A stretch of 55,591 nt of DNA from a virus. Positions 1-55,591 of this stretch are shown here, one piece after another. The notes under the pieces are model-generated. The model was not told the origin of the DNA, ran no database searches, and saw only the letters and a program-made list of their open reading frames with translations. The stretch lies in the IMG/VR virus record IMGVR_UViG_3300032237_001108, positions 1-55,591 of that record. One strand, given 5' to 3'. The stretch's first letter is position 1, and each line of letters begins with the position of its first letter. A program made the position numbers and the translations under genes.

Positions 1-123
1 AGCACGAGATTGAGCGCGGTGAGGCTGATCGCGGCGCCCGTGGAGGCGATTCCCAGGGCGATCAGCGCCGCTCCGGTGTCCTTCACGGGCTTGGGCAGTG
101 CCGACACGGCGCCCACGGCAGCG
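1..123. repeat. Terminal overlap copy A (identical to 55469-55591); signature of a circularly closed genome
   Basis: Read directly: bases 1-123 (agcacgagattgagcgcggtgagg...gcccacggcagcg) recur exactly at 55469-55591, giving a unit length of 55468 bp. Confidence 0.95.
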
Positions 124-1523
124 TTGGCCGCCTGCACGAGGGGCCGGAGGCCTGCCGCCATCACTCCGCCGATGTTGTTGCGCAAGGAATCCATGGTGCC
201 GGTGAGCTGCTGCAGCTCCAGGCCCATCCCGACCATGGCATAGCGGGCGGTGTCGGTGGCTCCCTTGCTGTTGCGCAGGTCGCTGAACATCTTGGTGATG
301 GCCGAGTTGCTCTGGTTCGTGACCGCCAGGAACTTGGATCCAGCCTCATCGCCAAATAGCACGTTCGCCAACTGCACCTGATCGGCCTGGTTGAGCTTCT
401 CCAGGCCGCTCTTGAGCCGCAGAAACACCTGTTCGAGGGGGAGCAGCTTGCCGCTGGAATCCGTCACGGTGGTTCCGAGCTGGCTCATCACCTTTTGCAG
501 CCGCTCCTGACCGCGCACCAGGCCGAGCACCTCAGGCGTTGCGCCTCCGGCGGCCTGCTGCAGCTTCTGCAGACCCGTGCGAAGGCCCGTGCCGGCCACG
601 CTGCCCTGAATGCCTGCGTTGGCCATCAAGCCGGCGGCAGCGGCCACATCTTCCAGGCTCACCCCCAGCGCCTTGGCGATCGGCGCGGTGTACTCGAAGG
701 TGTAGCCGAGGCCTTCAATCGAGGCGTTGGAGCTATTGGCCGTGTTCACCAGCACGTCCACCACGCGGGCGGTCTGATCCACCTCCAGGCCAAACCCCCG
801 CAGGGTGTTGCCCACGATGTTCCCGAAGCTCTCGAAGCCGGTTCCCGTGGCCTCGGCGCCCCGGACCACGCCAGCCAGGGCTCCCTCAACCTCTGACACG
901 CTGAAACCGGCCCGCACAAGGCTGGTGGCCAGCTCCGCCACCTGTTTCGTGGTGCCGGCCGCATCGATGCCCACCTTGTCCACGATCTGGCTGAGGCGCT
1001 GGTAACCGCCCGCTTCCCCCGCGGCGGCGGCAGCCAGGCGCAGCTCACCGTCCAACTCCAGGAACCCCTGAACCAGCCCTTTCACGCTGCCCAGGGCGCT
1101 GCCGGCGGCGTCGGTGAGCTTGCTGGTCAGGCTGACGGCCACGCCGGTAACGGCGGCCTCCAGCAGGTTCATGCTGCGAGTCCCCTCGCGGCTGATTTCG
1201 CCTAGGGCCGACCGGAGGCGGCCGAGCCCCTGAACGGCATCATCAAAGCCCTTGTTCGCCTGCTGGAGTTGGCGAATCGCGTCATCAGAGAGGAACTTGC
1301 CCTGCTGATCACGGAAGCGGAGATCCTGACGGCTGAATTGAACCCCTACCTCTTTGGCGGCCTTCTCTGCCTGCGCTACGAGGTCTTCAAATGCCTTCTT
1401 CGCCTCACCGCTGAGCCGATTGCCGAAGTCCCGGCCGACCTTGCCGCCGGCCGCCTCAAGGGCACGGGCCAGCTCCGCCTCGTTCTCCAGCAGGAGGGCC
1501 AGCGATACCTGAAGGTCTGCCAC
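1..1523 (-). CDS. Tail tape measure protein, N-terminal part (gene crosses the junction and continues 55468->52960; about 1343 aa in total)
   Basis: Absent from the ORF track because it runs off the left edge. The minus strand, hand-translated from GTG at 1523 (in-frame TAG at 1541-1539 just upstream), is open to base 1. It is in frame with ORF 52960..55584 through the overlap. The stretch ...TKQVAELATSLVRAGFSVSEVEGALAGVVRGAEATG...NSSNASIEGLGYTFEYTAPIAKALGVSLEDVAAAAGLMANAGIQGSVAGTGLRTGLQKL looks like the TP901-type tape-measure core. Confidence 0.85.
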   Translation of the reverse strand, partial: MADLQVSLALLLENEAELARALEAAGGKVGRDFGNRLSGEAKKAFEDLVAQAEKAAKEVGVQFSRQDLRFRDQQGKFLSDDAIRQLQQANKGFDDAVQGLGRLRSALGEISREGTRSMNLLEAAVTGVAVSLTSKLTDAAGSALGSVKGLVQGFLELDGELRLAAAAAGEAGGYQRLSQIVDKVGIDAAGTTKQVAELATSLVRAGFSVSEVEGALAGVVRGAEATGTGFESFGNIVGNTLRGFGLEVDQTARVVDVLVNTANSSNASIEGLGYTFEYTAPIAKALGVSLEDVAAAAGLMANAGIQGSVAGTGLRTGLQKLQQAAGGATPEVLGLVRGQERLQKVMSQLGTTVTDSSGKLLPLEQVFLRLKSGLEKLNQADQVQLANVLFGDEAGSKFLAVTNQSNSAITKMFSDLRNSKGATDTARYAMVGMGLELQQLTGTMDSLRNNIGGVMAAGLRPLVQAANAAVGAVSALPKPVKDTGAALIALGIASTGAAISLTALNLV

Positions 1524-1548
1524 CCGAGCCGCGCCGCGCTACTGCCTG

Positions 1549-1558
1549 AGTTTTCCCG
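1549..1558 (-). promoter_or_regulatory. Motif I copy 1 (CGGGAAAACT)
   Basis: Exact 10-mer on the minus strand, 25 nt upstream of the tape-measure GTG at 1523; followed by CAGGCAGTAG. Confidence 0.6.
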
Positions 1559-1561
1559 CCG

Positions 1562-2002
1562 TCACCCCTTCTGCAGCACCGCCACCGGACAGGTCCAGGT
1601 GACCGTGTGCTGCTGCAGGCCAGAGGTCAAGCCATCAATGGTCACGCCTGAGGCGTTGGCCCCCGGCAGGAGCTGCAGGAGGCGGTTCACCACGGCGAGT
1701 TGATTGCAGGCGCCCCCGGCGGTTGGGGGCTCCCACTGGGTCACGGACAGGCGGAAGGTGGGCCGTGTGTCCTGCTCGCCGGTTTCGCAGACGGTGACGG
1801 CGGTTCCCACGAGGTTCCGCCACACCACGACCTCCACCCCTGCGGGCTGCGTGATGGGCTCGATCGCTTCCTTTGGCCAGAAGTGGGCCAGGGCCGGCCG
1901 GGTGGTGCCATCGGCCAGCACGTGGATCCCCAGGAGCGCCAGCAGGGTGGCGTCGGCGGCCAGGCGGTCGAACAGGGCCAGGGTGGTGGTGGGGAGGGGC
2001 AT
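1562..2002 (-). CDS. Virion protein, possibly tail terminator/completion (DUF3168-like)
   Basis: 146 aa. The N-terminus MPLPTTTLALFDRLAADATLLALLG resembles neck/tail-completion proteins. It lies directly upstream of the tape measure, and its start sits in the CTAACCCATG context. Confidence 0.5.
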   Translation of the reverse strand: MPLPTTTLALFDRLAADATLLALLGIHVLADGTTRPALAHFWPKEAIEPITQPAGVEVVVWRNLVGTAVTVCETGEQDTRPTFRLSVTQWEPPTAGGACNQLAVVNRLLQLLPGANASGVTIDGLTSGLQQHTVTWTCPVAVLQKG

Positions 2003-2018
2003 GGGTTAGCGGCGGTGA

Positions 2019-4223
2019 TCAATAGAGTCGTGTGCGTGGGGCGCGATAGCCTTTCCTGCCTTTTCGACTGCTAGGAATGAACCCTTCATTTCGATAGGCA
2101 TAGGCTGCTTGGGCGATTTGAAGCGACCTTTCAGCTTTACGAATACCTCCCGCAGGCGTGTTCCCGCCAATTCGGCTATTAACTATCCTGGCCGCTGTGT
2201 CCTCTCGGCGGCTGGCGCGGGCGTTCCCACGGCCAGCCTTGCTGCTTGCCTCGCGGCTTGCCTGCTGAAACAGATTGACCTTCATTGCGGTTGGCTTAGG
2301 CGGCCTGGCGCCTTTTGCCTTCACCCCCCTCCGCGCCGCCAACACCCCCGGCTTCATCCCCCGCGGCTTGCGCACGGTCCCGGCGGGGCGCTTGGCGCGA
2401 GTCTGAGGGCTGGGCTGTGACGCTTTGGCCGTCAGCCTTGGCGCCTTGAGAGTCAGCCCACTCACGCTATCGGGGCCGGGGTTCTTGACTGTGCTGTAGC
2501 GCCTTTGTTTGCCTGGATTATCCATGGCATACCTGGCGCGAACCGCTGTGGTGATTGAGTTGTATGTGCGCCTGCGGATTGCCGCTGTTCTTGAAGTGCG
2601 GCGGCCACCGTTTGCCGCAACCCGCTGGGCCTCTGCTTTATCCCGCCTCAGCAGGATGTTATCGGGAGAAAGCGCCTTGCCAACACGGCTCCTGCCGCTC
2701 GCCATCCGCGCCTGACGTGTTGCCGCAGGCTTGGGCTTGGCTGCAGAGCGACTGCGAAGGATCGTGCCGGGGCGGGACTTGTTTGCCGCGCCACGCGAAG
2801 CCCATGCAGCGTTGCTCTTTTTTACCGCTGCCTTTCCGGTCTTGTTTCTGTTGCGCATCCAAGTGGCGTATTCCTTCTGAAGTCGCCGATACTCGGCTAC
2901 TTTTTCAGGGCTGGCCTTGGCAATGTTGGCATCCCGTACCTTTGAACCGCCAAAAAAGTTTTTAGGGTTGTACGGTTGCGCTGTGTATGGATACTTTGCC
3001 GCTTCTTTGCTTGCGGCGGCTGACTTTTTCCCGAGGGATCTGTATGTGGCCTGAGGGGTCGCGACCTTGATCCGCTTAGCCGCTGCCTTCTTGGCAGCCG
3101 CCTTAGCTGCCTTCGCGGCGGCCTTTGCCGTGTTGTCCTTGATTTTGGCGATCCGCTTGCGCAGCACCTCGGGGTTGCTGGTTCTGGTCAGCCTTGATTT
3201 CGTCTTGGTCTTGGGGTCAACCTTCCCGGCGTAAATCTGCTGGGCACGCCTGGCGACGGTTGCGCTACGGCTGGCCTTGCTACCTGGGCCGTCCGCCTCC
3301 CGAGCCCACGCGACCAGTTCATTGCGGCCTGCTCGCTGGCTTCTTGCGAGCTGCCTTTGCTGCTGCCTGGCGCGGGGCGAATCAGCAGGGGCCTTGGGCA
3401 CCGCGGCGGAGCGCCTGCGCTCCATGTTCCTAAGCACGGCTGCCGCCGAGTTGGCCATGCGCCTTGATCCTGCGTCGGCCCCTTGAAGATCCCTGTTGCG
3501 GTCGCGGGCGTTGCTTCTGGCGGCGAGGTAGGCCCGCTGTGCCTTGTTTGTGGGCTTCTTGGATGGCCGCTGCGGTTGCTGCTTGGCTGCCCCACCCTTC
3601 TGCGGTTTGTTGTTATCAACAACCTGCTTACGACGCGCCGCCAGCGCCTTCTTGTCCATGGATCCGGTAAGCGGCGAGAATGCAGCCTTTCGCCTTGGCA
3701 TGGAGCCGCTGTAATAGCTCTGTGCCCCCTTGGCGACCGCATAGCCAACCCCGGCCCTTGTCCTGAGCCCGGTCCCTCTCATCGCCGGGCCCTGGAGCCG
3801 CTTCTCGTTCGCCTGCGCTCGTTGCATGGCTCGCTGTTGCTGTCCAGGGCGAGCACGGGAGAGGCCTGCCGCTTTCCGCCCCCCAACCGCCCGCACCGCC
3901 GCCAGACTCCGCGCCACGCTCCCGCGCACACCCCGGCCGCCCTTGGCGATCGTGCCCGAGCGGAACCCCGCCGGCCGCATGGAAGCGATCTGCGTTGCCC
4001 GGCGGTTGCCGCCTGCCGTCTTGAGCCTGCCGCCGCGCACCGTGGCCCCATTCCGCCCGATCCCGCTGATCCGCCCCGCGTTGTCCCGGTTCAGCCGGTT
4101 GCCTGCCCGCATGGCTGCCCGCCGCGTTGCAGGGGTGCTCCGTTTGGGGCCCCCACCACCGGGCGAACTGGCGAACCGGCCGCGGTTGTCGCGGGTGTAG
4201 CTGGTGCGGCGACCTCGGTGCAT
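2019..4223 (-). CDS. Arginine-rich paralog ARP-1 (734 aa), polycationic low-complexity protein
   Basis: Start moved to ATG 4223 (MHRGRRTSYTRDNRGRFASSPGGGGPKRSTPATRRAAMRAGNRLNRDNAGRISGIGRNGATVRGGRLKTAGGN), which aligns with four paralogs. Motif I lies 28 nt upstream. Contains a histone-H1-like tract AKAAAKAAKAAAKKAAAK (about 3070-3135) and the hinge RPAGTVRKPRGMKPGVLAAR (about 2341-2390). Confidence 0.7.
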   Translation of the reverse strand: MHRGRRTSYTRDNRGRFASSPGGGGPKRSTPATRRAAMRAGNRLNRDNAGRISGIGRNGATVRGGRLKTAGGNRRATQIASMRPAGFRSGTIAKGGRGVRGSVARSLAAVRAVGGRKAAGLSRARPGQQQRAMQRAQANEKRLQGPAMRGTGLRTRAGVGYAVAKGAQSYYSGSMPRRKAAFSPLTGSMDKKALAARRKQVVDNNKPQKGGAAKQQPQRPSKKPTNKAQRAYLAARSNARDRNRDLQGADAGSRRMANSAAAVLRNMERRRSAAVPKAPADSPRARQQQRQLARSQRAGRNELVAWAREADGPGSKASRSATVARRAQQIYAGKVDPKTKTKSRLTRTSNPEVLRKRIAKIKDNTAKAAAKAAKAAAKKAAAKRIKVATPQATYRSLGKKSAAASKEAAKYPYTAQPYNPKNFFGGSKVRDANIAKASPEKVAEYRRLQKEYATWMRNRNKTGKAAVKKSNAAWASRGAANKSRPGTILRSRSAAKPKPAATRQARMASGRSRVGKALSPDNILLRRDKAEAQRVAANGGRRTSRTAAIRRRTYNSITTAVRARYAMDNPGKQRRYSTVKNPGPDSVSGLTLKAPRLTAKASQPSPQTRAKRPAGTVRKPRGMKPGVLAARRGVKAKGARPPKPTAMKVNLFQQASREASSKAGRGNARASRREDTAARIVNSRIGGNTPAGGIRKAERSLQIAQAAYAYRNEGFIPSSRKGRKGYRAPRTRLY

Positions 4224-4251
4224 GGCGGTTTGGCGGTGAATCCTCTGCGGC

Positions 4252-4261
4252 AGTTTTCCCG
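4252..4261 (-). promoter_or_regulatory. Motif I copy 2 (CGGGAAAACT)
   Basis: Exact 10-mer, 28 nt upstream of ATG 4223 (ARP-1), in the divergent gap facing nblA. Confidence 0.6.
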
Positions 4262-4329
4262 TCAGCCCAGCCACGCACCCCCGAACCCTCCCGCGTGCCT
4301 GTCTGGATCGGAATAGCTAACCTCAGGCC

Positions 4330-4548
4330 ATGCCAGCCCCCGATCCTGTCGCCGGTTTTCTCCCTGCGGACCCCGCGGGGATGGAGCTCAGTGCCGCGCA
4401 AGCCTTCGAGGTAGAGCGCCACAGCCGCCTGCTGGACGAAATCAGCGACGTGCAGACGCTCCGCAACTTCGCGAAGCTCCTGCTGCAGTCCTGGTACGCC
4501 CAGAAGGCGGCCACGGCCTGGGCCATCCGCCAGGGGATGCGGCGATGA
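4330..4548 (+). CDS. nblA: NblA-like phycobilisome degradation protein
   Basis: 72 aa. ELSAAQAFEVERHSRLLDEISDVQTLRNFAKLLLQSWYAQKAATAWAIRQG aligns by eye with cyanobacterial NblA as I recall it (LS.EQ.F.L......V.DIS.E.L..LF...........IRQG). Confidence 0.65.
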   Translation: MPAPDPVAGFLPADPAGMELSAAQAFEVERHSRLLDEISDVQTLRNFAKLLLQSWYAQKAATAWAIRQGMRR

Positions 4549-4709
4549 CTTGCGGCCTGATTCGCCTGATCTGCGAGGAGCCCTTGAGCCCCCCGCCCGG
4601 CCAGGAGGGTCGGTCGCTTGTGGTTGACATTGCCCCCGAACAGGTCGCTGCCGAGGTGGCTCGGCTGCAGGGCGAGGGCTGGCAAGTCGTCTCCGAATGG
4701 GCCCTCTGA
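4545..4709 (+). CDS. Hypothetical 54-aa protein
   Basis: Below the ORF-track cutoff. MTCGLIRLICEEPLSPPPGQEGRSLVVDIAPEQVAAEVARLQGEGWQVVSEWAL. It has an ATGA overlap with the nblA stop and a TGATG overlap with the endolysin start, so it is translationally coupled on both sides. Confidence 0.45.
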   Translation: MTCGLIRLICEEPLSPPPGQEGRSLVVDIAPEQVAAEVARLQGEGWQVVSEWAL

Positions 4710-5782
4710 TGAGCACCAATCCACCCGATCCCCAGTGGCTCGCCCCGGCCCGGCAGATCGTCGCGCAATTCGAGGGCTGCGTGCTTACCGCCTACCCCGA
4801 TCCCGGCAGCGGCGGCGACCCGTGGACGATCGGCTACGGGCACACGGGGCCCGAGGTGGTGGCCGGCGCCACGATCTCTCAGGCGGTCGCCGAAGAGCTG
4901 CTGGCAGAAGACTTGCGCCTCAGTGCTGCCGACGTGTTCCAGCTCCTGCCGATGGCCGGGGGCTGGACCGCGAAGCGGCAGGCGGCCCTGATCTCGTTCA
5001 CCTTCAACGTGGGCGCCAAGGGCCTGGAGTTCTCCACTCTGCGGCGGCGGTTGCTGGCCGGCGAGGATGCCGACGCTGTGGTGAAGGCTGAGCTGCCCCG
5101 CTGGAGCAAGGCCGGCAGCCGGGTCATGGAGGGGCTGGTGCGGCGCCGGGCGGCAGAGGTGGCCCTGTTCTTGGCCGGTGCTTCTGCCCCTGTCACGACC
5201 GCCACGCCCCCGCGTCCGCCCGGTGGCGCAGCTCCCGATGGCCCGCCGATCTGGCCGCCGGGGATGGTGGGCCCGAAGATCCGCCCCAGCCTTAAGCCCG
5301 GTGATCACCACCTGATCGCCAACGACGTGAACGAGACGCTCACGGCCTGGAGCCATGACGGGCGCCGGCTGTGGCGGATCCCCTGCCTGTGCCGGGGGCA
5401 GGGGGGTGAGGCCGAATGGAACCGCCCGAGCACGGACACGCCGCCGGGCCTCTACCGGATCAACCCGAAGGGCATCTATCGCGACTACGAGCAGGATCCG
5501 GCCGCCAACTTCACCCCCGATCGCCGTGCCTATGGCTGGTATTCGTTCGATCTGGAAGGCCTGGAAGGGCAGGAGGGGCCCACCAGCAAGCCGTACCGCG
5601 ACGGGATCATGTGCCACGGCGGCGGGTCGGCCTGCGGCTGGCCGGGGGCCTGGAACCCGCGGCAGCAGCTCTACCCGACCCAGGGGTGCATCCGCCTGGC
5701 GAATCAGGATCTGCGCGATCGGATCCTGCCCCTGCTCGATCTGGGGACCGTGTGGATCAGCGTCCTGCAGGAGGCTGCATGA
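4709..5782 (+). CDS. Endolysin: GH24 lysozyme domain fused to an L,D-transpeptidase-like (YkuD) domain
   Basis: N-terminal QFEGCVLTAYPDPGSGGDPWTIGYGHT is the T4/lambda-type lysozyme motif. C-terminal ...GIMCHGGGSACGW...YPTQGCIRLANQDL fits the YkuD His...(S/T)xGC(I/V)R catalytic pattern. Start set to ATG 4709 (MSTNPPD). Confidence 0.85.
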   Translation: MSTNPPDPQWLAPARQIVAQFEGCVLTAYPDPGSGGDPWTIGYGHTGPEVVAGATISQAVAEELLAEDLRLSAADVFQLLPMAGGWTAKRQAALISFTFNVGAKGLEFSTLRRRLLAGEDADAVVKAELPRWSKAGSRVMEGLVRRRAAEVALFLAGASAPVTTATPPRPPGGAAPDGPPIWPPGMVGPKIRPSLKPGDHHLIANDVNETLTAWSHDGRRLWRIPCLCRGQGGEAEWNRPSTDTPPGLYRINPKGIYRDYEQDPAANFTPDRRAYGWYSFDLEGLEGQEGPTSKPYRDGIMCHGGGSACGWPGAWNPRQQLYPTQGCIRLANQDLRDRILPLLDLGTVWISVLQEAA

Positions 5783-6117
5783 GCGCGGCCTTGGAGCGCG
5801 TGCGAACGCAGCTTGATGCCCTGCAGCAGGAGATGGAGGCCGTGGCTGCCGTGGCGGCCGAGGTGGAGACGGTGCAGCACAACTGCGCCGCGGCGATGGA
5901 AGCGGCCTATGGCGATGCGGCTCGCCGCTGCGAGGCCGACCGCGAGCAACTCATCCAGCAGGGCCGGGATCTGGAGCGGCAGCGAATCCTCCTGCTGGTG
6001 TCCCTCGTCAGCGAGAGCGTCAAAGAGGGCGGCAGCAACGCCATCGCCCTGGCGACGCTCCGGCGGATGATCGTGGGGGATGAGCCGTCTTCAGGGTCCG
6101 ATCAACCCGTGTCCTGA
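5779..6117 (+). CDS. Hypothetical coiled-coil protein (112 aa)
   Basis: ATGA overlap with the endolysin stop. MSAALERVRTQLDALQQEMEAVAAVAAEVETV... No transmembrane segment seen. Confidence 0.55.
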   Translation: MSAALERVRTQLDALQQEMEAVAAVAAEVETVQHNCAAAMEAAYGDAARRCEADREQLIQQGRDLERQRILLLVSLVSESVKEGGSNAIALATLRRMIVGDEPSSGSDQPVS

Positions 6118-6147
6118 TCTACACTCCCTGTCGGGATGCTTCATCAC

Positions 6148-6181
6148 AAGCCCAGGGATCCGAGAGCCCCTGGGCTTTTTC
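6148..6181 (+). terminator. Rho-independent terminator closing the nblA-endolysin cassette
   Basis: AAGCCCAGGG-atccgagag-CCCCTGGGCTT followed by TTTT. Confidence 0.7.
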
Positions 6182-6184
6182 GTG

Positions 6185-6355
6185 GCTACTCGTCCCCAAC
6201 CTCTCGCCCCTGGCTGATCAGTAGGGACCGATAGGCCTCCATCAGCCGCTGAAGGTTGCGATGCACCACGCAGGAGCCGCCGGAGCAGATGCGCCATAGG
6301 CGCTGCCCCGGTCGGCTGTCTGCGGTCACCACATGCAGGAGGCCGTCAACGTCCA
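6185..6355 (-). CDS. Hypothetical 56-aa protein
   Basis: GTG start 7 nt after the stop of 6362..7213. MDVDGLLHVVTADSRPGQRLWRICSGGSCVVHRNLQRLMEAYRSLLISQGREVGDE. It ends just before the hairpin at 6148-6181. Confidence 0.3.
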
Positions 6356-6361
6356 CCGTGA

Positions 6362-7213
6362 TCAGGCGTTATCGAAGATCGTGTAGGCCTGGCCCAGAAC
6401 CATGAGGCTGGCGCCGTACTTGACCAGAGCACCCGCGTCTCCTTCCTCCTGCTTGGACGAGATACGGCCGTAGCAGAGCTTTTTCTCCGTGGTGCCCCCA
6501 GGTCCGACCCGCAGGTATTTCACGGCCAGCTTCTCGGCGACACCGAACTGGCGCATGACTTCCATGATCTTGTGGTCCACGGACTTGTGAACCGTGAGCC
6601 CCTTGAAGGCAATGCTGCTGTCGGTGTTGATGCCAATGGAGATGGAGGCGCCGCGGGTCACCTGATCGTGAGTGATCACCTTCTCATCGCCCATCTGGGT
6701 TTGCAGGGGTGCGCCGGTGACGTTCATCAGCATGATCGGCTTGCCAGTGCCATCCAAGGGGTAAACGCCCGTGGTGACCGTGCCGGTGTCAACTGCGCTG
6801 GTGATGTTGCTGCCGGTGAGGTCGTAGGTGAAGGTCGTTGTGGTGGGGGCGGCCTTCACGGTGAACGTGCCGTTCACGGCGGTGGCCGTGGTCGCTGCGA
6901 CCGTCACCCTGTCGGCAACGGCCAGGCCATGGGCGGTGCTGGTGGTGATCGTCACCACGTTGGAGGCAAGTGCAACGTTGGTGATCGTCTTGGTGGAGCT
7001 GTTCACCAAGATTTGGAAGGTCGAGGACGATCCGGTGGTGCTCACGCTGCCGGTGCCGCTGATCGCGTTGGCGGTGTTCAGCCAGGCGCTGAGGTTGGCG
7101 CCATTGTTGGCGGCGGCAGTGGCAGCATCCTCCAGAACGACCGATGCGAACCGCATCGGGACGAGGTAGTGCTGAACGTCCAGCGCGGCGGCGTAATCGA
7201 TCGTGGAGGGCAT
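6362..7213 (-). CDS. Virion structural protein (candidate major tail/tube protein with inserted Thr/Ser-rich beta domain)
   Basis: 283 aa. The central ITTSTAHGLAVADRVTVAATTATAVNGTFTVKAAPTTTTFTYDL looks like a phage structural beta-sandwich insert. Has its own motif I copy. Function inferred from position only. Confidence 0.5.
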   Translation of the reverse strand: MPSTIDYAAALDVQHYLVPMRFASVVLEDAATAAANNGANLSAWLNTANAISGTGSVSTTGSSSTFQILVNSSTKTITNVALASNVVTITTSTAHGLAVADRVTVAATTATAVNGTFTVKAAPTTTTFTYDLTGSNITSAVDTGTVTTGVYPLDGTGKPIMLMNVTGAPLQTQMGDEKVITHDQVTRGASISIGINTDSSIAFKGLTVHKSVDHKIMEVMRQFGVAEKLAVKYLRVGPGGTTEKKLCYGRISSKQEEGDAGALVKYGASLMVLGQAYTIFDNA

Positions 7214-7230
7214 GGCCTGGGGTGGGTTCT

Positions 7231-8474
7231 CTACGCGGAGTTTTCCCGGCTCGCCAGAATCAGCACCGCGCCGGCCTGCGCAGCGGCAAACGCTCGCCCC
7301 TGCACTGCATCAGACGGCACCCGCAGCGCCACGACCTCCCCAGCCTCTGACGCGAACTCACGCACCCGGCCCACGGCGCCGGCCTTGGCCACCAGGAACC
7401 CGCCCCAGTGGCTCGCATCCACCCGGTAGGGGGCCAGCAGGATCGCATCCTCGGCCGCCCAGCAAAGCCGCGGCGGTGGGGTGACGCCTCGGCCCTGGGC
7501 CTCCAGATCGGCCAGCCATGGGCCATCCAACACGAATCCCGGCAGGAGATTTCGCTCCAGCAGTTCCAGCAGGGCGGCGCCGGCCTCACTGGGGGGCCTG
7601 GGGGCTTCCGCCACATCGGCCCAGAAAGTGAAATCGCGCAGGCTGTAGGGCTCTGGTCGGGCTTCGCGGTTGCGGTTGGCCTCGGCGAGGATCAGGGCGA
7701 TCTGCGCGGTGCTCTGTTCCTCCCGGTGAAGCCGCTCCCTTTCGGCCGCGTAACCCGCCGCGAGGGCCTGGAGGACATAGCCGCCGGGGAGCTTGCCGAA
7801 GCGCTCGCGGCTGAACTCGGCGGCGCCGGGCCAGAGTCTGCGGCATTCCCAGTAAGCGCGGGGCCAGTCGGGTCGGTCGCAATCGAGTCGCTGACCTCCT
7901 GCAACTTTCCCAGCTCCTCCTCCAGCGCCTGCATCTGAGCCGCGGGATCCTGCTGGTGCCCGGCGCCAGCCAGCTCCTCTTGCTGCTCAAAGGCGTGCAG
8001 CAGGGTCAGCAGGGGGCCGGGGAGGCGACGGGTCTGCTCATCGGTCCAGGCCGGGCGGATCCGGTTCAGGATCACGGTAACGCCCCGGATCGTGACACGG
8101 TTCGTGATCGCTCTGGCCTCCTCCAGGAAGGGGCCGATGATCCCGGCATGAAGCACCTGAACCGCTTCCTCCTTGGGACTCATGCGGCCGATTTTGGCGC
8201 CCTGCTCTTGGGCCAGCAGACGGGTGAGCAAGCCATAGCAGCGGTGAGCGGTGAACTCATCGGACTGCACAGCCTGATGAAGCTCCACGGCGGCAGCGGT
8301 GATCAGGCGATAGAGCGCGTTCTGAGGATCCACCGCCCGAATCCCTTGCATCTCATCCACCGTCAGGTAGCCCAGCCGGGGCAGAATCATTTCCCCACCA
8401 TTCCACGCGATCGTGGCGGTCGGCTGCTCGGGGGCCTGGGGTGCTGTTTCCCAGGGGAGAAGATCAAAGCTCAC
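7231..8474 (-). CDS. Predicted -1 frameshift fusion product (GT-like)
   Basis: The -1 frame is open from about 7990 to the stop at 7231. It reads as good protein (..RLDCDRPDWPRAYWECRRLWPGAAEFSRERFGKLPGGYVLQALAAGYAAERERLHREEQ..) but has no ATG/GTG/TTG until 7614. It is therefore reachable only by slipping at GGGAAAG. Confidence 0.55.
7239..7248 (-). promoter_or_regulatory. Motif I copy 3 (CGGGAAAACT)
   Basis: Exact 10-mer, 25 nt upstream of ATG 7213. It lies inside the last codons (SRENSA*) of the upstream frameshift product. Confidence 0.6.
7692..8474 (-). CDS. Zero-frame product of the frameshift pair (tail assembly chaperone G-like)
   Basis: 260 aa ORF. The sequence after the slippery site (SDSIATDPTGPALTGNAADSGPAPPSS...) is low complexity, consistent with a non-conserved zero-frame tail. 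Confidence 0.55.
   Translation of the reverse strand: MSFDLLPWETAPQAPEQPTATIAWNGGEMILPRLGYLTVDEMQGIRAVDPQNALYRLITAAAVELHQAVQSDEFTAHRCYGLLTRLLAQEQGAKIGRMSPKEEAVQVLHAGIIGPFLEEARAITNRVTIRGVTVILNRIRPAWTDEQTRRLPGPLLTLLHAFEQQEELAGAGHQQDPAAQMQALEEELGKLQEVSDSIATDPTGPALTGNAADSGPAPPSSAASASASSPAAMSSRPSRRVTRPKGSGFTGRNRAPRRSP
7905..7911 (-). other. -1 slippery heptamer G GGA AAG
   Basis: Minus strand reads CTG GGA AAG TTG in the zero frame, an X XXY YYZ heptamer identical to the lambda G/GT site. Confidence 0.55.
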
Positions 8475-8971
8475 TGCAGTTTGCGCCAGGCTTGGATGAA
8501 TGATGCCCGGTATTGCTCGCGGTAGTCATAGGGCTCAAGGCCGGGGATTCTGATGGTCCCGAGCACCGCGTCAGTCCAGGGACGGGCGGGCAGGTTGACG
8601 AGGGGGCGGGTCTTGTCACCCCAGGGATGAATGTTGGCGCCGTAGTGAACCGCCGTGGCATAGCCCACGGCCCAGCGAAAGGTGCAGAGGCTGCCGGTGA
8701 TCTGGAAGCTATTGGAAGCACGCAGGGTGCCCAGGTCCACGATGTTGCGAGGCGAGCCCACCGGCCGGCCCTTGGTGCGGCTGCCATCACGCCGGAAGGT
8801 TCCCCCGCGCATGGTCACCCGCGGCCACGGCCACACCTTCGAGCCCAGGGCGTCCTGAAAGGCGCTGTTGAGCTCCGGGAACACGATCCGCGCTGCTGCC
8901 TCCGATGCCCGCTGCGCACGGCTGAGCGTGGCTGGGTTGACGCGCACGGTGGCCCTGGTCGCGAGCTTCAT
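8471..8971 (-). CDS. HK97 gp10-like neck/tail-completion protein
   Basis: 166 aa. PRNIVDLGTLRASNSFQITGSLCTFRWAVGYATAVHYGANI resembles the IVDTG.LR.S...YA..V..G signature of the gp10 family. Confidence 0.5.
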   Translation of the reverse strand: MKLATRATVRVNPATLSRAQRASEAAARIVFPELNSAFQDALGSKVWPWPRVTMRGGTFRRDGSRTKGRPVGSPRNIVDLGTLRASNSFQITGSLCTFRWAVGYATAVHYGANIHPWGDKTRPLVNLPARPWTDAVLGTIRIPGLEPYDYREQYRASFIQAWRKLQ

Positions 8972-9438
8972 CGGCCGGCCGCCCAGGTGCCGGTGAACTC
9001 GTCGCCGGCCTCAACGCGGATCAGGGCGTCAATGCCGCCGACGCCTGAGAGGGTGGCGATGGTGACCCAACCGCGCTCCGCTTCGGTGGTGGTCGGCAGG
9101 CTGGCCAGGTCGCCCATGAAGGCCTCCAGCTTCTCGCCGCGGGGAAACCCTGTGGGCCGCAGGCCGGTATCGGTCCAGCTCCAGGCGGTTCCCGCGTCCA
9201 GCCAGCCGGCACCGGAGGGCACCACAGCCCAGCGGGTGATGTTGCCCTCAATGCTGCCGGAGCCGATGGAGCGCCCGCCGGAGGGTTGCTCACCGCCGGG
9301 GCCCTGCACCTCGGCGAAGGCCTCGATCACCACCAGATCAGTGGCCCGCTGCAGTCCCTCCCGCAGGCTGGTTGCCGCTGCGGTGGGGCGGCGCCAGAGG
9401 AGGCGGAGGTTCGCGAAGTCGGCGAAGGGGGTGGCCAT
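8968..9438 (-). CDS. Hypothetical virion (head-tail joining?) protein
   Basis: 156 aa. Its start lies 3 nt after the ARP-2 stop in the CTAACCCATGGCCACC context, and it has a 4-nt overlap with the next gene. Confidence 0.5.
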   Translation of the reverse strand: MATPFADFANLRLLWRRPTAAATSLREGLQRATDLVVIEAFAEVQGPGGEQPSGGRSIGSGSIEGNITRWAVVPSGAGWLDAGTAWSWTDTGLRPTGFPRGEKLEAFMGDLASLPTTTEAERGWVTIATLSGVGGIDALIRVEAGDEFTGTWAAGR

Positions 9439-9441
9439 GGG

Positions 9442-11580
9442 TTAGGGCTTTGGCTTGCGGGGCTTGCGGGGCTGCGCTGGCTCCTGCGCCAGTTGAAGCG
9501 CCTGCCGAATGGTGTCCTTGTCCAACAAGTTGCCAGACTTGACGCCTACTCCGTCTATCCCTTGAGATTTGATGAACTTTCGCTTGCTGTAATAGTTAAA
9601 CACCGCTTGCGCTTGCTGCTTTGTAATGCCGCCAAGTTTCTGTATCTGACCTGTCAACGCCTGCTCCGCTTGCACTCTCCTGCTGGCAATGTCCCTAAGC
9701 GCTGAGCGGGTTTCCTGGGGGAGCCTTGAGGGGCTGCGCGTTGGCTTTTGTGCTGCCGTCTTGCGCTTTGGCTTTTGATTTTCGCCGGATGGCTTGCGAT
9801 CGGGGCGAGGCTGAGCGGTTGGAGCCGGGATGCCGGGGCGAGACTGCGGAACGAACCCTTTGGGGAGAACGCTGCTGGTCATGCCCCTCTGCGGGCCGAT
9901 CCGTTTCACCCCACGCAGGAACTCAACTGCTCGCGTTGCGGTCACCTGGCCAATCGCTGCCCGGCCAGCCTGCTTCTTCGTTTCCGGCTGTGCCTTGATG
10001 CTCCGGTTGTAGTTGGCGATTGCCCTGGCCTCGGCTCGCTGCTTTTGCCCTTGCCTTCCGGCACCCTTCCTCCCCGCAATCGCCCCCACCTTCAACCCCT
10101 TCGGCTTCGCCACCGTCCCTGCCGGCCGTGCGGCCTTCATCCGGGGCCCGGCGCCCTTGGGACTGGGCTTGCGGGGGGTAGGCGCGGACTTTGCCAGGTA
10201 GTCAGCGAAATCAAGTCCTGTTTTTGTAAGCGCTGATTGCTCAAAATAGGCTCCATCCGGGCCAACGAGCCGACGCCTGCCATTTTGCACTTGGACTCTG
10301 TAACCCTTTTTGACAAAATCCTCAATAAGCGCTTGGCGAAATACGCCATTGCCATTATTTACCGTGTATTTTTCAAGGGCTGCGTTGGCTTTTGCTCTTT
10401 GCATCGGCGGCATTGAAGCCATGAAGTCTTTTCGTCGCTGCTCGCTGGCAGCGGCTTTAGCGTTAGCTGCCTTCTCTGCAGCGCTAAGCTGCTTTGGTGG
10501 AAACTTTTGCCGCCCTGGCTCTAGCGAATAACTTGGATCGAGTTTGAAGATTTTATCCCTTGCGGCTTTTCTGACTTCCAATGAATTGGAGCCGTTGTAG
10601 ATTATTTTTTCTAAATCAGCTTTTTGGCTTGCAATACTCTTGGGTGCGACTGGCTTTCCTTTTCGTGCAACCACCGTCCCCGCCGCTCTCCGCATAGCAC
10701 CCCCCAGTGCAGACCTGTCCGAGAACGACCGCGCCTTGCGGACCCTCACGTTGTCGGCCTTGCCGCTCAGGAGGTTGCCTTGGGCGACCGCTGCGGTCCT
10801 GATCCGTGCCGATCCCTTGGTTCCGGTCTTGACCCCATCGCCTGCGTATCGGCCGCCGTTGTACGACTTGCTGGCTGTGCTCTTTGTTGCCGCAGCCCGA
10901 TTCAGGTAAGCCTTGCCAGCTTCGGCCCTGGTCCTGAACGTGACGCGGCCACCGCCCTGCTTGGCCGGGTCATAACTGCCGGCCCTCATGCGGGCGTTTT
11001 GCGCCGTGCTGCGGACCCCGAAACGCTGCTTTGCGGTCTGCGCCTCTGCCCGCTGAAACTCGCTGAGCGTGGCCCGAGTGCCGACCTGGCTGGATGCCAG
11101 CGTTCTGTCCGTCTTCGGCTTGTAGCCCGCCGCCGCCGACCTTCCCCGCTTGTAGTTCTTGGGCGCCGCTGCCACCGGCTTGGCCGTGGTCACGCGCCCC
11201 CGCAGTTGGGACACGGCGCCACCCTTCCGAATCACCCCCGCCGGCCCCTTTCCAGTCATCCGCACCGTGGAGGCAGCCCGCACCTTCCCGAGCCGGTTCG
11301 CGCCCCTGGTGACCGCCCCTCTCTGCGCCCGCAGGCTCAGCGTGCCCTGCAAGCTGCGATCAGCCGGGTTCTTGGCGGCCAACTTGGCGCGGCTGCGGCG
11401 GAGGCTGCTGTGAGCCCCCAGCGTGCCGCCGGTGACCGTGGGCCGGGCCTTCCGCATGGCCGCCCGCCTGGTGGCCGGGGTGCTGCGCTTCGGGGGGCCA
11501 CCGCCGGGAGTTGAGGCAAAGCGCCCGCTGTTGTCGCGCACGTAGTTGGAGCGCCTGCCTCTACTGCCGCCGCGGGCCAT
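9442..11580 (-). CDS. Arginine-rich paralog ARP-2 (712 aa)
   Basis: MARGGSRGRRSNYVRDNSGRFASTPGGGPPKRSTPATRRAAMRK... Hinge RPAGTVAKPKGLKVGA at 10081-10128. AT-richer globular islands near 10200-10640 and 9480-9700. Confidence 0.7.
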   Translation of the reverse strand: MARGGSRGRRSNYVRDNSGRFASTPGGGPPKRSTPATRRAAMRKARPTVTGGTLGAHSSLRRSRAKLAAKNPADRSLQGTLSLRAQRGAVTRGANRLGKVRAASTVRMTGKGPAGVIRKGGAVSQLRGRVTTAKPVAAAPKNYKRGRSAAAGYKPKTDRTLASSQVGTRATLSEFQRAEAQTAKQRFGVRSTAQNARMRAGSYDPAKQGGGRVTFRTRAEAGKAYLNRAAATKSTASKSYNGGRYAGDGVKTGTKGSARIRTAAVAQGNLLSGKADNVRVRKARSFSDRSALGGAMRRAAGTVVARKGKPVAPKSIASQKADLEKIIYNGSNSLEVRKAARDKIFKLDPSYSLEPGRQKFPPKQLSAAEKAANAKAAASEQRRKDFMASMPPMQRAKANAALEKYTVNNGNGVFRQALIEDFVKKGYRVQVQNGRRRLVGPDGAYFEQSALTKTGLDFADYLAKSAPTPRKPSPKGAGPRMKAARPAGTVAKPKGLKVGAIAGRKGAGRQGQKQRAEARAIANYNRSIKAQPETKKQAGRAAIGQVTATRAVEFLRGVKRIGPQRGMTSSVLPKGFVPQSRPGIPAPTAQPRPDRKPSGENQKPKRKTAAQKPTRSPSRLPQETRSALRDIASRRVQAEQALTGQIQKLGGITKQQAQAVFNYYSKRKFIKSQGIDGVGVKSGNLLDKDTIRQALQLAQEPAQPRKPRKPKP

Positions 11581-11601
11581 GGGATCGGGGTCTACTGCCG
11601 C

Positions 11602-11611
11602 AGTTTTCCCG
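11602..11611 (-). promoter_or_regulatory. Motif I copy 4 (CGGGAAAACT)
   Basis: Exact 10-mer, 21 nt upstream of ATG 11580 (ARP-2); followed by GCGGCAGTAG. Confidence 0.6.
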
Positions 11612-11622
11612 CGTCCCCCTGC

Positions 11623-12138
11623 TCAGCTCCGCAACAGCATCCCCACGCCGCCGGCTGCACCCTGCGGGGCCAGGCGCTGCACGTTGAGGGCTTGGGCAAT
11701 GCGTGCGGTCAGCAGCTCGATCCGCTCATCCCGCTGCCCCTGCGCCGTGGCCCTGGCGCCGCCGCCGAAGCGATACCGGGCCTTGAGCAGGGAGGTGTCC
11801 CAAGAGAGCTTGCCGGCCTGGCTGAGCTGCTGGGCCCGTGTGGGGGAGGTGCCGGGGATCGGGCCGTCGTATTCCTCGGCATTGCCCAGGTGGGCGGTGC
11901 CTGCATCGATCTCATCGGCCTGGGTCGTCTCCAGGGTCACGATCTCGTCCACCCACCCCTGAACCTGCGTCACGGTGGAGGAGCTCAGCCCTGCAACCGT
12001 GTTCATCTGCTGGATCAGCTCCGTCAGGCTGCCATCGGTCGCGGGCCAGCCGATGTAGGTGCGGATCAGGTCGCGATCGTTGCGGGTGCTGGTGGCCGTG
12101 GGGCGCCAGAGCGGGTCAAGGGTTGGCAGGGTGGCCAT
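11623..12138 (-). CDS. Hypothetical virion-module protein (171 aa)
   Basis: ORF with its own motif I copy and a CC-ATG-GCC start context. No family recognised. Confidence 0.55.
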   Translation of the reverse strand: MATLPTLDPLWRPTATSTRNDRDLIRTYIGWPATDGSLTELIQQMNTVAGLSSSTVTQVQGWVDEIVTLETTQADEIDAGTAHLGNAEEYDGPIPGTSPTRAQQLSQAGKLSWDTSLLKARYRFGGGARATAQGQRDERIELLTARIAQALNVQRLAPQGAAGGVGMLLRS

Positions 12139-12152
12139 GGATCAGGACGCGC

Positions 12153-12401
12153 TCAGGCTGCCGTGAGTTTTCCCGCAGCCGGATCTTCCAGGCCCACGCG
12201 GGGGCCGTGGAGGCTGCCGAACCAGAACCGGCCCTGCGGGTCAAGGCTATTGCTCAGCAGCCGCAGGATCTGCTCTCCCTCGTGGTCATCGGTGACGGTG
12301 GCCAGCATCCGCAGGCCCTGCTGAGCGGCGGCAGCATCGCGGCGGAGGGCAGCGACACTGAGGGCTTGGAACAGGCGAAGGGTGGGGCTGCGGGTGGGCA
12401 T
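12153..12401 (-). CDS. Hypothetical 82-aa protein
   Basis: Start moved to ATG 12401 (MPTRSPTLRLFQALS...). The track start at 12434 is a TTG. Confidence 0.45.
   Translation of the reverse strand: MPTRSPTLRLFQALSVAALRRDAAAAQQGLRMLATVTDDHEGEQILRLLSNSLDPQGRFWFGSLHGPRVGLEDPAAGKLTAA
12166..12175 (-). promoter_or_regulatory. Motif I copy 5 (CGGGAAAACT)
   Basis: Exact 10-mer, 27 nt upstream of ATG 12138. It overlaps the last codons (AAGKLTAA*) of the upstream ORF. Confidence 0.6.
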
Positions 12402-12461
12402 GGGTGGCTGAAGGGGTGGATCAGGAGTGGTCAAGGGATGGTCAAGGGGTGGAGGGGTGGA

Positions 12462-13952
12462 TCACTTGACGGGCTTGTAGCGCTTGAGCCTCTTGGGCTT
12501 GCCCATCAGGGAGAGCTGGCTCATGCCAGTGTCTACGGCGCGGATGCGGGGGTTTTTCCGCATGATGCCAAACCCCAAAACGCCGGTTCTGACCCTGTTC
12601 AACGTGATCTCCCGCCGCCGCCGCTGCGACGCCCTCGCCTGGCTGCGAGTCCTGGCCACGGTTGTGGACACCTTCGCTTCCCGCTTCGGCTTGGAGATGG
12701 TCCCTTTGATTCTTGCGGCGCGAGCAAAACCCTTGCGCGAGGTGCCGTATCCCAATTCCCGGCGACTCCAGGCGCCGCCCCTTATTGCGTCCCTAGACAA
12801 TTTCGGCCTCTGCGCTTTCGCTTTTGCGGCTGCTGATTGATTGCCTTCTTGAATCCTGTCGCGTGCGGTCATTGCGTCCCTGCGGGCCTTGATCCGCGCC
12901 TTGTCCTGCCCGAGGTCATTAAACCGGCCGGGCTTGTTCCTGTTCGGCTTTTGCGTGCTGTATCGCGGCGGCTTTGTCATAGCCTTGCGCACAGAAGCAA
13001 AGGCTTCGGGCTGGCTCATCTGATTAAGCATCCCTACGCTGCCCCCTTCTTTCCTTGCCAGGAAAGACTTTGCCCTTGTTCCCACTTGGATAGCATTAAG
13101 GCGCTTGACGCCTGTTTTTTGTTCTGCGCCACGAACTACATTGTTGAGCCGGCCAATAACTCGTGACACCCTGCCATCGTCTACCCTCGCCTTTCTTTTT
13201 CCACGTGCTGGCTTTGCTGCAGTGCGGGCGGCTTTGGCCTGTTTGGGGGCGGCGAGCTTTGCGGTGGTCGCCTTCCGCCGCCCACGGGAAACGGTGCCAG
13301 GGATTGCGGGGGCCTTGGCCTTGCGCGAGCTTCCACCGATCGGTGACCCGATAGCGGTTCTGGCCCTGAGTGCTTTTATTGTTTTCTTTGTCCTTGCCGT
13401 GTCGATGTATTGAATGTCGCTTGTGCCCATCCGAAAGGCTCGCCTCATAAAGGCAAGCGTTGCAATTCTATTGTTTACTCCAAACTTTTGCTGTATGGCT
13501 TGAATGCCCTCTTTATAGCCTTTTGCAATTCTCCCGTTTAGCAGCAACGTGGGATCGTTGAACGTGTCACGTGCTCGTTGCGCCGCAGATCGCTGCGGCG
13601 CTGACAGCTTGACCGACTTTTGAGGCTTAACCGCCCCCTTCCTAGCCTTCCCCATCGCCCCCGGATCCCGCCGCACCCGGCCGCGCATGGTCCCCGCCAG
13701 CGGCGCCCGCTTCATCCGATCCAGCACCGCCCCCCGCTGATTCCCGGCGGCGGTCCTGAGGCGGCCACCCCGAGCTGTGGCGCCGTTCTTGCCCACGCCG
13801 GTGATCTTGCCGCTGTTGTCCCTGGTGATCCGGTTCGTGCCCCGCTGCGCTCGCCGGGCGGCGGGCTTGGCCTTGGCCGTGGTGGTGCCAGTCGAGGCGA
13901 AACGTCCCTTGCCATCACGGACATAGGTGCGGCGGGCGGATCTTCGGGCCAT
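12462..13952 (-). CDS. Arginine-rich paralog ARP-3 (496 aa)
   Basis: MARRSARRTYVRDGKGRFASTG...NRITRDNSGKITGVGKNGATARGGRLRTAAGNQRG. AT-richer island near 13380-13620. Confidence 0.7.
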   Translation of the reverse strand: MARRSARRTYVRDGKGRFASTGTTTAKAKPAARRAQRGTNRITRDNSGKITGVGKNGATARGGRLRTAAGNQRGAVLDRMKRAPLAGTMRGRVRRDPGAMGKARKGAVKPQKSVKLSAPQRSAAQRARDTFNDPTLLLNGRIAKGYKEGIQAIQQKFGVNNRIATLAFMRRAFRMGTSDIQYIDTARTKKTIKALRARTAIGSPIGGSSRKAKAPAIPGTVSRGRRKATTAKLAAPKQAKAARTAAKPARGKRKARVDDGRVSRVIGRLNNVVRGAEQKTGVKRLNAIQVGTRAKSFLARKEGGSVGMLNQMSQPEAFASVRKAMTKPPRYSTQKPNRNKPGRFNDLGQDKARIKARRDAMTARDRIQEGNQSAAAKAKAQRPKLSRDAIRGGAWSRRELGYGTSRKGFARAARIKGTISKPKREAKVSTTVARTRSQARASQRRRREITLNRVRTGVLGFGIMRKNPRIRAVDTGMSQLSLMGKPKRLKRYKPVK

Positions 13953-13972
13953 GGCGCTGACGGTGCTACCGC

Positions 13973-13982
13973 AGTTTTCCCG
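13973..13982 (-). promoter_or_regulatory. Motif I copy 6 (CGGGAAAACT)
   Basis: Exact 10-mer immediately after the TGA of ARP-4 and 20 nt upstream of ATG 13952 (ARP-3). Confidence 0.6.
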
Positions 13983-15455
13983 TCAGGGCTTGGGTCTTCT
14001 CACGCGGCTGCGGCGGCGTGGGGCAGGGTTTGGCGAGAGGCCCATGGCTTCTCGGTAGGCCCGCATCACCTGGAAGTCGTAGCGGCGGCCGGTCTTGAGG
14101 CCTGCGTAGGTTTCGGCAATGAACTCGGAGGGGCTGGTGGTGGCGTAGCGGCTGACGCGGTGAGCAAGCCTGGACATTTCATTGCCCCTTGCCACCCTGG
14201 CCTCTTGGCTTGGCCCCTTCTGCGTGGCTAACGCCCAGTATTGGCCAAACGGCGTAGATCGAGACAACAGATTCTTGTCCTTTGCGTGCCCCATTTCGTG
14301 GTAAAAGGTGTGCATAGGCGCAGAGCTTGATTTTGCCCCCCTTCTACGCTCTTGAATTGCAGACGCAGCAGGATTTACCCAACTGGTATGCGATCTATTG
14401 ATGGTCATTTGCTTTGTAACAGGGTTGTAACTCGCAACCGTACTACTGCCGCGACTGCTGTTGTATTTCACGGACAGCCCTTGACCTTCAAACATTGCCT
14501 TAGTCGCTTGCGCATTGGCAAGTCGAGCCTTCTTATCGTCATTCGTGGCTGATACTTGGTATCTCATGTTTGCAATACCAGCTTGATACGGATTCTCCCC
14601 CTTCCTCGGCCTTGCCATAGTCCCCACCGGCCGCGCCACCGCGTTCATCAGCTCCCCAGGCCTGAGGCGGCTGGTGGCGGGGCTGCGGAAGGCCTTGGGC
14701 TTCGGGGTGGCCTTGGGCTTGATCGCCCCTGGCTTGAGGCCCTTCGGCTTGGCGATGGTGCTACCAGGGCGAGCGGCGCGGGCCTTGAGGGTTGCCCGCC
14801 TGGGCGTGGTCATTGCCGCCCGAGCCCTCAGGCTGCGAGCGCTCGCCGCGGCGTCGGCGACGATCTGCCCCCGCTGCTGGGGGGTGAGCTTGTTCTTCCC
14901 TCGCGTCGGGCTGCTCCTCAGTCGCCCCACTTGGTCGTAGACGTTCTCCCGAACAAAGCGGGCATCCCCGCTGATCTTGTTGGCCCTGGTTAGCCGTGGG
15001 TAAGAGGGAACGGTCGCAGCCACACCAACGCCTGCCGCGGCAGTGGCGTAGGCCCTGCGAGCGGGCTTCTCAACGGTCTTCCACTGCTTGGCCAGCTTGT
15101 CCCGGTGCGCCTGGTCCGCTGCTGAGCGGTTGGCGATGCGTGAGGGAACCCGCGGGGCTGGCACTGCCCGCGCATTGCCGCTCCTGCTGACCACCCCCGC
15201 CAGCGGTGCCCGCTTCAGCTTTGCCGTCTGCGTCGCCCGCTGATTCCCTGCCCCAGTGCGGAGCCTGCCCCCTCGTGCGGTCGCCCCGTTCTTGCCGACC
15301 CCAACGATCCGGCCGGAGTTGTTGCGGCTGAGGCGGTTTGTGCCCCTGGTGGCCGCCTGCTTCGGGGCGGGGCGGGAGCGAGCCGTGCCGGTGCTGGCGA
15401 AGCGGCCCCGGTTGTCCCTGGCGTAGGTCCGCCTACCCCTGCTGCCGCCCGCCAT
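13983..15455 (-). CDS. Arginine-rich paralog ARP-4 (490 aa) with C-terminal zincin-like metallopeptidase domain
   Basis: MAGGSRGRRTYARDNRGRFASTG...NRLSRNNSGRIVGVGKNGATARGGRLRTGAGNQRA. Hinge GSTIAKPKGLKPGAI at 14721-14771. HTFYHEMGHAKD (HEMGH at 14286-14300) plus a downstream SEFIAETYAG gives an HExxH...E arrangement. Confidence 0.75.
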   Translation of the reverse strand: MAGGSRGRRTYARDNRGRFASTGTARSRPAPKQAATRGTNRLSRNNSGRIVGVGKNGATARGGRLRTGAGNQRATQTAKLKRAPLAGVVSRSGNARAVPAPRVPSRIANRSAADQAHRDKLAKQWKTVEKPARRAYATAAAGVGVAATVPSYPRLTRANKISGDARFVRENVYDQVGRLRSSPTRGKNKLTPQQRGQIVADAAASARSLRARAAMTTPRRATLKARAARPGSTIAKPKGLKPGAIKPKATPKPKAFRSPATSRLRPGELMNAVARPVGTMARPRKGENPYQAGIANMRYQVSATNDDKKARLANAQATKAMFEGQGLSVKYNSSRGSSTVASYNPVTKQMTINRSHTSWVNPAASAIQERRRGAKSSSAPMHTFYHEMGHAKDKNLLSRSTPFGQYWALATQKGPSQEARVARGNEMSRLAHRVSRYATTSPSEFIAETYAGLKTGRRYDFQVMRAYREAMGLSPNPAPRRRSRVRRPKP

Positions 15456-15476
15456 TGGAAACGCTGCTACTGCAGG

Positions 15477-15486
15477 AGTTTTCCCG
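15477..15486 (-). promoter_or_regulatory. Motif I copy 7 (CGGGAAAACT)
   Basis: Exact 10-mer, 21 nt upstream of ATG 15455 (ARP-4); followed by CCTGCAGTAG. Confidence 0.6.
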
Positions 15487-15497
15487 GCTTGCCTTGG

Positions 15498-16652
15498 TCA
15501 GTCCGTCAGCACCGGGAAAGCCCCAGTCCAGCCGCGCTCCGAATCCAAGAACCGCAGCAGTTGCTGAGGGCGCTCCGGGGCAAAGCCCAGTTTCAGGCCA
15601 TAGGCGGTGGGTCCGATCAGGCTGCCGTTTACTGACCAGCCGGTGCCCATGGTGAGCTGGTGGAAGTGCCCGAAGAAGCTGTGATCAGCCCTGATTCCCT
15701 GGTCCTGCCGGTGGACCCATTTCTGGAGGGGGATCGTCAGGCCACCGATGCCACCGCCGTAGCGGATCGCATCGCCATGGTGAAACCGCAAGACCTGCCC
15801 CAGCACTTCGACGTAGAGGATGTTGCCGTCGCTGATGCGCCATTCCAGGCGGGGCTCTCCCCTGTAATGCCGGCGCAGGCTCTGATACATCAGCCATTCG
15901 TAGCTGGTGGCGTGCGCGTTGTCGGCCTGCATCTTGGGGGTGGTGCGCCCGTGGTTGCCGTAACTGCAGGGGATCACGATGCGATCGAATCCGCCGTGCT
16001 CCAGCAGATGATCAATCCCAGCAACAATGGCCCGCTCGCATTCAATTATCTGTTGAGTTGGTGACAACTCCTGAAGCTGCGCCTGTTCAGGATGCAGCCA
16101 ATTATCTATTAAATCCCCGCCCAACCAGAGCACCATTTGCCGAACATCGCAACTACTGCGGACCATGCGGATCACCTTCAGTGCATTGCGAAACAGCGCT
16201 CCGGCTCGCCGGTGAAACTCGTCTATGTCGTAGGCGTTCAGGCCGTTCACTGATTCCGCCCGCACCACGGCGCCGCAGTGCCAGTCCGAGCACAGCAGGA
16301 TCGGCACCGATTCGGATCGATCCGCGTGATCCTCAACAGGTGTCAATGCGGCAGCCGGGGCGATCTCGCGAATGTCCAGGGCGGTGGTCAGGGAATCCAG
16401 CGTGGCCGCCAGCTCCGCAAGGGCTCTATCGCGGTCGCGCTCAGCGGTTCGAGCCACCTCCCTGATCTTGCGAAGCTCCAACTGCAGCGCCAGCAGCTCC
16501 TCAGACGTGTCGCTGCGCTTGCCGTTTGGGCACATGCCAGGCAGGCAAAACGGTCGGCGCTGACCGGCCTCCTCTTGCCACTCAAACGAGCTGTCGGAAA
16601 GCCAGGCCCTGCACGCCTTAGATCGCCGGCATTGGTAGGTGCGTTCAGCCAT
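15498..16652 (-). CDS. Calcineurin-like metallophosphoesterase with N-terminal Cys-rich/coiled-coil region
   Basis: Ordered MPE motifs: LLCSDWHCG, GGDLIDN, GNHG, HHGD, GHFH. The N-terminus YQCRRSKACRAW...FCLPGMCPNG is zinc-ribbon-like. Confidence 0.8.
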   Translation of the reverse strand: MAERTYQCRRSKACRAWLSDSSFEWQEEAGQRRPFCLPGMCPNGKRSDTSEELLALQLELRKIREVARTAERDRDRALAELAATLDSLTTALDIREIAPAAALTPVEDHADRSESVPILLCSDWHCGAVVRAESVNGLNAYDIDEFHRRAGALFRNALKVIRMVRSSCDVRQMVLWLGGDLIDNWLHPEQAQLQELSPTQQIIECERAIVAGIDHLLEHGGFDRIVIPCSYGNHGRTTPKMQADNAHATSYEWLMYQSLRRHYRGEPRLEWRISDGNILYVEVLGQVLRFHHGDAIRYGGGIGGLTIPLQKWVHRQDQGIRADHSFFGHFHQLTMGTGWSVNGSLIGPTAYGLKLGFAPERPQQLLRFLDSERGWTGAFPVLTD

Positions 16653-16693
16653 GCTTTTGGCAGCGATTCAGGCTGGTTGCCCTAGTTTTCCCG

Positions 16694-16703
16694 TGACTGG
16701 GAT
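16694..16703 (-). promoter_or_regulatory. Motif I copy 8 (CGGGAAAACT)
   Basis: Exact 10-mer, 41 nt upstream of ATG 16652. The spacer contains GCAACCAGCCTGAA, a near-copy of motif II. Confidence 0.6.
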
Positions 16704-16719
16704 TCCAGTATTGGCGCCC

Positions 16720-17787
16720 CTACCCCACCGGCACCGGCGCTCGCTCGATGTCGGGATACTGCCGCCGCTCGCTGGGGGAGGGCTTGCGCACGGCCTCCTC
16801 AAGCACCTGGGAGGCACGGGCGAACGGCCAGCCCTTGCCGGCGGCAAACTCTCGGGCGGCATCCTCGCGGGCCTTCTGCCAGTAGGCCTCGCGCAGCAGG
16901 GCGGCTCGCAGGGTGGGGTCGGCCTCCTCCACCGCTTCGGTGGCCACCGGGGAGAGGGAACACCGGCAGCGAGGGTGCCCCGGCGCCACGATCTCGTCCA
17001 ACCGGTAGATCCGGCCATGGCGGCTCGCGCACACCGGACAGGTCCGCTCATCCTTGGTGGCGATCCACCGGGCGTAGCCGAACCCGTTGCGGGCAGCGGC
17101 TGCCTTCTGGGCCCCCACGTAGGCGTTGGCCAGCTCACTGCGGGCGATCAGCTCAGCCCGCTGCTCCAGGCCCAGCCGGTTGTTCAGCCCCTGCGGATCG
17201 CGGGCCCCCTGCAGGGCGGTCCTGATCTCCCCCTCCAGCACGCGGGGCCCCTTCCCGCGCCCGATGCCATCGGTGACGATGCGGGCGATGCTGTCGCGGA
17301 AGCTCTCCACCTCGCCGCGGATGTAGGCGCTGGCGGTGCTGGCGGCGGCCTCCACGGCGGCCTTGGAGGCGCCCACGAACACGCCCTGCGCAGCCGCGTC
17401 AGGGTTGGCCGTCTGCGCGAGCTGCTGCCCCAGGTCACCGCCGAGGGCCACCGCTTCGGCAAAGTCCTCGCGGTAGCGGTTCTGGAGCCACTGCAGCTCC
17501 CGATCCGACGCGAAGGCTTGGGCCAGCTCCAATAGGCGCCGGAACTTGGCGGAGCCATCGGCGATCGAGTACGACCCCGGCCGGCGCGTAACCCCATCGG
17601 CGCTCTGCTGGTCGGGAAGCTCGGGATCCACGAACTGGCCGTAGAACCGGCGCAGATCCCGCAGGGTGCGAGCCAAGGAGCGGCGCAGGGCCGCCTGCGT
17701 GTTGCTGACCGAGCGATCGGCCAGGGTGTCCAAGGCGGCGGCGTAGTCGTCGGCGAGTTGGAGTTGTTGGTCGCCGATGGTGGCCAT
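16720..17787 (-). CDS. MuF / SPP1 gp7-like minor head protein
   Basis: WIATKDERTCPVCASRHGRIYRLDEIVAPGHPRCRCSLSPV is the classical Phage_Mu_F signature. The start lies 3 nt after the ARP-5 stop (TAACCCATGGCCACC). Confidence 0.85.
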   Translation of the reverse strand: MATIGDQQLQLADDYAAALDTLADRSVSNTQAALRRSLARTLRDLRRFYGQFVDPELPDQQSADGVTRRPGSYSIADGSAKFRRLLELAQAFASDRELQWLQNRYREDFAEAVALGGDLGQQLAQTANPDAAAQGVFVGASKAAVEAAASTASAYIRGEVESFRDSIARIVTDGIGRGKGPRVLEGEIRTALQGARDPQGLNNRLGLEQRAELIARSELANAYVGAQKAAAARNGFGYARWIATKDERTCPVCASRHGRIYRLDEIVAPGHPRCRCSLSPVATEAVEEADPTLRAALLREAYWQKAREDAAREFAAGKGWPFARASQVLEEAVRKPSPSERRQYPDIERAPVPVG

Positions 17788-17790
17788 GGG

Positions 17791-19266
17791 TTAGCGGTTG
17801 CGGGGCTTCTGGCGCTTGTTTGTCTCCTGTGTTTGCCGCTTTGCTTTATCTCTTAGCTGCTTGATTGCGTTTTGCTGCTGCCTTATCGCAATCCTTGCGC
17901 CAATGTACCTATCAGCCCTGTTCATTGATGCGTTAGAGCGTCTTTCTTTTGCCTTGCGTGATTGCTTTCTATTTTGGCCAATCTCTCCCCATAGGCCGAA
18001 CTTAACAACAGGATCAGCTTCATACGCTTTTTTTGCTGTAGCTTCTTCGCGTTGCAGTGTCGTGAGCTGCTTGCGAGCGTTGCGAATCTCAGCCGCCAGC
18101 GACTTTCGCTGATCTGTGCCGCGACCATACCCATACTTTGCGGGATCGTAGTTTAGTTCAATTTGCTTGAGCCTTTTTGATGCTCTCCTAAGTGATTCCA
18201 GTTGTTTATCAGCCTTTTGTCCTCTTGCAATCAGTTTAAGGTAGCGGGGGCTAAAGCCGCTTCCGCTTGAGGCTGGGGTGTTATCGCGATTCTTGGCGTT
18301 TTCAACTTTCCTGATTTCATCCAAAACGGCAGTTAATTTGGCGGTGATCTTGCCCTTAGCTGCGCTAATTCTTTCTTTCGTTAGCGGCTTTTTCTGTTTG
18401 CCAGCAGGCTTCTGCCGCTTGGCTGCCAGCGCCCCCGGCTTCAGTCCGCGAAGTTTGGCGATGGTGCCCCCTTGCCGGCCGGCCGTGACACGCTTGGGCG
18501 CAGCGGGCTTGGACGGCGCTGCCTTGCCCTTCCGCGCCACCCCGCCGACACGAGCCCCGCGGATCGTCCTGGCAGCGGTGCTAGGCGCGAGCTGCAAGGC
18601 CTTGGGGTTGTACTTCATGCGCCCCCTATTGCCCGTGGCCAGCCCAACCTTTAGGCGCCTTGCTGATTGGGTCATAGAGCGAGTAATCGCGTCAATCTGG
18701 CCAGGCGTTAATTTGTTCTTGCGCTTGCCTACATTGGCAATTAGTTGCATCCTTCCTTCGGAAAGATTGCTCAACTGTGCTGCTGTGTTTCCTGCAACGA
18801 CAAACTTTTGCTTGCGTGCTAGGCGCTCAACCTGTATTGCACGCCTGGCCGCCTTTGGCAGGGCCCTCAGCCTTCTTCCATGGTCTTTGCGGTGCCCCGC
18901 CATCATGGGATCGGTGCGGTCCTTCCTGGCCTCTGGCGACTGCATCCAGCCGACCGGCTTCTTGGCGGTGACCACCCTCCCCCGCACCTTCCCTCCCCTG
19001 CTCAGCACCCCCTGAGGCGCCCCCTTGAGGCGATCGGTCTGCCTTGCCCTGAGGTTCCCCGCCCCGGTGCGCAGCCGCCCCCCGCGGGCTGTGGCGCCAT
19101 TGCCGCTCACGCTTGTGATGCGCCCCGAGTTGTCCCGCGTGAGGCGATTGGTGCCGCGGCTGGCTCGCTTGGCCGGCGGTCGCTTGGGGGCCCCGCCGCC
19201 TGGGGTGCTCGCGAAGCGTCCGCGGTTGTCCCGCACATAGGACGTTCGGCGGGTTCCTCGGGGCAT
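17791..19266 (-). CDS. Arginine-rich paralog ARP-5 (491 aa)
   Basis: MPRGTRRTSYVRDNRGRFASTPGGGAPKR...NRLTRDNSGRITSVSGNGATARGGRLRTGAGNLRA. Hinge GTIAKLRGLKPGAL at 18427-18468. AT-richer coiled-coil C-terminus (17800-18420). Confidence 0.7.
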   Translation of the reverse strand: MPRGTRRTSYVRDNRGRFASTPGGGAPKRPPAKRASRGTNRLTRDNSGRITSVSGNGATARGGRLRTGAGNLRARQTDRLKGAPQGVLSRGGKVRGRVVTAKKPVGWMQSPEARKDRTDPMMAGHRKDHGRRLRALPKAARRAIQVERLARKQKFVVAGNTAAQLSNLSEGRMQLIANVGKRKNKLTPGQIDAITRSMTQSARRLKVGLATGNRGRMKYNPKALQLAPSTAARTIRGARVGGVARKGKAAPSKPAAPKRVTAGRQGGTIAKLRGLKPGALAAKRQKPAGKQKKPLTKERISAAKGKITAKLTAVLDEIRKVENAKNRDNTPASSGSGFSPRYLKLIARGQKADKQLESLRRASKRLKQIELNYDPAKYGYGRGTDQRKSLAAEIRNARKQLTTLQREEATAKKAYEADPVVKFGLWGEIGQNRKQSRKAKERRSNASMNRADRYIGARIAIRQQQNAIKQLRDKAKRQTQETNKRQKPRNR

Positions 19267-19287
19267 GGCTACGGCAATCGTTGCCGC

Positions 19288-19297
19288 AGTTTTCCCG
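19288..19297 (-). promoter_or_regulatory. Motif I copy 9 (CGGGAAAACT)
   Basis: Exact 10-mer immediately after the portal TGA and 21 nt upstream of ATG 19266 (ARP-5). Confidence 0.6.
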
Positions 19298-20818
19298 TCA
19301 GTTCAGCGGCAGTCCCTGCGCGTCCACGCCACCCCCTGCGAGGTCATTGGGGCCCGGCACCGGCGGGTTGTTGAGGGCTTGCTGGCGGGCATCCTCGGCG
19401 GCCAGTTCGGTGGCTTCCTTCTTGCCGTCCACACCAGGCCGGAGCATCCCGCGCTTCTGAGCCAGGTGCGTGACCGTCTCGCGAAGCAACAACCCTTTGT
19501 CGTAGAGCGTGCCGGCAAGGGTGAGCAGGGCATCATCCACGGGCTTATCGGTGATCCCCGGCAGCAGATCCAGCCCGGCGCCGGCTTGGGGCATCTCCCC
19601 GGTGAATGCGCCCCAGAGCTGAAACATGGATTCCCATGCGGAGCTCTTTGCTTCGGCCATGGTGGTGATCGTGGCCTGAAGCTGAGCCCCCTCCAGTTCG
19701 GCCTGTGTGGCGGTGCGGTTGCTGCTGCCAGAGAACAGGAACGACAGGGTGGAGCGATCAATCAGCTTCTCAATCTCCTGCAGATGCTGCAAATGCTTGT
19801 CCAGGCTGCCGCCGGAGGGTTCGGCAAACGAAAGCGACCCGTTGGGATCCTTGATCTCCACCAGGCTGTTGGGCCCCAGCGTCAGCGGTTGCCCCGGCGC
19901 CCTGCCGGCGTCCTTGAGCACCGTGACGGGCAGGGCGCAGCGGTGCAGGAGCTCCTTGAGGTCGCTGTACTCCCTAAACCAGTCCAGGGTGAGGTTCGCC
20001 AGCGACAGCAGGGGGATCCCACATTGCCCGAAACCATCGCGGGTGGCGCCGTACCAAACCACCGGTGGATGCTGCAGCGGCTGGCCGTTGGCACCGGTGA
20101 AGACGCCCTCCTGCGGGCGGCCCTGCTCATCGGTGGCTACCTCCACCTGATAGTTGGCCGAGGCGCCCTTGCCGCCGTCGCCCTTGATCTTGAGAAGGCG
20201 CCATTCACCGCCCCGCATCACGCGATAGCGCGGCTCCAGCTTCAGGCCGTAGTTGCCGTCTTCAACCTCGTGCCATTCAAGAACCGTGACGGCGACCGGC
20301 ACCCGCTTCCGGCCGACGCGGGCCACCCTCCAGTTGAGGACGTTGCGGCGCTCGGCCATAGAGAACACCGGTCGGCGGCCCTGGGCCAACTCTGCGGCCC
20401 TGCTCTCGGGCACCCCCGGCGGCATGTCCGCCATCAACAGGCAGCCGCCATCGCGAAGCACCAAGGCATCGGCGCCGAGGCCCCAGGCCTTGAGGCTGTT
20501 GCCCTCACCGTCAATGTCCTGGGCTGCCTCCAAAAGCCCCTTCTGCACCCCTCGAAGCTGATACCGGCTCAGCACCCCCGCAAAGGCGCTCACGCCATCG
20601 CGGAAGAACGACGGGTAACTGCTGCGCTTCAGGCGAGCCTGGTAGGCCTCCTTGGGCTCGCCGGCCTCCTTGGGGAGGTGCCGCAGCTTCGCATCACCCC
20701 GCAACAGTTCCCAGCAGTCCGCCACAAGGTCCAGGTCCGTCATGGACTCTGCCAGCCTGGGGTGACGGAATGACGGCAGATCGCCCTTATCGGTTGGATG
20801 GCTGATCTGCTGCCGCAC
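19298..20818 (-). CDS. Portal protein (DUF4055-like)
   Basis: 506 aa, located between terminase and MuF. The N-terminal AYQARLKRSSYPSFFRDGVSAFAGVLSR resembles portal proteins of this type. Call rests on position plus that similarity. Confidence 0.65.
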   Translation of the reverse strand: MRQQISHPTDKGDLPSFRHPRLAESMTDLDLVADCWELLRGDAKLRHLPKEAGEPKEAYQARLKRSSYPSFFRDGVSAFAGVLSRYQLRGVQKGLLEAAQDIDGEGNSLKAWGLGADALVLRDGGCLLMADMPPGVPESRAAELAQGRRPVFSMAERRNVLNWRVARVGRKRVPVAVTVLEWHEVEDGNYGLKLEPRYRVMRGGEWRLLKIKGDGGKGASANYQVEVATDEQGRPQEGVFTGANGQPLQHPPVVWYGATRDGFGQCGIPLLSLANLTLDWFREYSDLKELLHRCALPVTVLKDAGRAPGQPLTLGPNSLVEIKDPNGSLSFAEPSGGSLDKHLQHLQEIEKLIDRSTLSFLFSGSSNRTATQAELEGAQLQATITTMAEAKSSAWESMFQLWGAFTGEMPQAGAGLDLLPGITDKPVDDALLTLAGTLYDKGLLLRETVTHLAQKRGMLRPGVDGKKEATELAAEDARQQALNNPPVPGPNDLAGGGVDAQGLPLN

Positions 20819-21761
20819 CGGTGCCGCCTATTCCTGCTGGCTGAGTTTTCCCGCTCTCTTGGGGGTCGTGACAGGGGCTAAACAGCACCAACTGCTCCGC
20901 CGCCTGCAGGATCTCAGCGGCCCCTGTCAGCCGCCTGCGGGGGGAGCCCCCTGCCGCCTCGGTATCGCCCGCGGGAAGCTCCAGGGCCAGCGCCTGCTGT
21001 TCAGGGGTAGGGTTCAACCGCTCGCCCCGGATGATGCCTTGCGCCATGCGCAGGAACTGCCCATGCGGCATTCGCGCCAGTTGCCGCCGCTTTGGGGCAT
21101 CCCACGCCGCCTCCAGCATCTGCCGATCAGCCCAGCCCATCGCAGCGTGAGCCTCATCGGCGATCCGCATGGCCTCGTTCAGCTCATCAAAGCTCTCGAT
21201 CTCATCCCATGGATCGGGCTCGCGGGTGGCATGGAGGGCGTCAGGGTCCAGGCAGCGGGTTGCCCCCTGCGCTTCTAGGATCGCCTCAACCTCTGAGGCC
21301 TCCAGCCCGGTGGCCGTCACCACGGCCGAAAGGGTGGCCCCCTCCCCAGCCAGGCGCCGCACCGTGGGGGCCTTGTCGCGCCAGCGATCGGGGAAACGGA
21401 CCCCGCTGCTGTGCCCCTTGTCCCGCAACCACTGCGCCATAGCGCCTCGGATGAAGGGCACCACGCACGTGCTCAGGGCATAGGGGATGCCGGTGGTCGG
21501 GTTGAGCCGTTGAGGGTCATAGCGGCGGCAGCCCTTGAGCAGGCCCGCAGCGGCAACCAAGAACAGGTCATCGAATGGCATCCGGGTGGACCGGGCCATC
21601 CGGTTTGCCATGGACCGGGCCAGCAGGAGATTGTCTGCGGCCAGTTGCTCTGACCACGGCGTAGGCGCTGGGAACCTTCCAAGCCGCCCCAGATCAGGAC
21701 ACGGTTCAGGCCGGATCTTGGTGCTGCGGGCGGCCCTGGGGCGCCGTGTCGTAGCAGGCAT
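20787..21761 (-). CDS. Sigma-70-family-like protein with recognisable region 2/3 but degenerate region 4
   Basis: NLLLARSMANRMARSTRMPFDDLFLVAAAGLLKGCRRYDPQR..GIPYALSTCVVPFIRGAMAQWLRDKGHSSGVRFPDRW matches the sigma region 2 pattern (DL.Q.G.iGL..A...fDp..g..FstYA...Ir.ai...l). I could not see a clear region 4 HTH. Start set to ATG 21761. Confidence 0.55.
   Translation of the reverse strand: MPATTRRPRAARSTKIRPEPCPDLGRLGRFPAPTPWSEQLAADNLLLARSMANRMARSTRMPFDDLFLVAAAGLLKGCRRYDPQRLNPTTGIPYALSTCVVPFIRGAMAQWLRDKGHSSGVRFPDRWRDKAPTVRRLAGEGATLSAVVTATGLEASEVEAILEAQGATRCLDPDALHATREPDPWDEIESFDELNEAMRIADEAHAAMGWADRQMLEAAWDAPKRRQLARMPHGQFLRMAQGIIRGERLNPTPEQQALALELPAGDTEAAGGSPRRRLTGAAEILQAAEQLVLFSPCHDPQESGKTQPAGIGGTGAAADQPSNR
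20844..20853 (-). promoter_or_regulatory. Motif I copy 10 (CGGGAAAACT)
   Basis: Exact 10-mer, 25 nt upstream of the portal GTG at 20818, inside the 3' end of the sigma-like ORF (ESGKTQ). Confidence 0.6.
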
Positions 21762-21768
21762 GTTCAAT

Positions 21769-23406
21769 TCACCGGCGAATCAGACCTGATTTCAGTGCCA
21801 TTATTGCGTCATCTGACCATCCCTGCTGTCGCAAAGCATCAGCATCCACCGGCTGGGGTGTGGCGCCATGGCCCCAGGAAACGGTGCTGAAGCTCAGCGG
21901 GCCGGAGCCGATCAGATAGATCAGGAGCTGGCTGGTCTGATCAACAATGTCGTCAAAGGTGGCGGCAGGGAACTGGATCAACTGATCCACCACCTTGGTG
22001 CTCCAAGGGGCGGAGCGCGGCAGGAACACGCGGCCGGCGTTCACTTCCACGCTGGCGGCATTGGCGCGGCTCTCCTTGGACCCCATCGCCCCGGCGCCGG
22101 CCTCCACCACGCGGTAGCCATGGGCGGCAGCAGTAAGGGTCTTGATCACGGCGGCGCCGTTGGCCTTCTTCTCGATCAGGAGCTCCCCAAAACCATGCCG
22201 GCGGTGCATGGCCTTGATCATCGCCACGGTCGCCGGAAAATCAAGGCGCTCATCCACAAGGTCCAGCAGCCAGGCCCCCTCCACGGTCTGCCCCCACAGG
22301 CCCATGGCCACCATGTCGCTCCCTTCGGTGTTGTCAAAGCTGCAGTCCACCGACAGGATCGTGCGCAGGAACGACTGAGGCAGCGCCGCGTCTCCCTCGT
22401 CCCCAGGCCAGGCAGGGCAGCCGTAGAACCGCAGGCGATCCCGGAAGAAGATCGTGCCCTTGCCGGTGCTGGGGCGCTGCTGGTAGACGCTCTCCCAGTC
22501 GCGGTCTGGGGTGTTGGCCCGCTTGCGTTGGATCCACCGCTCGTTGAAGCGCTCCGGGTCCAGGGCTTCGCCGGGCTGGCGCGGGTCAGGCTCGCGGCTG
22601 ACAGTGGCCGGGAGCGGCTTGGCCTCGTGGGCAGGCACGGCCTCGATCGGCAGGCTGACCACGTGCCAGCGCTCGCAGTCGGCCTCCATGCCCTCCTTCT
22701 CCAGCTCCAGGTTCTTGCCGAGCAGGTAGCCGATCAGGTCGGCCTCATGCCAGCGGGTGTGAACCACCACCACCGACGCGCCGGGTTCTTCGCGGGTGCT
22801 GAGCACCGAATCCCACCAGTTATGGACCTGCCGCCGAAACGCGGCGCTCTCGGCCTGCTCGCGGCCCTTAATCGGGTCATCGATGAACAGGCGGTGTCCG
22901 GGCTTGCCGGTACCCTTGCCGATGCCCGCGGTCCAGTTGGTGCCGATCCCGTCAACGGTGCCCCATTCCTCCTTGCCCGAGAGGCTCGGCCGGAGGATTC
23001 CGCCAGAGGCCAAAAAGTACCCTTTCGCGTCATCCGAGAAGCCAACGGCAAGGTCTTGCGACTGGCAGCAGATGCCGTTGGAGCGATCGGGATAGCGCCG
23101 CAGGCAATAGCCCGGCAGGAACCGGCTGAAGATCGTGGATTTCCAGTGCCGCGGGGGAAGCTCCACCATCAGCCGCGGCAGTTCGTCATCGGCCACGCGC
23201 TGGGCCAGATCAATCAGCCGCAGGGTGTGACGGGTAAAGGGAAACCGCGGGAAAGACGTGGCGATGTAGGTCCGAAAGTCGGCGGTGTAAGGCTCCACAG
23301 CCGCTGGGATCGCCTCCTCTGCCGCCCTGGCCTCCTGCACCTCCCGCATCACGGGAAAGCCGCCCCAGTCGTTGGAGGCAGCGTGGTGCATGAGGTTCAG
23401 GGGCAT
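21769..23406 (-). CDS. terL: Terminase large subunit
   Basis: 545 aa. LPPRHWKST (P-loop-like), HRLFIDDP and HTRWHEADLIGYL are typical TerL ATPase/nuclease motifs. TGATG junction with dcd. Confidence 0.85.
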   Translation of the reverse strand: MPLNLMHHAASNDWGGFPVMREVQEARAAEEAIPAAVEPYTADFRTYIATSFPRFPFTRHTLRLIDLAQRVADDELPRLMVELPPRHWKSTIFSRFLPGYCLRRYPDRSNGICCQSQDLAVGFSDDAKGYFLASGGILRPSLSGKEEWGTVDGIGTNWTAGIGKGTGKPGHRLFIDDPIKGREQAESAAFRRQVHNWWDSVLSTREEPGASVVVVHTRWHEADLIGYLLGKNLELEKEGMEADCERWHVVSLPIEAVPAHEAKPLPATVSREPDPRQPGEALDPERFNERWIQRKRANTPDRDWESVYQQRPSTGKGTIFFRDRLRFYGCPAWPGDEGDAALPQSFLRTILSVDCSFDNTEGSDMVAMGLWGQTVEGAWLLDLVDERLDFPATVAMIKAMHRRHGFGELLIEKKANGAAVIKTLTAAAHGYRVVEAGAGAMGSKESRANAASVEVNAGRVFLPRSAPWSTKVVDQLIQFPAATFDDIVDQTSQLLIYLIGSGPLSFSTVSWGHGATPQPVDADALRQQGWSDDAIMALKSGLIRR

Positions 23407-24080
23407 CAGACCTTGGCCAGGGTCACCCCAGCCGCCTGCCCCTGATACTTTCCGGCCCCGTAGGGCTGGTCACAGGGCACCCCTTCAAAGAACAGGGCCT
23501 GACAGATGCCCTCGTTGGCGTAGATGCGGCAGTCGGCGCCTGATGAATTGCTGATCTCCACGGTCAGGTGGCCCTCCCAGCCGGCCTCTCCGGGGGTGAT
23601 GTTGACGATCACCCCGCAGCGGGCGTAGGTGCTCTTGCCGATGTAGAGGGCGGTGACGTGCGGCGGCAGGGCTTGGCGCTCGATCACCACGCCGAGGGCG
23701 TAGGTGTGGGCTGGAAGGATGAAGAAGGCGCCGTAGCTGTCCCACTGCAGCTCGGCCGGGGCGAGGCAACGATCATCGAAGGCCTTGGGATTGACGATCA
23801 GGCCAGGAACGTGCCGGAACACGCGGAAGTCGTGCGGGGCCAGGGTGAGGTCGTAGCCGTAGGAGGAGCAGCCGTAGGAGATCGCCGCAGCGGCAAGCTG
23901 GCTGGCCCCATCGGCTGTCTCCCCGGCGATGATGCGCCTGACCTTCCCCGGCTCAAACGGGCTGATCATGCCCTTGGCGGCAAACTCGCGGATGCGCCAA
24001 TCAGGCATGGAGCCGCCGCGGTTGGCAAGGCGGATGGTGCCGGTGTTGGGAAAGAATGCCTCCCTGTCGTTGTCATTCAT
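23406..24080 (-). CDS. dcd: dCTP deaminase family protein
   Basis: SYGYDLTL, GKSTYARCGVIVNITPGEAGWEGHLTVEISN and YGAGKYQGQ match the Dcd/dUTPase-superfamily signature. Confidence 0.85.
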   Translation of the reverse strand: MNDNDREAFFPNTGTIRLANRGGSMPDWRIREFAAKGMISPFEPGKVRRIIAGETADGASQLAAAAISYGCSSYGYDLTLAPHDFRVFRHVPGLIVNPKAFDDRCLAPAELQWDSYGAFFILPAHTYALGVVIERQALPPHVTALYIGKSTYARCGVIVNITPGEAGWEGHLTVEISNSSGADCRIYANEGICQALFFEGVPCDQPYGAGKYQGQAAGVTLAKV

Positions 24081-24301
24081 GGTTTCAGCAAGCGGGCGGG
24101 ACGTTGGCGGCGCTTCTGCTGGGCTGCAGCCAGGCGCTCTCGTGGCGTGGCCGGGGCCTCTGGGCTGCAGAGGGCCTTGAAGCGTGCTGGCTCACCCTCG
24201 GGCGCAAGGCGGATGATGCGAGGCGGTGGGGATTGCGGCATGGGGGTGGGATTCATTGCTCTGTGGGCATCGTGACAGGGGCGAAGCGTGGCGCGAGTCA
24301 C
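24077..24301 (-). CDS. Hypothetical 74-aa protein
   Basis: GTGA overlap upstream and ATGA overlap with the dcd start, so it is coupled within the operon. Confidence 0.45.
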   Translation of the reverse strand: MTRATLRPCHDAHRAMNPTPMPQSPPPRIIRLAPEGEPARFKALCSPEAPATPRERLAAAQQKRRQRPARLLKP

Positions 24302-24879
24302 CTCGCTCGTGGCTCGTAAAAATCACAGTCGGGCGCGAAAATCGGAAGACGGCCCCTCCTCTCGGGCACGCCCTGAGAGCAGGGATCAGCGCCGCCGCGC
24401 CAGTGCCGGCAGTCGTGGCAAACCAACCCCCCGGCAGGCGCAACCAGCGGCACTGGCGGGGCGGCTGGGGGCTGGGCGGCGCCGTGCTGGCGGCCCAGGT
24501 CGTAGCAGGCGCGGATGGCGGGGCCAAAGCCATGCTCTGAACCATCGTTGTAGACCCTACACAGCTCCTCATCCGTGACCACCGGGGCAGCCTCGGGGGT
24601 GGTGACCATTTTCGTGGCGCCAGGAAAATGGTTGGCGTGCGGCTGCTGCTGCGCAGCCTCCAGCGCCATGATCCGCTTCAGGTGATCGTCAATCCAGCGC
24701 ATCAATTTGTCCACGTCTTTGCCCCATTCCAGAGTGGCCAGTCTCTGGGTTTCGTATTTCCGCTCCAGCGCCTCCACCCGCTCCAGCAGGTGCAGCAGCA
24801 CATGGGAATAGGCGGCGCCCTCAACAGCGGCGGACTGGTAGAGCCAGGCCAGGGTTTCGGGGGGTAGTGGCTTGGTCAT
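24298..24879 (-). CDS. Hypothetical protein (193 aa), Cys-rich C-terminus
   Basis: ATGA overlap with the stop of the pentapeptide gene. No family recognised. Confidence 0.55.
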   Translation of the reverse strand: MTKPLPPETLAWLYQSAAVEGAAYSHVLLHLLERVEALERKYETQRLATLEWGKDVDKLMRWIDDHLKRIMALEAAQQQPHANHFPGATKMVTTPEAAPVVTDEELCRVYNDGSEHGFGPAIRACYDLGRQHGAAQPPAAPPVPLVAPAGGLVCHDCRHWRGGADPCSQGVPERRGRLPIFAPDCDFYEPRAR

Positions 24880-25622
24880 GCCTCCACCTCAGGCCGCGCC
24901 ACCACCGACCGCAACCACTCGGTAGCGGCCTCGTTGTCGTCGTAGAAATGGCCGTGAGCCTCGGTGCCTCCGAGCATCAGCCCGGCGACTTCCGAGCCAA
25001 CTGCAGCCTCCAGCAACCGGCCCACCTCTCCGGCCTGGTCAATCAACCAGCCGCCAATGCCGTAAGCGGTGGAGCAGCTGTGACACGTTTTCATCTCCAA
25101 CGCACCATCAGCAAGCGCTGCAGTGGCGGCAGCCCTGAGCCTCTGGGGAGCGTCGGCTGCGATGGCCAGCCCCAAGGTCCCGCTTAGGTTGGCGCCGCTC
25201 AGGTTGGCGCCGCTCAGGTTGGCGCCGGTCAGGTTGACGCCGCTCAGGTCGGCGTCGGTCAGGTCGGCGTCGGTCAGGTCGGCGCCGGCCAGGTCGGCGT
25301 CGGTCAGGTCGGCGCCGGCCAGGTTGACGCCGGCCAGGTTGACGCCGGCCAGGTTGACGCCGCTCAGGTCGGCGTCGGTCAGGTTGGCGTCGGTCAGGTT
25401 GGCGCCGCTCAGGTTGGCGCCGCTCAGGTTGGCGCCGATCAGGTTGACGCCGCGCAGGTCGGCGCCGATCAAGTTGGCGCCGATCAAGTTGGCGCCGATC
25501 AGGTTGGCGCCGATCAGGTTGGCGCCGGTCAGGTTAACGCGTTGACCCTCCGGGTCGAAAGCGAGCCAGCGGACGTGGCTGGCGAGGATTTCGATCAGGT
25601 TGATTGTGGATGGTTCAGCCAT
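24876..25622 (-). CDS. Pentapeptide-repeat protein with a non-repeat C-terminal domain
   Basis: About 24 consecutive A(D/N)LxG-type pentapeptides (GANLIGANLIGANL...DADLTDADLSGVNLAG...) followed by a roughly 100-aa unique domain. Confidence 0.9.
   Translation of the reverse strand: MAEPSTINLIEILASHVRWLAFDPEGQRVNLTGANLIGANLIGANLIGANLIGADLRGVNLIGANLSGANLSGANLTDANLTDADLSGVNLAGVNLAGVNLAGADLTDADLAGADLTDADLTDADLSGVNLTGANLSGANLSGANLSGTLGLAIAADAPQRLRAAATAALADGALEMKTCHSCSTAYGIGGWLIDQAGEVGRLLEAAVGSEVAGLMLGGTEAHGHFYDDNEAATEWLRSVVARPEVEA
25184..25540. repeat. Tandem 15-bp near-identical DNA repeats (coding for the pentapeptide array)
   Basis: caggttggcgccgct / caggtcggcgtcggt / caggttgacgccggc units repeat head-to-tail across about 360 bp. 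Confidence 0.9.
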
Positions 25623-25631
25623 GGGAGTCTA

Positions 25632-25650
25632 TTTTTTTTGGGGGGGGGGG
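25632..25650. repeat. Homopolymer pair T8 G11 (C11 A8 on the minus strand)
   Basis: attttttttggggggggggg read directly. On the minus strand the tract ends 9 nt upstream of ATG 25622. Confidence 0.9.
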
Positions 25651-25656
25651 TGATAG

Positions 25657-26016
25657 TCATGGCCGTCTCGGCATAAACGCTCCACAGCCTATGCCGTAGC
25701 GAATACCGATTGACTCGGCTTCATTGTGCCCAAGACCACAAACACCCTTGCGTCTTACATTGTCGCGCCTAAAATCCTTAAATATAAAATGCACGCAATG
25801 ACTACAAAGGTGCTTGTTTGATGATTCCGTTATCCGCGGCAACTCTGGAAATAAATCGGCTTGAATGATTCCGCGCCTCACCCTTCGGATCCACTCCCGA
25901 GAGGCGCGGTATTTTGCGGCCAGTTCATCATTGGTCGTTTCGGGTGGGGCAATGAGCACTTTACGGATCAGTTCAATTTTTTCCCGTGTCCGAGCGCTGT
26001 CTTTTACGGGGCTCAT
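25657..26016 (-). CDS. Hypothetical DNA-binding-like protein (HTH plus Cys-rich C-terminus), AT-richer gene
   Basis: Start moved to ATG 26016 (MSPVKDSARTREKIELIRK), which has an ATGA overlap with the upstream small ORF. TNDELAAKYRASREWIRRVRR is HTH-like, and CSHC...C..GH...GC is Cys-rich. Confidence 0.5.
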   Translation of the reverse strand: MSPVKDSARTREKIELIRKVLIAPPETTNDELAAKYRASREWIRRVRRGIIQADLFPELPRITESSNKHLCSHCVHFIFKDFRRDNVRRKGVCGLGHNEAESIGIRYGIGCGAFMPRRP

Positions 26017-26186
26017 CGGCGCTGTTCTTGCTGTACGAAACGGGTTGAACAAGTGAATACCAGCGGCAATACGGCCATCGCCAGCAAGGCCCCAACAACG
26101 CAGCCGGCTGCAAATTGCGCCGCTAGTCGCGCTCCCCTCAGACTAGGGGGATCGGGGGCGATGATCACCACGGGGGGCTTCTTCAT
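26013..26186 (-). CDS. Hypothetical 57-aa membrane protein
   Basis: Below the track cutoff. MKKPPVVIIAPDPPSLRGARLAAQFAAGCVVGALLAMAVLPLVFTCSTRFVQQEQRR. ATGA overlaps at both ends. Confidence 0.45.
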   Translation of the reverse strand: MKKPPVVIIAPDPPSLRGARLAAQFAAGCVVGALLAMAVLPLVFTCSTRFVQQEQRR

Positions 26187-26347
26187 TGCTCTGCTGCCTT
26201 CCTAAACAGCCGGCGCAGCTCCACGGCATTGGGATGGCCCCAAGGCAACACGGAGCGTTGGAGCATGGCTGCCGCATCGGGCATCACCTTGGGGCGCGGT
26301 GCGGGCCTTGGTTCAGGCCTTGGAGGCGGCGGGGCGGTGGGTGTCAT
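26183..26347 (-). CDS. Hypothetical Pro-rich 54-aa protein
   Basis: An internal ATG at 26347 is preceded by an exact motif II (CAACCAGCGAACC ATG). The track start at 26377 is also possible. Confidence 0.4.
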   Translation of the reverse strand: MTPTAPPPPRPEPRPAPRPKVMPDAAAMLQRSVLPWGHPNAVELRRLFRKAAEQ

Positions 26348-26349
26348 GG

Positions 26350-26360
26350 TTCGCTGGTTG
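26350..26360 (-). promoter_or_regulatory. Motif II copy (CAACCAGCGAA), minus strand
   Basis: Exact 11-mer, 2 nt upstream of ATG 26347. Confidence 0.55.
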
Positions 26361-26379
26361 AAGACTGGGATAAGCATAG

Positions 26380-26553
26380 CTATTTGGTGCCGGTCTGGAT
26401 AGGGATACCTTCAGCCAATAACCTCGCCACCTCTCGGCCGCTGATCACCCGGTCGTATCGGGCCTGCAGCAGCAGGGCAAGCGTGTAGGGGTGCCGGCCG
26501 GGGTGCTCGCGGGCGATGGTGGAGACCATCTCGGCGGGGGTGGTGGTGCTCAC
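26380..26553 (-). CDS. Hypothetical 57-aa protein
   Basis: GTGA overlap with the stop of 26550..27278. MSTTTPAEMVSTIAREHPGRHPYTLALLLQARYDRVISGREVARLLAEGIPIQTGTK. Confidence 0.4.
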   Translation of the reverse strand: MSTTTPAEMVSTIAREHPGRHPYTLALLLQARYDRVISGREVARLLAEGIPIQTGTK

Positions 26554-27278
26554 GGCTGGCCCTTCTTGACGGCGAAGGCCTCCTCAAGGATCCGGTGAAC
26601 TCCCGCGCTGTCTCCCCAATGTGTTCTGCCGCCATTGGCGAGCCCGTGCATCGCCTCGCATAGGCGGTAATAAGCCGGGATCAAGTCCCACAGCATCCGC
26701 GCCATCACGTTGGCCCGCTCGATCTCCTGCTGCTCCAACAGGTCGCGCCAGAGTTGCCGGGCCAGCTCCAGATCACCGCGAAACGCCCGCACCAGGGGGA
26801 ACAGAGCCTGCGCTTCCTCCGCCATGCCGCTGCCGATCGCGTCATAGGCCTTGCGGTAGCGGCTCAGCACCTGAAGGTGGGATTCGGCCAGGGCGGCGGT
26901 GGACTCCTGCTGCTTGCCCAGCACCTCGGGGTTGATGACCTTGGCGGTGCTGGCCGGGGAAGGTGACTGCGGCGCTCGCGGCGGAGCTGGAGGCTTCGGC
27001 GCTTGTGGGGTGGGTGGCGCGGTGCGTTTCGGCTTGCCCTTCCGGCCCTTGCTGCGGTCGTAGGCCTCGGCTCGCTTTTTCCAGTTGAACCGAGCAGCGA
27101 CCTTGCCAATCGCCTGATGTGAAATCCCCAGGATCTTGGCCAGGGTTGTCAGGGTTCGATCAGGGCCAAGCTCCAGGAACTGCACAAAACGGTCGTAAGC
27201 CTCGGCGGACTCCTCAAGGCCTCTGCAGCCCTGTCCCTGGTCCCAGATCGCAGCCAAGGAGAGTCCCGGTCCTGACAA
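26550..27278 (-). CDS. HTH protein heading the leftward operon (terminase small subunit candidate or regulator)
   Basis: RTLTTLAKILGISHQAIGKVAARFNWKKRAEAYD resembles TerS-type N-terminal HTH segments. It is the first gene of the operon that later contains terL. Function uncertain. Confidence 0.45.
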   Translation of the reverse strand: MSGPGLSLAAIWDQGQGCRGLEESAEAYDRFVQFLELGPDRTLTTLAKILGISHQAIGKVAARFNWKKRAEAYDRSKGRKGKPKRTAPPTPQAPKPPAPPRAPQSPSPASTAKVINPEVLGKQQESTAALAESHLQVLSRYRKAYDAIGSGMAEEAQALFPLVRAFRGDLELARQLWRDLLEQQEIERANVMARMLWDLIPAYYRLCEAMHGLANGGRTHWGDSAGVHRILEEAFAVKKGQP

Positions 27279-27286
27279 GGATTTTA

Positions 27287-27339
27287 GGGTTGCAGCGCAA
27301 CCCAGGGGCGCAGCCAGTCGCGCAACCGCTTGCGCAACC
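27287..27339. promoter_or_regulatory. Operator-like palindromes in the divergent control region
   Basis: GGGTTGCagcGCAACCC (27287-27303) and GCGCAAccgcTTGCGC (27320-27335). GCGCAACC occurs three times (27295, 27320, 27332). Confidence 0.45.
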
Positions 27340-27510
27340 CCCTCGCCCTGACCCCGATCCAGACACGCACAAAACGAGATAGCCTGTCCCGTACCGGAGG
27401 CCCGCCAACAGAAAACCCGACCTTTCGGCCGGGCCCTCCGTGATCGTCTCCCCCGAAGCTTTGCCGGCAGAAAGGGGAGGGATCAGTTATCAACTACCCC
27501 ATGATTCTAC

Positions 27511-28116
27511 ATGAAAGAACTACCAACAGGGCACCTCGGCTTCACGGCGGTCCCCACCTGGCTCTTGGGCCAGGCCAGCCCGATCGAGCTGGCGGTCTTA
27601 CTGGCCATCCAAGAGGCGCCGGATCAGCAGATCAGCCTCACCGATCTGGGCAGCAAGGCGGGCGTGTGTCGCCGGACAGCCAGCAACGCACTGGCAAAAA
27701 TGGCAGCCCGCGGCTGGCTGGCCAAGGAGGTGACAACCGAGGAGGACGGGGCGATCGGGCCGAACCGCTACGTCCTGAGGATCTGGGGCGACCTGGCAGA
27801 GGCACCCGAGCAACCCCCCAGCCCACCGCAGCCACAGAGGCGCGAACGGAGCGAACGGGAAAACGGAGCGGTGCCCATTGCCCTGATGGCCGCCTGCTCC
27901 GTCAAGAAGGGCGCCCTGTTCGTCTACCTGGCTCTCCAGTTGTTTGAGGCGCCAACGATCAGCACTCTTGCCACGGTCTGCTGTATGGCCCCCGAGGACG
28001 TGCGGGTGGCACTGAAGTTCTTGGAGGAGGGCGGCTGGATCCAACGGATTGACCGACCGGGCAGCAGCAGCCTGTTTCGGGTGTTCTTTGAGCGCGTCGG
28101 CGCTCGCCGGGGCTGA
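27511..28116 (+). CDS. Winged-helix DNA-binding protein (first rightward gene)
   Basis: LGFTAVPTWLLGQASPIELAVLLAIQE...ISLTDLGSKAGVCRRTASNALAKMAARGWL. Paralogous to the N-terminus of the next gene. Confidence 0.6.
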   Translation: MKELPTGHLGFTAVPTWLLGQASPIELAVLLAIQEAPDQQISLTDLGSKAGVCRRTASNALAKMAARGWLAKEVTTEEDGAIGPNRYVLRIWGDLAEAPEQPPSPPQPQRRERSERENGAVPIALMAACSVKKGALFVYLALQLFEAPTISTLATVCCMAPEDVRVALKFLEEGGWIQRIDRPGSSSLFRVFFERVGARRG

Positions 28117-28126
28117 GGTGGTGACG

Positions 28127-29245
28127 ATGAACAAACCTCAGAACCAGCAGCCACGGTGCTGCAGCGAAGCGGCCGGCAACAGGGTCGCAGGGTTCACGTG
28201 CCTGCCGAACTGGCTGTTTGGCCAAGCCACGGCGCAGGAGCTGGTGATGCTCTTGGCGCTGCAGCACCACGCCCCGAACATTCACCCGAGCCTGGCCACG
28301 CTGGCGCGGGTGTCGGGGCTGGGAAAAAGCACGGTTTGCCGGATCTTGCTTGGCCTGAAGGAGCGCGGATGGCTGAGGACAGAGCGCCGGGCGACAGATG
28401 GCGGGGGAAACAATTCGACCTCCTACCACCTGCTGATCTGGGCCATTGAACCGCCCTCAGCCATTGTCCCAGAGCGGGACAACTTGTCCCAGAGCGGAGG
28501 GGGGCTTGTCCCGGAGCGGGACATAAACAAGATGAATCTAAGAATAAAAACTAAACCAACAGCCTTAGAACCCCCCTTACCCCCCGCTGCGCGGGGGGAG
28601 CGCCGGCCCGAGGCCGTCGCCGCTCGCCCGTGTCGTGATCGGGATGGGTTCCTGATCCCGAATCCAGGCCCGCAACCGCAGGCCACCCCGGAGCAACCCG
28701 CAGAGCCTCCGGCAGCCGTGCAGCCGCAGCCGCAACAGCCGCAGGCCCCCAGGCCATTGCCCGAGCCGGCGCAAGATCCCGAGGCGATCGTCCCGGTCAA
28801 GCCGAAGGCCCGGAAGCGAGAGGCTGGGTTTGCGCCGGCCCACCAGGATGTTCCGGCGGCGCTGCTGCCGGTGATTCGCGAACTGCTCGCGTTCTGGCCG
28901 GCGCGGAAGGGCGCCAAGACCTTTGCGGCCTGGGAGCTGCTCTGCAGCGAGCTGAAGCGGATCCAAGACCACCCGCAGGGCGGAACCGAGATCGTGCGGG
29001 GGCAACTGGAGGCGGGCACGACAGCCGGCATTGACGGCAAGGCCTGGCAATCAATCCGGTTCAGCAACTGGCTCAACTACGGCACCAAGGCCGGCGCCCC
29101 GGCAAGCGGCGCGAGGTTCCAGGGCAAGCGCTCCACGATGGACCGGGTGATGGGCGCCATCGCCCTGGTTGAGAAACGCGAGCGCGAGGCGGCAGCAGCT
29201 CAGCGGGCGGAGATCGGCGGGCTGGTGCTCGCGGAGGTTGCCTGA
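28127..29245 (+). CDS. Winged-helix DNA-binding protein, replication-initiator-like (372 aa)
   Basis: Start at MNKPQNQQ. GFTCLPNWLFGQATAQELVMLLALQHH...SLATLARVSGLGKSTVCRILLGLKERGWL. Pro/Gln-rich linker and a unique C-terminal domain. Confidence 0.6.
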   Translation: MNKPQNQQPRCCSEAAGNRVAGFTCLPNWLFGQATAQELVMLLALQHHAPNIHPSLATLARVSGLGKSTVCRILLGLKERGWLRTERRATDGGGNNSTSYHLLIWAIEPPSAIVPERDNLSQSGGGLVPERDINKMNLRIKTKPTALEPPLPPAARGERRPEAVAARPCRDRDGFLIPNPGPQPQATPEQPAEPPAAVQPQPQQPQAPRPLPEPAQDPEAIVPVKPKARKREAGFAPAHQDVPAALLPVIRELLAFWPARKGAKTFAAWELLCSELKRIQDHPQGGTEIVRGQLEAGTTAGIDGKAWQSIRFSNWLNYGTKAGAPASGARFQGKRSTMDRVMGAIALVEKREREAAAAQRAEIGGLVLAEVA

Positions 29246-30000
29246 TGACCATCACGATGCGGGATTTCGTCCCAGCGATGGGGTTCCTGTGCGAAATGCT
29301 GCCGATGCAGCGAGCGCTGAGCGATGAAGCTCTGGCGATGGCGTGGGAAACCATGCCCGGCGCGGCGAAAATCCACCTGACGCGGGAATCCTTGGCGTTT
29401 GCGGTGAAGCAACGGCTGGTGGATCCGGCGCCGCCGAAGGAGCAGGCGTTGCACGTCCAGCTGCTGCGGTACGTGTTCCCGGTGGAGCGCACCGTGAAGC
29501 GCGAGCGGGGTGAGGAGGTGAACTGCGATCGGGCGCTGTTGGAGGGCGGGCTACGGGCTGATCTGGCCGAGCGCATGGCCGCCCCTGACCGGTTCCACGA
29601 TCCAGCCCCAGTGCGCCATGAGCAGGCCCCACCGCAGCGGCCGAGGCTGCCCAGTGGCGGGCGGGCGTGGCATCCGAGCGAGATGACGGCGCAGCAACAC
29701 GCGGCGCACCTGGAGCGGGTTGCGGCGGCGATGCAGCGCCTACGGGAGCGCGGTGGTGATGGCCGCGTTTTGAGCGCGGGGCAACTGGCCCAGGGCCGGT
29801 GGTGGTTTCAGCGCTGCCTCAATGGCTTTTGGCCGCTTGAATGCGACGACGGGGGCATTGCTGGGGCGTGGATCCTGGCCAATGGCCGCCAGGCAGATGC
29901 CCTGCTGCAGCAGGCGCAAAGTGCTCCGGGGCTCCTGCCGCCGGCTGAGGGTTTGGCCGTTGCAGGGCTGACGGGCCAGGGGGTGAACCCATGGCGGTGA
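29245..30000 (+). CDS. Hypothetical protein (251 aa)
   Basis: TGATG junction with the upstream gene. No family recognised. Confidence 0.55.
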   Translation: MTITMRDFVPAMGFLCEMLPMQRALSDEALAMAWETMPGAAKIHLTRESLAFAVKQRLVDPAPPKEQALHVQLLRYVFPVERTVKRERGEEVNCDRALLEGGLRADLAERMAAPDRFHDPAPVRHEQAPPQRPRLPSGGRAWHPSEMTAQQHAAHLERVAAAMQRLRERGGDGRVLSAGQLAQGRWWFQRCLNGFWPLECDDGGIAGAWILANGRQADALLQQAQSAPGLLPPAEGLAVAGLTGQGVNPWR

Positions 30001-30656
30001 CCACACAAGGCGGCTGGTTGGTGGGCGATGCGGTGCCCGAGCCGGCCGATGGACTCTATTGGCACCCCGATCGCGGGATGCGGGTGTTGATGCCAGCAAG
30101 GGCGATCGTCGATGCGGCTTTCCCGTCGCAAAGGGGCGCCCCGGAGCGGTGCCGGTTGTGCCGGGCGGCGATTGCAAGCCATGCCCGCAGCCTGTGGGGC
30201 CCCTCGGCGACGGCAAAACCATGGGCGCCAAGCTCACGAACGTTTGACCCGGCCCGTCCGGCGGTGGAGGCCCTGGTTAGCCATGGCTTCTGGAAACGGG
30301 TTGAGGTGGTGGGCTCGCTGCTGCACGTGGCGGTGCTGCGGCACGAGGCGGCCACATCCGTGGACCTGGCAGTGCGGTTTGAGGATGGTGGGCTGGGCTT
30401 GCTGGCGGTCTGGAGCGGACCGGATAAGCGCATCCACCCGCTGGCGCCATGGGCGGAGCTGGGGGCAGCGGTGGCCGCGTTGGCGGATTCAGGGATCCCG
30501 CTGGCCAAGGCGGTGGTGGTGTGGGTGGATGACGGCGCCGTGAAGCTGGAGGCCAGGCCAGCGGATGAAGCGCTGGGGGTTTGGGTGGATGCAACGGACC
30601 TAGAGCGGGCTAGGCGGCGGCATTTTCCGCAGGGGGTGGCTCATGGCCGCTCCTGA
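29991..30656 (+). CDS. Hypothetical protein (221 aa)
   Basis: 10-nt overlap with the upstream gene. No family recognised. Confidence 0.5.
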   Translation: MAVTTQGGWLVGDAVPEPADGLYWHPDRGMRVLMPARAIVDAAFPSQRGAPERCRLCRAAIASHARSLWGPSATAKPWAPSSRTFDPARPAVEALVSHGFWKRVEVVGSLLHVAVLRHEAATSVDLAVRFEDGGLGLLAVWSGPDKRIHPLAPWAELGAAVAALADSGIPLAKAVVVWVDDGAVKLEARPADEALGVWVDATDLERARRRHFPQGVAHGRS

Positions 30657-31188
30657 TGCCTGTCACGATCGCCATCAGCGCCGCGAGGATGGCCCTACGG
30701 CAGTCCTTAAGGGCTGCCCTGGTGTGGAGAGCGCCGGAGATGGGGAGAAGCCCGCTGCAAGGCCGCAGAGCGTCACGTTTCGCGTGGAGGGCATGGCGCC
30801 GGCTCCGCAGGGGTCAAAGCGGCACGTGGGCGGCGGCGTGATGATCGAGTCGTGCAAAGCCGTCAAGCCCTGGCGGCTACTGGTGGCTCAGTCCGCCATC
30901 GCGGCGAGGGTGCCCCTGCTGCGGGGGCCGGTGCGGCTATCGCTGGTGTTCCTGTTCCCCAGGCCGGCAGGGCACTACCGGAAGAACGGCACCCTCAAGC
31001 CCTCGGCGCCCGCCTATCACGCGGTCAAACCGGACGGGTCAAAGCTCCAGCGCTCCACCGAAGACGCCCTGAGCGGGCTGGTGATCGAGGACGACGCCCG
31101 GATTGTCGGAACCGTCTGGGACAAGCGCTACTGCGTCGGCAGCGAGCGGCCGGGGGCACTGATCACGGTGATCCAGCTTGCTGCATAG
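30643..31188 (+). CDS. rusA: RusA-family Holliday junction resolvase
   Basis: VTFRVEGMAPAPQGSKR...LSLVFLFPRP...KPDGSKLQRSTEDALSGLVIEDDARIV matches the RusA pattern (kPD.DN..K...DaL.g....DD..i). Confidence 0.7.
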   Translation: MAAPDACHDRHQRREDGPTAVLKGCPGVESAGDGEKPAARPQSVTFRVEGMAPAPQGSKRHVGGGVMIESCKAVKPWRLLVAQSAIAARVPLLRGPVRLSLVFLFPRPAGHYRKNGTLKPSAPAYHAVKPDGSKLQRSTEDALSGLVIEDDARIVGTVWDKRYCVGSERPGALITVIQLAA

Positions 31189-31246
31189 GCATACGGTTTC
31201 CCGCACTACTCCCGCTGTAATCGCTACCCTTATGACAGATAGGTAG

Positions 31247-31257
31247 CAACCAGCGAA
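31247..31257 (+). promoter_or_regulatory. Motif II copy (CAACCAGCGAA)
   Basis: Exact 11-mer, 3 nt upstream of ATG 31261; preceded by GACAGATAGG. Confidence 0.55.
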
Positions 31258-31260
31258 GCT

Positions 31261-31443
31261 ATGTCCACTCTCAGGCAACCAGTTCCAACCCGTGTCACGA
31301 TCACGGTTCCGTTTCAGGTGTTTGCGCAGCTGCGGGACCGCGCCGATCAGGAGGGGCGCAGCACGAGCAATCTGGCCGCGTTTCTTTTGGAGCGCTCCCT
31401 AAGGCCCGTTTTACAGGCCCCACCGCGAGACATGGTGTCTTAA
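31261..31443 (+). CDS. Ribbon-helix-helix (CopG/Arc-like) DNA-binding protein
   Basis: RVTITVPFQVFAQLRDRADQEGRSTSNLAAFLLERSL has the beta-alpha-alpha RHH pattern. Confidence 0.65.
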   Translation: MSTLRQPVPTRVTITVPFQVFAQLRDRADQEGRSTSNLAAFLLERSLRPVLQAPPRDMVS

Positions 31444-31446
31444 CAG

Positions 31447-31472
31447 CAAAAAGGGGCCCTCAGTGGGCCCCC
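31447..31472 (-). terminator. Rho-independent terminator for the acidic-protein gene
   Basis: Minus strand reads GGGGGCCC-actga-GGGCCCC followed by TTTTT. Confidence 0.65.
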
Positions 31473-31505
31473 ATGCGTACCTGTCGGACAGGCAGTGGCT
31501 CAGGA

Positions 31506-31916
31506 TCAGGCGGCTTCCGCGTGATCCTCTTCCCCTTCCCATTCGGCGGCAATCACTTCGCCGCCCTCGCCTTCGCCGCCCTGGTCTTCGTCGGGATCTT
31601 CGCCAAGATCAACCTCGGCCAGGATCTGCGCCCCAATCTGGAGCCGCTCCAAAATGGCCACGGTGGTGGGATCGGCGGCGATCTCATCAGCCTCCAGGTC
31701 TTCGGTCAGCTCGGCGGCTACCTCGGCGATGGAGCACAGGGCCAGCTCAATGAAGTCGGCAGGGGCAAAGCCCAAGTCGGCGGCCAGGGCAAGCGCTTCG
31801 GCCACGGGCACGGTCGGGCCATCGTCGGCTTGCATGTCGTCTTCGGCACCGTCCTGCTCCTGATCAAACGGTGGGCGCTCCGCCAAGGGAGCGGACACAT
31901 CGAGGGCTTCAGTCAT
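31506..31916 (-). CDS. Strongly acidic protein (136 aa)
   Basis: Asp/Glu-rich throughout (..DQEQDGAEDDMQADDG...EDLEADEIAAD...DLGEDPDEDQGGEGEGGE..EWEGEEDHAE). A lone leftward gene inside the rightward block. Confidence 0.6.
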   Translation of the reverse strand: MTEALDVSAPLAERPPFDQEQDGAEDDMQADDGPTVPVAEALALAADLGFAPADFIELALCSIAEVAAELTEDLEADEIAADPTTVAILERLQIGAQILAEVDLGEDPDEDQGGEGEGGEVIAAEWEGEEDHAEAA

Positions 31917-32186
31917 GGGTTTGACGCTGGTCCCGCCAATTATGCCTGTCCAGACCCTGAAGGGCTATGCCGTGGCCCTGAATTGCTACTGTTACAAAGC
32001 GCAATGCTTGAGAATCGGGGCGGGGTGGGCGATCTGAGGGAGGCGCAGCCGCGCCTGTTGCCAGTTACCCAATTCATACCCTAATCTCTGGTTGTGGTGA
32101 TGGCCCACTTGCCAGCCACGCAGAAAACCAGCCCCGGAGAGGCCTTGTGAGGCCCCGGCGCTTTCGTCCCCACCGCAACACGAACC

Positions 32187-32375
32187 ATGGCCTCTATCTC
32201 CTGCATCCTGTTTTGGGTTTTTGTGCCCCTGCTGATCGCTTCGGCGGTCGTCGCCTGGGCGCTCGAAACCGACCGGGAGCGGGCCCGCCGCTGGCGCCGC
32301 TCTGGCCTCAGCCAGCAGAAAATCGCTGATCGCCTCGGCCGCAGCCGCTGGCAGGTTCGGCAGCTGCTTGCCTGA
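32187..32375 (+). CDS. Small membrane-anchored HTH protein (62 aa)
   Basis: N-terminal hydrophobic SCILFWVFVPLLIASAVVAWAL followed by SGLSQQKIADRLGRSRWQVRQLL (HTH-like). Preceded by GCAACACGAACC ATG, a degenerate motif II. Confidence 0.45.
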   Translation: MASISCILFWVFVPLLIASAVVAWALETDRERARRWRRSGLSQQKIADRLGRSRWQVRQLLA

Positions 32376-32417
32376 TCCAACGCGGCCCGCCGGAGCCGCA
32401 CCCAATCCGGCCACCGT

Positions 32418-32428
32418 CAACCAGCGAA
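32418..32428 (+). promoter_or_regulatory. Motif II copy (CAACCAGCGAA)
   Basis: Exact 11-mer, 7 nt upstream of GTG 32436. Confidence 0.55.
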
Positions 32429-32435
32429 ACCGACA

Positions 32436-32621
32436 GTGAACCTCTACGAAGTCCGCTCCTTTGCCCACGACACGATCAAGGCTGCGCATGATGCAGGCCG
32501 TCACCACGAGGCGTTTGGCCTCGGCGACCGCCTCTATGAGATCGGCTACCAGCCCACCCCAGAGGCGGCGGCAAAGGTCCAGGCCTGCGCTGAGCACCTG
32601 GCGGCTTCCCTGGCTGCCTGA
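32436..32621 (+). CDS. Hypothetical 61-aa protein
   Basis: ORF with a motif II copy upstream. Confidence 0.45.
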   Translation: MNLYEVRSFAHDTIKAAHDAGRHHEAFGLGDRLYEIGYQPTPEAAAKVQACAEHLAASLAA

Positions 32622-32681
32622 TCATCCACGGCCAGCCGGGAGCCCATCCCGGCAACCCATCCACCACCACATCCCCCGCCC

Positions 32682-32882
32682 ATGGCCTACTCCTTCTTCC
32701 GCCGCGGTTTCTGCGTCTACTGGCACGAGGATCCCGCGACCCTGGAGCGTGCTCACCACCGCGCTGCGACCGAAGAAACCCAGCGTGGCTTTGCCCAGCC
32801 GGGTCCGATTGAGACGACCGATCTGCACCCCAGCCGACTCACGACCCAGGGCGCCGCGCAAGCGTGGCGGGTCAATGCCTGA
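32682..32882 (+). CDS. Hypothetical 66-aa protein
   Basis: ORF-track entry; overlaps the next small ORF start (ATG 32875). Confidence 0.35.
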   Translation: MAYSFFRRGFCVYWHEDPATLERAHHRAATEETQRGFAQPGPIETTDLHPSRLTTQGAAQAWRVNA

Positions 32883-33042
32883 ACCCCTCCCCTACCGCGT
32901 CACCCTGTCCGCCCTTGCTGGCCCTGTGACGCTCGATCTGATCGCCAGTAGCCGCGCTACCGCGATCCTGGCCGCCCAAGAGCTCACCGGCTTAGGACAT
33001 CGCGCCACCGTCGCCCGTTGCGCTCGTCTCGGGGACTGGTGA
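32875..33042 (+). CDS. Hypothetical 55-aa protein
   Basis: MPEPLPYRVTLSALAGPVTLDLIASSRATAILAAQELTGLGHRATVARCARLGDW. The start overlaps the upstream stop. Confidence 0.35.
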   Translation: MPEPLPYRVTLSALAGPVTLDLIASSRATAILAAQELTGLGHRATVARCARLGDW

Positions 33043-33214
33043 TCGCTGCGCCAAGGCCCCTGATCCGCCGCACCAATCAACTGCACTATCACCCGCCAGG
33101 CACCATTCGGTCGCCTGGCGGTTTTGCTGTGGAGATTGACTTCGATCTATGGCCGCTTGTGGCGCCCCTGGTGCCGTTACTGGAGGAGGTGGAGCGCGTG
33201 GAGGCCTTGGCGGC

Positions 33215-33224
33215 TGGGAAAACT
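33215..33224 (+). promoter_or_regulatory. Motif I near-copy on the plus strand (TGGGAAAACT)
   Basis: 9 of 10 positions match (GGGAAAACT exact) and it is followed by GCAGCAG. It lies 16 nt upstream of ATG 33241. Confidence 0.5.
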
Positions 33225-33240
33225 GCAGCAGGATCGCCGG

Positions 33241-33438
33241 ATGCCAATGGCCAAGAAGAAACCGACCACCCAGGGGCAGAAGGCCTTGGCTAAGACGATG
33301 CACGAATGGAAGGCGGGGACGCTTCATAGCGGCAAGGGTGGCCCGGTGGTCAAGTCGCAGAAACAAGCCGTGGCCATCGCCCTCAGCCAAAAAGCCCGCG
33401 CCAGCAAGCCAGGACCGAAGACGAAAAAGAAGCGCTGA
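33241..33438 (+). CDS. Small basic protein (DUF6496-like)
   Basis: MPMAKKKPTTQGQKALAKTMHEWKAGTLHSGKGGPVVKSQKQAVAIALSQKAR resembles the MHEFK.G.L.SG....V.SRKQAIAIALSEA family as I recall it. Confidence 0.55.
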   Translation: MPMAKKKPTTQGQKALAKTMHEWKAGTLHSGKGGPVVKSQKQAVAIALSQKARASKPGPKTKKKR

Positions 33439-33486
33439 TTGCTTGTCGCCACAGTGCAGGATAAGATTGCTATTGCTTGTGCAATC
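33437..33486 (+). promoter_or_regulatory. Operator-like repeats upstream of the cyAbrB-like gene
   Basis: GATTGCTTGT (33437-33446), ATTGCTTGT (33472-33480) and the palindrome GATTGC-N10-GCAATC (33465-33486), ending 9 nt before ATG 33496. Confidence 0.45.
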
Positions 33487-33495
33487 TGATTTCGC

Positions 33496-33930
33496 ATGAC
33501 CGCGACCCTATCCGCGCCACCCGCTGAGCAAATAGCTCCCGCCGCCCCCGCGCCTTCCGCCCCTCTGGCCGGTGCCGACCTCCTGGCTAAGGTCAAAGAG
33601 CTGGGCGACGCCTCAAAGACCGATCTGGCCCGCGCCTGCGGTTACGTCAGCACCAAGAAAAACGGTGCGGAGCGCGTCAACTTCACGGCCTTCTATGAGG
33701 CCATGCTGGAGGCCAAGGGCGTCAGCCTCAGCGAGGGTGGCAGCAGTGCGGCCGGCAAGCCTGGCCGGAAGCTGAGCTACACCACAAAAGTGCAGTTCAA
33801 TGGAAACCTCATGGTCGGCAAGGCCTACACCGCCATGCTTGGCTTGGAGCCTGGCGACGAGTTTGAGATCAAACTCGGCCGCAAACAGATTCGGCTGGTG
33901 CCCGTAGGAGCCGCCGATAGCGACGATTGA
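33496..33930 (+). CDS. Cyanobacterial AbrB-like (cyAbrB) transcriptional regulator homolog
   Basis: The C-terminal KVQFNGNLMVGKAYTAMLGLEPGDEFEIKLGRKQIRLVP is a SpoVT/AbrB swapped-hairpin motif. The N-terminal LLAKVKELGD.SKTDLARACGYVS...VNFTAFYEAMLEAKGVSL matches the cyanobacterial CalA/cyAbrB layout. Confidence 0.75.
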   Translation: MTATLSAPPAEQIAPAAPAPSAPLAGADLLAKVKELGDASKTDLARACGYVSTKKNGAERVNFTAFYEAMLEAKGVSLSEGGSSAAGKPGRKLSYTTKVQFNGNLMVGKAYTAMLGLEPGDEFEIKLGRKQIRLVPVGAADSDD

Positions 33931-33956
33931 ACCCTGTCCAGACAGGCGCCAGATTC

Positions 33957-33980
33957 AGGGGGCTATGGCCCCTCTTTTTT
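33957..33980 (+). terminator. Rho-independent terminator after the cyAbrB-like gene
   Basis: AGGGG-gctatgg-CCCCT followed by CTTTTTT. Confidence 0.65.
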
Positions 33981-34028
33981 ATGGTGCGACCTGTATCCTT
34001 TCTCCGGCGGTTCACCATCGCCCAGAAG

Positions 34029-34064
34029 GCCTCCCCGGTTGGCTTCGCTGGTTGACGGGGAGGC
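34029..34064. other. 9-bp hairpin presenting an orphan motif II copy in its loop
   Basis: GCCTCCCCG (34029-34037) pairs with CGGGGAGGC (34056-34064). The 18-nt loop contains TTCGCTGGTTG (34044-34054), which is CAACCAGCGAA on the minus strand. Confidence 0.5.
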
Positions 34065-34217
34065 TTTCTGCTGCTCTGCTGCGCTTGCGCCTCAGAATCA
34101 AGCAACTCGGTAGCCTGCCCGCAACAGTGCAGTTCGGAACAGGGGACAAGGTAAATGGCTCGATCTGATTTTTCCGGCAGTGAGCATGGCCTGGACCGCC
34201 TAGCCGGCGGGATCGTC

Positions 34218-34910
34218 ATGTTTTCCCGTGCGGTGCGGATGCTGCTGGCTCGCAACAACCTCACCCATGAGCAGCTGGTGAAGCTTTCCCAATGGTCGAA
34301 TCCATGGGGAATGACCTGGCTATCAACCTCTCAGGTCAGCTATCTGCGGACCGGACAGCTCAAAAAAGCCGGCCCCCAGACCATTGACGCCCTCGGACAG
34401 GTCAACCTGAGGCTTGCCCAAGCGGCCGGGGCTGTCTCTCCCGGCGTGGATAATCTGCCCGACTTCGGCCCGCTCCCGAGCACCCTGGGGCTGCCGGACG
34501 AGCCGTTCTTCCTGCGGCACCCAGACAGCCATGAGCCGCTTGATGCCGGTGGGCTCTACTTGGTCTGGATCGGCCGCCTGACGCCCGAGGCGATAGAGGA
34601 GGGACACATCAGCGACATGGAGGGCCGGCGGCTCTCAGGCAACCTTTCGCGCATCGTGCAGGGCTGGGCCAGGGATCGGAAGCTGACGATCGGCCAGGCG
34701 CTGGAGCAAGCCCTCACCGCCTACGGGGTGGTGGAGGAGAGCAGGCGGCAGCGCCTGAAGTCGGTGGTGGTTGGGTTCGAGGTCTTTACCGGTGCCGAAC
34801 TGGATCAGGAGCTGCCTGCCCTGGGGGCGATGCTGGGCGCCCTGGACGGTGACGGGCCCATCGACCCGTCCGACGTGCGGGAGCGGCTCTACCGGCTGCC
34901 GAAGGACTGA
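34218..34910 (+). CDS. XRE-like HTH protein (230 aa)
   Basis: Start set to ATG 34218. MFSRAVRMLLARNNLTHEQLVKLSQW is HTH-like. Stand-alone unit after a 237-nt gap. Confidence 0.5.
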   Translation: MFSRAVRMLLARNNLTHEQLVKLSQWSNPWGMTWLSTSQVSYLRTGQLKKAGPQTIDALGQVNLRLAQAAGAVSPGVDNLPDFGPLPSTLGLPDEPFFLRHPDSHEPLDAGGLYLVWIGRLTPEAIEEGHISDMEGRRLSGNLSRIVQGWARDRKLTIGQALEQALTAYGVVEESRRQRLKSVVVGFEVFTGAELDQELPALGAMLGALDGDGPIDPSDVRERLYRLPKD

Positions 34911-35125
34911 TCGCGCTCCTCGCGTCGCCTCAGTATGTCCTCCATCCGTTCGTTGAGGCTGGCGCATCGGGCAGCCGGCGAGAGGCCGCCCCGGGGGGAG
35001 AGCAGGCGGCGCCCATCGGGTAAGCACAGTTCGATTTCCACCATGGGCCCCAAGCAGTAGGCCATGGCCCGCAGACGGGCTTCCACAATCGCCGCCTCTG
35101 CGGGGGAATCAATCAGGACTCGCAT
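34889..35125 (-). CDS. Hypothetical 78-aa protein, convergent with the HTH gene
   Basis: Start set to ATG 35125 (MRVLIDSPAEAAIVEARLRAMAYCLG...). The track start at 35179 would translate the C13 tract. Confidence 0.4.
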   Translation of the reverse strand: MRVLIDSPAEAAIVEARLRAMAYCLGPMVEIELCLPDGRRLLSPRGGLSPAARCASLNERMEDILRRREERDQSFGSR

Positions 35126-35143
35126 CAGATCAGGCGGCTTCGC

Positions 35144-35156
35144 GGGGGGGGGGGGG
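35144..35156. repeat. Homopolymer G13 (C13 on the minus strand)
   Basis: cgc ggggggggggggg cac read directly. It lies 18 nt upstream of ATG 35125 on the minus strand. Confidence 0.9.
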
Positions 35157-35313
35157 CACACATTGGAAAGGCTCTGCAAATCAGCAGCAGACTAGCTGCG
35201 TCCCCGCTGGGCCAATCCGTATCAGGATAGCCCGTCCAATGTGTCGCGATGTTGCATTGCTTACCCCATTCCGGCCCATGTCCCGATAGGCTAGCGGCGC
35301 CCGAAGGGGCACC

Positions 35314-35324
35314 CAACCAGCGAA
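35314..35324 (+). promoter_or_regulatory. Motif II copy (CAACCAGCGAA)
   Basis: Exact 11-mer, 7 nt upstream of ATG 35332 (recT). TGTCCCGATAGG lies at 35279-35290. Confidence 0.55.
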
Positions 35325-35331
35325 ACCACTA

Positions 35332-36615
35332 ATGACCAGTTCCATGGTGCGCCGCAACGGCTCCGGGCCGATGCAGCGCCAGCAACCCGCCGGCCGGATG
35401 GCCCCCGCGGGTGGCGCAGTCAACACGATTGAAGACTTGCTCAAAAAGCACGGTGCGGAGATTGCCCTCGCCCTTCCGCAGCACGTCACGCCAGAGCGGC
35501 TGCTTCGGATCGCCCTGTCTGAGGTGCGCCGCAATCCGCGGCTTGCCCAGTGCTCCGCGCCCAGCCTGTTGGGGGCGATTTTCACGTGCGCTCAGCTTGG
35601 CCTGGAGCCCGGCGGGGCCCTGGGCCATTGCTTCTTGATTCCCTACCGGGATGAATGTCAGTTTCAGATTGGCTACAAAGGCATGATCGAATTGGCCCGC
35701 CGTTCGGGTCAGATTCAAAGCCTTTCCGCTCGCTCCGTCTACGAAAACGACCATTTCGACTACAGCTACGGACTGCACGAAGATCTTGTGCATCAACCGG
35801 CTACCGGTGAGCGGGGCGAGCTGACCCACGCTTATGCCGTTGCCAAGCTCGTGGATGGCGGCATTCAGTTTGAAGTGATGGATCGCCACGAACTGGAAGA
35901 GATACGCGACGGCAGCCAGGGCTATCAAACCGCAGTCAAATACAACAAGAAAGATTCGCCTTGGATTTCATCGTTTGATGAAATGTGCCGCAAAACGGTG
36001 ATTCGGCGGATGTTCAAGTATCTGCCGGTGTCCATTGAGCTGGTCAAGGCGGCCAGCCTGGACGAGCGGGCCGATAAGGGCCAGCGGCAGGAGACTGACC
36101 TCGACCACCTGTTGCTCCCGGCCGAGGTGCCCGCAGCACCCCCCGCCATTGCTGCCGCTGCCGCCCCTGTCGCGACACTCACCGAACAGCAGCAGCAGCA
36201 GCTTGTGACCGCCCTGGAGCGACAGCTGAGCCCCGTGGGTCAAGCCGCCTATTTGGTTGATGCTTGCCAAGCTTTCGGGGTGGATGCCCTGGAGGCGATC
36301 CCGGCAGAGCATCACAGCGCACTGATGCAGAGCCTGGCCAACGCGGGCAGCCGCGAACGCTGGAATCGAGGCTGTGGGCATGTGGATGGTGAGCCCCTGC
36401 TGAGCACCGAGCAGATCGCAGACCTCAGCCTCCAAGCCCCCGAGGCAGCCAAGGAGGCTTTGCAGCAGCCGGCGCCGCAGCGTGCCGCCAAGCAAGCCCC
36501 CAGGGCTGCCGCTCCTGCCCCCGCTTCAGAGCCTGCCCCGGAGCCCGCCCCGGCCCCGGCCGAAGCTGAGCAGGAGGAGCCCGGCGATGAGCTCATTCAG
36601 TCGGAGCTGGTGTGA
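35332..36615 (+). CDS. recT: RecT-family single-strand annealing recombinase with Ala/Pro/Glu-rich C-terminal extension
   Basis: SLLGAIFTCAQLGLEPGGALGHCFLIPY...CQFQIGYKGMIELARRSG...AVAKLVDGGIQFEVM...SPWISSFDEMCRKTVIRRMFKYLPVS matches RecT. Confidence 0.85.
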   Translation: MTSSMVRRNGSGPMQRQQPAGRMAPAGGAVNTIEDLLKKHGAEIALALPQHVTPERLLRIALSEVRRNPRLAQCSAPSLLGAIFTCAQLGLEPGGALGHCFLIPYRDECQFQIGYKGMIELARRSGQIQSLSARSVYENDHFDYSYGLHEDLVHQPATGERGELTHAYAVAKLVDGGIQFEVMDRHELEEIRDGSQGYQTAVKYNKKDSPWISSFDEMCRKTVIRRMFKYLPVSIELVKAASLDERADKGQRQETDLDHLLLPAEVPAAPPAIAAAAAPVATLTEQQQQQLVTALERQLSPVGQAAYLVDACQAFGVDALEAIPAEHHSALMQSLANAGSRERWNRGCGHVDGEPLLSTEQIADLSLQAPEAAKEALQQPAPQRAAKQAPRAAAPAPASEPAPEPAPAPAEAEQEEPGDELIQSELV

Positions 36616-36791
36616 TGGTCGCCCTTGTTCCTGCCGATCTGACCGTGCCGGAGGAGGAGATCCTCCGGCGGGCGGACGGAGACACATCCTCCGCCCTGCG
36701 GATCGCAGCAGCCTACGGCTATGAACTTGCCTGTCGCGACCTGGATAAGGCAACCACGTTCAAAAAAGAGGCTCCTCAATGCAGTCAGTAA
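36615..36791 (+). CDS. Hypothetical 58-aa protein
   Basis: TGATG junction with the recT stop. MVALVPADLTVPEEEILRRADGDTSSALRIAAAYGYELACRDLDKATTFKKEAPQCSQ. Confidence 0.4.
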   Translation: MVALVPADLTVPEEEILRRADGDTSSALRIAAAYGYELACRDLDKATTFKKEAPQCSQ

Positions 36792-36976
36792 TTTTCCTTG
36801 TTGTTGGGGTTCTTATTGGATGCGTTGCACGTAAAAAGGTATTTGATGAAACGTGGCACGCTGGATATATAGAAGGTGTCCGCTATGGCAACCATGAAAA
36901 CGTTTTCCTAAGGCGGCGCATTATTCATCTAGAAGCTCAGGCCCGTCAACTGAAACGCACTGGGGTAAAGGCATGA
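36779..36976 (+). CDS. Small membrane protein (65 aa), AT-richer
   Basis: MQSVIFLVVGVLIGCVARKK has an N-terminal transmembrane segment. ATGA overlap with the sigma gene start. Confidence 0.45.
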   Translation: MQSVIFLVVGVLIGCVARKKVFDETWHAGYIEGVRYGNHENVFLRRRIIHLEAQARQLKRTGVKA

Positions 36977-37818
36977 GGGCGATTGATCAATTTTATCTAG
37001 ACTCCTACGGCCGAGTCCCGCTGCTCACCGCAAAGGAAGAGATTGTTTTAGCCAGGGCAATACAAAAAGCAAGCGAGCCAGGCGCAACACTGCGGGAAAA
37101 GCGGGCTGGAATACGTGCAAAAAAGCGCATGATTCAGGCCAACATGCGTTTAGCGGTCAACATGGCGATGAAGTTTTTGCCACGCTGCAGCACGCTTGAT
37201 CTTCATGATCTTGTGCAAGAAGCAGCGTTCGGTATCAACCTCGCCGCCGAAAAGTTTGACCCAGAGCGCGGCTACAAGTTTTCCACCTATGCGTATTGGT
37301 GGATTTGGCAGATCTTAAACCGTGCGATTACGTCCCAGGATCGGTCCATTCGTATCCCTGTCAACGCGGCGGAAAGCCTGGCCAAGATGTTTCGTCTGAC
37401 CCAGGACGCAGCGGCCAAGGGTAAGCCGATCAGCGAAGCCGAAGCAGCCAAGGCGGCGAATATCCCGCTTGCTAATGCTCACGCGGCTTTGCTGGCTCTA
37501 GGTGTTCACTCGTTAAACTACATGAAGCACGGAATTGATACCGAGATCATTGATCTTTTAGAAGCGCCAGCTTCTGATGATTATTTCAGTGATCTGGGGG
37601 TCAGCCGGGCGGAGCTGTTGGAGATTGTCAATCAGCTTCCAACGCAGGAGGCCTATGTCGTGGGTTCCTTTTTTGGCCTCCACGGCGAGGCGCCGCAAAG
37701 CCTCACCCGCATCGGAAAGGATCTTGGCATCAATCGCCAGGTGGTCACTCTGCGCAAGGACAAAGCGCTGAACCGCATCCGCCGCGCCATCTATCACACC
37801 CACGGAATCACCGCATGA
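36973..37818 (+). CDS. Sigma-70-family RNA polymerase sigma factor (regions 2, 3 and 4 recognisable)
   Basis: MIQANMRLAVNMAMKF....LDLHDLVQEAAFGINLAAEKFDPERGYKFSTYAYWWIWQILNRAI covers regions 2.1-2.4. SLTRIGKDLGINRQVVTLRKDKALNRIRR is a region 4.2 HTH. The gene is visibly AT-richer than its surroundings. Confidence 0.85.
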   Translation: MRAIDQFYLDSYGRVPLLTAKEEIVLARAIQKASEPGATLREKRAGIRAKKRMIQANMRLAVNMAMKFLPRCSTLDLHDLVQEAAFGINLAAEKFDPERGYKFSTYAYWWIWQILNRAITSQDRSIRIPVNAAESLAKMFRLTQDAAAKGKPISEAEAAKAANIPLANAHAALLALGVHSLNYMKHGIDTEIIDLLEAPASDDYFSDLGVSRAELLEIVNQLPTQEAYVVGSFFGLHGEAPQSLTRIGKDLGINRQVVTLRKDKALNRIRRAIYHTHGITA

Positions 37819-37955
37819 CTCGTCTTCACCTCCTGGGGTTCTTGATTGCCCCCTTGATTGCTCTGCCCTGCATCTGGCACGGCCAAAGGATGGTCAACCC
37901 AGAGGCCCGGCTGTTGCTGGTGCCTGATGCCGCCCTGCAAGCGTTGCAACGATGA
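37815..37955 (+). CDS. Hypothetical 46-aa membrane/signal peptide protein
   Basis: Below the track cutoff. MTRLHLLGFLIAPLIALPCIWHGQRMVNPEARLLLVPDAALQALQR. ATGA overlaps at both ends. Confidence 0.45.
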   Translation: MTRLHLLGFLIAPLIALPCIWHGQRMVNPEARLLLVPDAALQALQR

Positions 37956-38341
37956 CAACTCCCGCCATCACCGTTGCGAACCTGGCCCAGCTGTTGTGCC
38001 AGTGGCCTCACCATGGTGCCAATGGGCAACCCACAACCGTGCTTTTGGGGGATCGGTTCCCTGATGCAGCCGCTGGTCCCCTGCCAGCCATTGCGGCCGG
38101 CGCTGTTGAGCTGGACGACGGCGGGCGGCAGCATCTGGTGCTGTTTCCCGAGCAGCATCAGGTACCGGCCGGGTCCGCTGCCGACCATGCTGATGCCCTG
38201 GATTTGGCGCTGGCCGCGCTCAATTATCAGCTCACCACTCCATTGGATCGCTACGACCCTTGTAGGGCTAGTGAACTGATGGTAAGGGCCGTTACAGCTA
38301 TTGAAACAATCAAGCGCCTAGAGCGACGCCTTTCCCTATGA
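37952..38341 (+). CDS. Hypothetical protein (129 aa)
   Basis: ORF coupled to the upstream small ORF. No family recognised. Confidence 0.5.
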   Translation: MTTPAITVANLAQLLCQWPHHGANGQPTTVLLGDRFPDAAAGPLPAIAAGAVELDDGGRQHLVLFPEQHQVPAGSAADHADALDLALAALNYQLTTPLDRYDPCRASELMVRAVTAIETIKRLERRLSL

Positions 38342-38367
38342 TCAACCCGTGTCCCGATAGGGATTGC

Positions 38368-38378
38368 CAACCAGCGAA
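38368..38378 (+). promoter_or_regulatory. Motif II copy (CAACCAGCGAA)
   Basis: Exact 11-mer, 7 nt upstream of ATG 38386. TGTCCCGATAGG lies at 38350-38361. Confidence 0.55.
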
Positions 38379-38385
38379 AACCCCA

Positions 38386-38616
38386 ATGACCCTCACCTTT
38401 CCGGCCGCGCCGCCCCAGCCGCGAGCGATGGCCCTTGATCTCTTTGACGAACTGGATCAGATCAGCAGCCAGGCCGAGGCTGTGGCCACAGAGCTCCGCC
38501 GCCTGGGGCTGAGCCCCGCGATCCTGGAGCAACTGCAGCCGGGCGCAGGGGCCACGGCGCAGAAAATCACGTGCCGGCTTGAAACCGCCGCCGAGGCCGC
38601 TCGGGGGCTGGGATGA
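38386..38616 (+). CDS. Hypothetical 76-aa protein
   Basis: Start moved to the internal ATG 38386 (MTLTFPAAPPQ...) because motif II sits just upstream. Confidence 0.45.
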   Translation: MTLTFPAAPPQPRAMALDLFDELDQISSQAEAVATELRRLGLSPAILEQLQPGAGATAQKITCRLETAAEAARGLG

Positions 38617-38744
38617 GCGATTTGATCCACTACGACGAGGACGACGAGCTCCCGCCCCGCCGCTGGCCCTGGGATGACCTGGACGACGAACACGAACAGG
38701 CCCCGACCGCTGCCGAACAAAACCCATCAATGCTGCTGCCATGA
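38613..38744 (+). CDS. Hypothetical acidic 43-aa protein
   Basis: MSDLIHYDEDDELPPRRWPWDDLDDEHEQAPTAAEQNPSMLLP. ATGA overlaps at both ends. Confidence 0.4.
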   Translation: MSDLIHYDEDDELPPRRWPWDDLDDEHEQAPTAAEQNPSMLLP

Positions 38745-39880
38745 CCGCCACCATCACCGCCCCTGTCCTGACTTCCAACGGCGCCCCGATCGGGGAAGCC
38801 CTGCTGAGCCCTGAAGCGGCCTGGGAGGAGGTCTGGGGGCTCACCCTGAACGGCGCCCCTCAGGTGTTCTCCGGCCTGCCCCGTGAGGCCTACGACCAGC
38901 TCCCCGGCTGGAATGCCTCCCTGCTGAAAGTCGTCCTGTCCAAGAGCCCGGCCCATGCCTGGAGCGAGTTCATCAACCCCGATCGGGAACAACAGGAGGA
39001 TGCGGGGCAGTTTTTGATCGGCAATTTGTTTCATTGCCGCCTGCTGGAGCCCGAGCTGTTTGATCAGCGCTATTTGGTGCTGCCGCCCGATGCGCCGAAG
39101 CGGCCCACCGTGAAGCAGTTGGAGCCCCTCAAGCCCCGCAAAGACGGCACGATCAACACCGAAACGGCCACCTATGCCAACTGGCAGGACGCCATGGCGC
39201 GGGAAGCCTGGTGGAAGGCCTTTGAGGCAAAGCACCCCGGCGCCGGCACTGCCCAGAACGTCAGCGCCAAGGACTTGGCCCTCGGCGACGCCTTGGCGTA
39301 CGCCGTGCTCGCTCACCCGGTCCTAGGGCCCCGTTTTGATGACGTGCTTCAGAACCGCGTTGGCAATGAACTGACCCTGACGTGGGTTGATCCACTTACA
39401 GGGAGTCGCTGCAAGGCCCGCCTTGATGCAGTGCGGTTCCTGGGGGATCGCCTCTGGATTGGCGACTTGAAGTCCGCCATGGATGCAGGCCCCGGCCCCG
39501 ACCACTTCGGCCGCGCTGCTGCCAACTTTGATTATTGCCTCTCGGCGGCCTGGTATCGCGATGCGGCGCAGTTCTGCCGGGCGGAGATCGAGGCCCTGCT
39601 GGGGCTGCCCGAGGGGGCGCTGATCGTGGCGCCCAACGGCTACGAGTTTGAGTTCATCGCCGTGGAAAAGGCCCACCCGCGGCCCGAGTTCGTCGGCCGC
39701 TACCTCCTCTCCGATGAACAGGCCGAACTGGGGCGCCGCATGGCCCGCCGGGCACTGGAGACGGTGGTGCAGGCTGAGGCCTCCGGCTGGTGGCCCGGCT
39801 ACGACTCGGCCGCCACGGTCCTGGATCTCCCCGGCTACGCCTACCAGCGCATGGAGCGGCTGGCGGAGGTGGCGGCGTGA
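38741..39880 (+). CDS. PD-(D/E)XK exonuclease (RecE/YqaJ-class partner of RecT)
   Basis: CKARLDAVRFLGDRLWIGDLKSAMD gives D...(D/E)xK, and the downstream FDYCLSAAWYRDAAQF...EFEFIAVEK is typical of phage PDDEXK exonucleases. Confidence 0.7.
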   Translation: MTATITAPVLTSNGAPIGEALLSPEAAWEEVWGLTLNGAPQVFSGLPREAYDQLPGWNASLLKVVLSKSPAHAWSEFINPDREQQEDAGQFLIGNLFHCRLLEPELFDQRYLVLPPDAPKRPTVKQLEPLKPRKDGTINTETATYANWQDAMAREAWWKAFEAKHPGAGTAQNVSAKDLALGDALAYAVLAHPVLGPRFDDVLQNRVGNELTLTWVDPLTGSRCKARLDAVRFLGDRLWIGDLKSAMDAGPGPDHFGRAAANFDYCLSAAWYRDAAQFCRAEIEALLGLPEGALIVAPNGYEFEFIAVEKAHPRPEFVGRYLLSDEQAELGRRMARRALETVVQAEASGWWPGYDSAATVLDLPGYAYQRMERLAEVAA

Positions 39881-40287
39881 ACGTCCCCACTCTTCGCACC
39901 CTGGCCCGACTGCTGGCCCCGTGGCGCACAATCCGGCGGTTGGAGCGGGCCAATAAATGGCTCACCAATGCCCTTGCCAACCCGACGCTCACCGGGATGG
40001 CGATTCACGGCAACAGCGCAACCGTGGGTGGCGCCTGCCCTGGCGCCCAGTTGCTCGCCGGCATGTTTTTGGGGCTCCTGGAGGACAACCCCAAGGCCGT
40101 CAACTATTTGCAGCTCACCTTCGGCTCATCCAAGGGGCCAATCCTCGTCACGGTTCAGCGCCCCGGCGGCGCCTCTCCCCATGCCCTGCGGGCCCAGGCG
40201 GAACAGGAGCTCCGGAACCTGCGGGCCGAGTTGGCGCGGTTGCAGGGCGAGCGCACCGCCGAGCAGGAGGACGAACTCCATGGCTGA
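39877..40287 (+). CDS. Hypothetical protein (136 aa) with C-terminal coiled coil
   Basis: The GTG start overlaps the exonuclease stop (GTGA). Confidence 0.5.
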   Translation: MNVPTLRTLARLLAPWRTIRRLERANKWLTNALANPTLTGMAIHGNSATVGGACPGAQLLAGMFLGLLEDNPKAVNYLQLTFGSSKGPILVTVQRPGGASPHALRAQAEQELRNLRAELARLQGERTAEQEDELHG

Positions 40288-40373
40288 CCTCACGCTCCGC
40301 GAGGCGCTGCAGCGGATGCTGAACCGGCACGCTGCCGCCAAGGGGCTTGCCCCTATCCAACTGCCTGGGACTT

Positions 40374-41675
40374 CTACAGCCGATCCACAGCCACCATCTG
40401 TCCCCGTTGGCCCACTCGCATCTCCTGGAGCACGGCGCCGAACACGGCCCGCAGTTCTGCCGGCCCAGCCAGCCTGAACAGTTCGGGATCGCTCAGCCGC
40501 TCGCGGATCGCCTCCACGTCAGGGGTGACCCGCGGGCGGTTTGCCATGGCGGCGATCTCCGCCCGCAGCGCATCACAGGCCGGCGCAATGGCTGGGTTTC
40601 GCCTGGCCATCGCCTCCAGCGACTCCAAGTCGCGGCGCTTGGCGCTAATCGCTGGATCCTCCGCCTTAGGGGCTGCCACTGCTGCCGCCAGGCGATCGGC
40701 TGCCGCAATGCAAGCCTCAATCACCGCCGGCATGGCCCGATCTTCTCGGATGCCCGCCTTCTGCGAGCACAACCGATGACGGCAGCGCCACCAAGCCGTT
40801 TTTCCTGAGGTGTTGCGCCGCAGGGTGTGCCCGCAACTGGAGCACCGCAGTGATCCGGCGAGGGCATGTCGCACCTCCGTGGCGCGACCCAGGAAGCGAT
40901 TAGCGGGCCGCCGCAGGTATTGCGCCAGCTCCTGCCAGTCCTGCTCACCGATCAGCGCCGTGTGCTGGTTGTAGTGGATCTCCCCCCACCGCCGGCTCCA
41001 AGCCTTTCCGCTGCTCTGGTCCACCAGATGGCCAATGTGCCCTCGGATGACGGGATTGCAGAACCACGCCATCAGGCTGCTGGTTGCCGGGGTCCAACTG
41101 CACCAAGCCGGCAAGTCCTTTGACACCGCCGAAAAGCTGCCTAGCTCCTGCAGCAGCGCGAGCACCTTCAGCGCCTGAGGCCAGTGCTCAGGGTGCGGCT
41201 CCAGCCGGTGGTCTGCTCCGCCTCGGTAGCCGAACGGCTTGCGCCGGCGCAAATGGCGCCCTTGGGCACGGTACTGCTCGAACTGGCGCCGCAGCCTCAT
41301 GCTCAGCATTCGGCTCTCCACCTCGGCCATGGTCGTGAGGATGCGAGCCTGCATGAACCCCTGCGGGGAGGCCGATTCGATGATGCCGCCATCAATGGCC
41401 GTGACCTTCACGCCCTGGATTCCGCACAAGGCCAGCAGCTCATCGGCAAAGGCCGCATTTCGGCCCAGTCGATCAGCGCGGGTGATCACCAGCTCTTTCA
41501 CGCAACCGGCTTGCACCTTAAGAATCACCTCAGCCAGGCCGGGGCGGTCGTCAACGCGACCGCTCTCTAGCTCCTCCACGATCCGATCACAACCGGCCGC
41601 CTTGAGCCGTGCCACTTGCGCCGGCAGGCTGTCGGCCTGCTCCTCCTTGCTGACGCGGGCGTAACCAAGGCGCAT
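40374..41675 (-). CDS. int: Large serine recombinase (integrase)
   Basis: MRLGYARVSKEEQADSLPAQVARLKAAGCDRIVEELESGRVDDRPGLAEVI....LVITRADRLGRN is a resolvase-type catalytic domain. It is followed by a recombinase domain and a Cys-rich zinc-ribbon (CSSCGH...WWRCRHRLC). Start set to ATG 41675. Confidence 0.9.
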   Translation of the reverse strand: MRLGYARVSKEEQADSLPAQVARLKAAGCDRIVEELESGRVDDRPGLAEVILKVQAGCVKELVITRADRLGRNAAFADELLALCGIQGVKVTAIDGGIIESASPQGFMQARILTTMAEVESRMLSMRLRRQFEQYRAQGRHLRRRKPFGYRGGADHRLEPHPEHWPQALKVLALLQELGSFSAVSKDLPAWCSWTPATSSLMAWFCNPVIRGHIGHLVDQSSGKAWSRRWGEIHYNQHTALIGEQDWQELAQYLRRPANRFLGRATEVRHALAGSLRCSSCGHTLRRNTSGKTAWWRCRHRLCSQKAGIREDRAMPAVIEACIAAADRLAAAVAAPKAEDPAISAKRRDLESLEAMARRNPAIAPACDALRAEIAAMANRPRVTPDVEAIRERLSDPELFRLAGPAELRAVFGAVLQEMRVGQRGQMVAVDRL

Positions 41676-41696
41676 AGGCTGCGGTAGCAGTGGTTT

Positions 41697-41746
41697 GGAC
41701 CCTAGCGCTTTGCAGTCCTTCTCTTTCAATAGGGTCCGCAAAGCGC
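41697..41746. repeat. Interleaved complementary repeats immediately upstream of int
   Basis: GGACCCTA (41697-41704) and GCGCTTTGC (41705-41713), a 16-nt spacer, then TAGGGTCC (41730-41737) and GCAAAGCGC (41738-41746). The order is A B ... A' B'. Confidence 0.5.
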
Positions 41747-41770
41747 TGCCCAGATGCTGCAAGGGGCTTC

Positions 41771-41971
41771 CTAGGGCTGTCGCTCCTGCAGGGCCACACC
41801 TAGAGCCACATTTGCGGCACCGGTCCAGGTCGTGATGGCGGTTGCCAGGGGGGTTTCGCAGTTGCCGTGATTGCTCAGCAAGCAGACAACCCAGCCAGCG
41901 GTGCCCAGGCTTGCCGCAGCCAACAGGCAGAGGCCCGAGAACAGCAGGCAGCGGCCCAGGAAGCGGGTCAC
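41771..41971 (-). CDS. Small hydrophobic protein (66 aa)
   Basis: MTRFLGRCLLFSGLCLLAAASLGTAGWVVCLL. ATGA overlap with the upstream gene. Confidence 0.45.
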   Translation of the reverse strand: MTRFLGRCLLFSGLCLLAAASLGTAGWVVCLLSNHGNCETPLATAITTWTGAANVALGVALQERQP

Positions 41972-42225
41972 CTTGCCTCCAGCCGCGTCACCCGGCGATC
42001 AATTCCGGTGATTGCCCCTTCGGCTTTCTCCAGCCGATCCTCTGCCGCTAGCTGGCGGCTAAGGATCGCCTTTTGATTCTCAAGTACCAGATCAAGTTGG
42101 CGCGGCACCGTGACACCAATGTAGACAATCCCGGCCACCGCCAACAGGATTAGACCGCTGGCCACTTGTGGGGTTACCTCACTCCAGAACTGAGCCTTTT
42201 GCTGGTGCTGGTCGCCGTTGTCCAT
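41968..42225 (-). CDS. Single-pass membrane protein with coiled-coil tail (85 aa)
   Basis: The transmembrane segment VASGLILLAVAGIVYIGV is followed by LDLVLENQKAILSRQLAAEDRLEKAEGAITGIDRRVTRLEAR. Has its own motif I copy. Confidence 0.5.
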   Translation of the reverse strand: MDNGDQHQQKAQFWSEVTPQVASGLILLAVAGIVYIGVTVPRQLDLVLENQKAILSRQLAAEDRLEKAEGAITGIDRRVTRLEAR

Positions 42226-42245
42226 GTGCTGTATGGCTCTGCCTC

Positions 42246-42255
42246 AGTTTTCCCG
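42246..42255 (-). promoter_or_regulatory. Motif I copy 11 (CGGGAAAACT)
   Basis: Exact 10-mer, 20 nt upstream of ATG 42225. Confidence 0.6.
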
Positions 42256-42259
42256 ATCG

Positions 42260-43960
42260 TCAGTCAGACACCGCTGCTTGGATCTGCGCTCCAGTCGTAT
42301 CCACGGTCGCGCAGTTCTTCAGTCGATCCATCTCTGGGGTTAGTTCGGTGCGCACCTGGAGGGCGATGGCCTCTTTGGTAGGCGGCGTGGTGGGCGCGGT
42401 GTAACCGGAAGCCGCTAGGCGGGTGTCAATCTTGCCTCCGGTACGTTCTAGGTCAGAGCGAATGGCTGCAATCAGAGCTACCTGATCAACGTTTGTGTTT
42501 CCGATTGCGCCGACTATCGCGTTCAGCACCTGTTGACCATCGCTCTCGTTGAGGATGCTCTGCTCGACTGCTGTGGCGATGGCCTGTCGCTCGGTTGAGG
42601 TTAGGGAATAGCCCGTCTTGTCAGCAGCAGCCCATACCGCTGTGGCAATCGTGGTCGCCGAGGGTACGCTCGGGGCGTTAGTGAGGGTGTCCACGGTCCC
42701 GCCGGTAACGGTGCGGGCTACGGCAGACCAAACAGCGCTGGCTACATCAGCAGCGCTTGGGATCGTGGTTGTCAGGGTGCGGGCTATGTTGCCCCACACA
42801 GCCGCAGCCACCGTGGCGGCATTTGGTGGTGCCGTTGACAGGTTGTCAAGATAGCCAGCGCGGGTGATGGTCAGGCCCTGTGATGCCAGAGCGGTCTGGA
42901 CGTTTGCAACCGTGAGAATCGCCGTGCCGGTGGTGTTGTCTGTGGCCACACCAAGGGCAACGCTTGACGCCGAGGCGACGCTCAGCGTGCCGGTGAACTC
43001 GTTGCTGGGTCCATAGACCGTGTACTGGCGCACATTGGCGGTCACTGGGTAACCGCCGCTGGGCATGTTGTCTGCACTAAATAAATTTCGCTTGGTGCTT
43101 CCGTCACTTCTGGCCACTTCAAAGTATGTGGGAATCAGCGTCGGTGCCCAGCGCCAGGACTGCGCCTGGACCGGGTTGATATTGCCGCTGGCGCCCAGCA
43201 GGAATGGACCGGAAAGGCGAAGGATTGTAGTGGCACTGCCTGTGCCGATGGCGCCTGATGTGGTGCTGGATTGGCAGGTGCCGTTCACGGTGATAGTGTT
43301 GGCGCCGCCGTGGTCAAGCGCAAAGGTGCCACCACCAAACAGGCTTCCCGTAATTACGATATTTGCGCCAGTTCCTGTGCAAGCCAAGGCATTGCCTTGG
43401 TTTGCACTGCCCCCCGTTCCATTTCCGGTAATGTTTACAGTTGCTGCACTTGCAACAAGTATCCCCCTACTAGCTCCTGCGCCGCCGTTGAAATTCCCAG
43501 TGTGATTTAGGGTTCCGGTGCCAGTTGCGGTAATTGCACTGCAGGTAGTGGTTGAAGTCGATGCAGACGCTGTGCCGGTTGTGTTTAGCGTGCCACCGCC
43601 TGAGAACGTAAGCAAATTGCTAGAACTTGTTGTGCCTGTATGGCTCAAGTTTGACACCACGCTTGCTGACGATCCCGCGCCCAGGGATGGCGTTGTGATG
43701 CAGCTGGTAGTCGTCGCGCCTTGAACTACCCCGACTGTATTTGTGCAAGTCAAATTGCAGCCATTTAACAGGCTGAACGTACCGCCCACGGTGATGCTGG
43801 TGCCGCTGGCATTACTGATTGCCTGCACCGTGCGAGTGTCGCTGATTGTGACGGTAAAGGTGTTTGCGTAGGCCACGTCACCAGACCCCGGTACCACGCC
43901 GCCGAACCACGTTGAAGTGGCCTCGAAGGCGCCTGATTGTGTTGCGCGTATATCAGCCAT
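42260..43960 (-). CDS. Tail fibre / beta-helix receptor-binding protein
   Basis: 566 aa, Gly/Thr/Ser/Asn-rich with beta-helix-like repeats (TGTGTLNHTGNFNGGAGA, NITGNGTGGSANQGNALACTGTGANIVITG). The C-terminus has reiterated AVW....ART(L/V)T units typical of phage fibres. Confidence 0.7.
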   Translation of the reverse strand: MADIRATQSGAFEATSTWFGGVVPGSGDVAYANTFTVTISDTRTVQAISNASGTSITVGGTFSLLNGCNLTCTNTVGVVQGATTTSCITTPSLGAGSSASVVSNLSHTGTTSSSNLLTFSGGGTLNTTGTASASTSTTTCSAITATGTGTLNHTGNFNGGAGASRGILVASAATVNITGNGTGGSANQGNALACTGTGANIVITGSLFGGGTFALDHGGANTITVNGTCQSSTTSGAIGTGSATTILRLSGPFLLGASGNINPVQAQSWRWAPTLIPTYFEVARSDGSTKRNLFSADNMPSGGYPVTANVRQYTVYGPSNEFTGTLSVASASSVALGVATDNTTGTAILTVANVQTALASQGLTITRAGYLDNLSTAPPNAATVAAAVWGNIARTLTTTIPSAADVASAVWSAVARTVTGGTVDTLTNAPSVPSATTIATAVWAAADKTGYSLTSTERQAIATAVEQSILNESDGQQVLNAIVGAIGNTNVDQVALIAAIRSDLERTGGKIDTRLAASGYTAPTTPPTKEAIALQVRTELTPEMDRLKNCATVDTTGAQIQAAVSD

Positions 43961-43962
43961 GA

Positions 43963-44262
43963 TCAGCGCCCTCCATCGATGTACTCCTGTGCCGCTTGCT
44001 CCAAGGCCACCAGGAACCGCGCCAGCCGTGGATCGTCCTGAGCCTGTGCCATTGCGTCCCAGATGATCAGCGGCGGAATGGGTGGATCAACTGCACTAAA
44101 GATCTCCGGCCCATTCTCGCCATCTCGGTATGCCTTGAATGTGGCATTGATACTCAACACCATTCGCCCCTGCCATTCACGGGTGCTCAGCGATAGATCT
44201 GGTCCCAACAGGTCGTAGGTGACTCCGTTGACTTGTGGCGGCTGTGGGTTGCGGATGGCCAT
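43963..44262 (-). CDS. Hypothetical tail-associated protein (99 aa)
   Basis: ORF tightly packed against the fibre gene. Confidence 0.5.
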   Translation of the reverse strand: MAIRNPQPPQVNGVTYDLLGPDLSLSTREWQGRMVLSINATFKAYRDGENGPEIFSAVDPPIPPLIIWDAMAQAQDDPRLARFLVALEQAAQEYIDGGR

Positions 44263-44267
44263 GGCGA

Positions 44268-44558
44268 TCAGGAATAAGTGAGCGAAGCCCGGCTGGTCCA
44301 GGCGCCGGAGGCGGTTCTGGTGGTCATCAGCACGCCAGCAGCAGAGAAAATCGTGCGAGTGATTGCCCAGCCGGTGGAGGACTCGGCGGTGGCAGCCGGA
44401 GCCTTGCCGACGTAGATGGTGTTGGAGGTAGAGGTGGAATCGATGCGGACGGATTGGGAGGCGCCGCCACCAGAAGGCCCCGGCGGTCCAGGAATTGCGA
44501 CACGCACCACCGCCGGAGCGGCAGGAACGGTCAACCTGACAACAGCAGGGCAGGTCAT
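44268..44558 (-). CDS. Hypothetical fibre-associated protein (96 aa) with short collagen-like GPPGPSGG
   Basis: VAIPGPPGPSGGGASQS...TIYVGKA...WAITR. 4-nt overlap with the upstream gene. Confidence 0.5.
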   Translation of the reverse strand: MTCPAVVRLTVPAAPAVVRVAIPGPPGPSGGGASQSVRIDSTSTSNTIYVGKAPAATAESSTGWAITRTIFSAAGVLMTTRTASGAWTSRASLTYS

Positions 44559-44914
44559 GCGTCCCTCCTGCTGCTGCGCAGGGTCACCGTTACCGATCCG
44601 GTCGCTAGGAAGTTGTCATCAGCCTGGGTAGCGCCAGGCGACACCATGATGCAGTCATAGCGATAGGCTCCGCCCACCTTCAGGTTGTTGACGATCGCTT
44701 CGGGAAGAATCAGCCGGACCCTTCCCTGTGATGGCGTGGCTTCCACCGTCACGGGGTAAATCGTTCGGCCCTTCTCATCGCTGACCGTGGCATTGACATC
44801 CCAGTTCAGGAACTGCCAGGCCGTGGTTTGAGCGGTGTCGCTGAACAGCTCAAAAATCTTCAGGGCATCAAGCCCTTGCTCCATCTCCCAGGTTTCGTCT
44901 TCGACCCAGGCCAT
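44555..44914 (-). CDS. Hypothetical virion protein (119 aa)
   Basis: ORF with its own motif I copy. Confidence 0.5.
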   Translation of the reverse strand: MAWVEDETWEMEQGLDALKIFELFSDTAQTTAWQFLNWDVNATVSDEKGRTIYPVTVEATPSQGRVRLILPEAIVNNLKVGGAYRYDCIMVSPGATQADDNFLATGSVTVTLRSSRRDA

Positions 44915-44923
44915 GGCTCAGCC

Positions 44924-45160
44924 TCACTGCTGCAGTTTTCCCGGCTCGGGCTCGTAGGCCTCGTTCACCGCGGGAGTGCTCAGGTCGTCAGCCTGGAAGG
45001 TGCCGCGATTGGTGCGTGCTCGGCGCCGGGGCCTGGCTTGGGACTCCTCTGTTGTCACATCAGGCGCAGCCTCCTCGGGCTCCCGCTCGCCGCTGATCAG
45101 GGCTTGCTGCTGCTCGTGGGTCATGCCCGCGGAGAAGCTGAAAAGAGCAATGTGTGCCAT
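44924..45160 (-). CDS. Hypothetical 78-aa protein
   Basis: Start at the internal ATG 45160 (MAHIALFSFSAGMTHEQQQ...), with GGAG 10 nt upstream. The track ORF start at 45325 would overlap the gene at 45219..45701. Confidence 0.4.
   Translation of the reverse strand: MAHIALFSFSAGMTHEQQQALISGEREPEEAAPDVTTEESQARPRRRARTNRGTFQADDLSTPAVNEAYEPEPGKLQQ
44934..44943 (-). promoter_or_regulatory. Motif I copy 12 (CGGGAAAACT)
   Basis: Exact 10-mer, 19 nt upstream of ATG 44914. It overlaps the last codons (PGKLQQ*) of the 78-aa ORF. Confidence 0.6.
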
Positions 45161-45218
45161 GAAGGGGCTCCAATGGGAAAGGGGAGGCCGGAGCCTCCCC
45201 CAGGACACAGCAGGGAGA

Positions 45219-45701
45219 TCAGCCGCGTTGAATGTGGATTGTGGCGCCGGTGGCGTTGGCAGGGGCTGCCAGGCCGTTGCTGCCGGTGCCGGCAACAAGG
45301 CGCAGGGCGACGACGCGAGTATCACCCGAGATAGCGGGCGAGGCGCCGGCCTTTACCAGGGCCTCAACCTGAGGGCCGGAGAAGCCGACCTCAGTTTGAT
45401 CGGTGCCGCTGAACACGATGCTGCCGATCCGCACGTAGCCGGTCGGGTTGGCATCGCCGACCACACCACCGGCCGCCACATGGGCCACCTCGATGTAGTA
45501 ACCCCCGGCGGCAGTGCTGAGGGCGCCAACCGCTGCGACCTTGAAGAAGTCGCAGGTGTTGAGCTTGAACGGCAGGAGCCGGGCGGCTCCGGTGCGGGAC
45601 TCGGCCGCGACCCCCTCGCCAGCGCGCACGGCGCCGAGGAGGACGGAATCACGATCAATGAAATACGCCTTGCGGGCTGCAAGGCCAGTTGCCTTAGGCA
45701 T
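45219..45701 (-). CDS. Hypothetical head-associated protein (160 aa)
   Basis: Immediately downstream of the capsid gene. No family recognised. Confidence 0.55.
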   Translation of the reverse strand: MPKATGLAARKAYFIDRDSVLLGAVRAGEGVAAESRTGAARLLPFKLNTCDFFKVAAVGALSTAAGGYYIEVAHVAAGGVVGDANPTGYVRIGSIVFSGTDQTEVGFSGPQVEALVKAGASPAISGDTRVVALRLVAGTGSNGLAAPANATGATIHIQRG

Positions 45702-45737
45702 GGTTCAAAAGGGGAATGAAGGGCAGGAGTGAACTAA

Positions 45738-46706
45738 TCAGGCAGTAATCGCGGCGTTGGTGATGTTGTAAAGGCGAGCGGCGGCGCGTTTGTTCTCAAT
45801 CACCATGGCGGCGTGCCAAGAAATCCGGGTAATCCGGGTTGGGGTGGTGGTGCTCTCGCCCACGTCGTAGATCGTCAGGCCGGGCTGAACGGTGCCATCA
45901 GCGGTCAGGGACGGGCCCTGAACACCGGACACAAGGCCTTCGCCCATCGACACGCAATAAACGCTCGTCGTGTTGGAGCTGGAGCCCTCATCAAAGCCCT
46001 GGATTGCGACGTTCTTAGCGTCCACGTCGGTGCGGATGATCTCCACGTCGCCGTAAAACATGACCGAACGGCCGAGCTCGTTGAGCTTGAAATCAACGGT
46101 GCCCGAAACGCCAACGGCGCGGGAGGCAGCATTGAAACGCAGGGCCATCTTTTTGCCCATTACCAACCGCTTCATGCTGTTGGGGCCGTCCACGGCATCG
46201 ATCAGGTCGTCCAGGGCGGCAAAGCTCAAGCCAGCGCCAGAGGCGTGGTTGGCGATGGCCTGGGACGATCCAACGTTGATCTTCTTGCGAAGGCCATCCA
46301 TCTGTCGGCCGTTGGACTGGCTGGAATCGCCCCGGACGAAATCACGCTCAATCGTCATGCGCAGAGCGCGAGCCGAGGCTTCAATCTGGCGAGCGTGAGC
46401 GTTGGCGCCAAACAGGGCGATCTTGCTGCTGTCCGTCTTGATGTCCTTGCCGTAAATCTTGAGGACTTCGGCTTCGGTGACGGTGCTGCCTTGGGTGTCG
46501 TCGTTGGCCTCGTCAAAGAGGCGAGGCTGCGAATCAGGCAGCTCGTCATCCATGGCGTAGACATAGGCGCCGCCTTGGGTATCAACCCAGGGGATCACCG
46601 GGGCCAGTTCGCCGGTGTTAAGGATGGCGCGAACGCCCAGCTCCAAGCCGGAGGCGTTGGCTTGAGAGCGGAGCGCGAATTGCTCCCAAAGGGTGGTAGA
46701 TGCCAC
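45738..46706 (-). CDS. Major capsid protein (HK97-fold type)
   Basis: 322 aa following a scaffold-like gene. ..GLSFAALDDLIDAVDGPNSMKRLVMGKKMALRF... and the C-terminal ISWHAAMVIENKRAAARLYNI resemble phage major capsid proteins. GTG start. Confidence 0.7.
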   Translation of the reverse strand: MASTTLWEQFALRSQANASGLELGVRAILNTGELAPVIPWVDTQGGAYVYAMDDELPDSQPRLFDEANDDTQGSTVTEAEVLKIYGKDIKTDSSKIALFGANAHARQIEASARALRMTIERDFVRGDSSQSNGRQMDGLRKKINVGSSQAIANHASGAGLSFAALDDLIDAVDGPNSMKRLVMGKKMALRFNAASRAVGVSGTVDFKLNELGRSVMFYGDVEIIRTDVDAKNVAIQGFDEGSSSNTTSVYCVSMGEGLVSGVQGPSLTADGTVQPGLTIYDVGESTTTPTRITRISWHAAMVIENKRAAARLYNITNAAITA

Positions 46707-46873
46707 GGGTCAAAAATGCGGAGGGGGTGAATGGTGGTCTCAATCCAGACAGGGGCGGAGCATCGGCCGGGCATCGCGCCTTGCGTCTGCGGTTGTCCTT
46801 GCTGGTGGTGGTCAGTGCCCTGGCATCGCGCCCGGTGCGGGTGACCCGCAGCATCGCGCTCTGGGTCACCCGG
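46707..46873 (-). promoter_or_regulatory. 167-nt structured leader between motif I copy 13 and the capsid start
   Basis: A perfect 9-bp hairpin, GGGTGACCC (46871-46863) with GGGTCACCC (46847-46839), encloses a 15-nt loop. GCGCGATGC occurs three times (complements at 46851-46859, 46823-46831, 46771-46779). Confidence 0.5.
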
Positions 46874-46883
46874 AGTTTTCCCG
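46874..46883 (-). promoter_or_regulatory. Motif I copy 13 (CGGGAAAACT)
   Basis: Exact 10-mer, 4 nt after the scaffold stop and 167 nt upstream of the capsid GTG at 46706. Confidence 0.6.
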
Positions 46884-46887
46884 GTCG

Positions 46888-47709
46888 TCAGCCGTTGCCG
46901 TAGTGCTCGCTGAGGAACGCGCTGCCGGAGGTGCCGCGGGCCTGCTCCACCGATCGGCCCTGAACACCACGAACACCGCGAGCGCCCACGAAACCACCGG
47001 AGCCCTCCCCGCCCTTGGCGCGGAAGAAGGTGCCTACCACTGCAGAGTTGTCGGCCTGCTGGTTCAACCATGCCACCGGGTCCACGTCCACCCCTTCGGC
47101 GGACTTCACCCGATCACCGTCGTTATCCACCACGTAGAGCTTTCCATTGGTCTCGTCCACCCGGAGGTGGCGCTTGCCTTGGAACTCCATCCATGCGTCA
47201 AAGAACGACAGGCCGGAGGCGTCGGCACCATCGCGGCCATCGGCAGCCGAGAACACCCCGCGGGCCATGGTCTTGACCTCCAGGGCGATCCGGCGGGCCT
47301 TCTCTGCCTCGGCGGTGGTCGTGGCCTTGCGCACCGCCTCGTTGGCCTTGCTCTCGATCCGCTGCCGCTCGGCGGCGGTGAGCTGTTCGCGCTCGGCTAG
47401 GCGGCGCTCCAACTCAATCGCCTTCTCTTGGGCCTGCCGGTAGGCGTCAGGGCTCAGATCCTTGACGGTGGCGAGCTGCGTCTCCATCTGCGCCAAGCGG
47501 CGCTCCAGCGCCTTGCGGGTTTCGCGCTCCTGCCGCAGGGCCTTTTGTCCGGCCTCCCCTAGGCTCGGATCGTCGGGGTCCAGCTCCTCGCCGGTGCCGC
47601 CACCGCCGCCGCCATCGCCCGCGCCTGCGGGGTCGGGCTCCACGGTGGGCCATGGCCGCAGCCATTCGCCAGCAGTCCCGAGGAGCTGATCAATCAGGGT
47701 CCGTTTCAT
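46888..47709 (-). CDS. Scaffolding protein
   Basis: 273 aa. It has an acidic Gly-rich N-terminus and a long charged coiled coil (QKALRQERETRKALERRLAQMETQLATVKDL...ELERRLAEREQLTAAERQRIESKANEAVRKA). It sits directly upstream of the capsid gene. Confidence 0.6.
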   Translation of the reverse strand: MKRTLIDQLLGTAGEWLRPWPTVEPDPAGAGDGGGGGGTGEELDPDDPSLGEAGQKALRQERETRKALERRLAQMETQLATVKDLSPDAYRQAQEKAIELERRLAEREQLTAAERQRIESKANEAVRKATTTAEAEKARRIALEVKTMARGVFSAADGRDGADASGLSFFDAWMEFQGKRHLRVDETNGKLYVVDNDGDRVKSAEGVDVDPVAWLNQQADNSAVVGTFFRAKGGEGSGGFVGARGVRGVQGRSVEQARGTSGSAFLSEHYGNG

Positions 47710-47750
47710 GCGTTGCCGGGAAATCGCTCCGCCGGTGCAAGTTGCCCCGC

Positions 47751-47760
47751 AGTTTTCCCG
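47751..47760 (-). promoter_or_regulatory. Motif I copy 14 (CGGGAAAACT)
   Basis: Exact 10-mer, 41 nt upstream of ATG 47709 (scaffold). Confidence 0.6.
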
Positions 47761-47770
47761 GTTCGGTTGC

Positions 47771-47902
47771 CTAGCCCTTCAGCGCCTGCGCCACGGCCTT
47801 AGCAATGGCGCGATCCACCGCCTGGCGCTGCAGCAGGCGGTCACGGTTGGCCAGGGCCACGAGTTGGGCGGTCTGGACTAGGGGAGGGGAGGGGGTGGTC
47901 AT
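47771..47902 (-). CDS. Hypothetical 43-aa protein
   Basis: MTTPSPPLVQTAQLVALANRDRLLQRQAVDRAIAKAVAQALKG. The ATG lies 1 nt after the TAA of the upstream gene. Confidence 0.35.
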   Translation of the reverse strand: MTTPSPPLVQTAQLVALANRDRLLQRQAVDRAIAKAVAQALKG

Positions 47903-47903
47903 A

Positions 47904-48869
47904 TTAAAAGCCAAGCCATGGTGTTCCTATAATTGTAACGGGGGTCGCGTCATTGATAGCCGCGTTAAAAATAACTGTGCCTAGATAATCTGGCAACGCT
48001 TCAACCTGGGAAAGGTTGTACTGAAAGGTATCGCTAACCTTGGGCGGGTAGTCGTAAACAGAAACATCCGCGCCTTGGCTTTCAACCACGATCCCAGGGT
48101 AGAAACTTTGAAATGCGGGATCACTTTCGGTCACCACTGCGCCAGGATTCGCCAGCACCTTAGAGTTATTGATTTCAAACGGCCAGCTCAAAAACGGATT
48201 TCCAGTAGATGCCCCGGCCTTCATCCATCGAGTGTCTGCGATAAAAGTGCCGTAAATGACTTCTCCTGCATAATCGCCGCCGCCGCCTGCAACAAGTGAA
48301 ACCAGCGGAGGCTGTGAAAAGTTGTCGTCACCAAAAGTATGAACTCTTAGGCTAGACGCAAAGCCTCCGTGATTGCCAAACACTTCTCGCCAGCCCACAA
48401 CTGTGCTGCCAATAACAACTGGTACAACGTCTGCTTTTAGTTGATATACTAACTTGCTAGAGTTAAGCATGTCGTATTTTTTTTGATTGACGTTGCCAAA
48501 GTCTTCCCATATTGTCCAAGCGTCCACCGCCTCGTAAGTGTTAAACCCTATTCCCCCAGAAATGGGCTCAAAAGCCTTTATGACCGTCAGAGTTCTTTGG
48601 CACGTAGCGGAATAGGTAATCTTTGCTCCCGCCCTCCTTTTCCTCCAAATCCGCCACTTCAACGGATCCCCCGTCTCCAGCAACCCTCCGGTCGTCCGAT
48701 CAGGTGTCACCGGCCGCTGTCGCAGCGCGGCAGCGTGGCGGGCCTTAACCCTGGCCTTGATCTTCTCGCTCAGCACCCGGCTGTCCAGCGCCTCTCGATT
48801 GGCGTACTGCGCCGCCCTGGCGGACTCAATCAGTCGCGCCGGAATGTTGAGGTTGACGTTACCGGGCAT
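47904..48869 (-). CDS. Tail-associated protein (321 aa) with AT-richer C-terminal two thirds
   Basis: ORF overlapping the upstream stop. The region 47904 to about 48560 is visibly AT-richer than its flanks. No family recognised. Confidence 0.6.
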   Translation of the reverse strand: MPGNVNLNIPARLIESARAAQYANREALDSRVLSEKIKARVKARHAAALRQRPVTPDRTTGGLLETGDPLKWRIWRKRRAGAKITYSATCQRTLTVIKAFEPISGGIGFNTYEAVDAWTIWEDFGNVNQKKYDMLNSSKLVYQLKADVVPVVIGSTVVGWREVFGNHGGFASSLRVHTFGDDNFSQPPLVSLVAGGGGDYAGEVIYGTFIADTRWMKAGASTGNPFLSWPFEINNSKVLANPGAVVTESDPAFQSFYPGIVVESQGADVSVYDYPPKVSDTFQYNLSQVEALPDYLGTVIFNAAINDATPVTIIGTPWLGF

Positions 48870-49315
48870 CAGGCGGTCACCAAGAACCCATCAGTGAACA
48901 GGAGCACCGAATAGGAGCGGGGCTCGCCAGGGCTGAGCACAACATTGGGGTTTTCCGTGAGCACGAACGAAACGCCAGTGTTCCAGGTCGTCGTGCTGCC
49001 TGAGATGGTGCCAATTACAAGGTAGGCGGTGTTCCAGTTCAGGCCGGCGCCGCCGGAGGATGCGGCATATTCGCAAAGCTGAGCCGCCACTTCAAAGCGC
49101 TCTGTGGTGCTGTTGTAGCTGCCCGAGGGGATTGTCCACTCAAAGCGGGCGTAGCCGTTGCCGCTCAGTTCTGCCGCGTCCCAAGCGGCGGTATTGCTGG
49201 TCACCCCCAGCGATCCAGAGTTGACCGCCAGGCATAGCCGGGCCCTCTTGCCGGCGTAGTTGCTGGCGAACAGGCGCCCCGCTTCGTAGGGGGTCTGGGT
49301 CATTGCAGCGGCCAT
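48869..49315 (-). CDS. Hypothetical tail protein (148 aa)
   Basis: ORF with its own motif I copy, downstream of the tail-tip gene. Confidence 0.55.
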   Translation of the reverse strand: MAAAMTQTPYEAGRLFASNYAGKRARLCLAVNSGSLGVTSNTAAWDAAELSGNGYARFEWTIPSGSYNSTTERFEVAAQLCEYAASSGGAGLNWNTAYLVIGTISGSTTTWNTGVSFVLTENPNVVLSPGEPRSYSVLLFTDGFLVTA

Positions 49316-49336
49316 GGGCTCTCAGTCTGTGCTGCT

Positions 49337-49346
49337 AGTTTTCCCG
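49337..49346 (-). promoter_or_regulatory. Motif I copy 15 (CGGGAAAACT)
   Basis: Exact 10-mer, 3 nt after the tail-tip stop and 21 nt upstream of ATG 49315. Confidence 0.6.
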
Positions 49347-49349
49347 GCT

Positions 49350-52211
49350 TCATTGAAAGAAAATCATCGGGCCGAAGTAGGCCACACCGTCTCCTGGGAT
49401 TGCGTAATTGCTAGTGCCTGTATAAACTGCATAATTCTGGACAAAAGTTACACCAGATAATGCGTTCACGCCAGTTGCGTTCTTGATCATTGCATCAGCA
49501 ACCGTGGCGCTGAGGTTTTCGCAGTAGAACAGATAAGACCCCGGCTGCAGCGTTGGTCCATTAACATTGAACCTGCGCCAAGCCCCATCAAACGTCCCGC
49601 CGGTTGCAGTGATGTTGCCAAGAGAGTTACCATATCCTGAAAATGCAAGCGGGTTTAACGTGTCTAACGGAATGACCTGGACCGAGTAATTGTTGTTGAG
49701 GTCAGCTTGGGTAGGATTGTAGAAACCAACACCGGAAACCGTCTTAGCCGAAGCCAAGGTAAACACAAAACCATAGATAGATTCATTTTCAATATCCCAC
49801 GTCGTTGAGGTGCCGCCTGTAAACGTAAAGGCTGCCCCGGTGCCGCCGCTGCCACTGCCGCCAGACGCAGCCGAAAGGGTCGCAATCGCTCCCGATCCAG
49901 CGCCTGCGATCAGCCGTTTCATCTTGATGGCCACCACGCCGCTGCCGCTGCCCGCAAGCACCTCCACGGCCGGCTGCCGGATCCACGGCAGGGCGGTTGC
50001 CGTCGCCCCGCTGCCACTGCCGGCGGCGATCTCCACCGTTTCGTGGTACGGCCGGAGGATTGCGGCAGGAGCGGCGGTCTGGGCGAACACCGGGGCTTGA
50101 TTGACGGGCAGGGCGGCGAACAGGGCGGCCAGATCAGGATTGCTCGCGTTGAAGCCTTGGGGAATAGCGATTGAGTTGGCCGGTGCCGGGCTGGCGTTGG
50201 TGGTGATCGCGACAGGGGAAGGTAGCGACGTGGCGCCAGGGGGGAGGGGGAACCACGCGTCTGCCACGGTGCCATCCACAGCGCCCCAGAACAGGGCATC
50301 CGCCGTAGCTGTAACCCCTTGGGGGTCAATGTTGTAGGTGATGCCGTTGACCCTGAAGGCGCCGGTGCAGCCATTGAGGCGGATGAACACCAGCCCCAGG
50401 GGCTGCGGTGGCAGCAGTTCGGGAAGCACTTGAATGCCAACCCCGTTTCGGTGCCCCAGCAAGAGCCGGTTTTCGGTGGTCGCATAGTGGAGGGCCATTT
50501 GATCGGCTTGGGCCTTGATCACTCTGTAGGTGCCGCCGCTGTAGACAATCCGATCATCCGGGGCATAGGGCGGGCTGAGCTCGATGGCGGTCTGACTGGT
50601 GGCCGATCCCACGGCCCAGGTCGCCGTGGAGGCAGTTTCAACGGTGGGAGCCTTCAGGTTGGCCGCTGCGGTTCGATCGGCCTCGCTGGGCCGTTTCTGG
50701 AGGCCAAACTCTCGCTCGGTGCGGATCCGGGTTTCCGAGCCGGCCGACACCAGCCGCTGCGCCATCGCCAGGATCTCGCTCAGCCTTGTGCTGTCAAGTT
50801 GGTTGCCGGCATCGCGAAGGCGTGAAATCGCCTCGCTGCCGTCCGGGGTGTTAATGAATGGCACATAAGAAGTAGTTACGGTCTTGGTGATACCCGTTCT
50901 TGCATCTTTTTCATAAGTCGTTTGCCTGTAGCTTGATTGATAATGTTCTCCATAGCCAACGCCCCGTAGCTGGCTGTAAGACTGCTGATAACCAACGGAA
51001 GTTTTTAGCGGCGCCAGCGGTGACCATTCCGTTGCTGTTTCAGACAGTACCTCTGAATAGTTATCAGGCTTGGTAGGGCCGGAGCCGTTGACCTTGTATT
51101 TATAGGCAGTTTCGCCGTATTCCAGGCCCCAAAGCCCAAGGGTTGAGGTCTTGCGCACGGTGACACGATCCCAGGCATCGTAGGTTGTTTCTGTGACTGT
51201 GCGGGTTAGGTAGCTGATCTCCTGCTTCAGTTGATAGGCCTTCACCTCGAAAACCTGATCCATTACGGCATTGCCTAGCACAAGGGTTTCCTGGCCGTTT
51301 GCGATAGAGCTGCTAAGGACGTAATAAACCGGCCTTCCGTTAGCGTCCCTACGCTGCTTGTAAGCAAAGCTGCCATCATCGTTGTAGACCGGTGTTTTTT
51401 GGTACTCGGTCCACTGGTGCGTGTAGCGCTGGGGGGCGCTGACACTGACCTCTTGCTCCCAATTCCTTTTCTGTAAAGTGGCTGCGTCGATAGTCCGTGG
51501 CGTCAGTTTCAGGCTGGTGTATTTGGCGTACACAGCATCACCCGAAAGATCGCCTGTATTGATTGAGTTGAGATCAATCAGATCGTCCTCTGTGATGAGC
51601 ACACTAGCGCCGATCTCGGTCGGCGCCTTGTTGATGAACTCCACCAGGCCCGCCGGGGTCATCCGCACGGCATAGCCCTCGGAGCTGGCCAGCTTGCCCA
51701 GTTCCTCCACGTAGCCGGCGGTGAGATCAAACTCCTGCCGCGTGTAGTGGTTGGTGAGCGGGATTGATCCGGCCGCCGTGAGCCCCAGGACTGAGAGGAT
51801 CTGCTCCACCAGCCAGCTCGCGGGGATCGCAGGCGCCGCAGCACGCCAGACCGCCTCTGGGGTGTCCGGGTTGGCCTGGCGGGTGGTGAGGCTATCTGGC
51901 GGCTGTTTGCGAGCCTCGAAGTAGGCCAGGTCACAGCCGACGCTTACCGCTGTGGTCTTGCCACCAAGGGGGTTGGCGAACGACGACAGGACCAGCAGGC
52001 GGCAGGGGAGCCGGGCGATCCAGTTCTGGCCATCGCTGTAGGCCAGTTCCACAACGGTGCCGGGGGCAGGGCGGTAGATGCCTGCCAGGTTGATGGTGCC
52101 TTTGGTAGTGATCACCCCAGAGCCCTGCGCGTGGGATTCGGCCACGCTGCTGCTTCCATCGGCGAGCGGGCCGAGGCTGCACCAGGAGTAGGCGCGGGAA
52201 TCGGTGCTCAT
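49350..52211 (-). CDS. Tail tip / host-specificity protein (953 aa)
   Basis: A large ORF third after the tape measure, with a 4-nt overlap with the upstream gene. Size and position are typical of siphovirus Tal/J-like proteins. Confidence 0.65.
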   Translation of the reverse strand: MSTDSRAYSWCSLGPLADGSSSVAESHAQGSGVITTKGTINLAGIYRPAPGTVVELAYSDGQNWIARLPCRLLVLSSFANPLGGKTTAVSVGCDLAYFEARKQPPDSLTTRQANPDTPEAVWRAAAPAIPASWLVEQILSVLGLTAAGSIPLTNHYTRQEFDLTAGYVEELGKLASSEGYAVRMTPAGLVEFINKAPTEIGASVLITEDDLIDLNSINTGDLSGDAVYAKYTSLKLTPRTIDAATLQKRNWEQEVSVSAPQRYTHQWTEYQKTPVYNDDGSFAYKQRRDANGRPVYYVLSSSIANGQETLVLGNAVMDQVFEVKAYQLKQEISYLTRTVTETTYDAWDRVTVRKTSTLGLWGLEYGETAYKYKVNGSGPTKPDNYSEVLSETATEWSPLAPLKTSVGYQQSYSQLRGVGYGEHYQSSYRQTTYEKDARTGITKTVTTSYVPFINTPDGSEAISRLRDAGNQLDSTRLSEILAMAQRLVSAGSETRIRTEREFGLQKRPSEADRTAAANLKAPTVETASTATWAVGSATSQTAIELSPPYAPDDRIVYSGGTYRVIKAQADQMALHYATTENRLLLGHRNGVGIQVLPELLPPQPLGLVFIRLNGCTGAFRVNGITYNIDPQGVTATADALFWGAVDGTVADAWFPLPPGATSLPSPVAITTNASPAPANSIAIPQGFNASNPDLAALFAALPVNQAPVFAQTAAPAAILRPYHETVEIAAGSGSGATATALPWIRQPAVEVLAGSGSGVVAIKMKRLIAGAGSGAIATLSAASGGSGSGGTGAAFTFTGGTSTTWDIENESIYGFVFTLASAKTVSGVGFYNPTQADLNNNYSVQVIPLDTLNPLAFSGYGNSLGNITATGGTFDGAWRRFNVNGPTLQPGSYLFYCENLSATVADAMIKNATGVNALSGVTFVQNYAVYTGTSNYAIPGDGVAYFGPMIFFQ

Positions 52212-52963
52212 CGGATCTTGCTCACAGCAAAGGACACGTCGTAGTAGGTGCCGATCGTGCCGCCATCAGCGCGGCGCCGGGCCACGGGCTCGGACCATTC
52301 GGTGGGGAACCATCCACCGGTGGAGGGGCTGGCTGCGGTGGTGGCCTTGAGCCAGGTTTCCAGCAGAGTCAGGTTCGCGGCAGTGACCCATCCCTGAACC
52401 CGCCGCGTTTCGGTCACAGCCAGCGGCCCGGTGATCACGTGCTTCCCAGCGGGGGTGAGCGCAAGGGATGGCAGATCGGCAAAGCTGTCGGGCCGGGCGG
52501 TGAGGTTCACCACGGCGCTCCCAAAGGTCAGCGTGCCCAGGTTGAGCTGTGCGGCCTGCTCTGCCTCCTCCTCGCCTTGACGCAGCAGGATCGCCAGCGC
52601 CTGGGAGGCATCCACGAGGGTGATGCTCACCCGGCAGAACATGCCCGCCATCGCGATCGATGGCGCCGAGGTGAACCAGCAGGGCACCGCTGAGCTCCAC
52701 GCAAACCCCGGCGCCTCGCCGGTCAGGCTCACGGTGGTCCCCACCACGCCCGTGCGCACCGGGTCATCCTCCAGGAGCCGCACTGCGTTCCAGGTGTCGT
52801 ACAGGCCGGCGATCGTGGCCCCGTCCTCGCGGTTGACGATGCCCGAGAGGGCCCACCGGCGAGCGGCCCGACCCCTCCGCACGTCCACCTCGTCGTAGCC
52901 GAAAGGGTGGTCCGTGAGGTTCGGGAAGGTGTAGGCGGTGCCGCCGTAGGAGAGCGTGATCAT
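52208..52963 (-). CDS. Distal tail protein (Dit-like)
   Basis: 251 aa, immediately after the tape measure with a 4-nt overlap. Call is by position. Confidence 0.5.
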   Translation of the reverse strand: MITLSYGGTAYTFPNLTDHPFGYDEVDVRRGRAARRWALSGIVNREDGATIAGLYDTWNAVRLLEDDPVRTGVVGTTVSLTGEAPGFAWSSAVPCWFTSAPSIAMAGMFCRVSITLVDASQALAILLRQGEEEAEQAAQLNLGTLTFGSAVVNLTARPDSFADLPSLALTPAGKHVITGPLAVTETRRVQGWVTAANLTLLETWLKATTAASPSTGGWFPTEWSEPVARRRADGGTIGTYYDVSFAVSKIR

Positions 52964-55591
52964 CGGAAGCCCTGCAGGGTGTGGAGGAGCCCGGCATTGC
53001 CCGGCAGGTTGACGGTCACCGTGGGGTTGTACGTCCGCATGGTGCCTTCCAGTCGGTTAATGGAGCGGTCCAGGCGCCCCAAGGCGGCCATGTCTCGGCC
53101 GCTGCCGCTGAAGGCCGGCGCGATGGCCGCAAGCTGAGGTGCTGCGGCGCTGCCGCCCCCCAAGGCACCCATGGCCTGCAGTCTGGCCGTCAGGCCAGCA
53201 GGGAGCACCATGCCGGGACTTGGCGGGCTCCAGGAGCCGTAAGCCGGGGCATGGATCAGGGACAGGGCGCCCGAGCGCGACAGGAAGGATTCGGGGCCCA
53301 GCTCGTTCACCTGGTAGGTGCCTTCCGGTTCCACCCCGCCACCGGCCCAGCGGGCAGCGGGGGCTTTGGCCAGGCGGGAGACGGTTTGCAGCAGAGTTTC
53401 AGCTTGCTTATTGGCCGCCGCAAACCCGTCGCTGAGTTGCTTGGTGGCGTCGGTCGCGTTCTGCAGGGGCTCCGGCAATCCCGACGCCGCGGCGTAAATC
53501 TTCTCCACCGGACCATTGCCGGCCTGGATCGTGCCCACGAACACCTCGCGCAGCCGATCAACACCAACGGCGGCCTTGTCCAGCTTGGCCAGCGAACCGC
53601 TCAGGCTGTCCTCCCACCCCTTGCCGGCGGCGGCGGCCCGCTGCTGGTTGGCGGCGGTCCCCTGCTGTGCCTGCTGGGTCTGCCGCTCCAGTCCCCAGAT
53701 TTCGGCCATCTGTCCCAGGCGGGTGCGCTCCTCTGCGGCCTGCTGCTTGGACAGGTTCACCGATTGCTGCTGCAGGCCAATCCGCTCCTTCAGGCTGGCC
53801 TTCTCGATCGGATCGGTGTTGGGGTCCAGGAGCTTGCCTCGCAGTTCCAGCAGTTGCTGACGCTGCTGCAGCACGTTCTGATCGGCGGCGCGGATGGCGC
53901 CCTGCTGCTCCAGGAACTGCGCACCCTGCTTGAGCTCCAGAACCCGGCGCTCCATCTCAAAACGCTGCGCCGTGGCCTCAATACTGGCCTGCATGGCTCG
54001 GTATTCAATCTGCTCACCGTCCCGCTTGATCGCGGCGATCCGCTGCTCTGCGTCCTGGATCACCCGAGCACCGGCGCCGCGCTCTCGCAGAAACTGCAGC
54101 TCCTTCTCGGCCAGGCTGAGGCGGTTGCTGTTGCGGTTGCGCTCCACGTCGAACCCAGATTGCGTGAGCGCCGCCTGAGCGCTGGCAAGATTCACGTAGG
54201 CATCGGCGACCTGTTGGATGACCCGCAGGCGAGCGGTATCCTGCCCCGCGATCTTGTCAGCCAAGCTGGCGCGGGCCTGCTCAACGCTGAGCCTGCCCTT
54301 TGCTACTTCCAGTTCCTGCTTTGCCGTAAGCACCCGCTTCCCGTCCTTGGTGACCTGCTGCTCTAGGGTTGCGGCTAGATCCTTGTTAATTTTCTCGCGC
54401 TCAATGTCAAGATTTCTGATCTGGATTTGCAGCGGCAAGAGTTGACTGCGGAGCTTGGATGGATCGGCGCCCTTGGACAGAGCGGCGGCAATGTCTCCCT
54501 GGATTCCGTTGAGTTGCCTCTGAGCCTCCTCGCGGTCAATCGCTACCTTGATCCCTGTCTTTCTCAGGTCGATCTGCCGCTGATAAATGTCCAGCCAGCC
54601 ATCAATCTGCTTCTGTTCCGGTGCGCCTACCGGGAGGCGGATCTTTCTGGCCAGCAGTTCATTGACCCGCTTCTCAATCTCGGCAAGGTCTTTTGCGCCC
54701 TGCTGAGCAACCGGGGAAACGTCCGTCACCTTCTGCCCCTGGTCAATCTGCTGCAGCAGCTTTAGATACCGTTCAGCGCCGTCGATCTTGGGCTTTAGGG
54801 TGATTCTCCCACTGTCATTCTCCCCCAGCTTGTCGTATTCATCCTTCAGGCTCTTTAGCTCGCCCTTCTGTTTGTCAATGCTGAGCTTAATTTCCAGCGG
54901 CCTTTCAATCTCCCGGAGTTTCATGTAAAGCTCATTGACGCGCTTCTGTGCATCGGTCGTATCAATGCCCAGTTTCTTGCCGTTCGCGATCTCCTTCTGG
55001 AGTTGCGCGATCTGCTCTTTCAGTTCGCGGGCCTTGCTGCTGAGGGCCTCGGTGTCCTGGCCCGCCACTTTGGCGTTGTCGCCGATCAGTTTGTAGGCCA
55101 GCGCTGCGGTGCCCCCGGCCACGGCAACGCTGATCAGGGCCCCCACCCAGCCACCCTTGGCGGCGCCAGACGCCAGGGCCGTCAAGATGGCCGTCTTGGT
55201 CAGTTCAGCGTTGTAAAGAGCTGCCGCCGCCGTGGCCAACTGGATCAGGCCTTGTGCCACCCGGAAGGCAAGCACGGCGCTACCAAGGGCGACGGTGGTT
55301 TGCACAAGGGTCTTCGTGGTGGCATCCATCTCGCCAAAGCGGCCGGTCAGCAGGGCAATGCCAGCAGCGGCAGCGGCCACGATCGCAAGATTCCCCCCGA
55401 TCCCGGCCACTGCCACCCCGGCCGCCCTTGCCGCAACGGCCAGTCCCGCGAGCCCACCCGTCTGGGCCAGCACGAGATTGAGCGCGGTGAGGCTGATCGC
55501 GGCGCCCGTGGAGGCGATTCCCAGGGCGATCAGCGCCGCTCCGGTGTCCTTCACGGGCTTGGGCAGTGCCGACACGGCGCCCACGGCAGCG
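52960..55591 (-). CDS. Tail tape measure protein, C-terminal part (open at the right edge; joins 1523..1 through the overlap)
   Basis: The ORF-track entry 52960..55584 begins at an internal GTG only because the window ends, and the frame stays open to 55591. It contains hydrophobic Gly/Ala-rich segments followed by a long charged coiled coil, typical of tape measures. Confidence 0.85.
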   Translation of the reverse strand, partial: AAVGAVSALPKPVKDTGAALIALGIASTGAAISLTALNLVLAQTGGLAGLAVAARAAGVAVAGIGGNLAIVAAAAAGIALLTGRFGEMDATTKTLVQTTVALGSAVLAFRVAQGLIQLATAAAALYNAELTKTAILTALASGAAKGGWVGALISVAVAGGTAALAYKLIGDNAKVAGQDTEALSSKARELKEQIAQLQKEIANGKKLGIDTTDAQKRVNELYMKLREIERPLEIKLSIDKQKGELKSLKDEYDKLGENDSGRITLKPKIDGAERYLKLLQQIDQGQKVTDVSPVAQQGAKDLAEIEKRVNELLARKIRLPVGAPEQKQIDGWLDIYQRQIDLRKTGIKVAIDREEAQRQLNGIQGDIAAALSKGADPSKLRSQLLPLQIQIRNLDIEREKINKDLAATLEQQVTKDGKRVLTAKQELEVAKGRLSVEQARASLADKIAGQDTARLRVIQQVADAYVNLASAQAALTQSGFDVERNRNSNRLSLAEKELQFLRERGAGARVIQDAEQRIAAIKRDGEQIEYRAMQASIEATAQRFEMERRVLELKQGAQFLEQQGAIRAADQNVLQQRQQLLELRGKLLDPNTDPIEKASLKERIGLQQQSVNLSKQQAAEERTRLGQMAEIWGLERQTQQAQQGTAANQQRAAAAGKGWEDSLSGSLAKLDKAAVGVDRLREVFVGTIQAGNGPVEKIYAAASGLPEPLQNATDATKQLSDGFAAANKQAETLLQTVSRLAKAPAARWAGGGVEPEGTYQVNELGPESFLSRSGALSLIHAPAYGSWSPPSPGMVLPAGLTARLQAMGALGGGSAAAPQLAAIAPAFSGSGRDMAALGRLDRSINRLEGTMRTYNPTVTVNLPGNAGLLHTLQGFR
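55469..55591. repeat. Terminal overlap copy B (identical to 1-123)
   Basis: Read directly; see copy A. Confidence 0.95.

Follow-up and report, generated by a model that had tools for sequence, protein, structure and literature searches.

A SigF-like phage sigma factor with a degenerate region 4, a predicted beta-clamp-binding peptide and a candidate -35-less promoter motif

The window analyzed here, the whole 55,591-nucleotide stretch of the viral record IMGVR_UViG_3300032237_001108, carries a sigma-70 family gene between its large terminase and portal genes. The gene belongs to group 3 (SigF-like). Its product has no detectable region 4.2 and carries a conserved clamp-type motif near the C-terminus, and a short DNA motif (motif I, cGGGAAAACT) follows the gene with strong polarity and co-varies with it between clades. 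Our best reading of this purely computational evidence, with a probability of roughly 0.55, is that the protein is a late sigma factor for promoters without a -35 element, with the host beta clamp as its tether or activator. It would bind core RNAP, use motif I as its promoter element, bind the clamp and be activated by it. The source virus looks temperate and cyanophage-like, a siphovirus without a replisome of its own.

The sigma gene and its neighbors

The ORF at 20787-21761 (minus strand, stop codon included) encodes 324 aa from an ATG at 21761 to a stop at 20787-20789, with a TTG two codons upstream of the ATG, and has 58 full-length homologues with 44-91% identity. Sigma homology is limited to aa ~38-200. 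It was detected with the PHROG sigma profile (1e-16), with the NCBIfam cyanobacterial SigF model (PRK07408, 2e-12) and in a PDB profile search, where SigF 1l0o_C aligned over aa 41-198; the NCBIfam and PDB alignments reach aa ~196-221. Cyanobacterial SigF and Bacillus SigF/SigB/SigG are the top profile matches, and the region 2.3 signature 'VP.I.G...LRD' is common to cellular SigF and the window protein. With the AF2 model as query, Foldseek returned sigma-S, SigA and sigma-28, and the top viral fold match in BFVD was a 206-aa protein, presumably the S-CBS2 sigma (E 4.6e-8). The initial annotation had proposed a sigma-70 family protein with region 2 and a region-3-like part, and the PHROG, NCBIfam, PDB, Foldseek and family-wide Pfam results agree.

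Region 2 spans aa 38-116 (21414-21650, minus strand; pLDDT 81-90), with DDLFLVAAAGLLKGCRRYDP as the core-binding 2.1/2.2 part and LSTCVVPFIRGAMAQWLRD as 2.3/2.4. The Pfam Sigma70_r2 match is weak in the window copy (15 bits, below the gathering threshold) and is found in 36/40 close homologues. Region 3 was mapped to aa 125-165 (21267-21389, minus strand), where AF2 predicts a three-helix bundle (helices 125-139, 144-151 and 155-165); ten of the 40 close homologues match Sigma70_r3 (best E 0.003), and the PDB SigF alignment runs through this region. Regions 2.3/2.4 and 3 are well conserved among homologues. The acidic stretch that follows in alignment A1, aa 166-188 (21198-21266, minus strand), is disordered (pLDDT <50 at 167-188) and probably occupies the position of region 3.2.

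On its upstream side the gene adjoins terL (21769-23406, minus strand; PHROG terminase large subunit, 1e-74), which is translationally coupled to it and has no motif I upstream. On the other side lies the portal gene (19298-20818, minus strand; PHROG portal 2e-67, DUF4055), which starts with a GTG at 20818, and the sigma stop codon falls 32 nt within the portal ORF. The N-terminal ISHP peptide of the portal is kept in relatives. We also considered the ORF as a small terminase subunit. This identity was rejected because the ORF matches sigma regions 2 and 3 and not the HTH of a TerS protein, and because a separate terS candidate is present at 26550-27278 (phrog_6299, 4e-13). No near-identical phage was found among 50,697 phage records by megablast with a 5 kb query.

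The slot had been considered unusual for a regulator, a view that the cyanosiphoviruses do not bear out: P-SS2 (ORF003), S-CBS2 (gp077) and S-CRES1 (gp20) share this gene order, each with a group 3 sigma directly downstream of terL. These sigmas are 33-38% identical to the window sigma over regions 2-3, and the pairing of a group 2 with a group 3 sigma has already been described for P-SS2 (PMC2784084). Unlike the 324-aa window sigma, they are only 206-244 aa long and the next gene is not portal. GGGAAAACT, the core of motif I, is absent from the examined parts of the three genomes, and in the literature searched on these sigmas there is no mention of a lost region 4 or of a clamp motif.

A second sigma gene lies in the early/recombination region at 36973-37818 (plus strand). 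It had been described as complete, and indeed the NCBIfam cyanobacterial RpoD model (2e-55) aligns to the model end, with Pfam r1.2, r2 and a weak r4. This sigma is group-2-like, and a pairing of a complete with a specialized sigma is plausible.

The C-terminal half: a region 4 relic and a clamp-type peptide

A three-helix domain at aa 189-244 (21030-21197, minus strand; pLDDT 80-93) takes the place of region 4. It is family-specific, with W220 and F236 invariant. Pfam r4 or r4_2 matched none of the 40 close homologues and only two of 43 wider family members, weakly (E 0.057); in neighboring cellular-type group 3 sigmas, r4_2 was found in 44/72 and r4 in 30/72. The domain alone gave no sequence match in the PDB profile search and no fold match with Foldseek on the separately modeled domain. 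The earlier failure to find a convincing region 4.2 HTH by eye is thus matched by the Pfam, PDB profile and fold searches, none of which detects one. Mapping the protein by profiles, the check proposed at the time, recovered regions 2 and 3 and found no intact region 4; neither finding that would have spoken against a degenerate sigma, an intact region 4 or an absence of sigma homology, was made.

The protein could still be an ordinary alternative sigma with a region 4 too divergent for profiles, reading an upstream element, and with a C-terminal peptide that has no role at the clamp. The helical domain is confidently predicted and has the right size and position, full-model Foldseek alignments cover about 240-270 columns of full-length sigmas, and hhalign places the domain, if weakly (P 0.0018, probability 15%), only in the sigma-4 register of related cellular sigmas. 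Against this, a loop is predicted in the segment that corresponds to the first HTH helix, the residues conserved in the putative recognition helix are Q-F and not basic ones, and r4/r4_2 is missing in about 80 members while common in the nearest neighbors. A family-wide QLxLF after a variable linker would also go unexplained, and we consider this reading quite improbable. The alignments suggest instead that the domain is a weak relic of region 4, in which the 4.1 register is faintly recognizable and the 4.2 HTH eroded. It may yet dock on the beta flap, and given the sigma-4 register found by hhalign some residual contact with DNA is possible.

The domain is followed by a linker at aa 245-280 (20922-21029, minus strand), predicted to be disordered (pLDDT <56), that varies in length and sequence between homologues (columns ~340-385 of alignment A1). 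Next comes the epitope AEILQAAEQLVLF at aa 281-294 (20880-20921, minus strand), conserved across 82 family members. Bacterial proteins bind the beta sliding clamp (DnaN) by the consensus QL[SD]LF or QLxLxL, and such clamp-binding motifs are short. The core of the epitope, QLVLF (aa 290-294, 20880-20894), matches QL[SD]LF. Across the 82 members the peptide reads Q (68), L (67), a small residue, L (63) and F/L (60), and in the form QL[GADSV]L[FL] or QLxLGL it is kept down to ~25% identity amid variable disordered sequence. The variants found were QLxLF, QLxLGL (QLALGL) and QPSLF. The motif sits in an exposed, flexible or terminal segment, and is the exact C-terminus in P0050-P0057, P0063, P0096, P0130 and others. 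A regular expression for the tail matched commonly in the top 56 family representatives and in ~1/90 cellular-type sigmas, and the motif is rare among neighboring sigmas with a normal region 4. Similar ends are seen in S-CRES1 gp20 (IQGSLF) and, in the +1 frame, in S-CBS2 (LQGSLF).

We predict from this conservation that the peptide is a bacterial beta-sliding-clamp binding motif. The hydrophobic positions -6, -5 and -2 before the Q are likewise conserved, and AF2 gives a low-confidence helix at aa 281-293, so that the peptide could be an amphipathic helix for another partner. In that case it would serve as a helix or degron for the RNAP beta flap, an anti-sigma, a packaging protein or a protease, and the protein would still be a late sigma; the scarcity of dnaN genes near the sigma gene in most relatives fits this as well. 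An invariant Q followed by L-x-L-F, together with the QLxLGL form, nevertheless reproduces the two known classes of clamp motif, often at the exact C-terminus. Moreover, the distant clade B has QPSLF, close to the QPDLF of Mu C that has been validated experimentally (PMC12867686). A partner other than the clamp is rather unlikely in our view. The motif had been missed in the initial annotation, and it suggests a shift in the mechanistic picture from a sigma that lacks -35 recognition to one that is clamp-tethered.

The last 30 aa and the stop codon (20787-20879, minus strand), 3' of the clamp motif, are overprinted and missing from many homologues. The motif I core encodes GKT of this tail, and DQPS in the sigma frame corresponds to the portal N-terminus QISHP in the portal frame. 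The tail is conserved only because it overlaps the motif I DNA and the portal start in another frame.

No dnaN was found in the window by tblastn with the DnaN of a relative, and the roughly 30 window proteins scanned with Pfam and PHROG included no polymerase or clamp. One relative carries its own DnaN gene 7 kb from the sigma gene, an association that rests on one lineage, as most related phage loci lack a dnaN within 10 kb. The window phage encodes a lambda-O-like initiator, and with this initiator and no dnaN, host clamps would load on phage DNA.

Motif I and its relation to the sigma gene

The first copy of motif I, GGGAAAACTCAGCCAG, was mapped to 20837-20852 (minus strand), where it lies in the 3' end of the sigma gene and precedes the portal GTG by 34 nt; both this copy and the overlap with the portal start had been noted initially. 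Portal is the first gene of the motif I block. Further minus-strand copies lie at 19288-19296 (30 nt upstream of ATG 19266), 16684-16692 (40 nt, ATG 16652), 15477-15485 (30 nt, ATG 15455), 13973-13981 (29 nt, ATG 13952), 12166-12174 (36 nt, ATG 12138), 11602-11610 (30 nt, ATG 11580), 7239-7247 (34 nt, ATG 7213), 4252-4260 (37 nt, ATG 4223) and 1549-1557 (upstream of the tape-measure gene start at 1523). Others on the same strand were mapped to 49337-49345 (30 nt, ATG 49315), 47751-47759 (upstream of the gene start at 47709), 46874-46882, 44934-44942 (28 nt, ATG 44914) and 42246-42254 (29 nt, ATG 42225), the last copy in the block. The sole plus-strand copy is found at 33216-33224, 31 nt upstream of ATG 33247. 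The motif I scan gave 12 matches where 0.9 were expected; 11 are on the minus strand, and each lies 28-40 nt before a start codon.

The same arrangement was seen in 30 related loci located with alignment A1. On the strand of the sigma gene, 138 copies follow the gene and 3 precede it, and the opposite strand has 0; these counts overstate independence since the loci are partly redundant (near-identical phages). The first copy in these loci again falls inside the sigma gene, within its last 53-68 nt, and the core is retained even in a relative of 42% GC. This polarity is in line with the proposal that the gene heads the motif I block. No conserved positions were found upstream of motif I in 41 instances; hence there is no -35 element, which also argues against an ordinary sigma that reads an upstream element. 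The core resembles the -12 element of Synechocystis SigF, GGGTAAG / GGTAA (PMC2532724). No sigma-70-type promoter was found by scanning 19000-28300, and terminators there were at shuffle level.

In clade B the sigmas are 33-38% identical and have FIEGAIKHHIRD as region 2.4 in place of FIRGAMAQWLRD. Clade B loci use CGGAAAGCT instead of motif I, with 30 copies downstream, 0 upstream and 2 on the opposite strand. This word emerged when variants of motif I were scanned for with mismatches; plain enrichment of k-mers in the clade B loci was dominated by coding bias. Polarity and co-variation indirectly support a role of the sigma in conferring promoter specificity. The proposal that the sigma reads motif I gains from the polarity in 30 loci, the co-variation with region 2.4 and the likeness to the SigF -12 element, and on these comparisons the sigma-like protein is the most plausible reader.

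The copies often lie directly after an upstream stop codon, with no Shine-Dalgarno between motif and start codon, and this position and the tight 28-40 nt spacing would suit a translation or processing signal in the RNA. Motif I could then be a translation enhancer, a re-initiation signal or a processing site in tightly packed, possibly co-transcribed genes, the sigma reading other promoters or a single one at the head of the block. Given the sigma/portal overlap, read-through from the upstream operon could also express the late genes without new promoters. An RNA-level signal would not be expected to resemble the -12/-10 elements of group 3 sigmas (PMC2532724) or to change with sigma region 2.4 between clades, nor to have its first copy always in the 3' end of the sigma gene while missing from the operon of the sigma itself. 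We regard this possibility as fairly unlikely, and favor a promoter element read by the sigma.

Known clamp-activated systems and the proposed mechanism

In T4 gp55 a divergent linker joins a sigma-2 domain to a C-terminal clamp epitope, and T4 late promoters have a -10 element only (PMC2988020, PMC7892883). Similarly, the window protein is a sigma-family late factor candidate without a -35-reading domain, in which a flexible linker leads to a short hydrophobic C-terminal clamp-type epitope, and a -10-type element alone precedes many late genes. The gp55 architecture is matched by analogy, not homology (PMC2988020). Homology to gp55 was not detectable: tblastn against the 50,697 phage records gave no T4-like match, and a gp55-like BFVD model appeared only at rank 32 (E 0.16). 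Unlike gp55, the window protein retains region 3 and the region 4 relic, resembling a natural gp55-gp33 fusion. Its motif is of the bacterial QL[SD]LF type, for the dimeric host beta clamp and not for a gp45 trimer, and its phage, unlike T4, is a temperate siphovirus lacking a replisome. Cellular SigF differs in having a canonical region 4, a need for a -32/-35 element and no C-terminal clamp motif.

Mu C uses the host beta clamp (PMC12867686). Mu C/Mor and the window sigma would both drive late transcription through that clamp by QxDLF-type motifs. Mu C is a small activator that binds DNA and acts together with the sigma-70 holoenzyme, whereas here the sigma subunit itself carries the motif. 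When overproduced, Mu C is toxic via clamp binding (PMC12867686), and a sigma that lacks region 4 could be a competitor for core RNAP. The protein might thus be mainly a host-takeover factor and not one of promoter specificity: it would tie up core RNAP as a sigma decoy, block host replication by binding the clamp, or do both. With regions 2.3/2.4 and 3 well conserved, the gene heading a co-oriented motif regulon, motif-sigma co-variation favoring promoter reading, and the gene conserved in a temperate-looking phage beside a full sigma, we hold this to be very unlikely.

In the mechanism that we propose, the late sigma would descend from group 3 (SigF-like) sigmas, with regions 2 and 3 keeping core RNAP binding and the reading and melting of a -10-type element. 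Its gene would be expressed last in the leftward terS...dcd-terL operon, which is free of motif I. The sigma would join host core RNAP and recognize the -35-less cGGGAAAACT as a -12/-10 element, transcription starting ~15 nt past the motif start, so that leaders would be ~15 nt long. The O-like initiator would recruit the host replisome, which would leave host beta clamps on phage DNA, and these would bind the sigma tail and substitute for the missing -35 contact. Expression of the structural genes would thereby be coupled to phage DNA replication.

The family comprises more than 50 clusters at 50% identity, mostly from freshwater and marine cyanophage-like siphoviruses. That it is a large unrecognized phage sigma family which swapped -35 recognition for a beta-clamp tether, with clade-specific promoter words, is a more tentative proposal, to which we would give somewhat less than even odds.

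To our knowledge, clamp-activated late transcription is so far known only from T4-type phages, which use their own clamp, and, since 2026, from Mu C. Sliding-clamp activation of transcription has long been regarded as a T4 curiosity. The 2026 study added Mu and predicted a wider occurrence. If our reading is true, a sigma with a canonical bacterial clamp peptide would be a third, independent solution, and the first case of a sigma subunit that is itself the clamp ligand, acting with the host clamp. Each sigma clade would co-evolve with a -35-less promoter word of its own, GGGAAAACT or CGGAAAGCT, and the defined word and peptide offer targets for mutation. The model would account for the "SigF-like" phage genes at the junction of packaging and structural genes. 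It is simple and testable: temperate cyanophages would time virion gene expression to genome replication, by a replication-coupled late transcription that is built into the sigma and runs on the host clamp.

Identity and position of the sigma factor

The ORF at 20787-21761 (minus strand; 324 aa from the ATG at 21761) almost certainly encodes a sigma-family protein, as the initial annotation had proposed and as profile and fold comparisons bear out. The protein matches sigma families in PHROG (1e-16 and 1e-13) and the cyanobacterial SigF family in NCBIfam (2e-12), and its homologues share the same start methionine. Pfam Sigma70_r2 reaches only 15 bits in the window copy, yet it is present in 36 of 40 close homologues, with Sigma70_r3 present in 10 of the 40. 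A profile built from 40 homologues matches Bacillus SigF in the PDB (1l0o_C) over aa 41-198. The AlphaFold2 model comprises a confident sigma-2 domain (aa 30-116), a sigma-3 bundle (aa 125-165), an acidic disordered linker (aa 167-188) and a confident three-helix domain (aa 184-244), followed by a disordered stretch (aa 245-280) and a low-confidence helix (aa 281-293). Foldseek searches with this model retrieved sigma-S, SigA, sigma-32 and sigma-28 from the PDB (E ~1e-4) and phage sigma factors from BFVD, the top match being an S-CBS2-like protein (4.6e-8).

All evidence used here is computational. The window ends are identical 123-nt stretches (1-123 and 55469-55591), and the record is therefore a circular (or terminally redundant) assembly of ~55,468 bp, with a GC content of 65%. 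The phage looks like a temperate siphovirus, encoding a serine integrase, RecT, a PDDEXK exonuclease, RusA, a lambda-O-like replication initiator, a tape measure protein (its gene divided between the window ends, 3-1523 and 52960-55590, minus strand) and a lysozyme. The best profile matches, the cultured phages closest to it and one homologue on a Cyanobacteria MAG contig point to cyanobacterial affinities. A match to SU10-type major capsid proteins lies at 45738-46706 (minus strand), far from the portal gene and, in order of transcription round the circle, behind the tail genes, an unusual structural order.

On the minus strand, a terS candidate (phrog_6299; 26550-27278) is followed by a pentapeptide-repeat protein (24876-25622), an unknown ORF, the dCTP deaminase, terL (21769-23406, ~3 kb from the terS candidate), the sigma gene and, directly after it, the portal gene (19298-20818). 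The pentapeptide-repeat gene contains a 15-nt periodic tandem repeat in 22 copies, and a homologue is found in the same region of one relative (L007). The dcd...terL-sigma-portal synteny is kept in relatives at 45-68% identity. The initial annotation considered this position unusual, which is not the case: in P-SS2, described in 2009, a group 3 sigma lies right after terL and is paired with a group 2 sigma at another locus (PMC2784084), and S-CBS2 and S-CRES1-3 are annotated with a group 3 sigma after terL. Given these precedents, neither the gene nor the slot is new. The second sigma of the window (36973-37818, plus strand) is complete and group-2-like, and the equivalent gene of P-SS2 lies near dcd, ssb and exo genes. 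For the window gene, a GC3 of 0.61, much below the ~0.75-0.85 of adjacent genes, points to an origin that is more recent or foreign.

Erosion of region 4

Neither Pfam r4 nor r4_2 was detected in any of 40 close homologues, and only 2 of 43 members of the wider sigma family gave a match, both weak; of the closest cellular-type group 3 sigmas that the same profile found, 44/72 have r4_2 and 30/72 have r4. The C-domain profile alone matched nothing in the PDB by sequence or by fold, and a local profile-profile comparison placed it, weakly, in the sigma-4 register (P 0.0018, probability 15%). A 4.1 pattern (L..AL..ADR.MLE.AW) is discernible by eye, a loop (KRRQLARMP) stands where the first HTH helix would be expected, and the putative recognition helix of the family keeps a Q-F pair and not the DNA-contacting basic residues, a combination that fits a degenerate region 4. 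The earlier reading of a degenerate region 4 without a convincing 4.2 HTH thus held in the Pfam, PDB sequence, fold and profile-profile comparisons, and region 4.2 is very probably non-functional for -35 reading.

Motif I and its probable pairing with the sigma

Motif I (cGGGAAAACT) is a short DNA word found before late genes. With up to 2 mismatches, GGGAAAACTSNGSCAG has 12 matches in the window against 0.9 expected, 11 of them on the minus strand and each 28-40 nt upstream of a start codon, the interval lacking a Shine-Dalgarno sequence. An RNA-level signal would also fit, given this fixed distance from start codons. All 15 minus-strand copies of the 9-mer core, GGGAAAACT, fall in one contiguous late region that begins within the 3'-terminal part of the sigma gene and continues round the circle to 42254. 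None was found in the terS-dcd-terL-sigma operon, and the arrangement of the terS candidate and terL places the packaging genes outside the motif I block. Upstream of the core no position besides a C at -1 is conserved, and hence there is no -35 element. Motif I also precedes at least five late proteins (starts at 19266, 15455, 13952, 11580 and 4223, minus strand) that open with a paralogous peptide, RR(T/S)Y(V/A)RDNRGRFAS(T)PGG, corresponding to the repeat families D5/D6/D8; these proteins are very basic and Ala/Gly/Lys/Arg-rich, and the shared peptide may serve to target them to the capsid or to mark ejection proteins.

The same distribution was seen across 30 partly redundant IMG/VR loci with a sigma at least 43% identical. 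On the strand of the sigma gene, GGGAAAACT occurs 138 times downstream (~250 kb scanned) and 3 times upstream (~240 kb), and the opposite strand has 0 copies (~490 kb). The first copy lies within the final 53-68 nt of the sigma gene in 24/30 loci and past the gene end in 3. In the window, both the motif I copy at the sigma 3' end and the overlap with the portal start, as initially annotated, were confirmed. Because the two genes overlap, read-through from the upstream operon is possible.

The reading of motif I by the sigma itself is, in our view, the probable explanation. GGGAAAACT is absent from 20 loci of a distant clade (clade B, L069-L088; sigmas of 33-38% identity), where CGGAAAGCT is found instead. 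Here 30 copies lie downstream of the sigma gene, none upstream and 2 on the other strand, beginning right at the sigma stop codon; a further copy stands ~31 nt ahead of the next gene's ATG. Region 2.4 is FIRGAMAQWLRD in the sigmas close to the window protein (clade A) and FIEGAIKHHIRD in clade B, and the differing positions align to sigma-70 R436-S442, which we take to be readers of the upstream edge of the -10 element. Of the evidence available, this co-variation between region 2.4 and motif argues most strongly for the sigma as the reader of motif I. The Synechocystis SigF -12 element, GGGTAAG/GGTAA (PMC2532724), is similar to motif I. Read in the SigF register, motif I would place the transcription start ~15-16 nt from its first G, at a conserved SCAG, and leaders would be ~15 nt long.

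The C-terminal peptide and a possible link to replication

Beyond a variable linker, all close homologues share EILxAAEQLxLF, and the shortest terminate precisely at QLDLF. When 1.8 billion representative proteins were searched exhaustively with a profile, 50 representatives passed E<1e-30 and 174 passed E<1e-10. Most of the top ~56 carry Q[LM]x[LM][FL] or QLxLG[LI] in their final 45 residues; in ~90 lower-ranked cellular-type sigmas the pattern occurs ~1 time by chance, and two further proteins end in QLNLF and QLSLFG. The tail columns of 82 aligned members read Q (68), L (67), a small residue, L (63) and F/L (60), with most of the rest at the last column having G followed by L or I. The bacterial beta-clamp-binding motif has two known forms, QL[SD]LF and QLxLxL (PMC12867686), and by sequence the family tail peptide matches both. 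The clade B sigmas end in ...VVQPSLF(x)RRKPHPKAVKL, and their QPSLF is one residue off QPDLF, the Mu C motif that experiments have validated (PMC12867686); S-CRES1 gp20 ends in IQGSLF. The S-CBS2 sigma (gp077; L002, NC_015463, ~5530-5700) is annotated at 206 aa and appears truncated, probably through a fault of the record, either a frameshift or a sequencing error: past the annotated stop, the +1 frame runs ~45 aa more to ...GDGRLQGSLF*, like the C-terminus of S-CRES1 gp20. Short in itself, the clamp motif sits within a somewhat longer amphipathic segment that is conserved as well. We lean slightly towards the predicted binding of the tail to the beta clamp.

In the window protein, QLVLF is followed by a tail of 30 residues ("GKT...DQPS"; 20787-20879, minus strand), an overprint that does not belong to the functional protein. 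Translating GGGAAAACT yields GKT, and the conserved DQPS comes from reading the portal N-terminus, (Q)ISHP, in another frame. Many homologues end upstream of this tail.

In the most AT-rich relative (42% GC, 75.9 kb contig), the sigma ends in QLDLF and a three-domain DnaN, the DNA polymerase III beta clamp, is encoded 7 kb downstream beside the structural module (L004, 17823-18953, minus strand / L005 / L065 / L066). No dnaN was seen within 10 kb in the other lineages of relatives or anywhere in the window. The window phage carries its O-like initiator and presumably replicates with the host replisome, so that host clamps would load on phage DNA.

We propose, with a probability of roughly 40%, a clamp-coupled model in which the late sigma would bind core RNAP via regions 2 and 3, the region 4 relic perhaps docking on the beta flap, and would recognise a promoter made of -12/-10 only, while a DNA-loaded beta clamp, bound by the flexible C-terminal QLVLF tail, would stand in for the -35 contact. 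T4 gp55 is built in a similar way, with a divergent linker between its sigma-2 domain and a C-terminal clamp epitope, and serves -10-only late promoters; the window sigma, with its region 4 relic, resembles engineered gp55-gp33 fusions (PMC2988020). In drawing on a host clamp, the proposed mechanism would be akin to that of Mu C (PMC12867686). No homology to gp55 was detectable, so this would be convergence on a mechanism and not family membership.

Region 4 loss, a clamp motif on these sigmas and the GGGAAAACT regulon are undescribed in the full-text literature searched, in which subscription journals are incompletely covered. The earlier interpretation is supported in part: the observation itself stands, the position is less unusual than first claimed, and the finding is more interesting than first stated because of the predicted clamp-binding tail. 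Use of the clamp in place of a -35 contact would couple late gene expression to replication.

Follow-up and report, generated by a model that had tools for sequence, protein, structure and literature searches.

The window, a stretch of 55,591 nucleotides (IMGVR_UViG_3300032237_001108) that is the complete genome (~55.5 kb) of an uncultivated siphovirus resembling cyanophages, contains the 11-mer CAACCAGCGAA far more often than expected, which raises the question of what is recognized at these sites, and by what. Six exact copies are present, at positions 26350 (minus), 31247 (plus), 32418 (plus), 34044 (minus), 35314 (plus) and 38368 (plus). In 100 shuffled windows the mean was 0.02 copies and six were never reached (0/100). 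No copies with one mismatch occur in the window, and the remainder of the list obtained when up to two mismatches are allowed represents background (26 observed vs. 18 expected). Five of the six copies stand 2-7 nt 5' of start codons, with individual spacings of 3, 7, 7, 7 and 2 nt; the number of copies and the spacings given by an earlier reading of the sequence alone (here, the sequence-only reading) were thus reproduced by the copy search and the shuffles. The sixth copy (34044), left uninterpreted in that reading, is not found at a gene start but in the loop of a hairpin, in an intergenic region whose flanking genes all lie on the plus strand. Its plus-strand reading, UUCGCUGGUUG, is exactly complementary to the other five copies. 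A small phage RNA most likely docks at the 11-mer. The sequence-only reading had also listed a regulator-binding site among the possible roles; in a broad sense this is borne out, the regulator most likely being an RNA encoded by the 34044 copy.

The spacing between motif and start codon is tight (2-10 nt), whereas the spacing to promoter elements is variable. The motif is tied to translation starts, as the sequence-only reading had proposed, and it lies in short leaders shortly 3' of promoter-like -10 boxes. CAACCAGCGAA lacks a GGAGG-like core and, as was also recognized earlier, is not Shine-Dalgarno-like. Most genes of the phage are without a Shine-Dalgarno sequence anyway, which fits a cyanobacterial host, and the motif occurs at five genes only; a non-Shine-Dalgarno ribosome-binding element, as once envisaged, is unsupported. 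The missing core and the restriction to five genes also led us to reject a Shine-Dalgarno sequence or an enhancer directed at the 16S 3' end. A related explanation, in which the box substitutes for or enhances the Shine-Dalgarno sequence by pairing with host rRNA while the hairpin mimics and competes with the rRNA site, would account for the Shine-Dalgarno position and Shine-Dalgarno-like spacing of the box, but is highly improbable: because most phage genes have neither a Shine-Dalgarno sequence nor the box, the latter is not a general solution to initiation; it has no complementarity to the anti-Shine-Dalgarno sequence CCUCC; and its sequence shifts between phages together with the phage's own loop, which host rRNA could not follow.

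Regarding the five start-proximal sites, the RHH leader contains 13 nt complementary to the hairpin loop (CAACCAGCGAAGC, 31247..31259, plus strand) in front of the gene at 31261..31443 (spacing gct-ATG, 3 nt). This site is kept in the related genomes L001, L279 and L285-L289, and its 3' flank follows the cognate loop in 7/8 genomes. The longest complementarity, 15 nt (CCGTCAACCAGCGAA, 32414..32428, plus strand), precedes the GTG gene orf61 at 32436..32621 (spacing accgaca-GTG, 7 nt); the same 15-mer also precedes a different ORF in L004, L008, L012 and L142. The recT leader site (35314..35324, plus strand; mean P(unpaired) 0.73) stands before recT at 35332..36615 (spacing accacta-ATG, 7 nt), the first gene of an operon that runs on to a sigma-factor gene at 36973..37818, and a site at the recT start is present in each sRNA-bearing genome that includes that start. 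Upstream of it lie a -10-like hexamer TAGGCT (35287-35292), with the variants TAGGCT, TAGGGT, TAAGGT and TAGGAT across ten recT leaders, and a 5' hairpin (35296-35313, GGCGCCC-GAAG-GGGCACC); a hairpin, mostly GNRA-capped, follows the hexamer in all ten. The orf76 leader site (38368..38378, plus strand) precedes the ATG gene at 38386..38616 (spacing aacccca-ATG, 7 nt), whose operon runs on to a PDDEXK exonuclease gene at 38741..39880. Its leader likewise carries a -10-like hexamer, TATGAT (38337-38342), that is conserved in relatives, and a 5' hairpin (38351-38364, GUCCC-GAUA-GGGAU) with covarying arms: TGTCCC-GACA-GGGACA in L007, TGTCC..GGACA in L001 and AGTCC..GGACT in L003. On the minus strand, 12 complementary nt (26349..26360) precede the ATG of orf54 at 26347 (gene 26183..26347, spacing cc-ATG, 2 nt), downstream of a -10-like TATGCT (26378-26373); homologous sites were found in L001/L278, L002, L280, L276 and L277. 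The targets are predicted to be accessible (P(unpaired) 0.62-0.78).

The motif copies at 26350 and 38368 had been taken to argue for later start codons in the ORFs 26183..26377 and 38338..38616, and the relatives agree: the shorter N-termini are conserved (MTPTAPPPPRPEPRP vs. MAPVASPPPRPEPRP, and MTLTFPAAPPQPR vs. MTFTIPAAQPQPR), and the ATGs of the long ORFs, at 26377 and 38338, fall within the conserved -10-like hexamers TATGCT and TATGAT. The suggested degenerate copies fared less well. Before ATG 32187 only loose similarity is seen in this genome; as L002, L280 and L290 have a perfect site at the homologous position, the similarity may represent an eroded target. No degenerate copy could be placed in the metallophosphoesterase leader; AAACCAGCGGA at 48299, the closest candidate, lies inside a minus-strand gene. 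The 12-mer TGTCCCGATAGG does occur at 35279 and 38350, and GACAGATAGG before 31247, but the 12-mer does not accompany the motif in any fixed arrangement, the spacing being 3, 6 or 23 nt; it folds into the GNRA-capped 5' hairpin of the orf76 leader and, in front of recT, overlaps with the -10 box.

The element surrounding the sixth copy lies downstream of the AbrB-like gene (33496..33930), whose conserved intrinsic terminator (33957..33982, plus strand; GC hairpin and T-run) directly precedes a putative sRNA promoter. The latter has a -10-like TATCCT (33994..33999, plus strand) of the form TAnnnT, in which the T, the A and the final T are invariant (alignment A1); no -35 box was seen upstream of it. 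In 10/10 inspected homologs, TAnnnT is followed by exactly six variable nt and then by the GG that opens hairpin 1. A conserved box 6 nt from hairpin 1, just behind a terminator, suggests a primary transcript rather than a processing product. The putative sRNA of ~70 nt (34006..34078, plus strand), delineated by a covariance model and folding, comprises a short 5' hairpin 1 (34006-34022) and a hairpin 2 (34023-34070) with a long stem, an A-tract and a UUUCUG tract, terminator-like, with an invariant CUGCUG behind it. As a terminator, hairpin 2 is non-canonical, having a loop of ~18 nt and an interrupted U-tract, which makes the 3' end of the sRNA uncertain. The RNA could alternatively serve as leader of the 251-aa gene that follows; the module is present in L270 without that gene. 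The seed loop (34040..34058, plus strand) includes UUCGCUGGUUG at 34044-34054; its core UCGCUGG is invariant across all homologs, and the apical UCGCU is predicted to be unpaired (P(unpaired) ~0.9 in nine homologs).

A covariance model search of the window returned this element as its only match (71.8 bits). Among 17 distinct sequences, 95.2% of the cells of the stem alignment are paired and both sides have changed in 10/21 pairs; 0/500 shuffles were as good, and slid controls were 34-58% paired. The minimum free energy is -41.7 kcal/mol on the plus strand (z -3.3) vs. -33.1 kcal/mol on the minus strand, a difference of 8.6 kcal/mol favoring plus, and G·U outnumbers A·C by 35 to 1 in favor of the same strand (nine-sequence alignment A2). 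Judged by the G·U excess, fold stability and the upstream TAnnnT, the strand of the element is plus. Several features generally expected of a base-pairing sRNA are present: a structure with compensatory changes, an accessible seed, several targets and co-variation of seed and target.

We consider it probable, from sequence and structure models, that the element encodes a new trans-acting antisense sRNA of the phage that occludes the translation-initiation regions of RHH, recT, orf61, orf76 and orf54, much as P1/P7 c4 RNA acts on its targets. According to this proposal, an RNA of ~70 nt (34006-34078, plus strand) would be transcribed from its own -10 promoter and fold into a short 5' hairpin and a long terminator-like hairpin displaying UUCGCUGGUUG, the loop being complementary over 11-15 nt to a box 2-7 nt before five phage start codons. 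The always-unpaired apical UCGCU would nucleate on the accessible AGCGA of the leader, and the helix would then propagate through the weak, G·U-rich upper stem. Since the resulting sRNA-mRNA duplex would fall within the 30S binding window, initiation would be blocked, and the mRNA would probably be destabilized as well. Several transcription units would in this way be co-regulated by one RNA. Complementarity, conservation, strand, structure and the joint variation of loop and targets are shown by the sequences; expression of the sRNA, repression as the direction of control, and its timing in the phage life cycle are inferred.

The sequence-only reading had called for a search of related phage genomes, and this search found the motif conserved. 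The hairpin element is present, once per genome, in 19 other uncultivated phage genomes, which resemble cyanobacterial siphoviruses, and its strand is always that of the flanking genes. In total, 64 start-proximal sites were found across 19/20 genomes. Sites are absent from L282, a syntenic relative that lacks the sRNA. Across the first 11 loci, 29/29 copies outside the sRNA are sense-oriented, the 10-mer core stopping 3-11 nt short of the ORF start. Where cognate complementarity reaches 9 nt or more, sites are nearly all at starts, whereas those with 7-8 nt are mostly background. L284 has sites at internal cistrons, namely at the starts of the sigma and exonuclease genes, and one conserved 10-mer copy of L266/L269 is found within a coding sequence, running antisense to it. 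Complementarity is limited to 8 nt in the L270/L291 lineage, where the targets have in common a further conserved C (CACCAGCGA) not accounted for by pairing.

Loop and targets co-vary. The loop of L003 and L284 is UCGCUGGGUG (UGGGUG), and the start-proximal sites of these genomes are all CACCCAGCGA or ACCCAGCGA; CAACCAGCGA was not found in L003. In this natural pair, a loop change from U to G is matched by a target change from A to C, although the switch, at position 3, represents a single evolutionary event in two genomes. At a flanking position, a loop U is paired with a target A in 20/20 sites, a loop G meets a target C or U in 12/18 sites, and a target G occurs solely in genomes with a loop C, yet only 5/23 sites there have G. 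Mismatches at this position are found in many sites (e.g., the RHH site of L288), A being the default target base whichever base the loop carries. Cognate flank complementarity averages 3.95 nt vs. 2.84 and 2.61 nt in permutations (reached in 0 and 2 of 20000), p-values that overstate independence because the genomes are related. Ranking of the targets by duplex energy was not discriminating (65% GC genome).

Co-varying motif copies would fit a sequence-specific protein of changed specificity as well. One protein-based explanation has the box recognized, as RNA, by a translational regulator of phage or host (T4 RegA- or CsrA-like), the hairpin being either a decoy with the same motif on display or unrelated. 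The sense orientation of the motif close against start codons agrees with it, as do the conserved C outside the complementary 8-mer in L270/L291 and the default A at the flanking position. A decoy, however, would require transcription of the minus strand, whereas the G·U ratio, fold stability and -10 box indicate plus; the plus-strand loop is the complement of the motif, not the motif; the hairpin copy is single in each genome; and target flanks follow the cognate loop. We regard such a regulator as unlikely. Protein-titrating decoy sRNAs of the CsrB/RsmZ type display the mRNA motif, usually many times, and this class was rejected for an element that has one copy per genome and whose transcript, by the strand signals, would carry the complement.

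It is quite unlikely that the 10-mer is instead a DNA operator of the RHH, AbrB-like, MarR-like or 251-aa HTH-like protein, a change in whose specificity would yield the co-variation. Several small DNA-binding regulators are indeed encoded nearby, an operator set would be expected to change in concert as these copies do, and a second element, GTCYSGATAGG, looks operator-like. Against this, the site is asymmetric and has no dyad; its distance to the -10 box varies (about 10-25 nt) while that to the start codon is tight; the odd copy lies in a hairpin that covaries and has G·U pairs on one strand only, neither of which duplex DNA needs; and the flanking position takes three Watson-Crick states in step with the loop. 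With all 29 start-proximal copies in sense orientation, neither the orientation independence nor the fixed promoter position of a protein operator was found.

A -10-like hexamer is found a few to ~25 nt 5' of four of the five sites, and the phage encodes a sigma-70 family factor (36973..37818), so that the box might be an initial transcribed sequence or promoter part read by that factor. We hold this to be very unlikely, as no constant distance from the -10 boxes is kept, the orf61 site lacks such a box upstream, the L284 sites at sigma and exonuclease starts are internal to operons, and the antisense hairpin copy would be left unexplained. An abundant separate motif, CGGGAAAACT, is a better candidate for a phage-sigma promoter than the 11-mer box.

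The preferred reading, a phage sRNA docking at the boxes, was compared with known systems. An Rfam scan of the window gave no family at gathering score, and the C4 family (P1/P7 c4, P4 CI, N15 CB) gave no match even at E<=10 within 33800-34300; membership in that family by sequence or structure was rejected. The C4-type arrangement is nevertheless present, in that the loop-borne seed UUCGCUGGUUG is complementary to five boxes 2-7 nt before starts. P4 CI RNA and N15 CB RNA belong to the same Rfam C4 family as c4. P4 CI is an RNA immunity factor whose seqB seed pairs with the repeated boxes seqA and seqC in phage transcripts, and a short seed with repeated complementary boxes in phage transcripts is shared by the RNA described here. 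RNase P processes the P4 CI and N15 CB RNAs, which act by terminating transcription prematurely; in contrast, the position of the present boxes right next to start codons suggests control at translation, and there is no sequence or structural homology.

In P1/P7, differences in c4 loop and target create specificity, i.e., heteroimmunity, and the phage hairpin RNA here similarly has natural seed/target variants, UGGUUG and UGGGUG. Whereas c4 is released by processing from the operon transcript that also contains its targets, and its control is confined to one operon (icd-ant), the putative RNA here apparently has its own promoter and four to six targets, which are spread over separate transcription units on the two strands and among which no antirepressor was identified. 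The c4 RNA of P1/P7 (immI) has hairpin loops complementary to sites around the ribosome-binding site and blocks translation (PMC12197685). Post-transcriptional repression of phage regulatory genes is the role of two further phage antisense RNAs, sar of P22 and OOP of lambda (PMC12197685). The RNA here differs from these two in being trans-encoded, with a seed of 10-15 nt and several targets. Both sar and OOP are cis-encoded, fully complementary and overlap a single target.

CopA (R1) and RNA I (ColE1) are also cis-encoded and fully complementary to a single target; in both, an exposed loop on an imperfect or bulged upper stem starts recognition and the helix propagates. The proposed loop-first recognition followed by helix spread resembles this, here in trans and with several targets. 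Yfr1 is a host-encoded cyanobacterial sRNA of two hairpins with an ultraconserved seed of ~11 nt (ACUCCUCACAC) in a single-stranded linker; the seed pairs with several mRNAs at their translation-initiation regions, in organisms relying little on Shine-Dalgarno sequences. The RNA here is phage-encoded, carries its seed in a loop and is unrelated in sequence, but it shares with Yfr1 the two hairpins, the short conserved seed, the several start-region targets and the Shine-Dalgarno-poor setting.

The 11-mer CAACCAGCGAA is present in six exact copies in the window, at 26350 (-), 31247 (+), 32418 (+), 34044 (-), 35314 (+) and 38368 (+), whereas dinucleotide-preserving shuffles yield an expectation of 0.02 copies; one-mismatch copies are absent from the window and two-mismatch matches stay at background level. 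Five of the six copies lie 2-7 nt before start codons, namely those of the RHH gene, a 61-aa ORF (orf61), recT, a 76-aa ORF (orf76) and a minus-strand ORF of 54 aa (orf54). The coordinates, the spacings and the companion 12-mer TGTCCCGATAGG (35279 and 38350) reported in an earlier sequence-only reading were all correct on recheck. Its proposal of later starts for two of these ORFs is also supported, as the ATGs of the longer ORFs (38338 and 26377) sit within -10-like hexamers; two gene starts are thus corrected. A degenerate copy that had been claimed before ATG 32187 is only loosely similar (GCAACACGAACC, 32175-32186). The homologous start has a perfect CAACCAGCGAA in three related uncultivated phages (L002, L280 and L290), so that GCAACACGAACC looks like an eroded target site.

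The remaining copy, at 34044, lies within a 224-nt gap with plus-strand genes on either side and is preceded by a strong intrinsic terminator (33957-33982). It sits within the loop of a long hairpin, the plus-strand loop sequence of which, UUCGCUGGUUG, is perfectly complementary to the five copies near starts; the plus strand is the direction of all flanking genes. Together with a shorter hairpin, the long one makes up a putative small RNA (sRNA) of about 70 nt (34006-34078, +). Homologs of this element were collected from 19 other phage genomes (20 including the window) by protein-anchored searches, DNA pattern searches and a covariance model built in this analysis. A protein search of genome contigs found nothing; a gapped DNA pattern, run on genome and metagenome contigs, gave mostly chance hits among the matches listed; of these only L142 and L201 held up under the covariance model, and no host prophage was recovered. 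Each of the 20 genomes has exactly one copy of the element, in nearly all cases flanked by the AbrB-like gene and the gene of a 251-aa protein (34155..34910, downstream of the sRNA in the window); 19 of the 20 show this linkage of the 251-aa gene with the sRNA. Because the element of L270 occurs without the 251-aa gene, directly upstream of recT, it is a separable module.

The element has the same layout throughout: a TAnnnT hexamer (its T, A and last T invariant), exactly 6 variable nt and a GG that opens the short hairpin 1 at the 5' side, the long hairpin 2 and an invariant CUGCUG at the 3' side. Hairpin 2 is terminator-like only. Among 17 distinct sequences, 95.2% of the stem cells form standard pairs (34-58% in a slid-partner control) and 10 of 21 stem pairs show changes on both sides, a level reached by none of 500 shuffles; covariation was also tested on nine sequences. 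The loop core UCGCUGG is invariant, unlike the covarying stems. Its apical UCGCU is predicted to be unpaired in nine homologs (P about 0.9), and the 3' half of the loop seed is predicted to lie within the weak, G·U-rich upper stem.

Stem mismatches, read on the plus strand, take the form of G·U pairs, which the minus strand would present as A·C; G·U outnumbers A·C by 35 to 1 in total and by 10 to 1 within the outer stems. The plus strand folds at -41.7 kcal/mol (z -3.3) versus -33.1 kcal/mol (z -2.0) for the minus strand, and it is the plus strand that has the conserved -10 box at a constant 6-nt spacing. Because G·U asymmetry, fold stability and -10 box all point to this strand, the putative transcript would bear the motif's complement rather than the motif. 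A scan for sigma-70 consensus promoters was uninformative, as expected for promoters without a -35 box. If instead an RNA-binding protein recognized the box and the hairpin served as its decoy, the hairpin would have to be transcribed from the minus strand, and all three strand indicators argue against this.

Regarding the loop-complement copies outside the sRNA in the first 11 loci, all 29 are in sense orientation, and in all of them the 10-mer core ends 3-11 nt before an ORF start. The ORFs behind them are homologs of recT, orf76, RHH, orf54 and orf61, the first four with visibly conserved N-termini. When all 20 genomes are considered, nearly every site that is complementary to its cognate loop over 9 nt or more is at a start; matches limited to the 7-8-nt core are for the most part scattered background. 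One conserved copy, in L266 and L269, lies within a coding region and is antisense to it. For each of the five leaders of the window, the box is predicted to be unpaired (P 0.62-0.78). A genome-wide scan of duplex energies was not discriminating, though true sites rank high, because many G·U-rich background matches score alike in sequence of 65% GC, the GC content of this genome.

The distance from box to start is narrow, and the distances to upstream -10-like hexamers and 5' hairpins are variable. A promoter or initial-transcribed element fails on this variable spacing and on sites at internal cistrons. Leaderless mRNAs with the motif as -10 box were rejected, as the spacing to the start varies from 2 to 10 nt. 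An enhancer of translation pairing with rRNA fails as well, since the box changes along with the phage's own loop and most genes have no box. That the box is unlike a Shine-Dalgarno sequence is nothing special here, because most genes of this genome lack one.

The change of box and loop together is seen in two genomes, L003 and L284, which carry the variant loop UCGCUGGGUG and in which every start-proximal site reads CACCCAGCGA or ACCCAGCGA (five sites in L284, including sigma-factor and exonuclease gene starts, and two in the covered part of L003, from which CAACCAGCGA is absent). This A-to-C switch of the seed is one evolutionary event. At the position adjacent to the core, the target has A at 20 of 20 sites where the loop has U; G is limited to genomes with loop C (5 of 23 sites versus 0 of 41 elsewhere), and C or U occurs at 12 of 18 sites where the loop has G. 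The RHH site tracks its cognate loop in seven of eight genomes through three Watson-Crick states (A:U, G:C and C:G). Outside the universal 7-mer, cognate complementarity averages 3.95 nt, as compared with 2.84 nt when loops are permuted among genomes (0 of 20000 permutations reach the observed value) and 2.61 nt when they are permuted among nine seed classes (2 of 20000), both permutations ignoring relatedness. Flanking positions are mismatched at many sites. In the lower-GC lineage of L270 and L291, boxes read (T/A)CACCAGCGA (L270:1380, 4135; L291:1167, 2479, 5690, 8446) and are loop-complementary over 8 nt only, with a conserved extra C that pairing does not explain. The syntenic, more distant L282 (43% GC) has neither the hairpin RNA nor a box at gene starts. 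The 251-aa gene of L003 has ACCCAGCG in its start region (640-690), and these 8 nt are complementary to the variant loop of that genome; judging from this match, the gene may be an additional, lineage-specific target there.

A DNA operator would likewise explain the concerted change of the copies, but would leave unexplained the covarying, strand-specific hairpin, the asymmetry of the site and the combination of tight start-codon spacing with loose promoter spacing. The simplest account is a putative phage-encoded, trans-acting antisense sRNA, the loop seed of which would pair with boxes in the ribosome-binding window of several mRNAs; it also explains an otherwise puzzling over-represented 11-mer. 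By analogy with c4 and with sRNAs generally, pairing would occlude the start region and thereby repress translation, possibly with mRNA decay in addition. We infer the direction and timing of this regulation and the biological role of the sRNA, which could be lysogen immunity or early-gene shut-off.

As regards the leaders themselves, comparison of relatives indicates that TGTCCCGATAGG differs in nature between the two in which it occurs. At orf76 it forms a covarying 5' hairpin capped by a GNRA loop, with a conserved TATGAT in front; at recT it overlaps a -10 box, TAGGnT; a sigma-28-type -10 box, also considered for TGTCCCGATAGG, was dropped on these observations. The sequence GTCYSGATAGG occurs eight times with at most one mismatch (1.9 expected) and in both orientations, at 26393 (+), 27354 (-), 31945 (-), 33933 (-), 34563 (+), 35280 (+), 38351 (+) and 4301 (+). 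It overlaps some -10 boxes, forms the palindrome CCTGTCCAGACAGG at 33933 and flanks the recT promoter of L270 as two inverted copies; it resembles an operator to which a DNA-binding regulator would bind. Another over-represented element (16-17 copies), probably the 'motif I' of the sequence-only reading, is AGTTTTCCC on the plus strand (1549, 4252, 7239, 11602, 12166, 13973, 15477, 16684, 19288, 20844, 42246, 44934, 46874, 47751 and 49337) and reads CGGGAAAACT on the minus strand. The copies checked precede structural or late gene starts on the minus strand by about 23-43 nt; the sigma factor encoded by the phage (36973..37818) may use the element as a late promoter.

Both ends of the window repeat each other (17-110 and 55485-55580), from which it follows that the window represents a whole genome of about 55.5 kb, assembled as a circle or with terminal redundancy. 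The INPHARED set of GenBank phages contained no close relative, and neither the region nor the sRNA had a DNA match in it; its protein matches were distant only and pointed to Synechococcus and Prochlorococcus siphoviruses, with the best likeness of large terminase and sigma factor to S-CBS2, S-CRES, S-CBS1/3, KBS-S-2A and PSS2. A homolog of the 251-aa protein was found on a contig of a cyanobacterial metagenome-assembled genome. Shine-Dalgarno sequences are absent at most genes, which is in keeping with a cyanobacterial host; C/A-rich stretches precede the starts (e.g., 2002, 17787, 24080, 25622 and 45701), with ccgctaacccATG found twice among them. The genes of the region encode MarR-like HTH proteins, RusA, RHH, AbrB-like and RecT proteins, a sigma-70 family factor, a PDDEXK nuclease, a serine recombinase and a small terminase subunit. 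Searches of Pfam, PHROGs and PDB sequences gave no function for the 251-aa protein or the small target ORFs. The N-terminus of the 251-aa protein (RNNLTHEQLVKLSQWS) looks like a helix-turn-helix, and the protein might act as a regulator or work with the sRNA as its partner. The gene at 24876..25622 (-) has dense 15-nt periodic repeats at 25186-25520, which suggests a pentapeptide-repeat protein; the homologous region of L266 and L269 contains a stray CAACCAGCGA copy antisense to the gene.

Rather doubtful, at present, is the wider proposal that in a clade of temperate cyanobacterial siphoviruses the hairpin RNA acts as the master determinant of immunity or timing, including regulon-wide silencing and heteroimmunity groups. 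If true, one RNA of about 70 nt would silence recombination, sigma-factor and regulator operons simultaneously as an RNA-only, regulon-wide switch. Seed variants (UGGUUG versus UGGGUG, plus flank variants) would then define mutually orthogonal specificity (heteroimmunity) groups, in whose evolution the seed and all 4-6 targets change in concert.

Rfam yielded no match for the whole window at gathering thresholds or for 33800-34300 at permissive thresholds, and the sRNA fell outside the Rfam C4 family when tested for membership. Nothing similar was found among GenBank phages or in the literature searched, in which the literal sequences retrieved primers only. Antisense RNAs by which phages control phage genes are known from a few enterobacterial phages (c4, CI, sar and OOP), and we know of no trans-acting phage sRNA in the cyanobacterial host group. 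The only cyanophage sRNA in a recent review is the cis-antisense CfrI (PMC12197685). We rate the sRNA as a new family with a multi-operon target set in phages resembling cyanophages. Its design is unusual in that a single loop seed would face 4-6 boxes close to starts, spread over separate operons on the two strands, the operon of the sigma-factor gene being among the predicted targets. Naturally occurring variants of seed and target offer ready-made orthogonal pairs for testing, and they hint at the way in which RNA-based specificity groups evolve. In its predicted working it is like c4 of P1/P7 (PMC12197685) and CI, to which it would add an unrelated antisense-RNA family from uncultivated, apparently cyanobacterial temperate siphoviruses.
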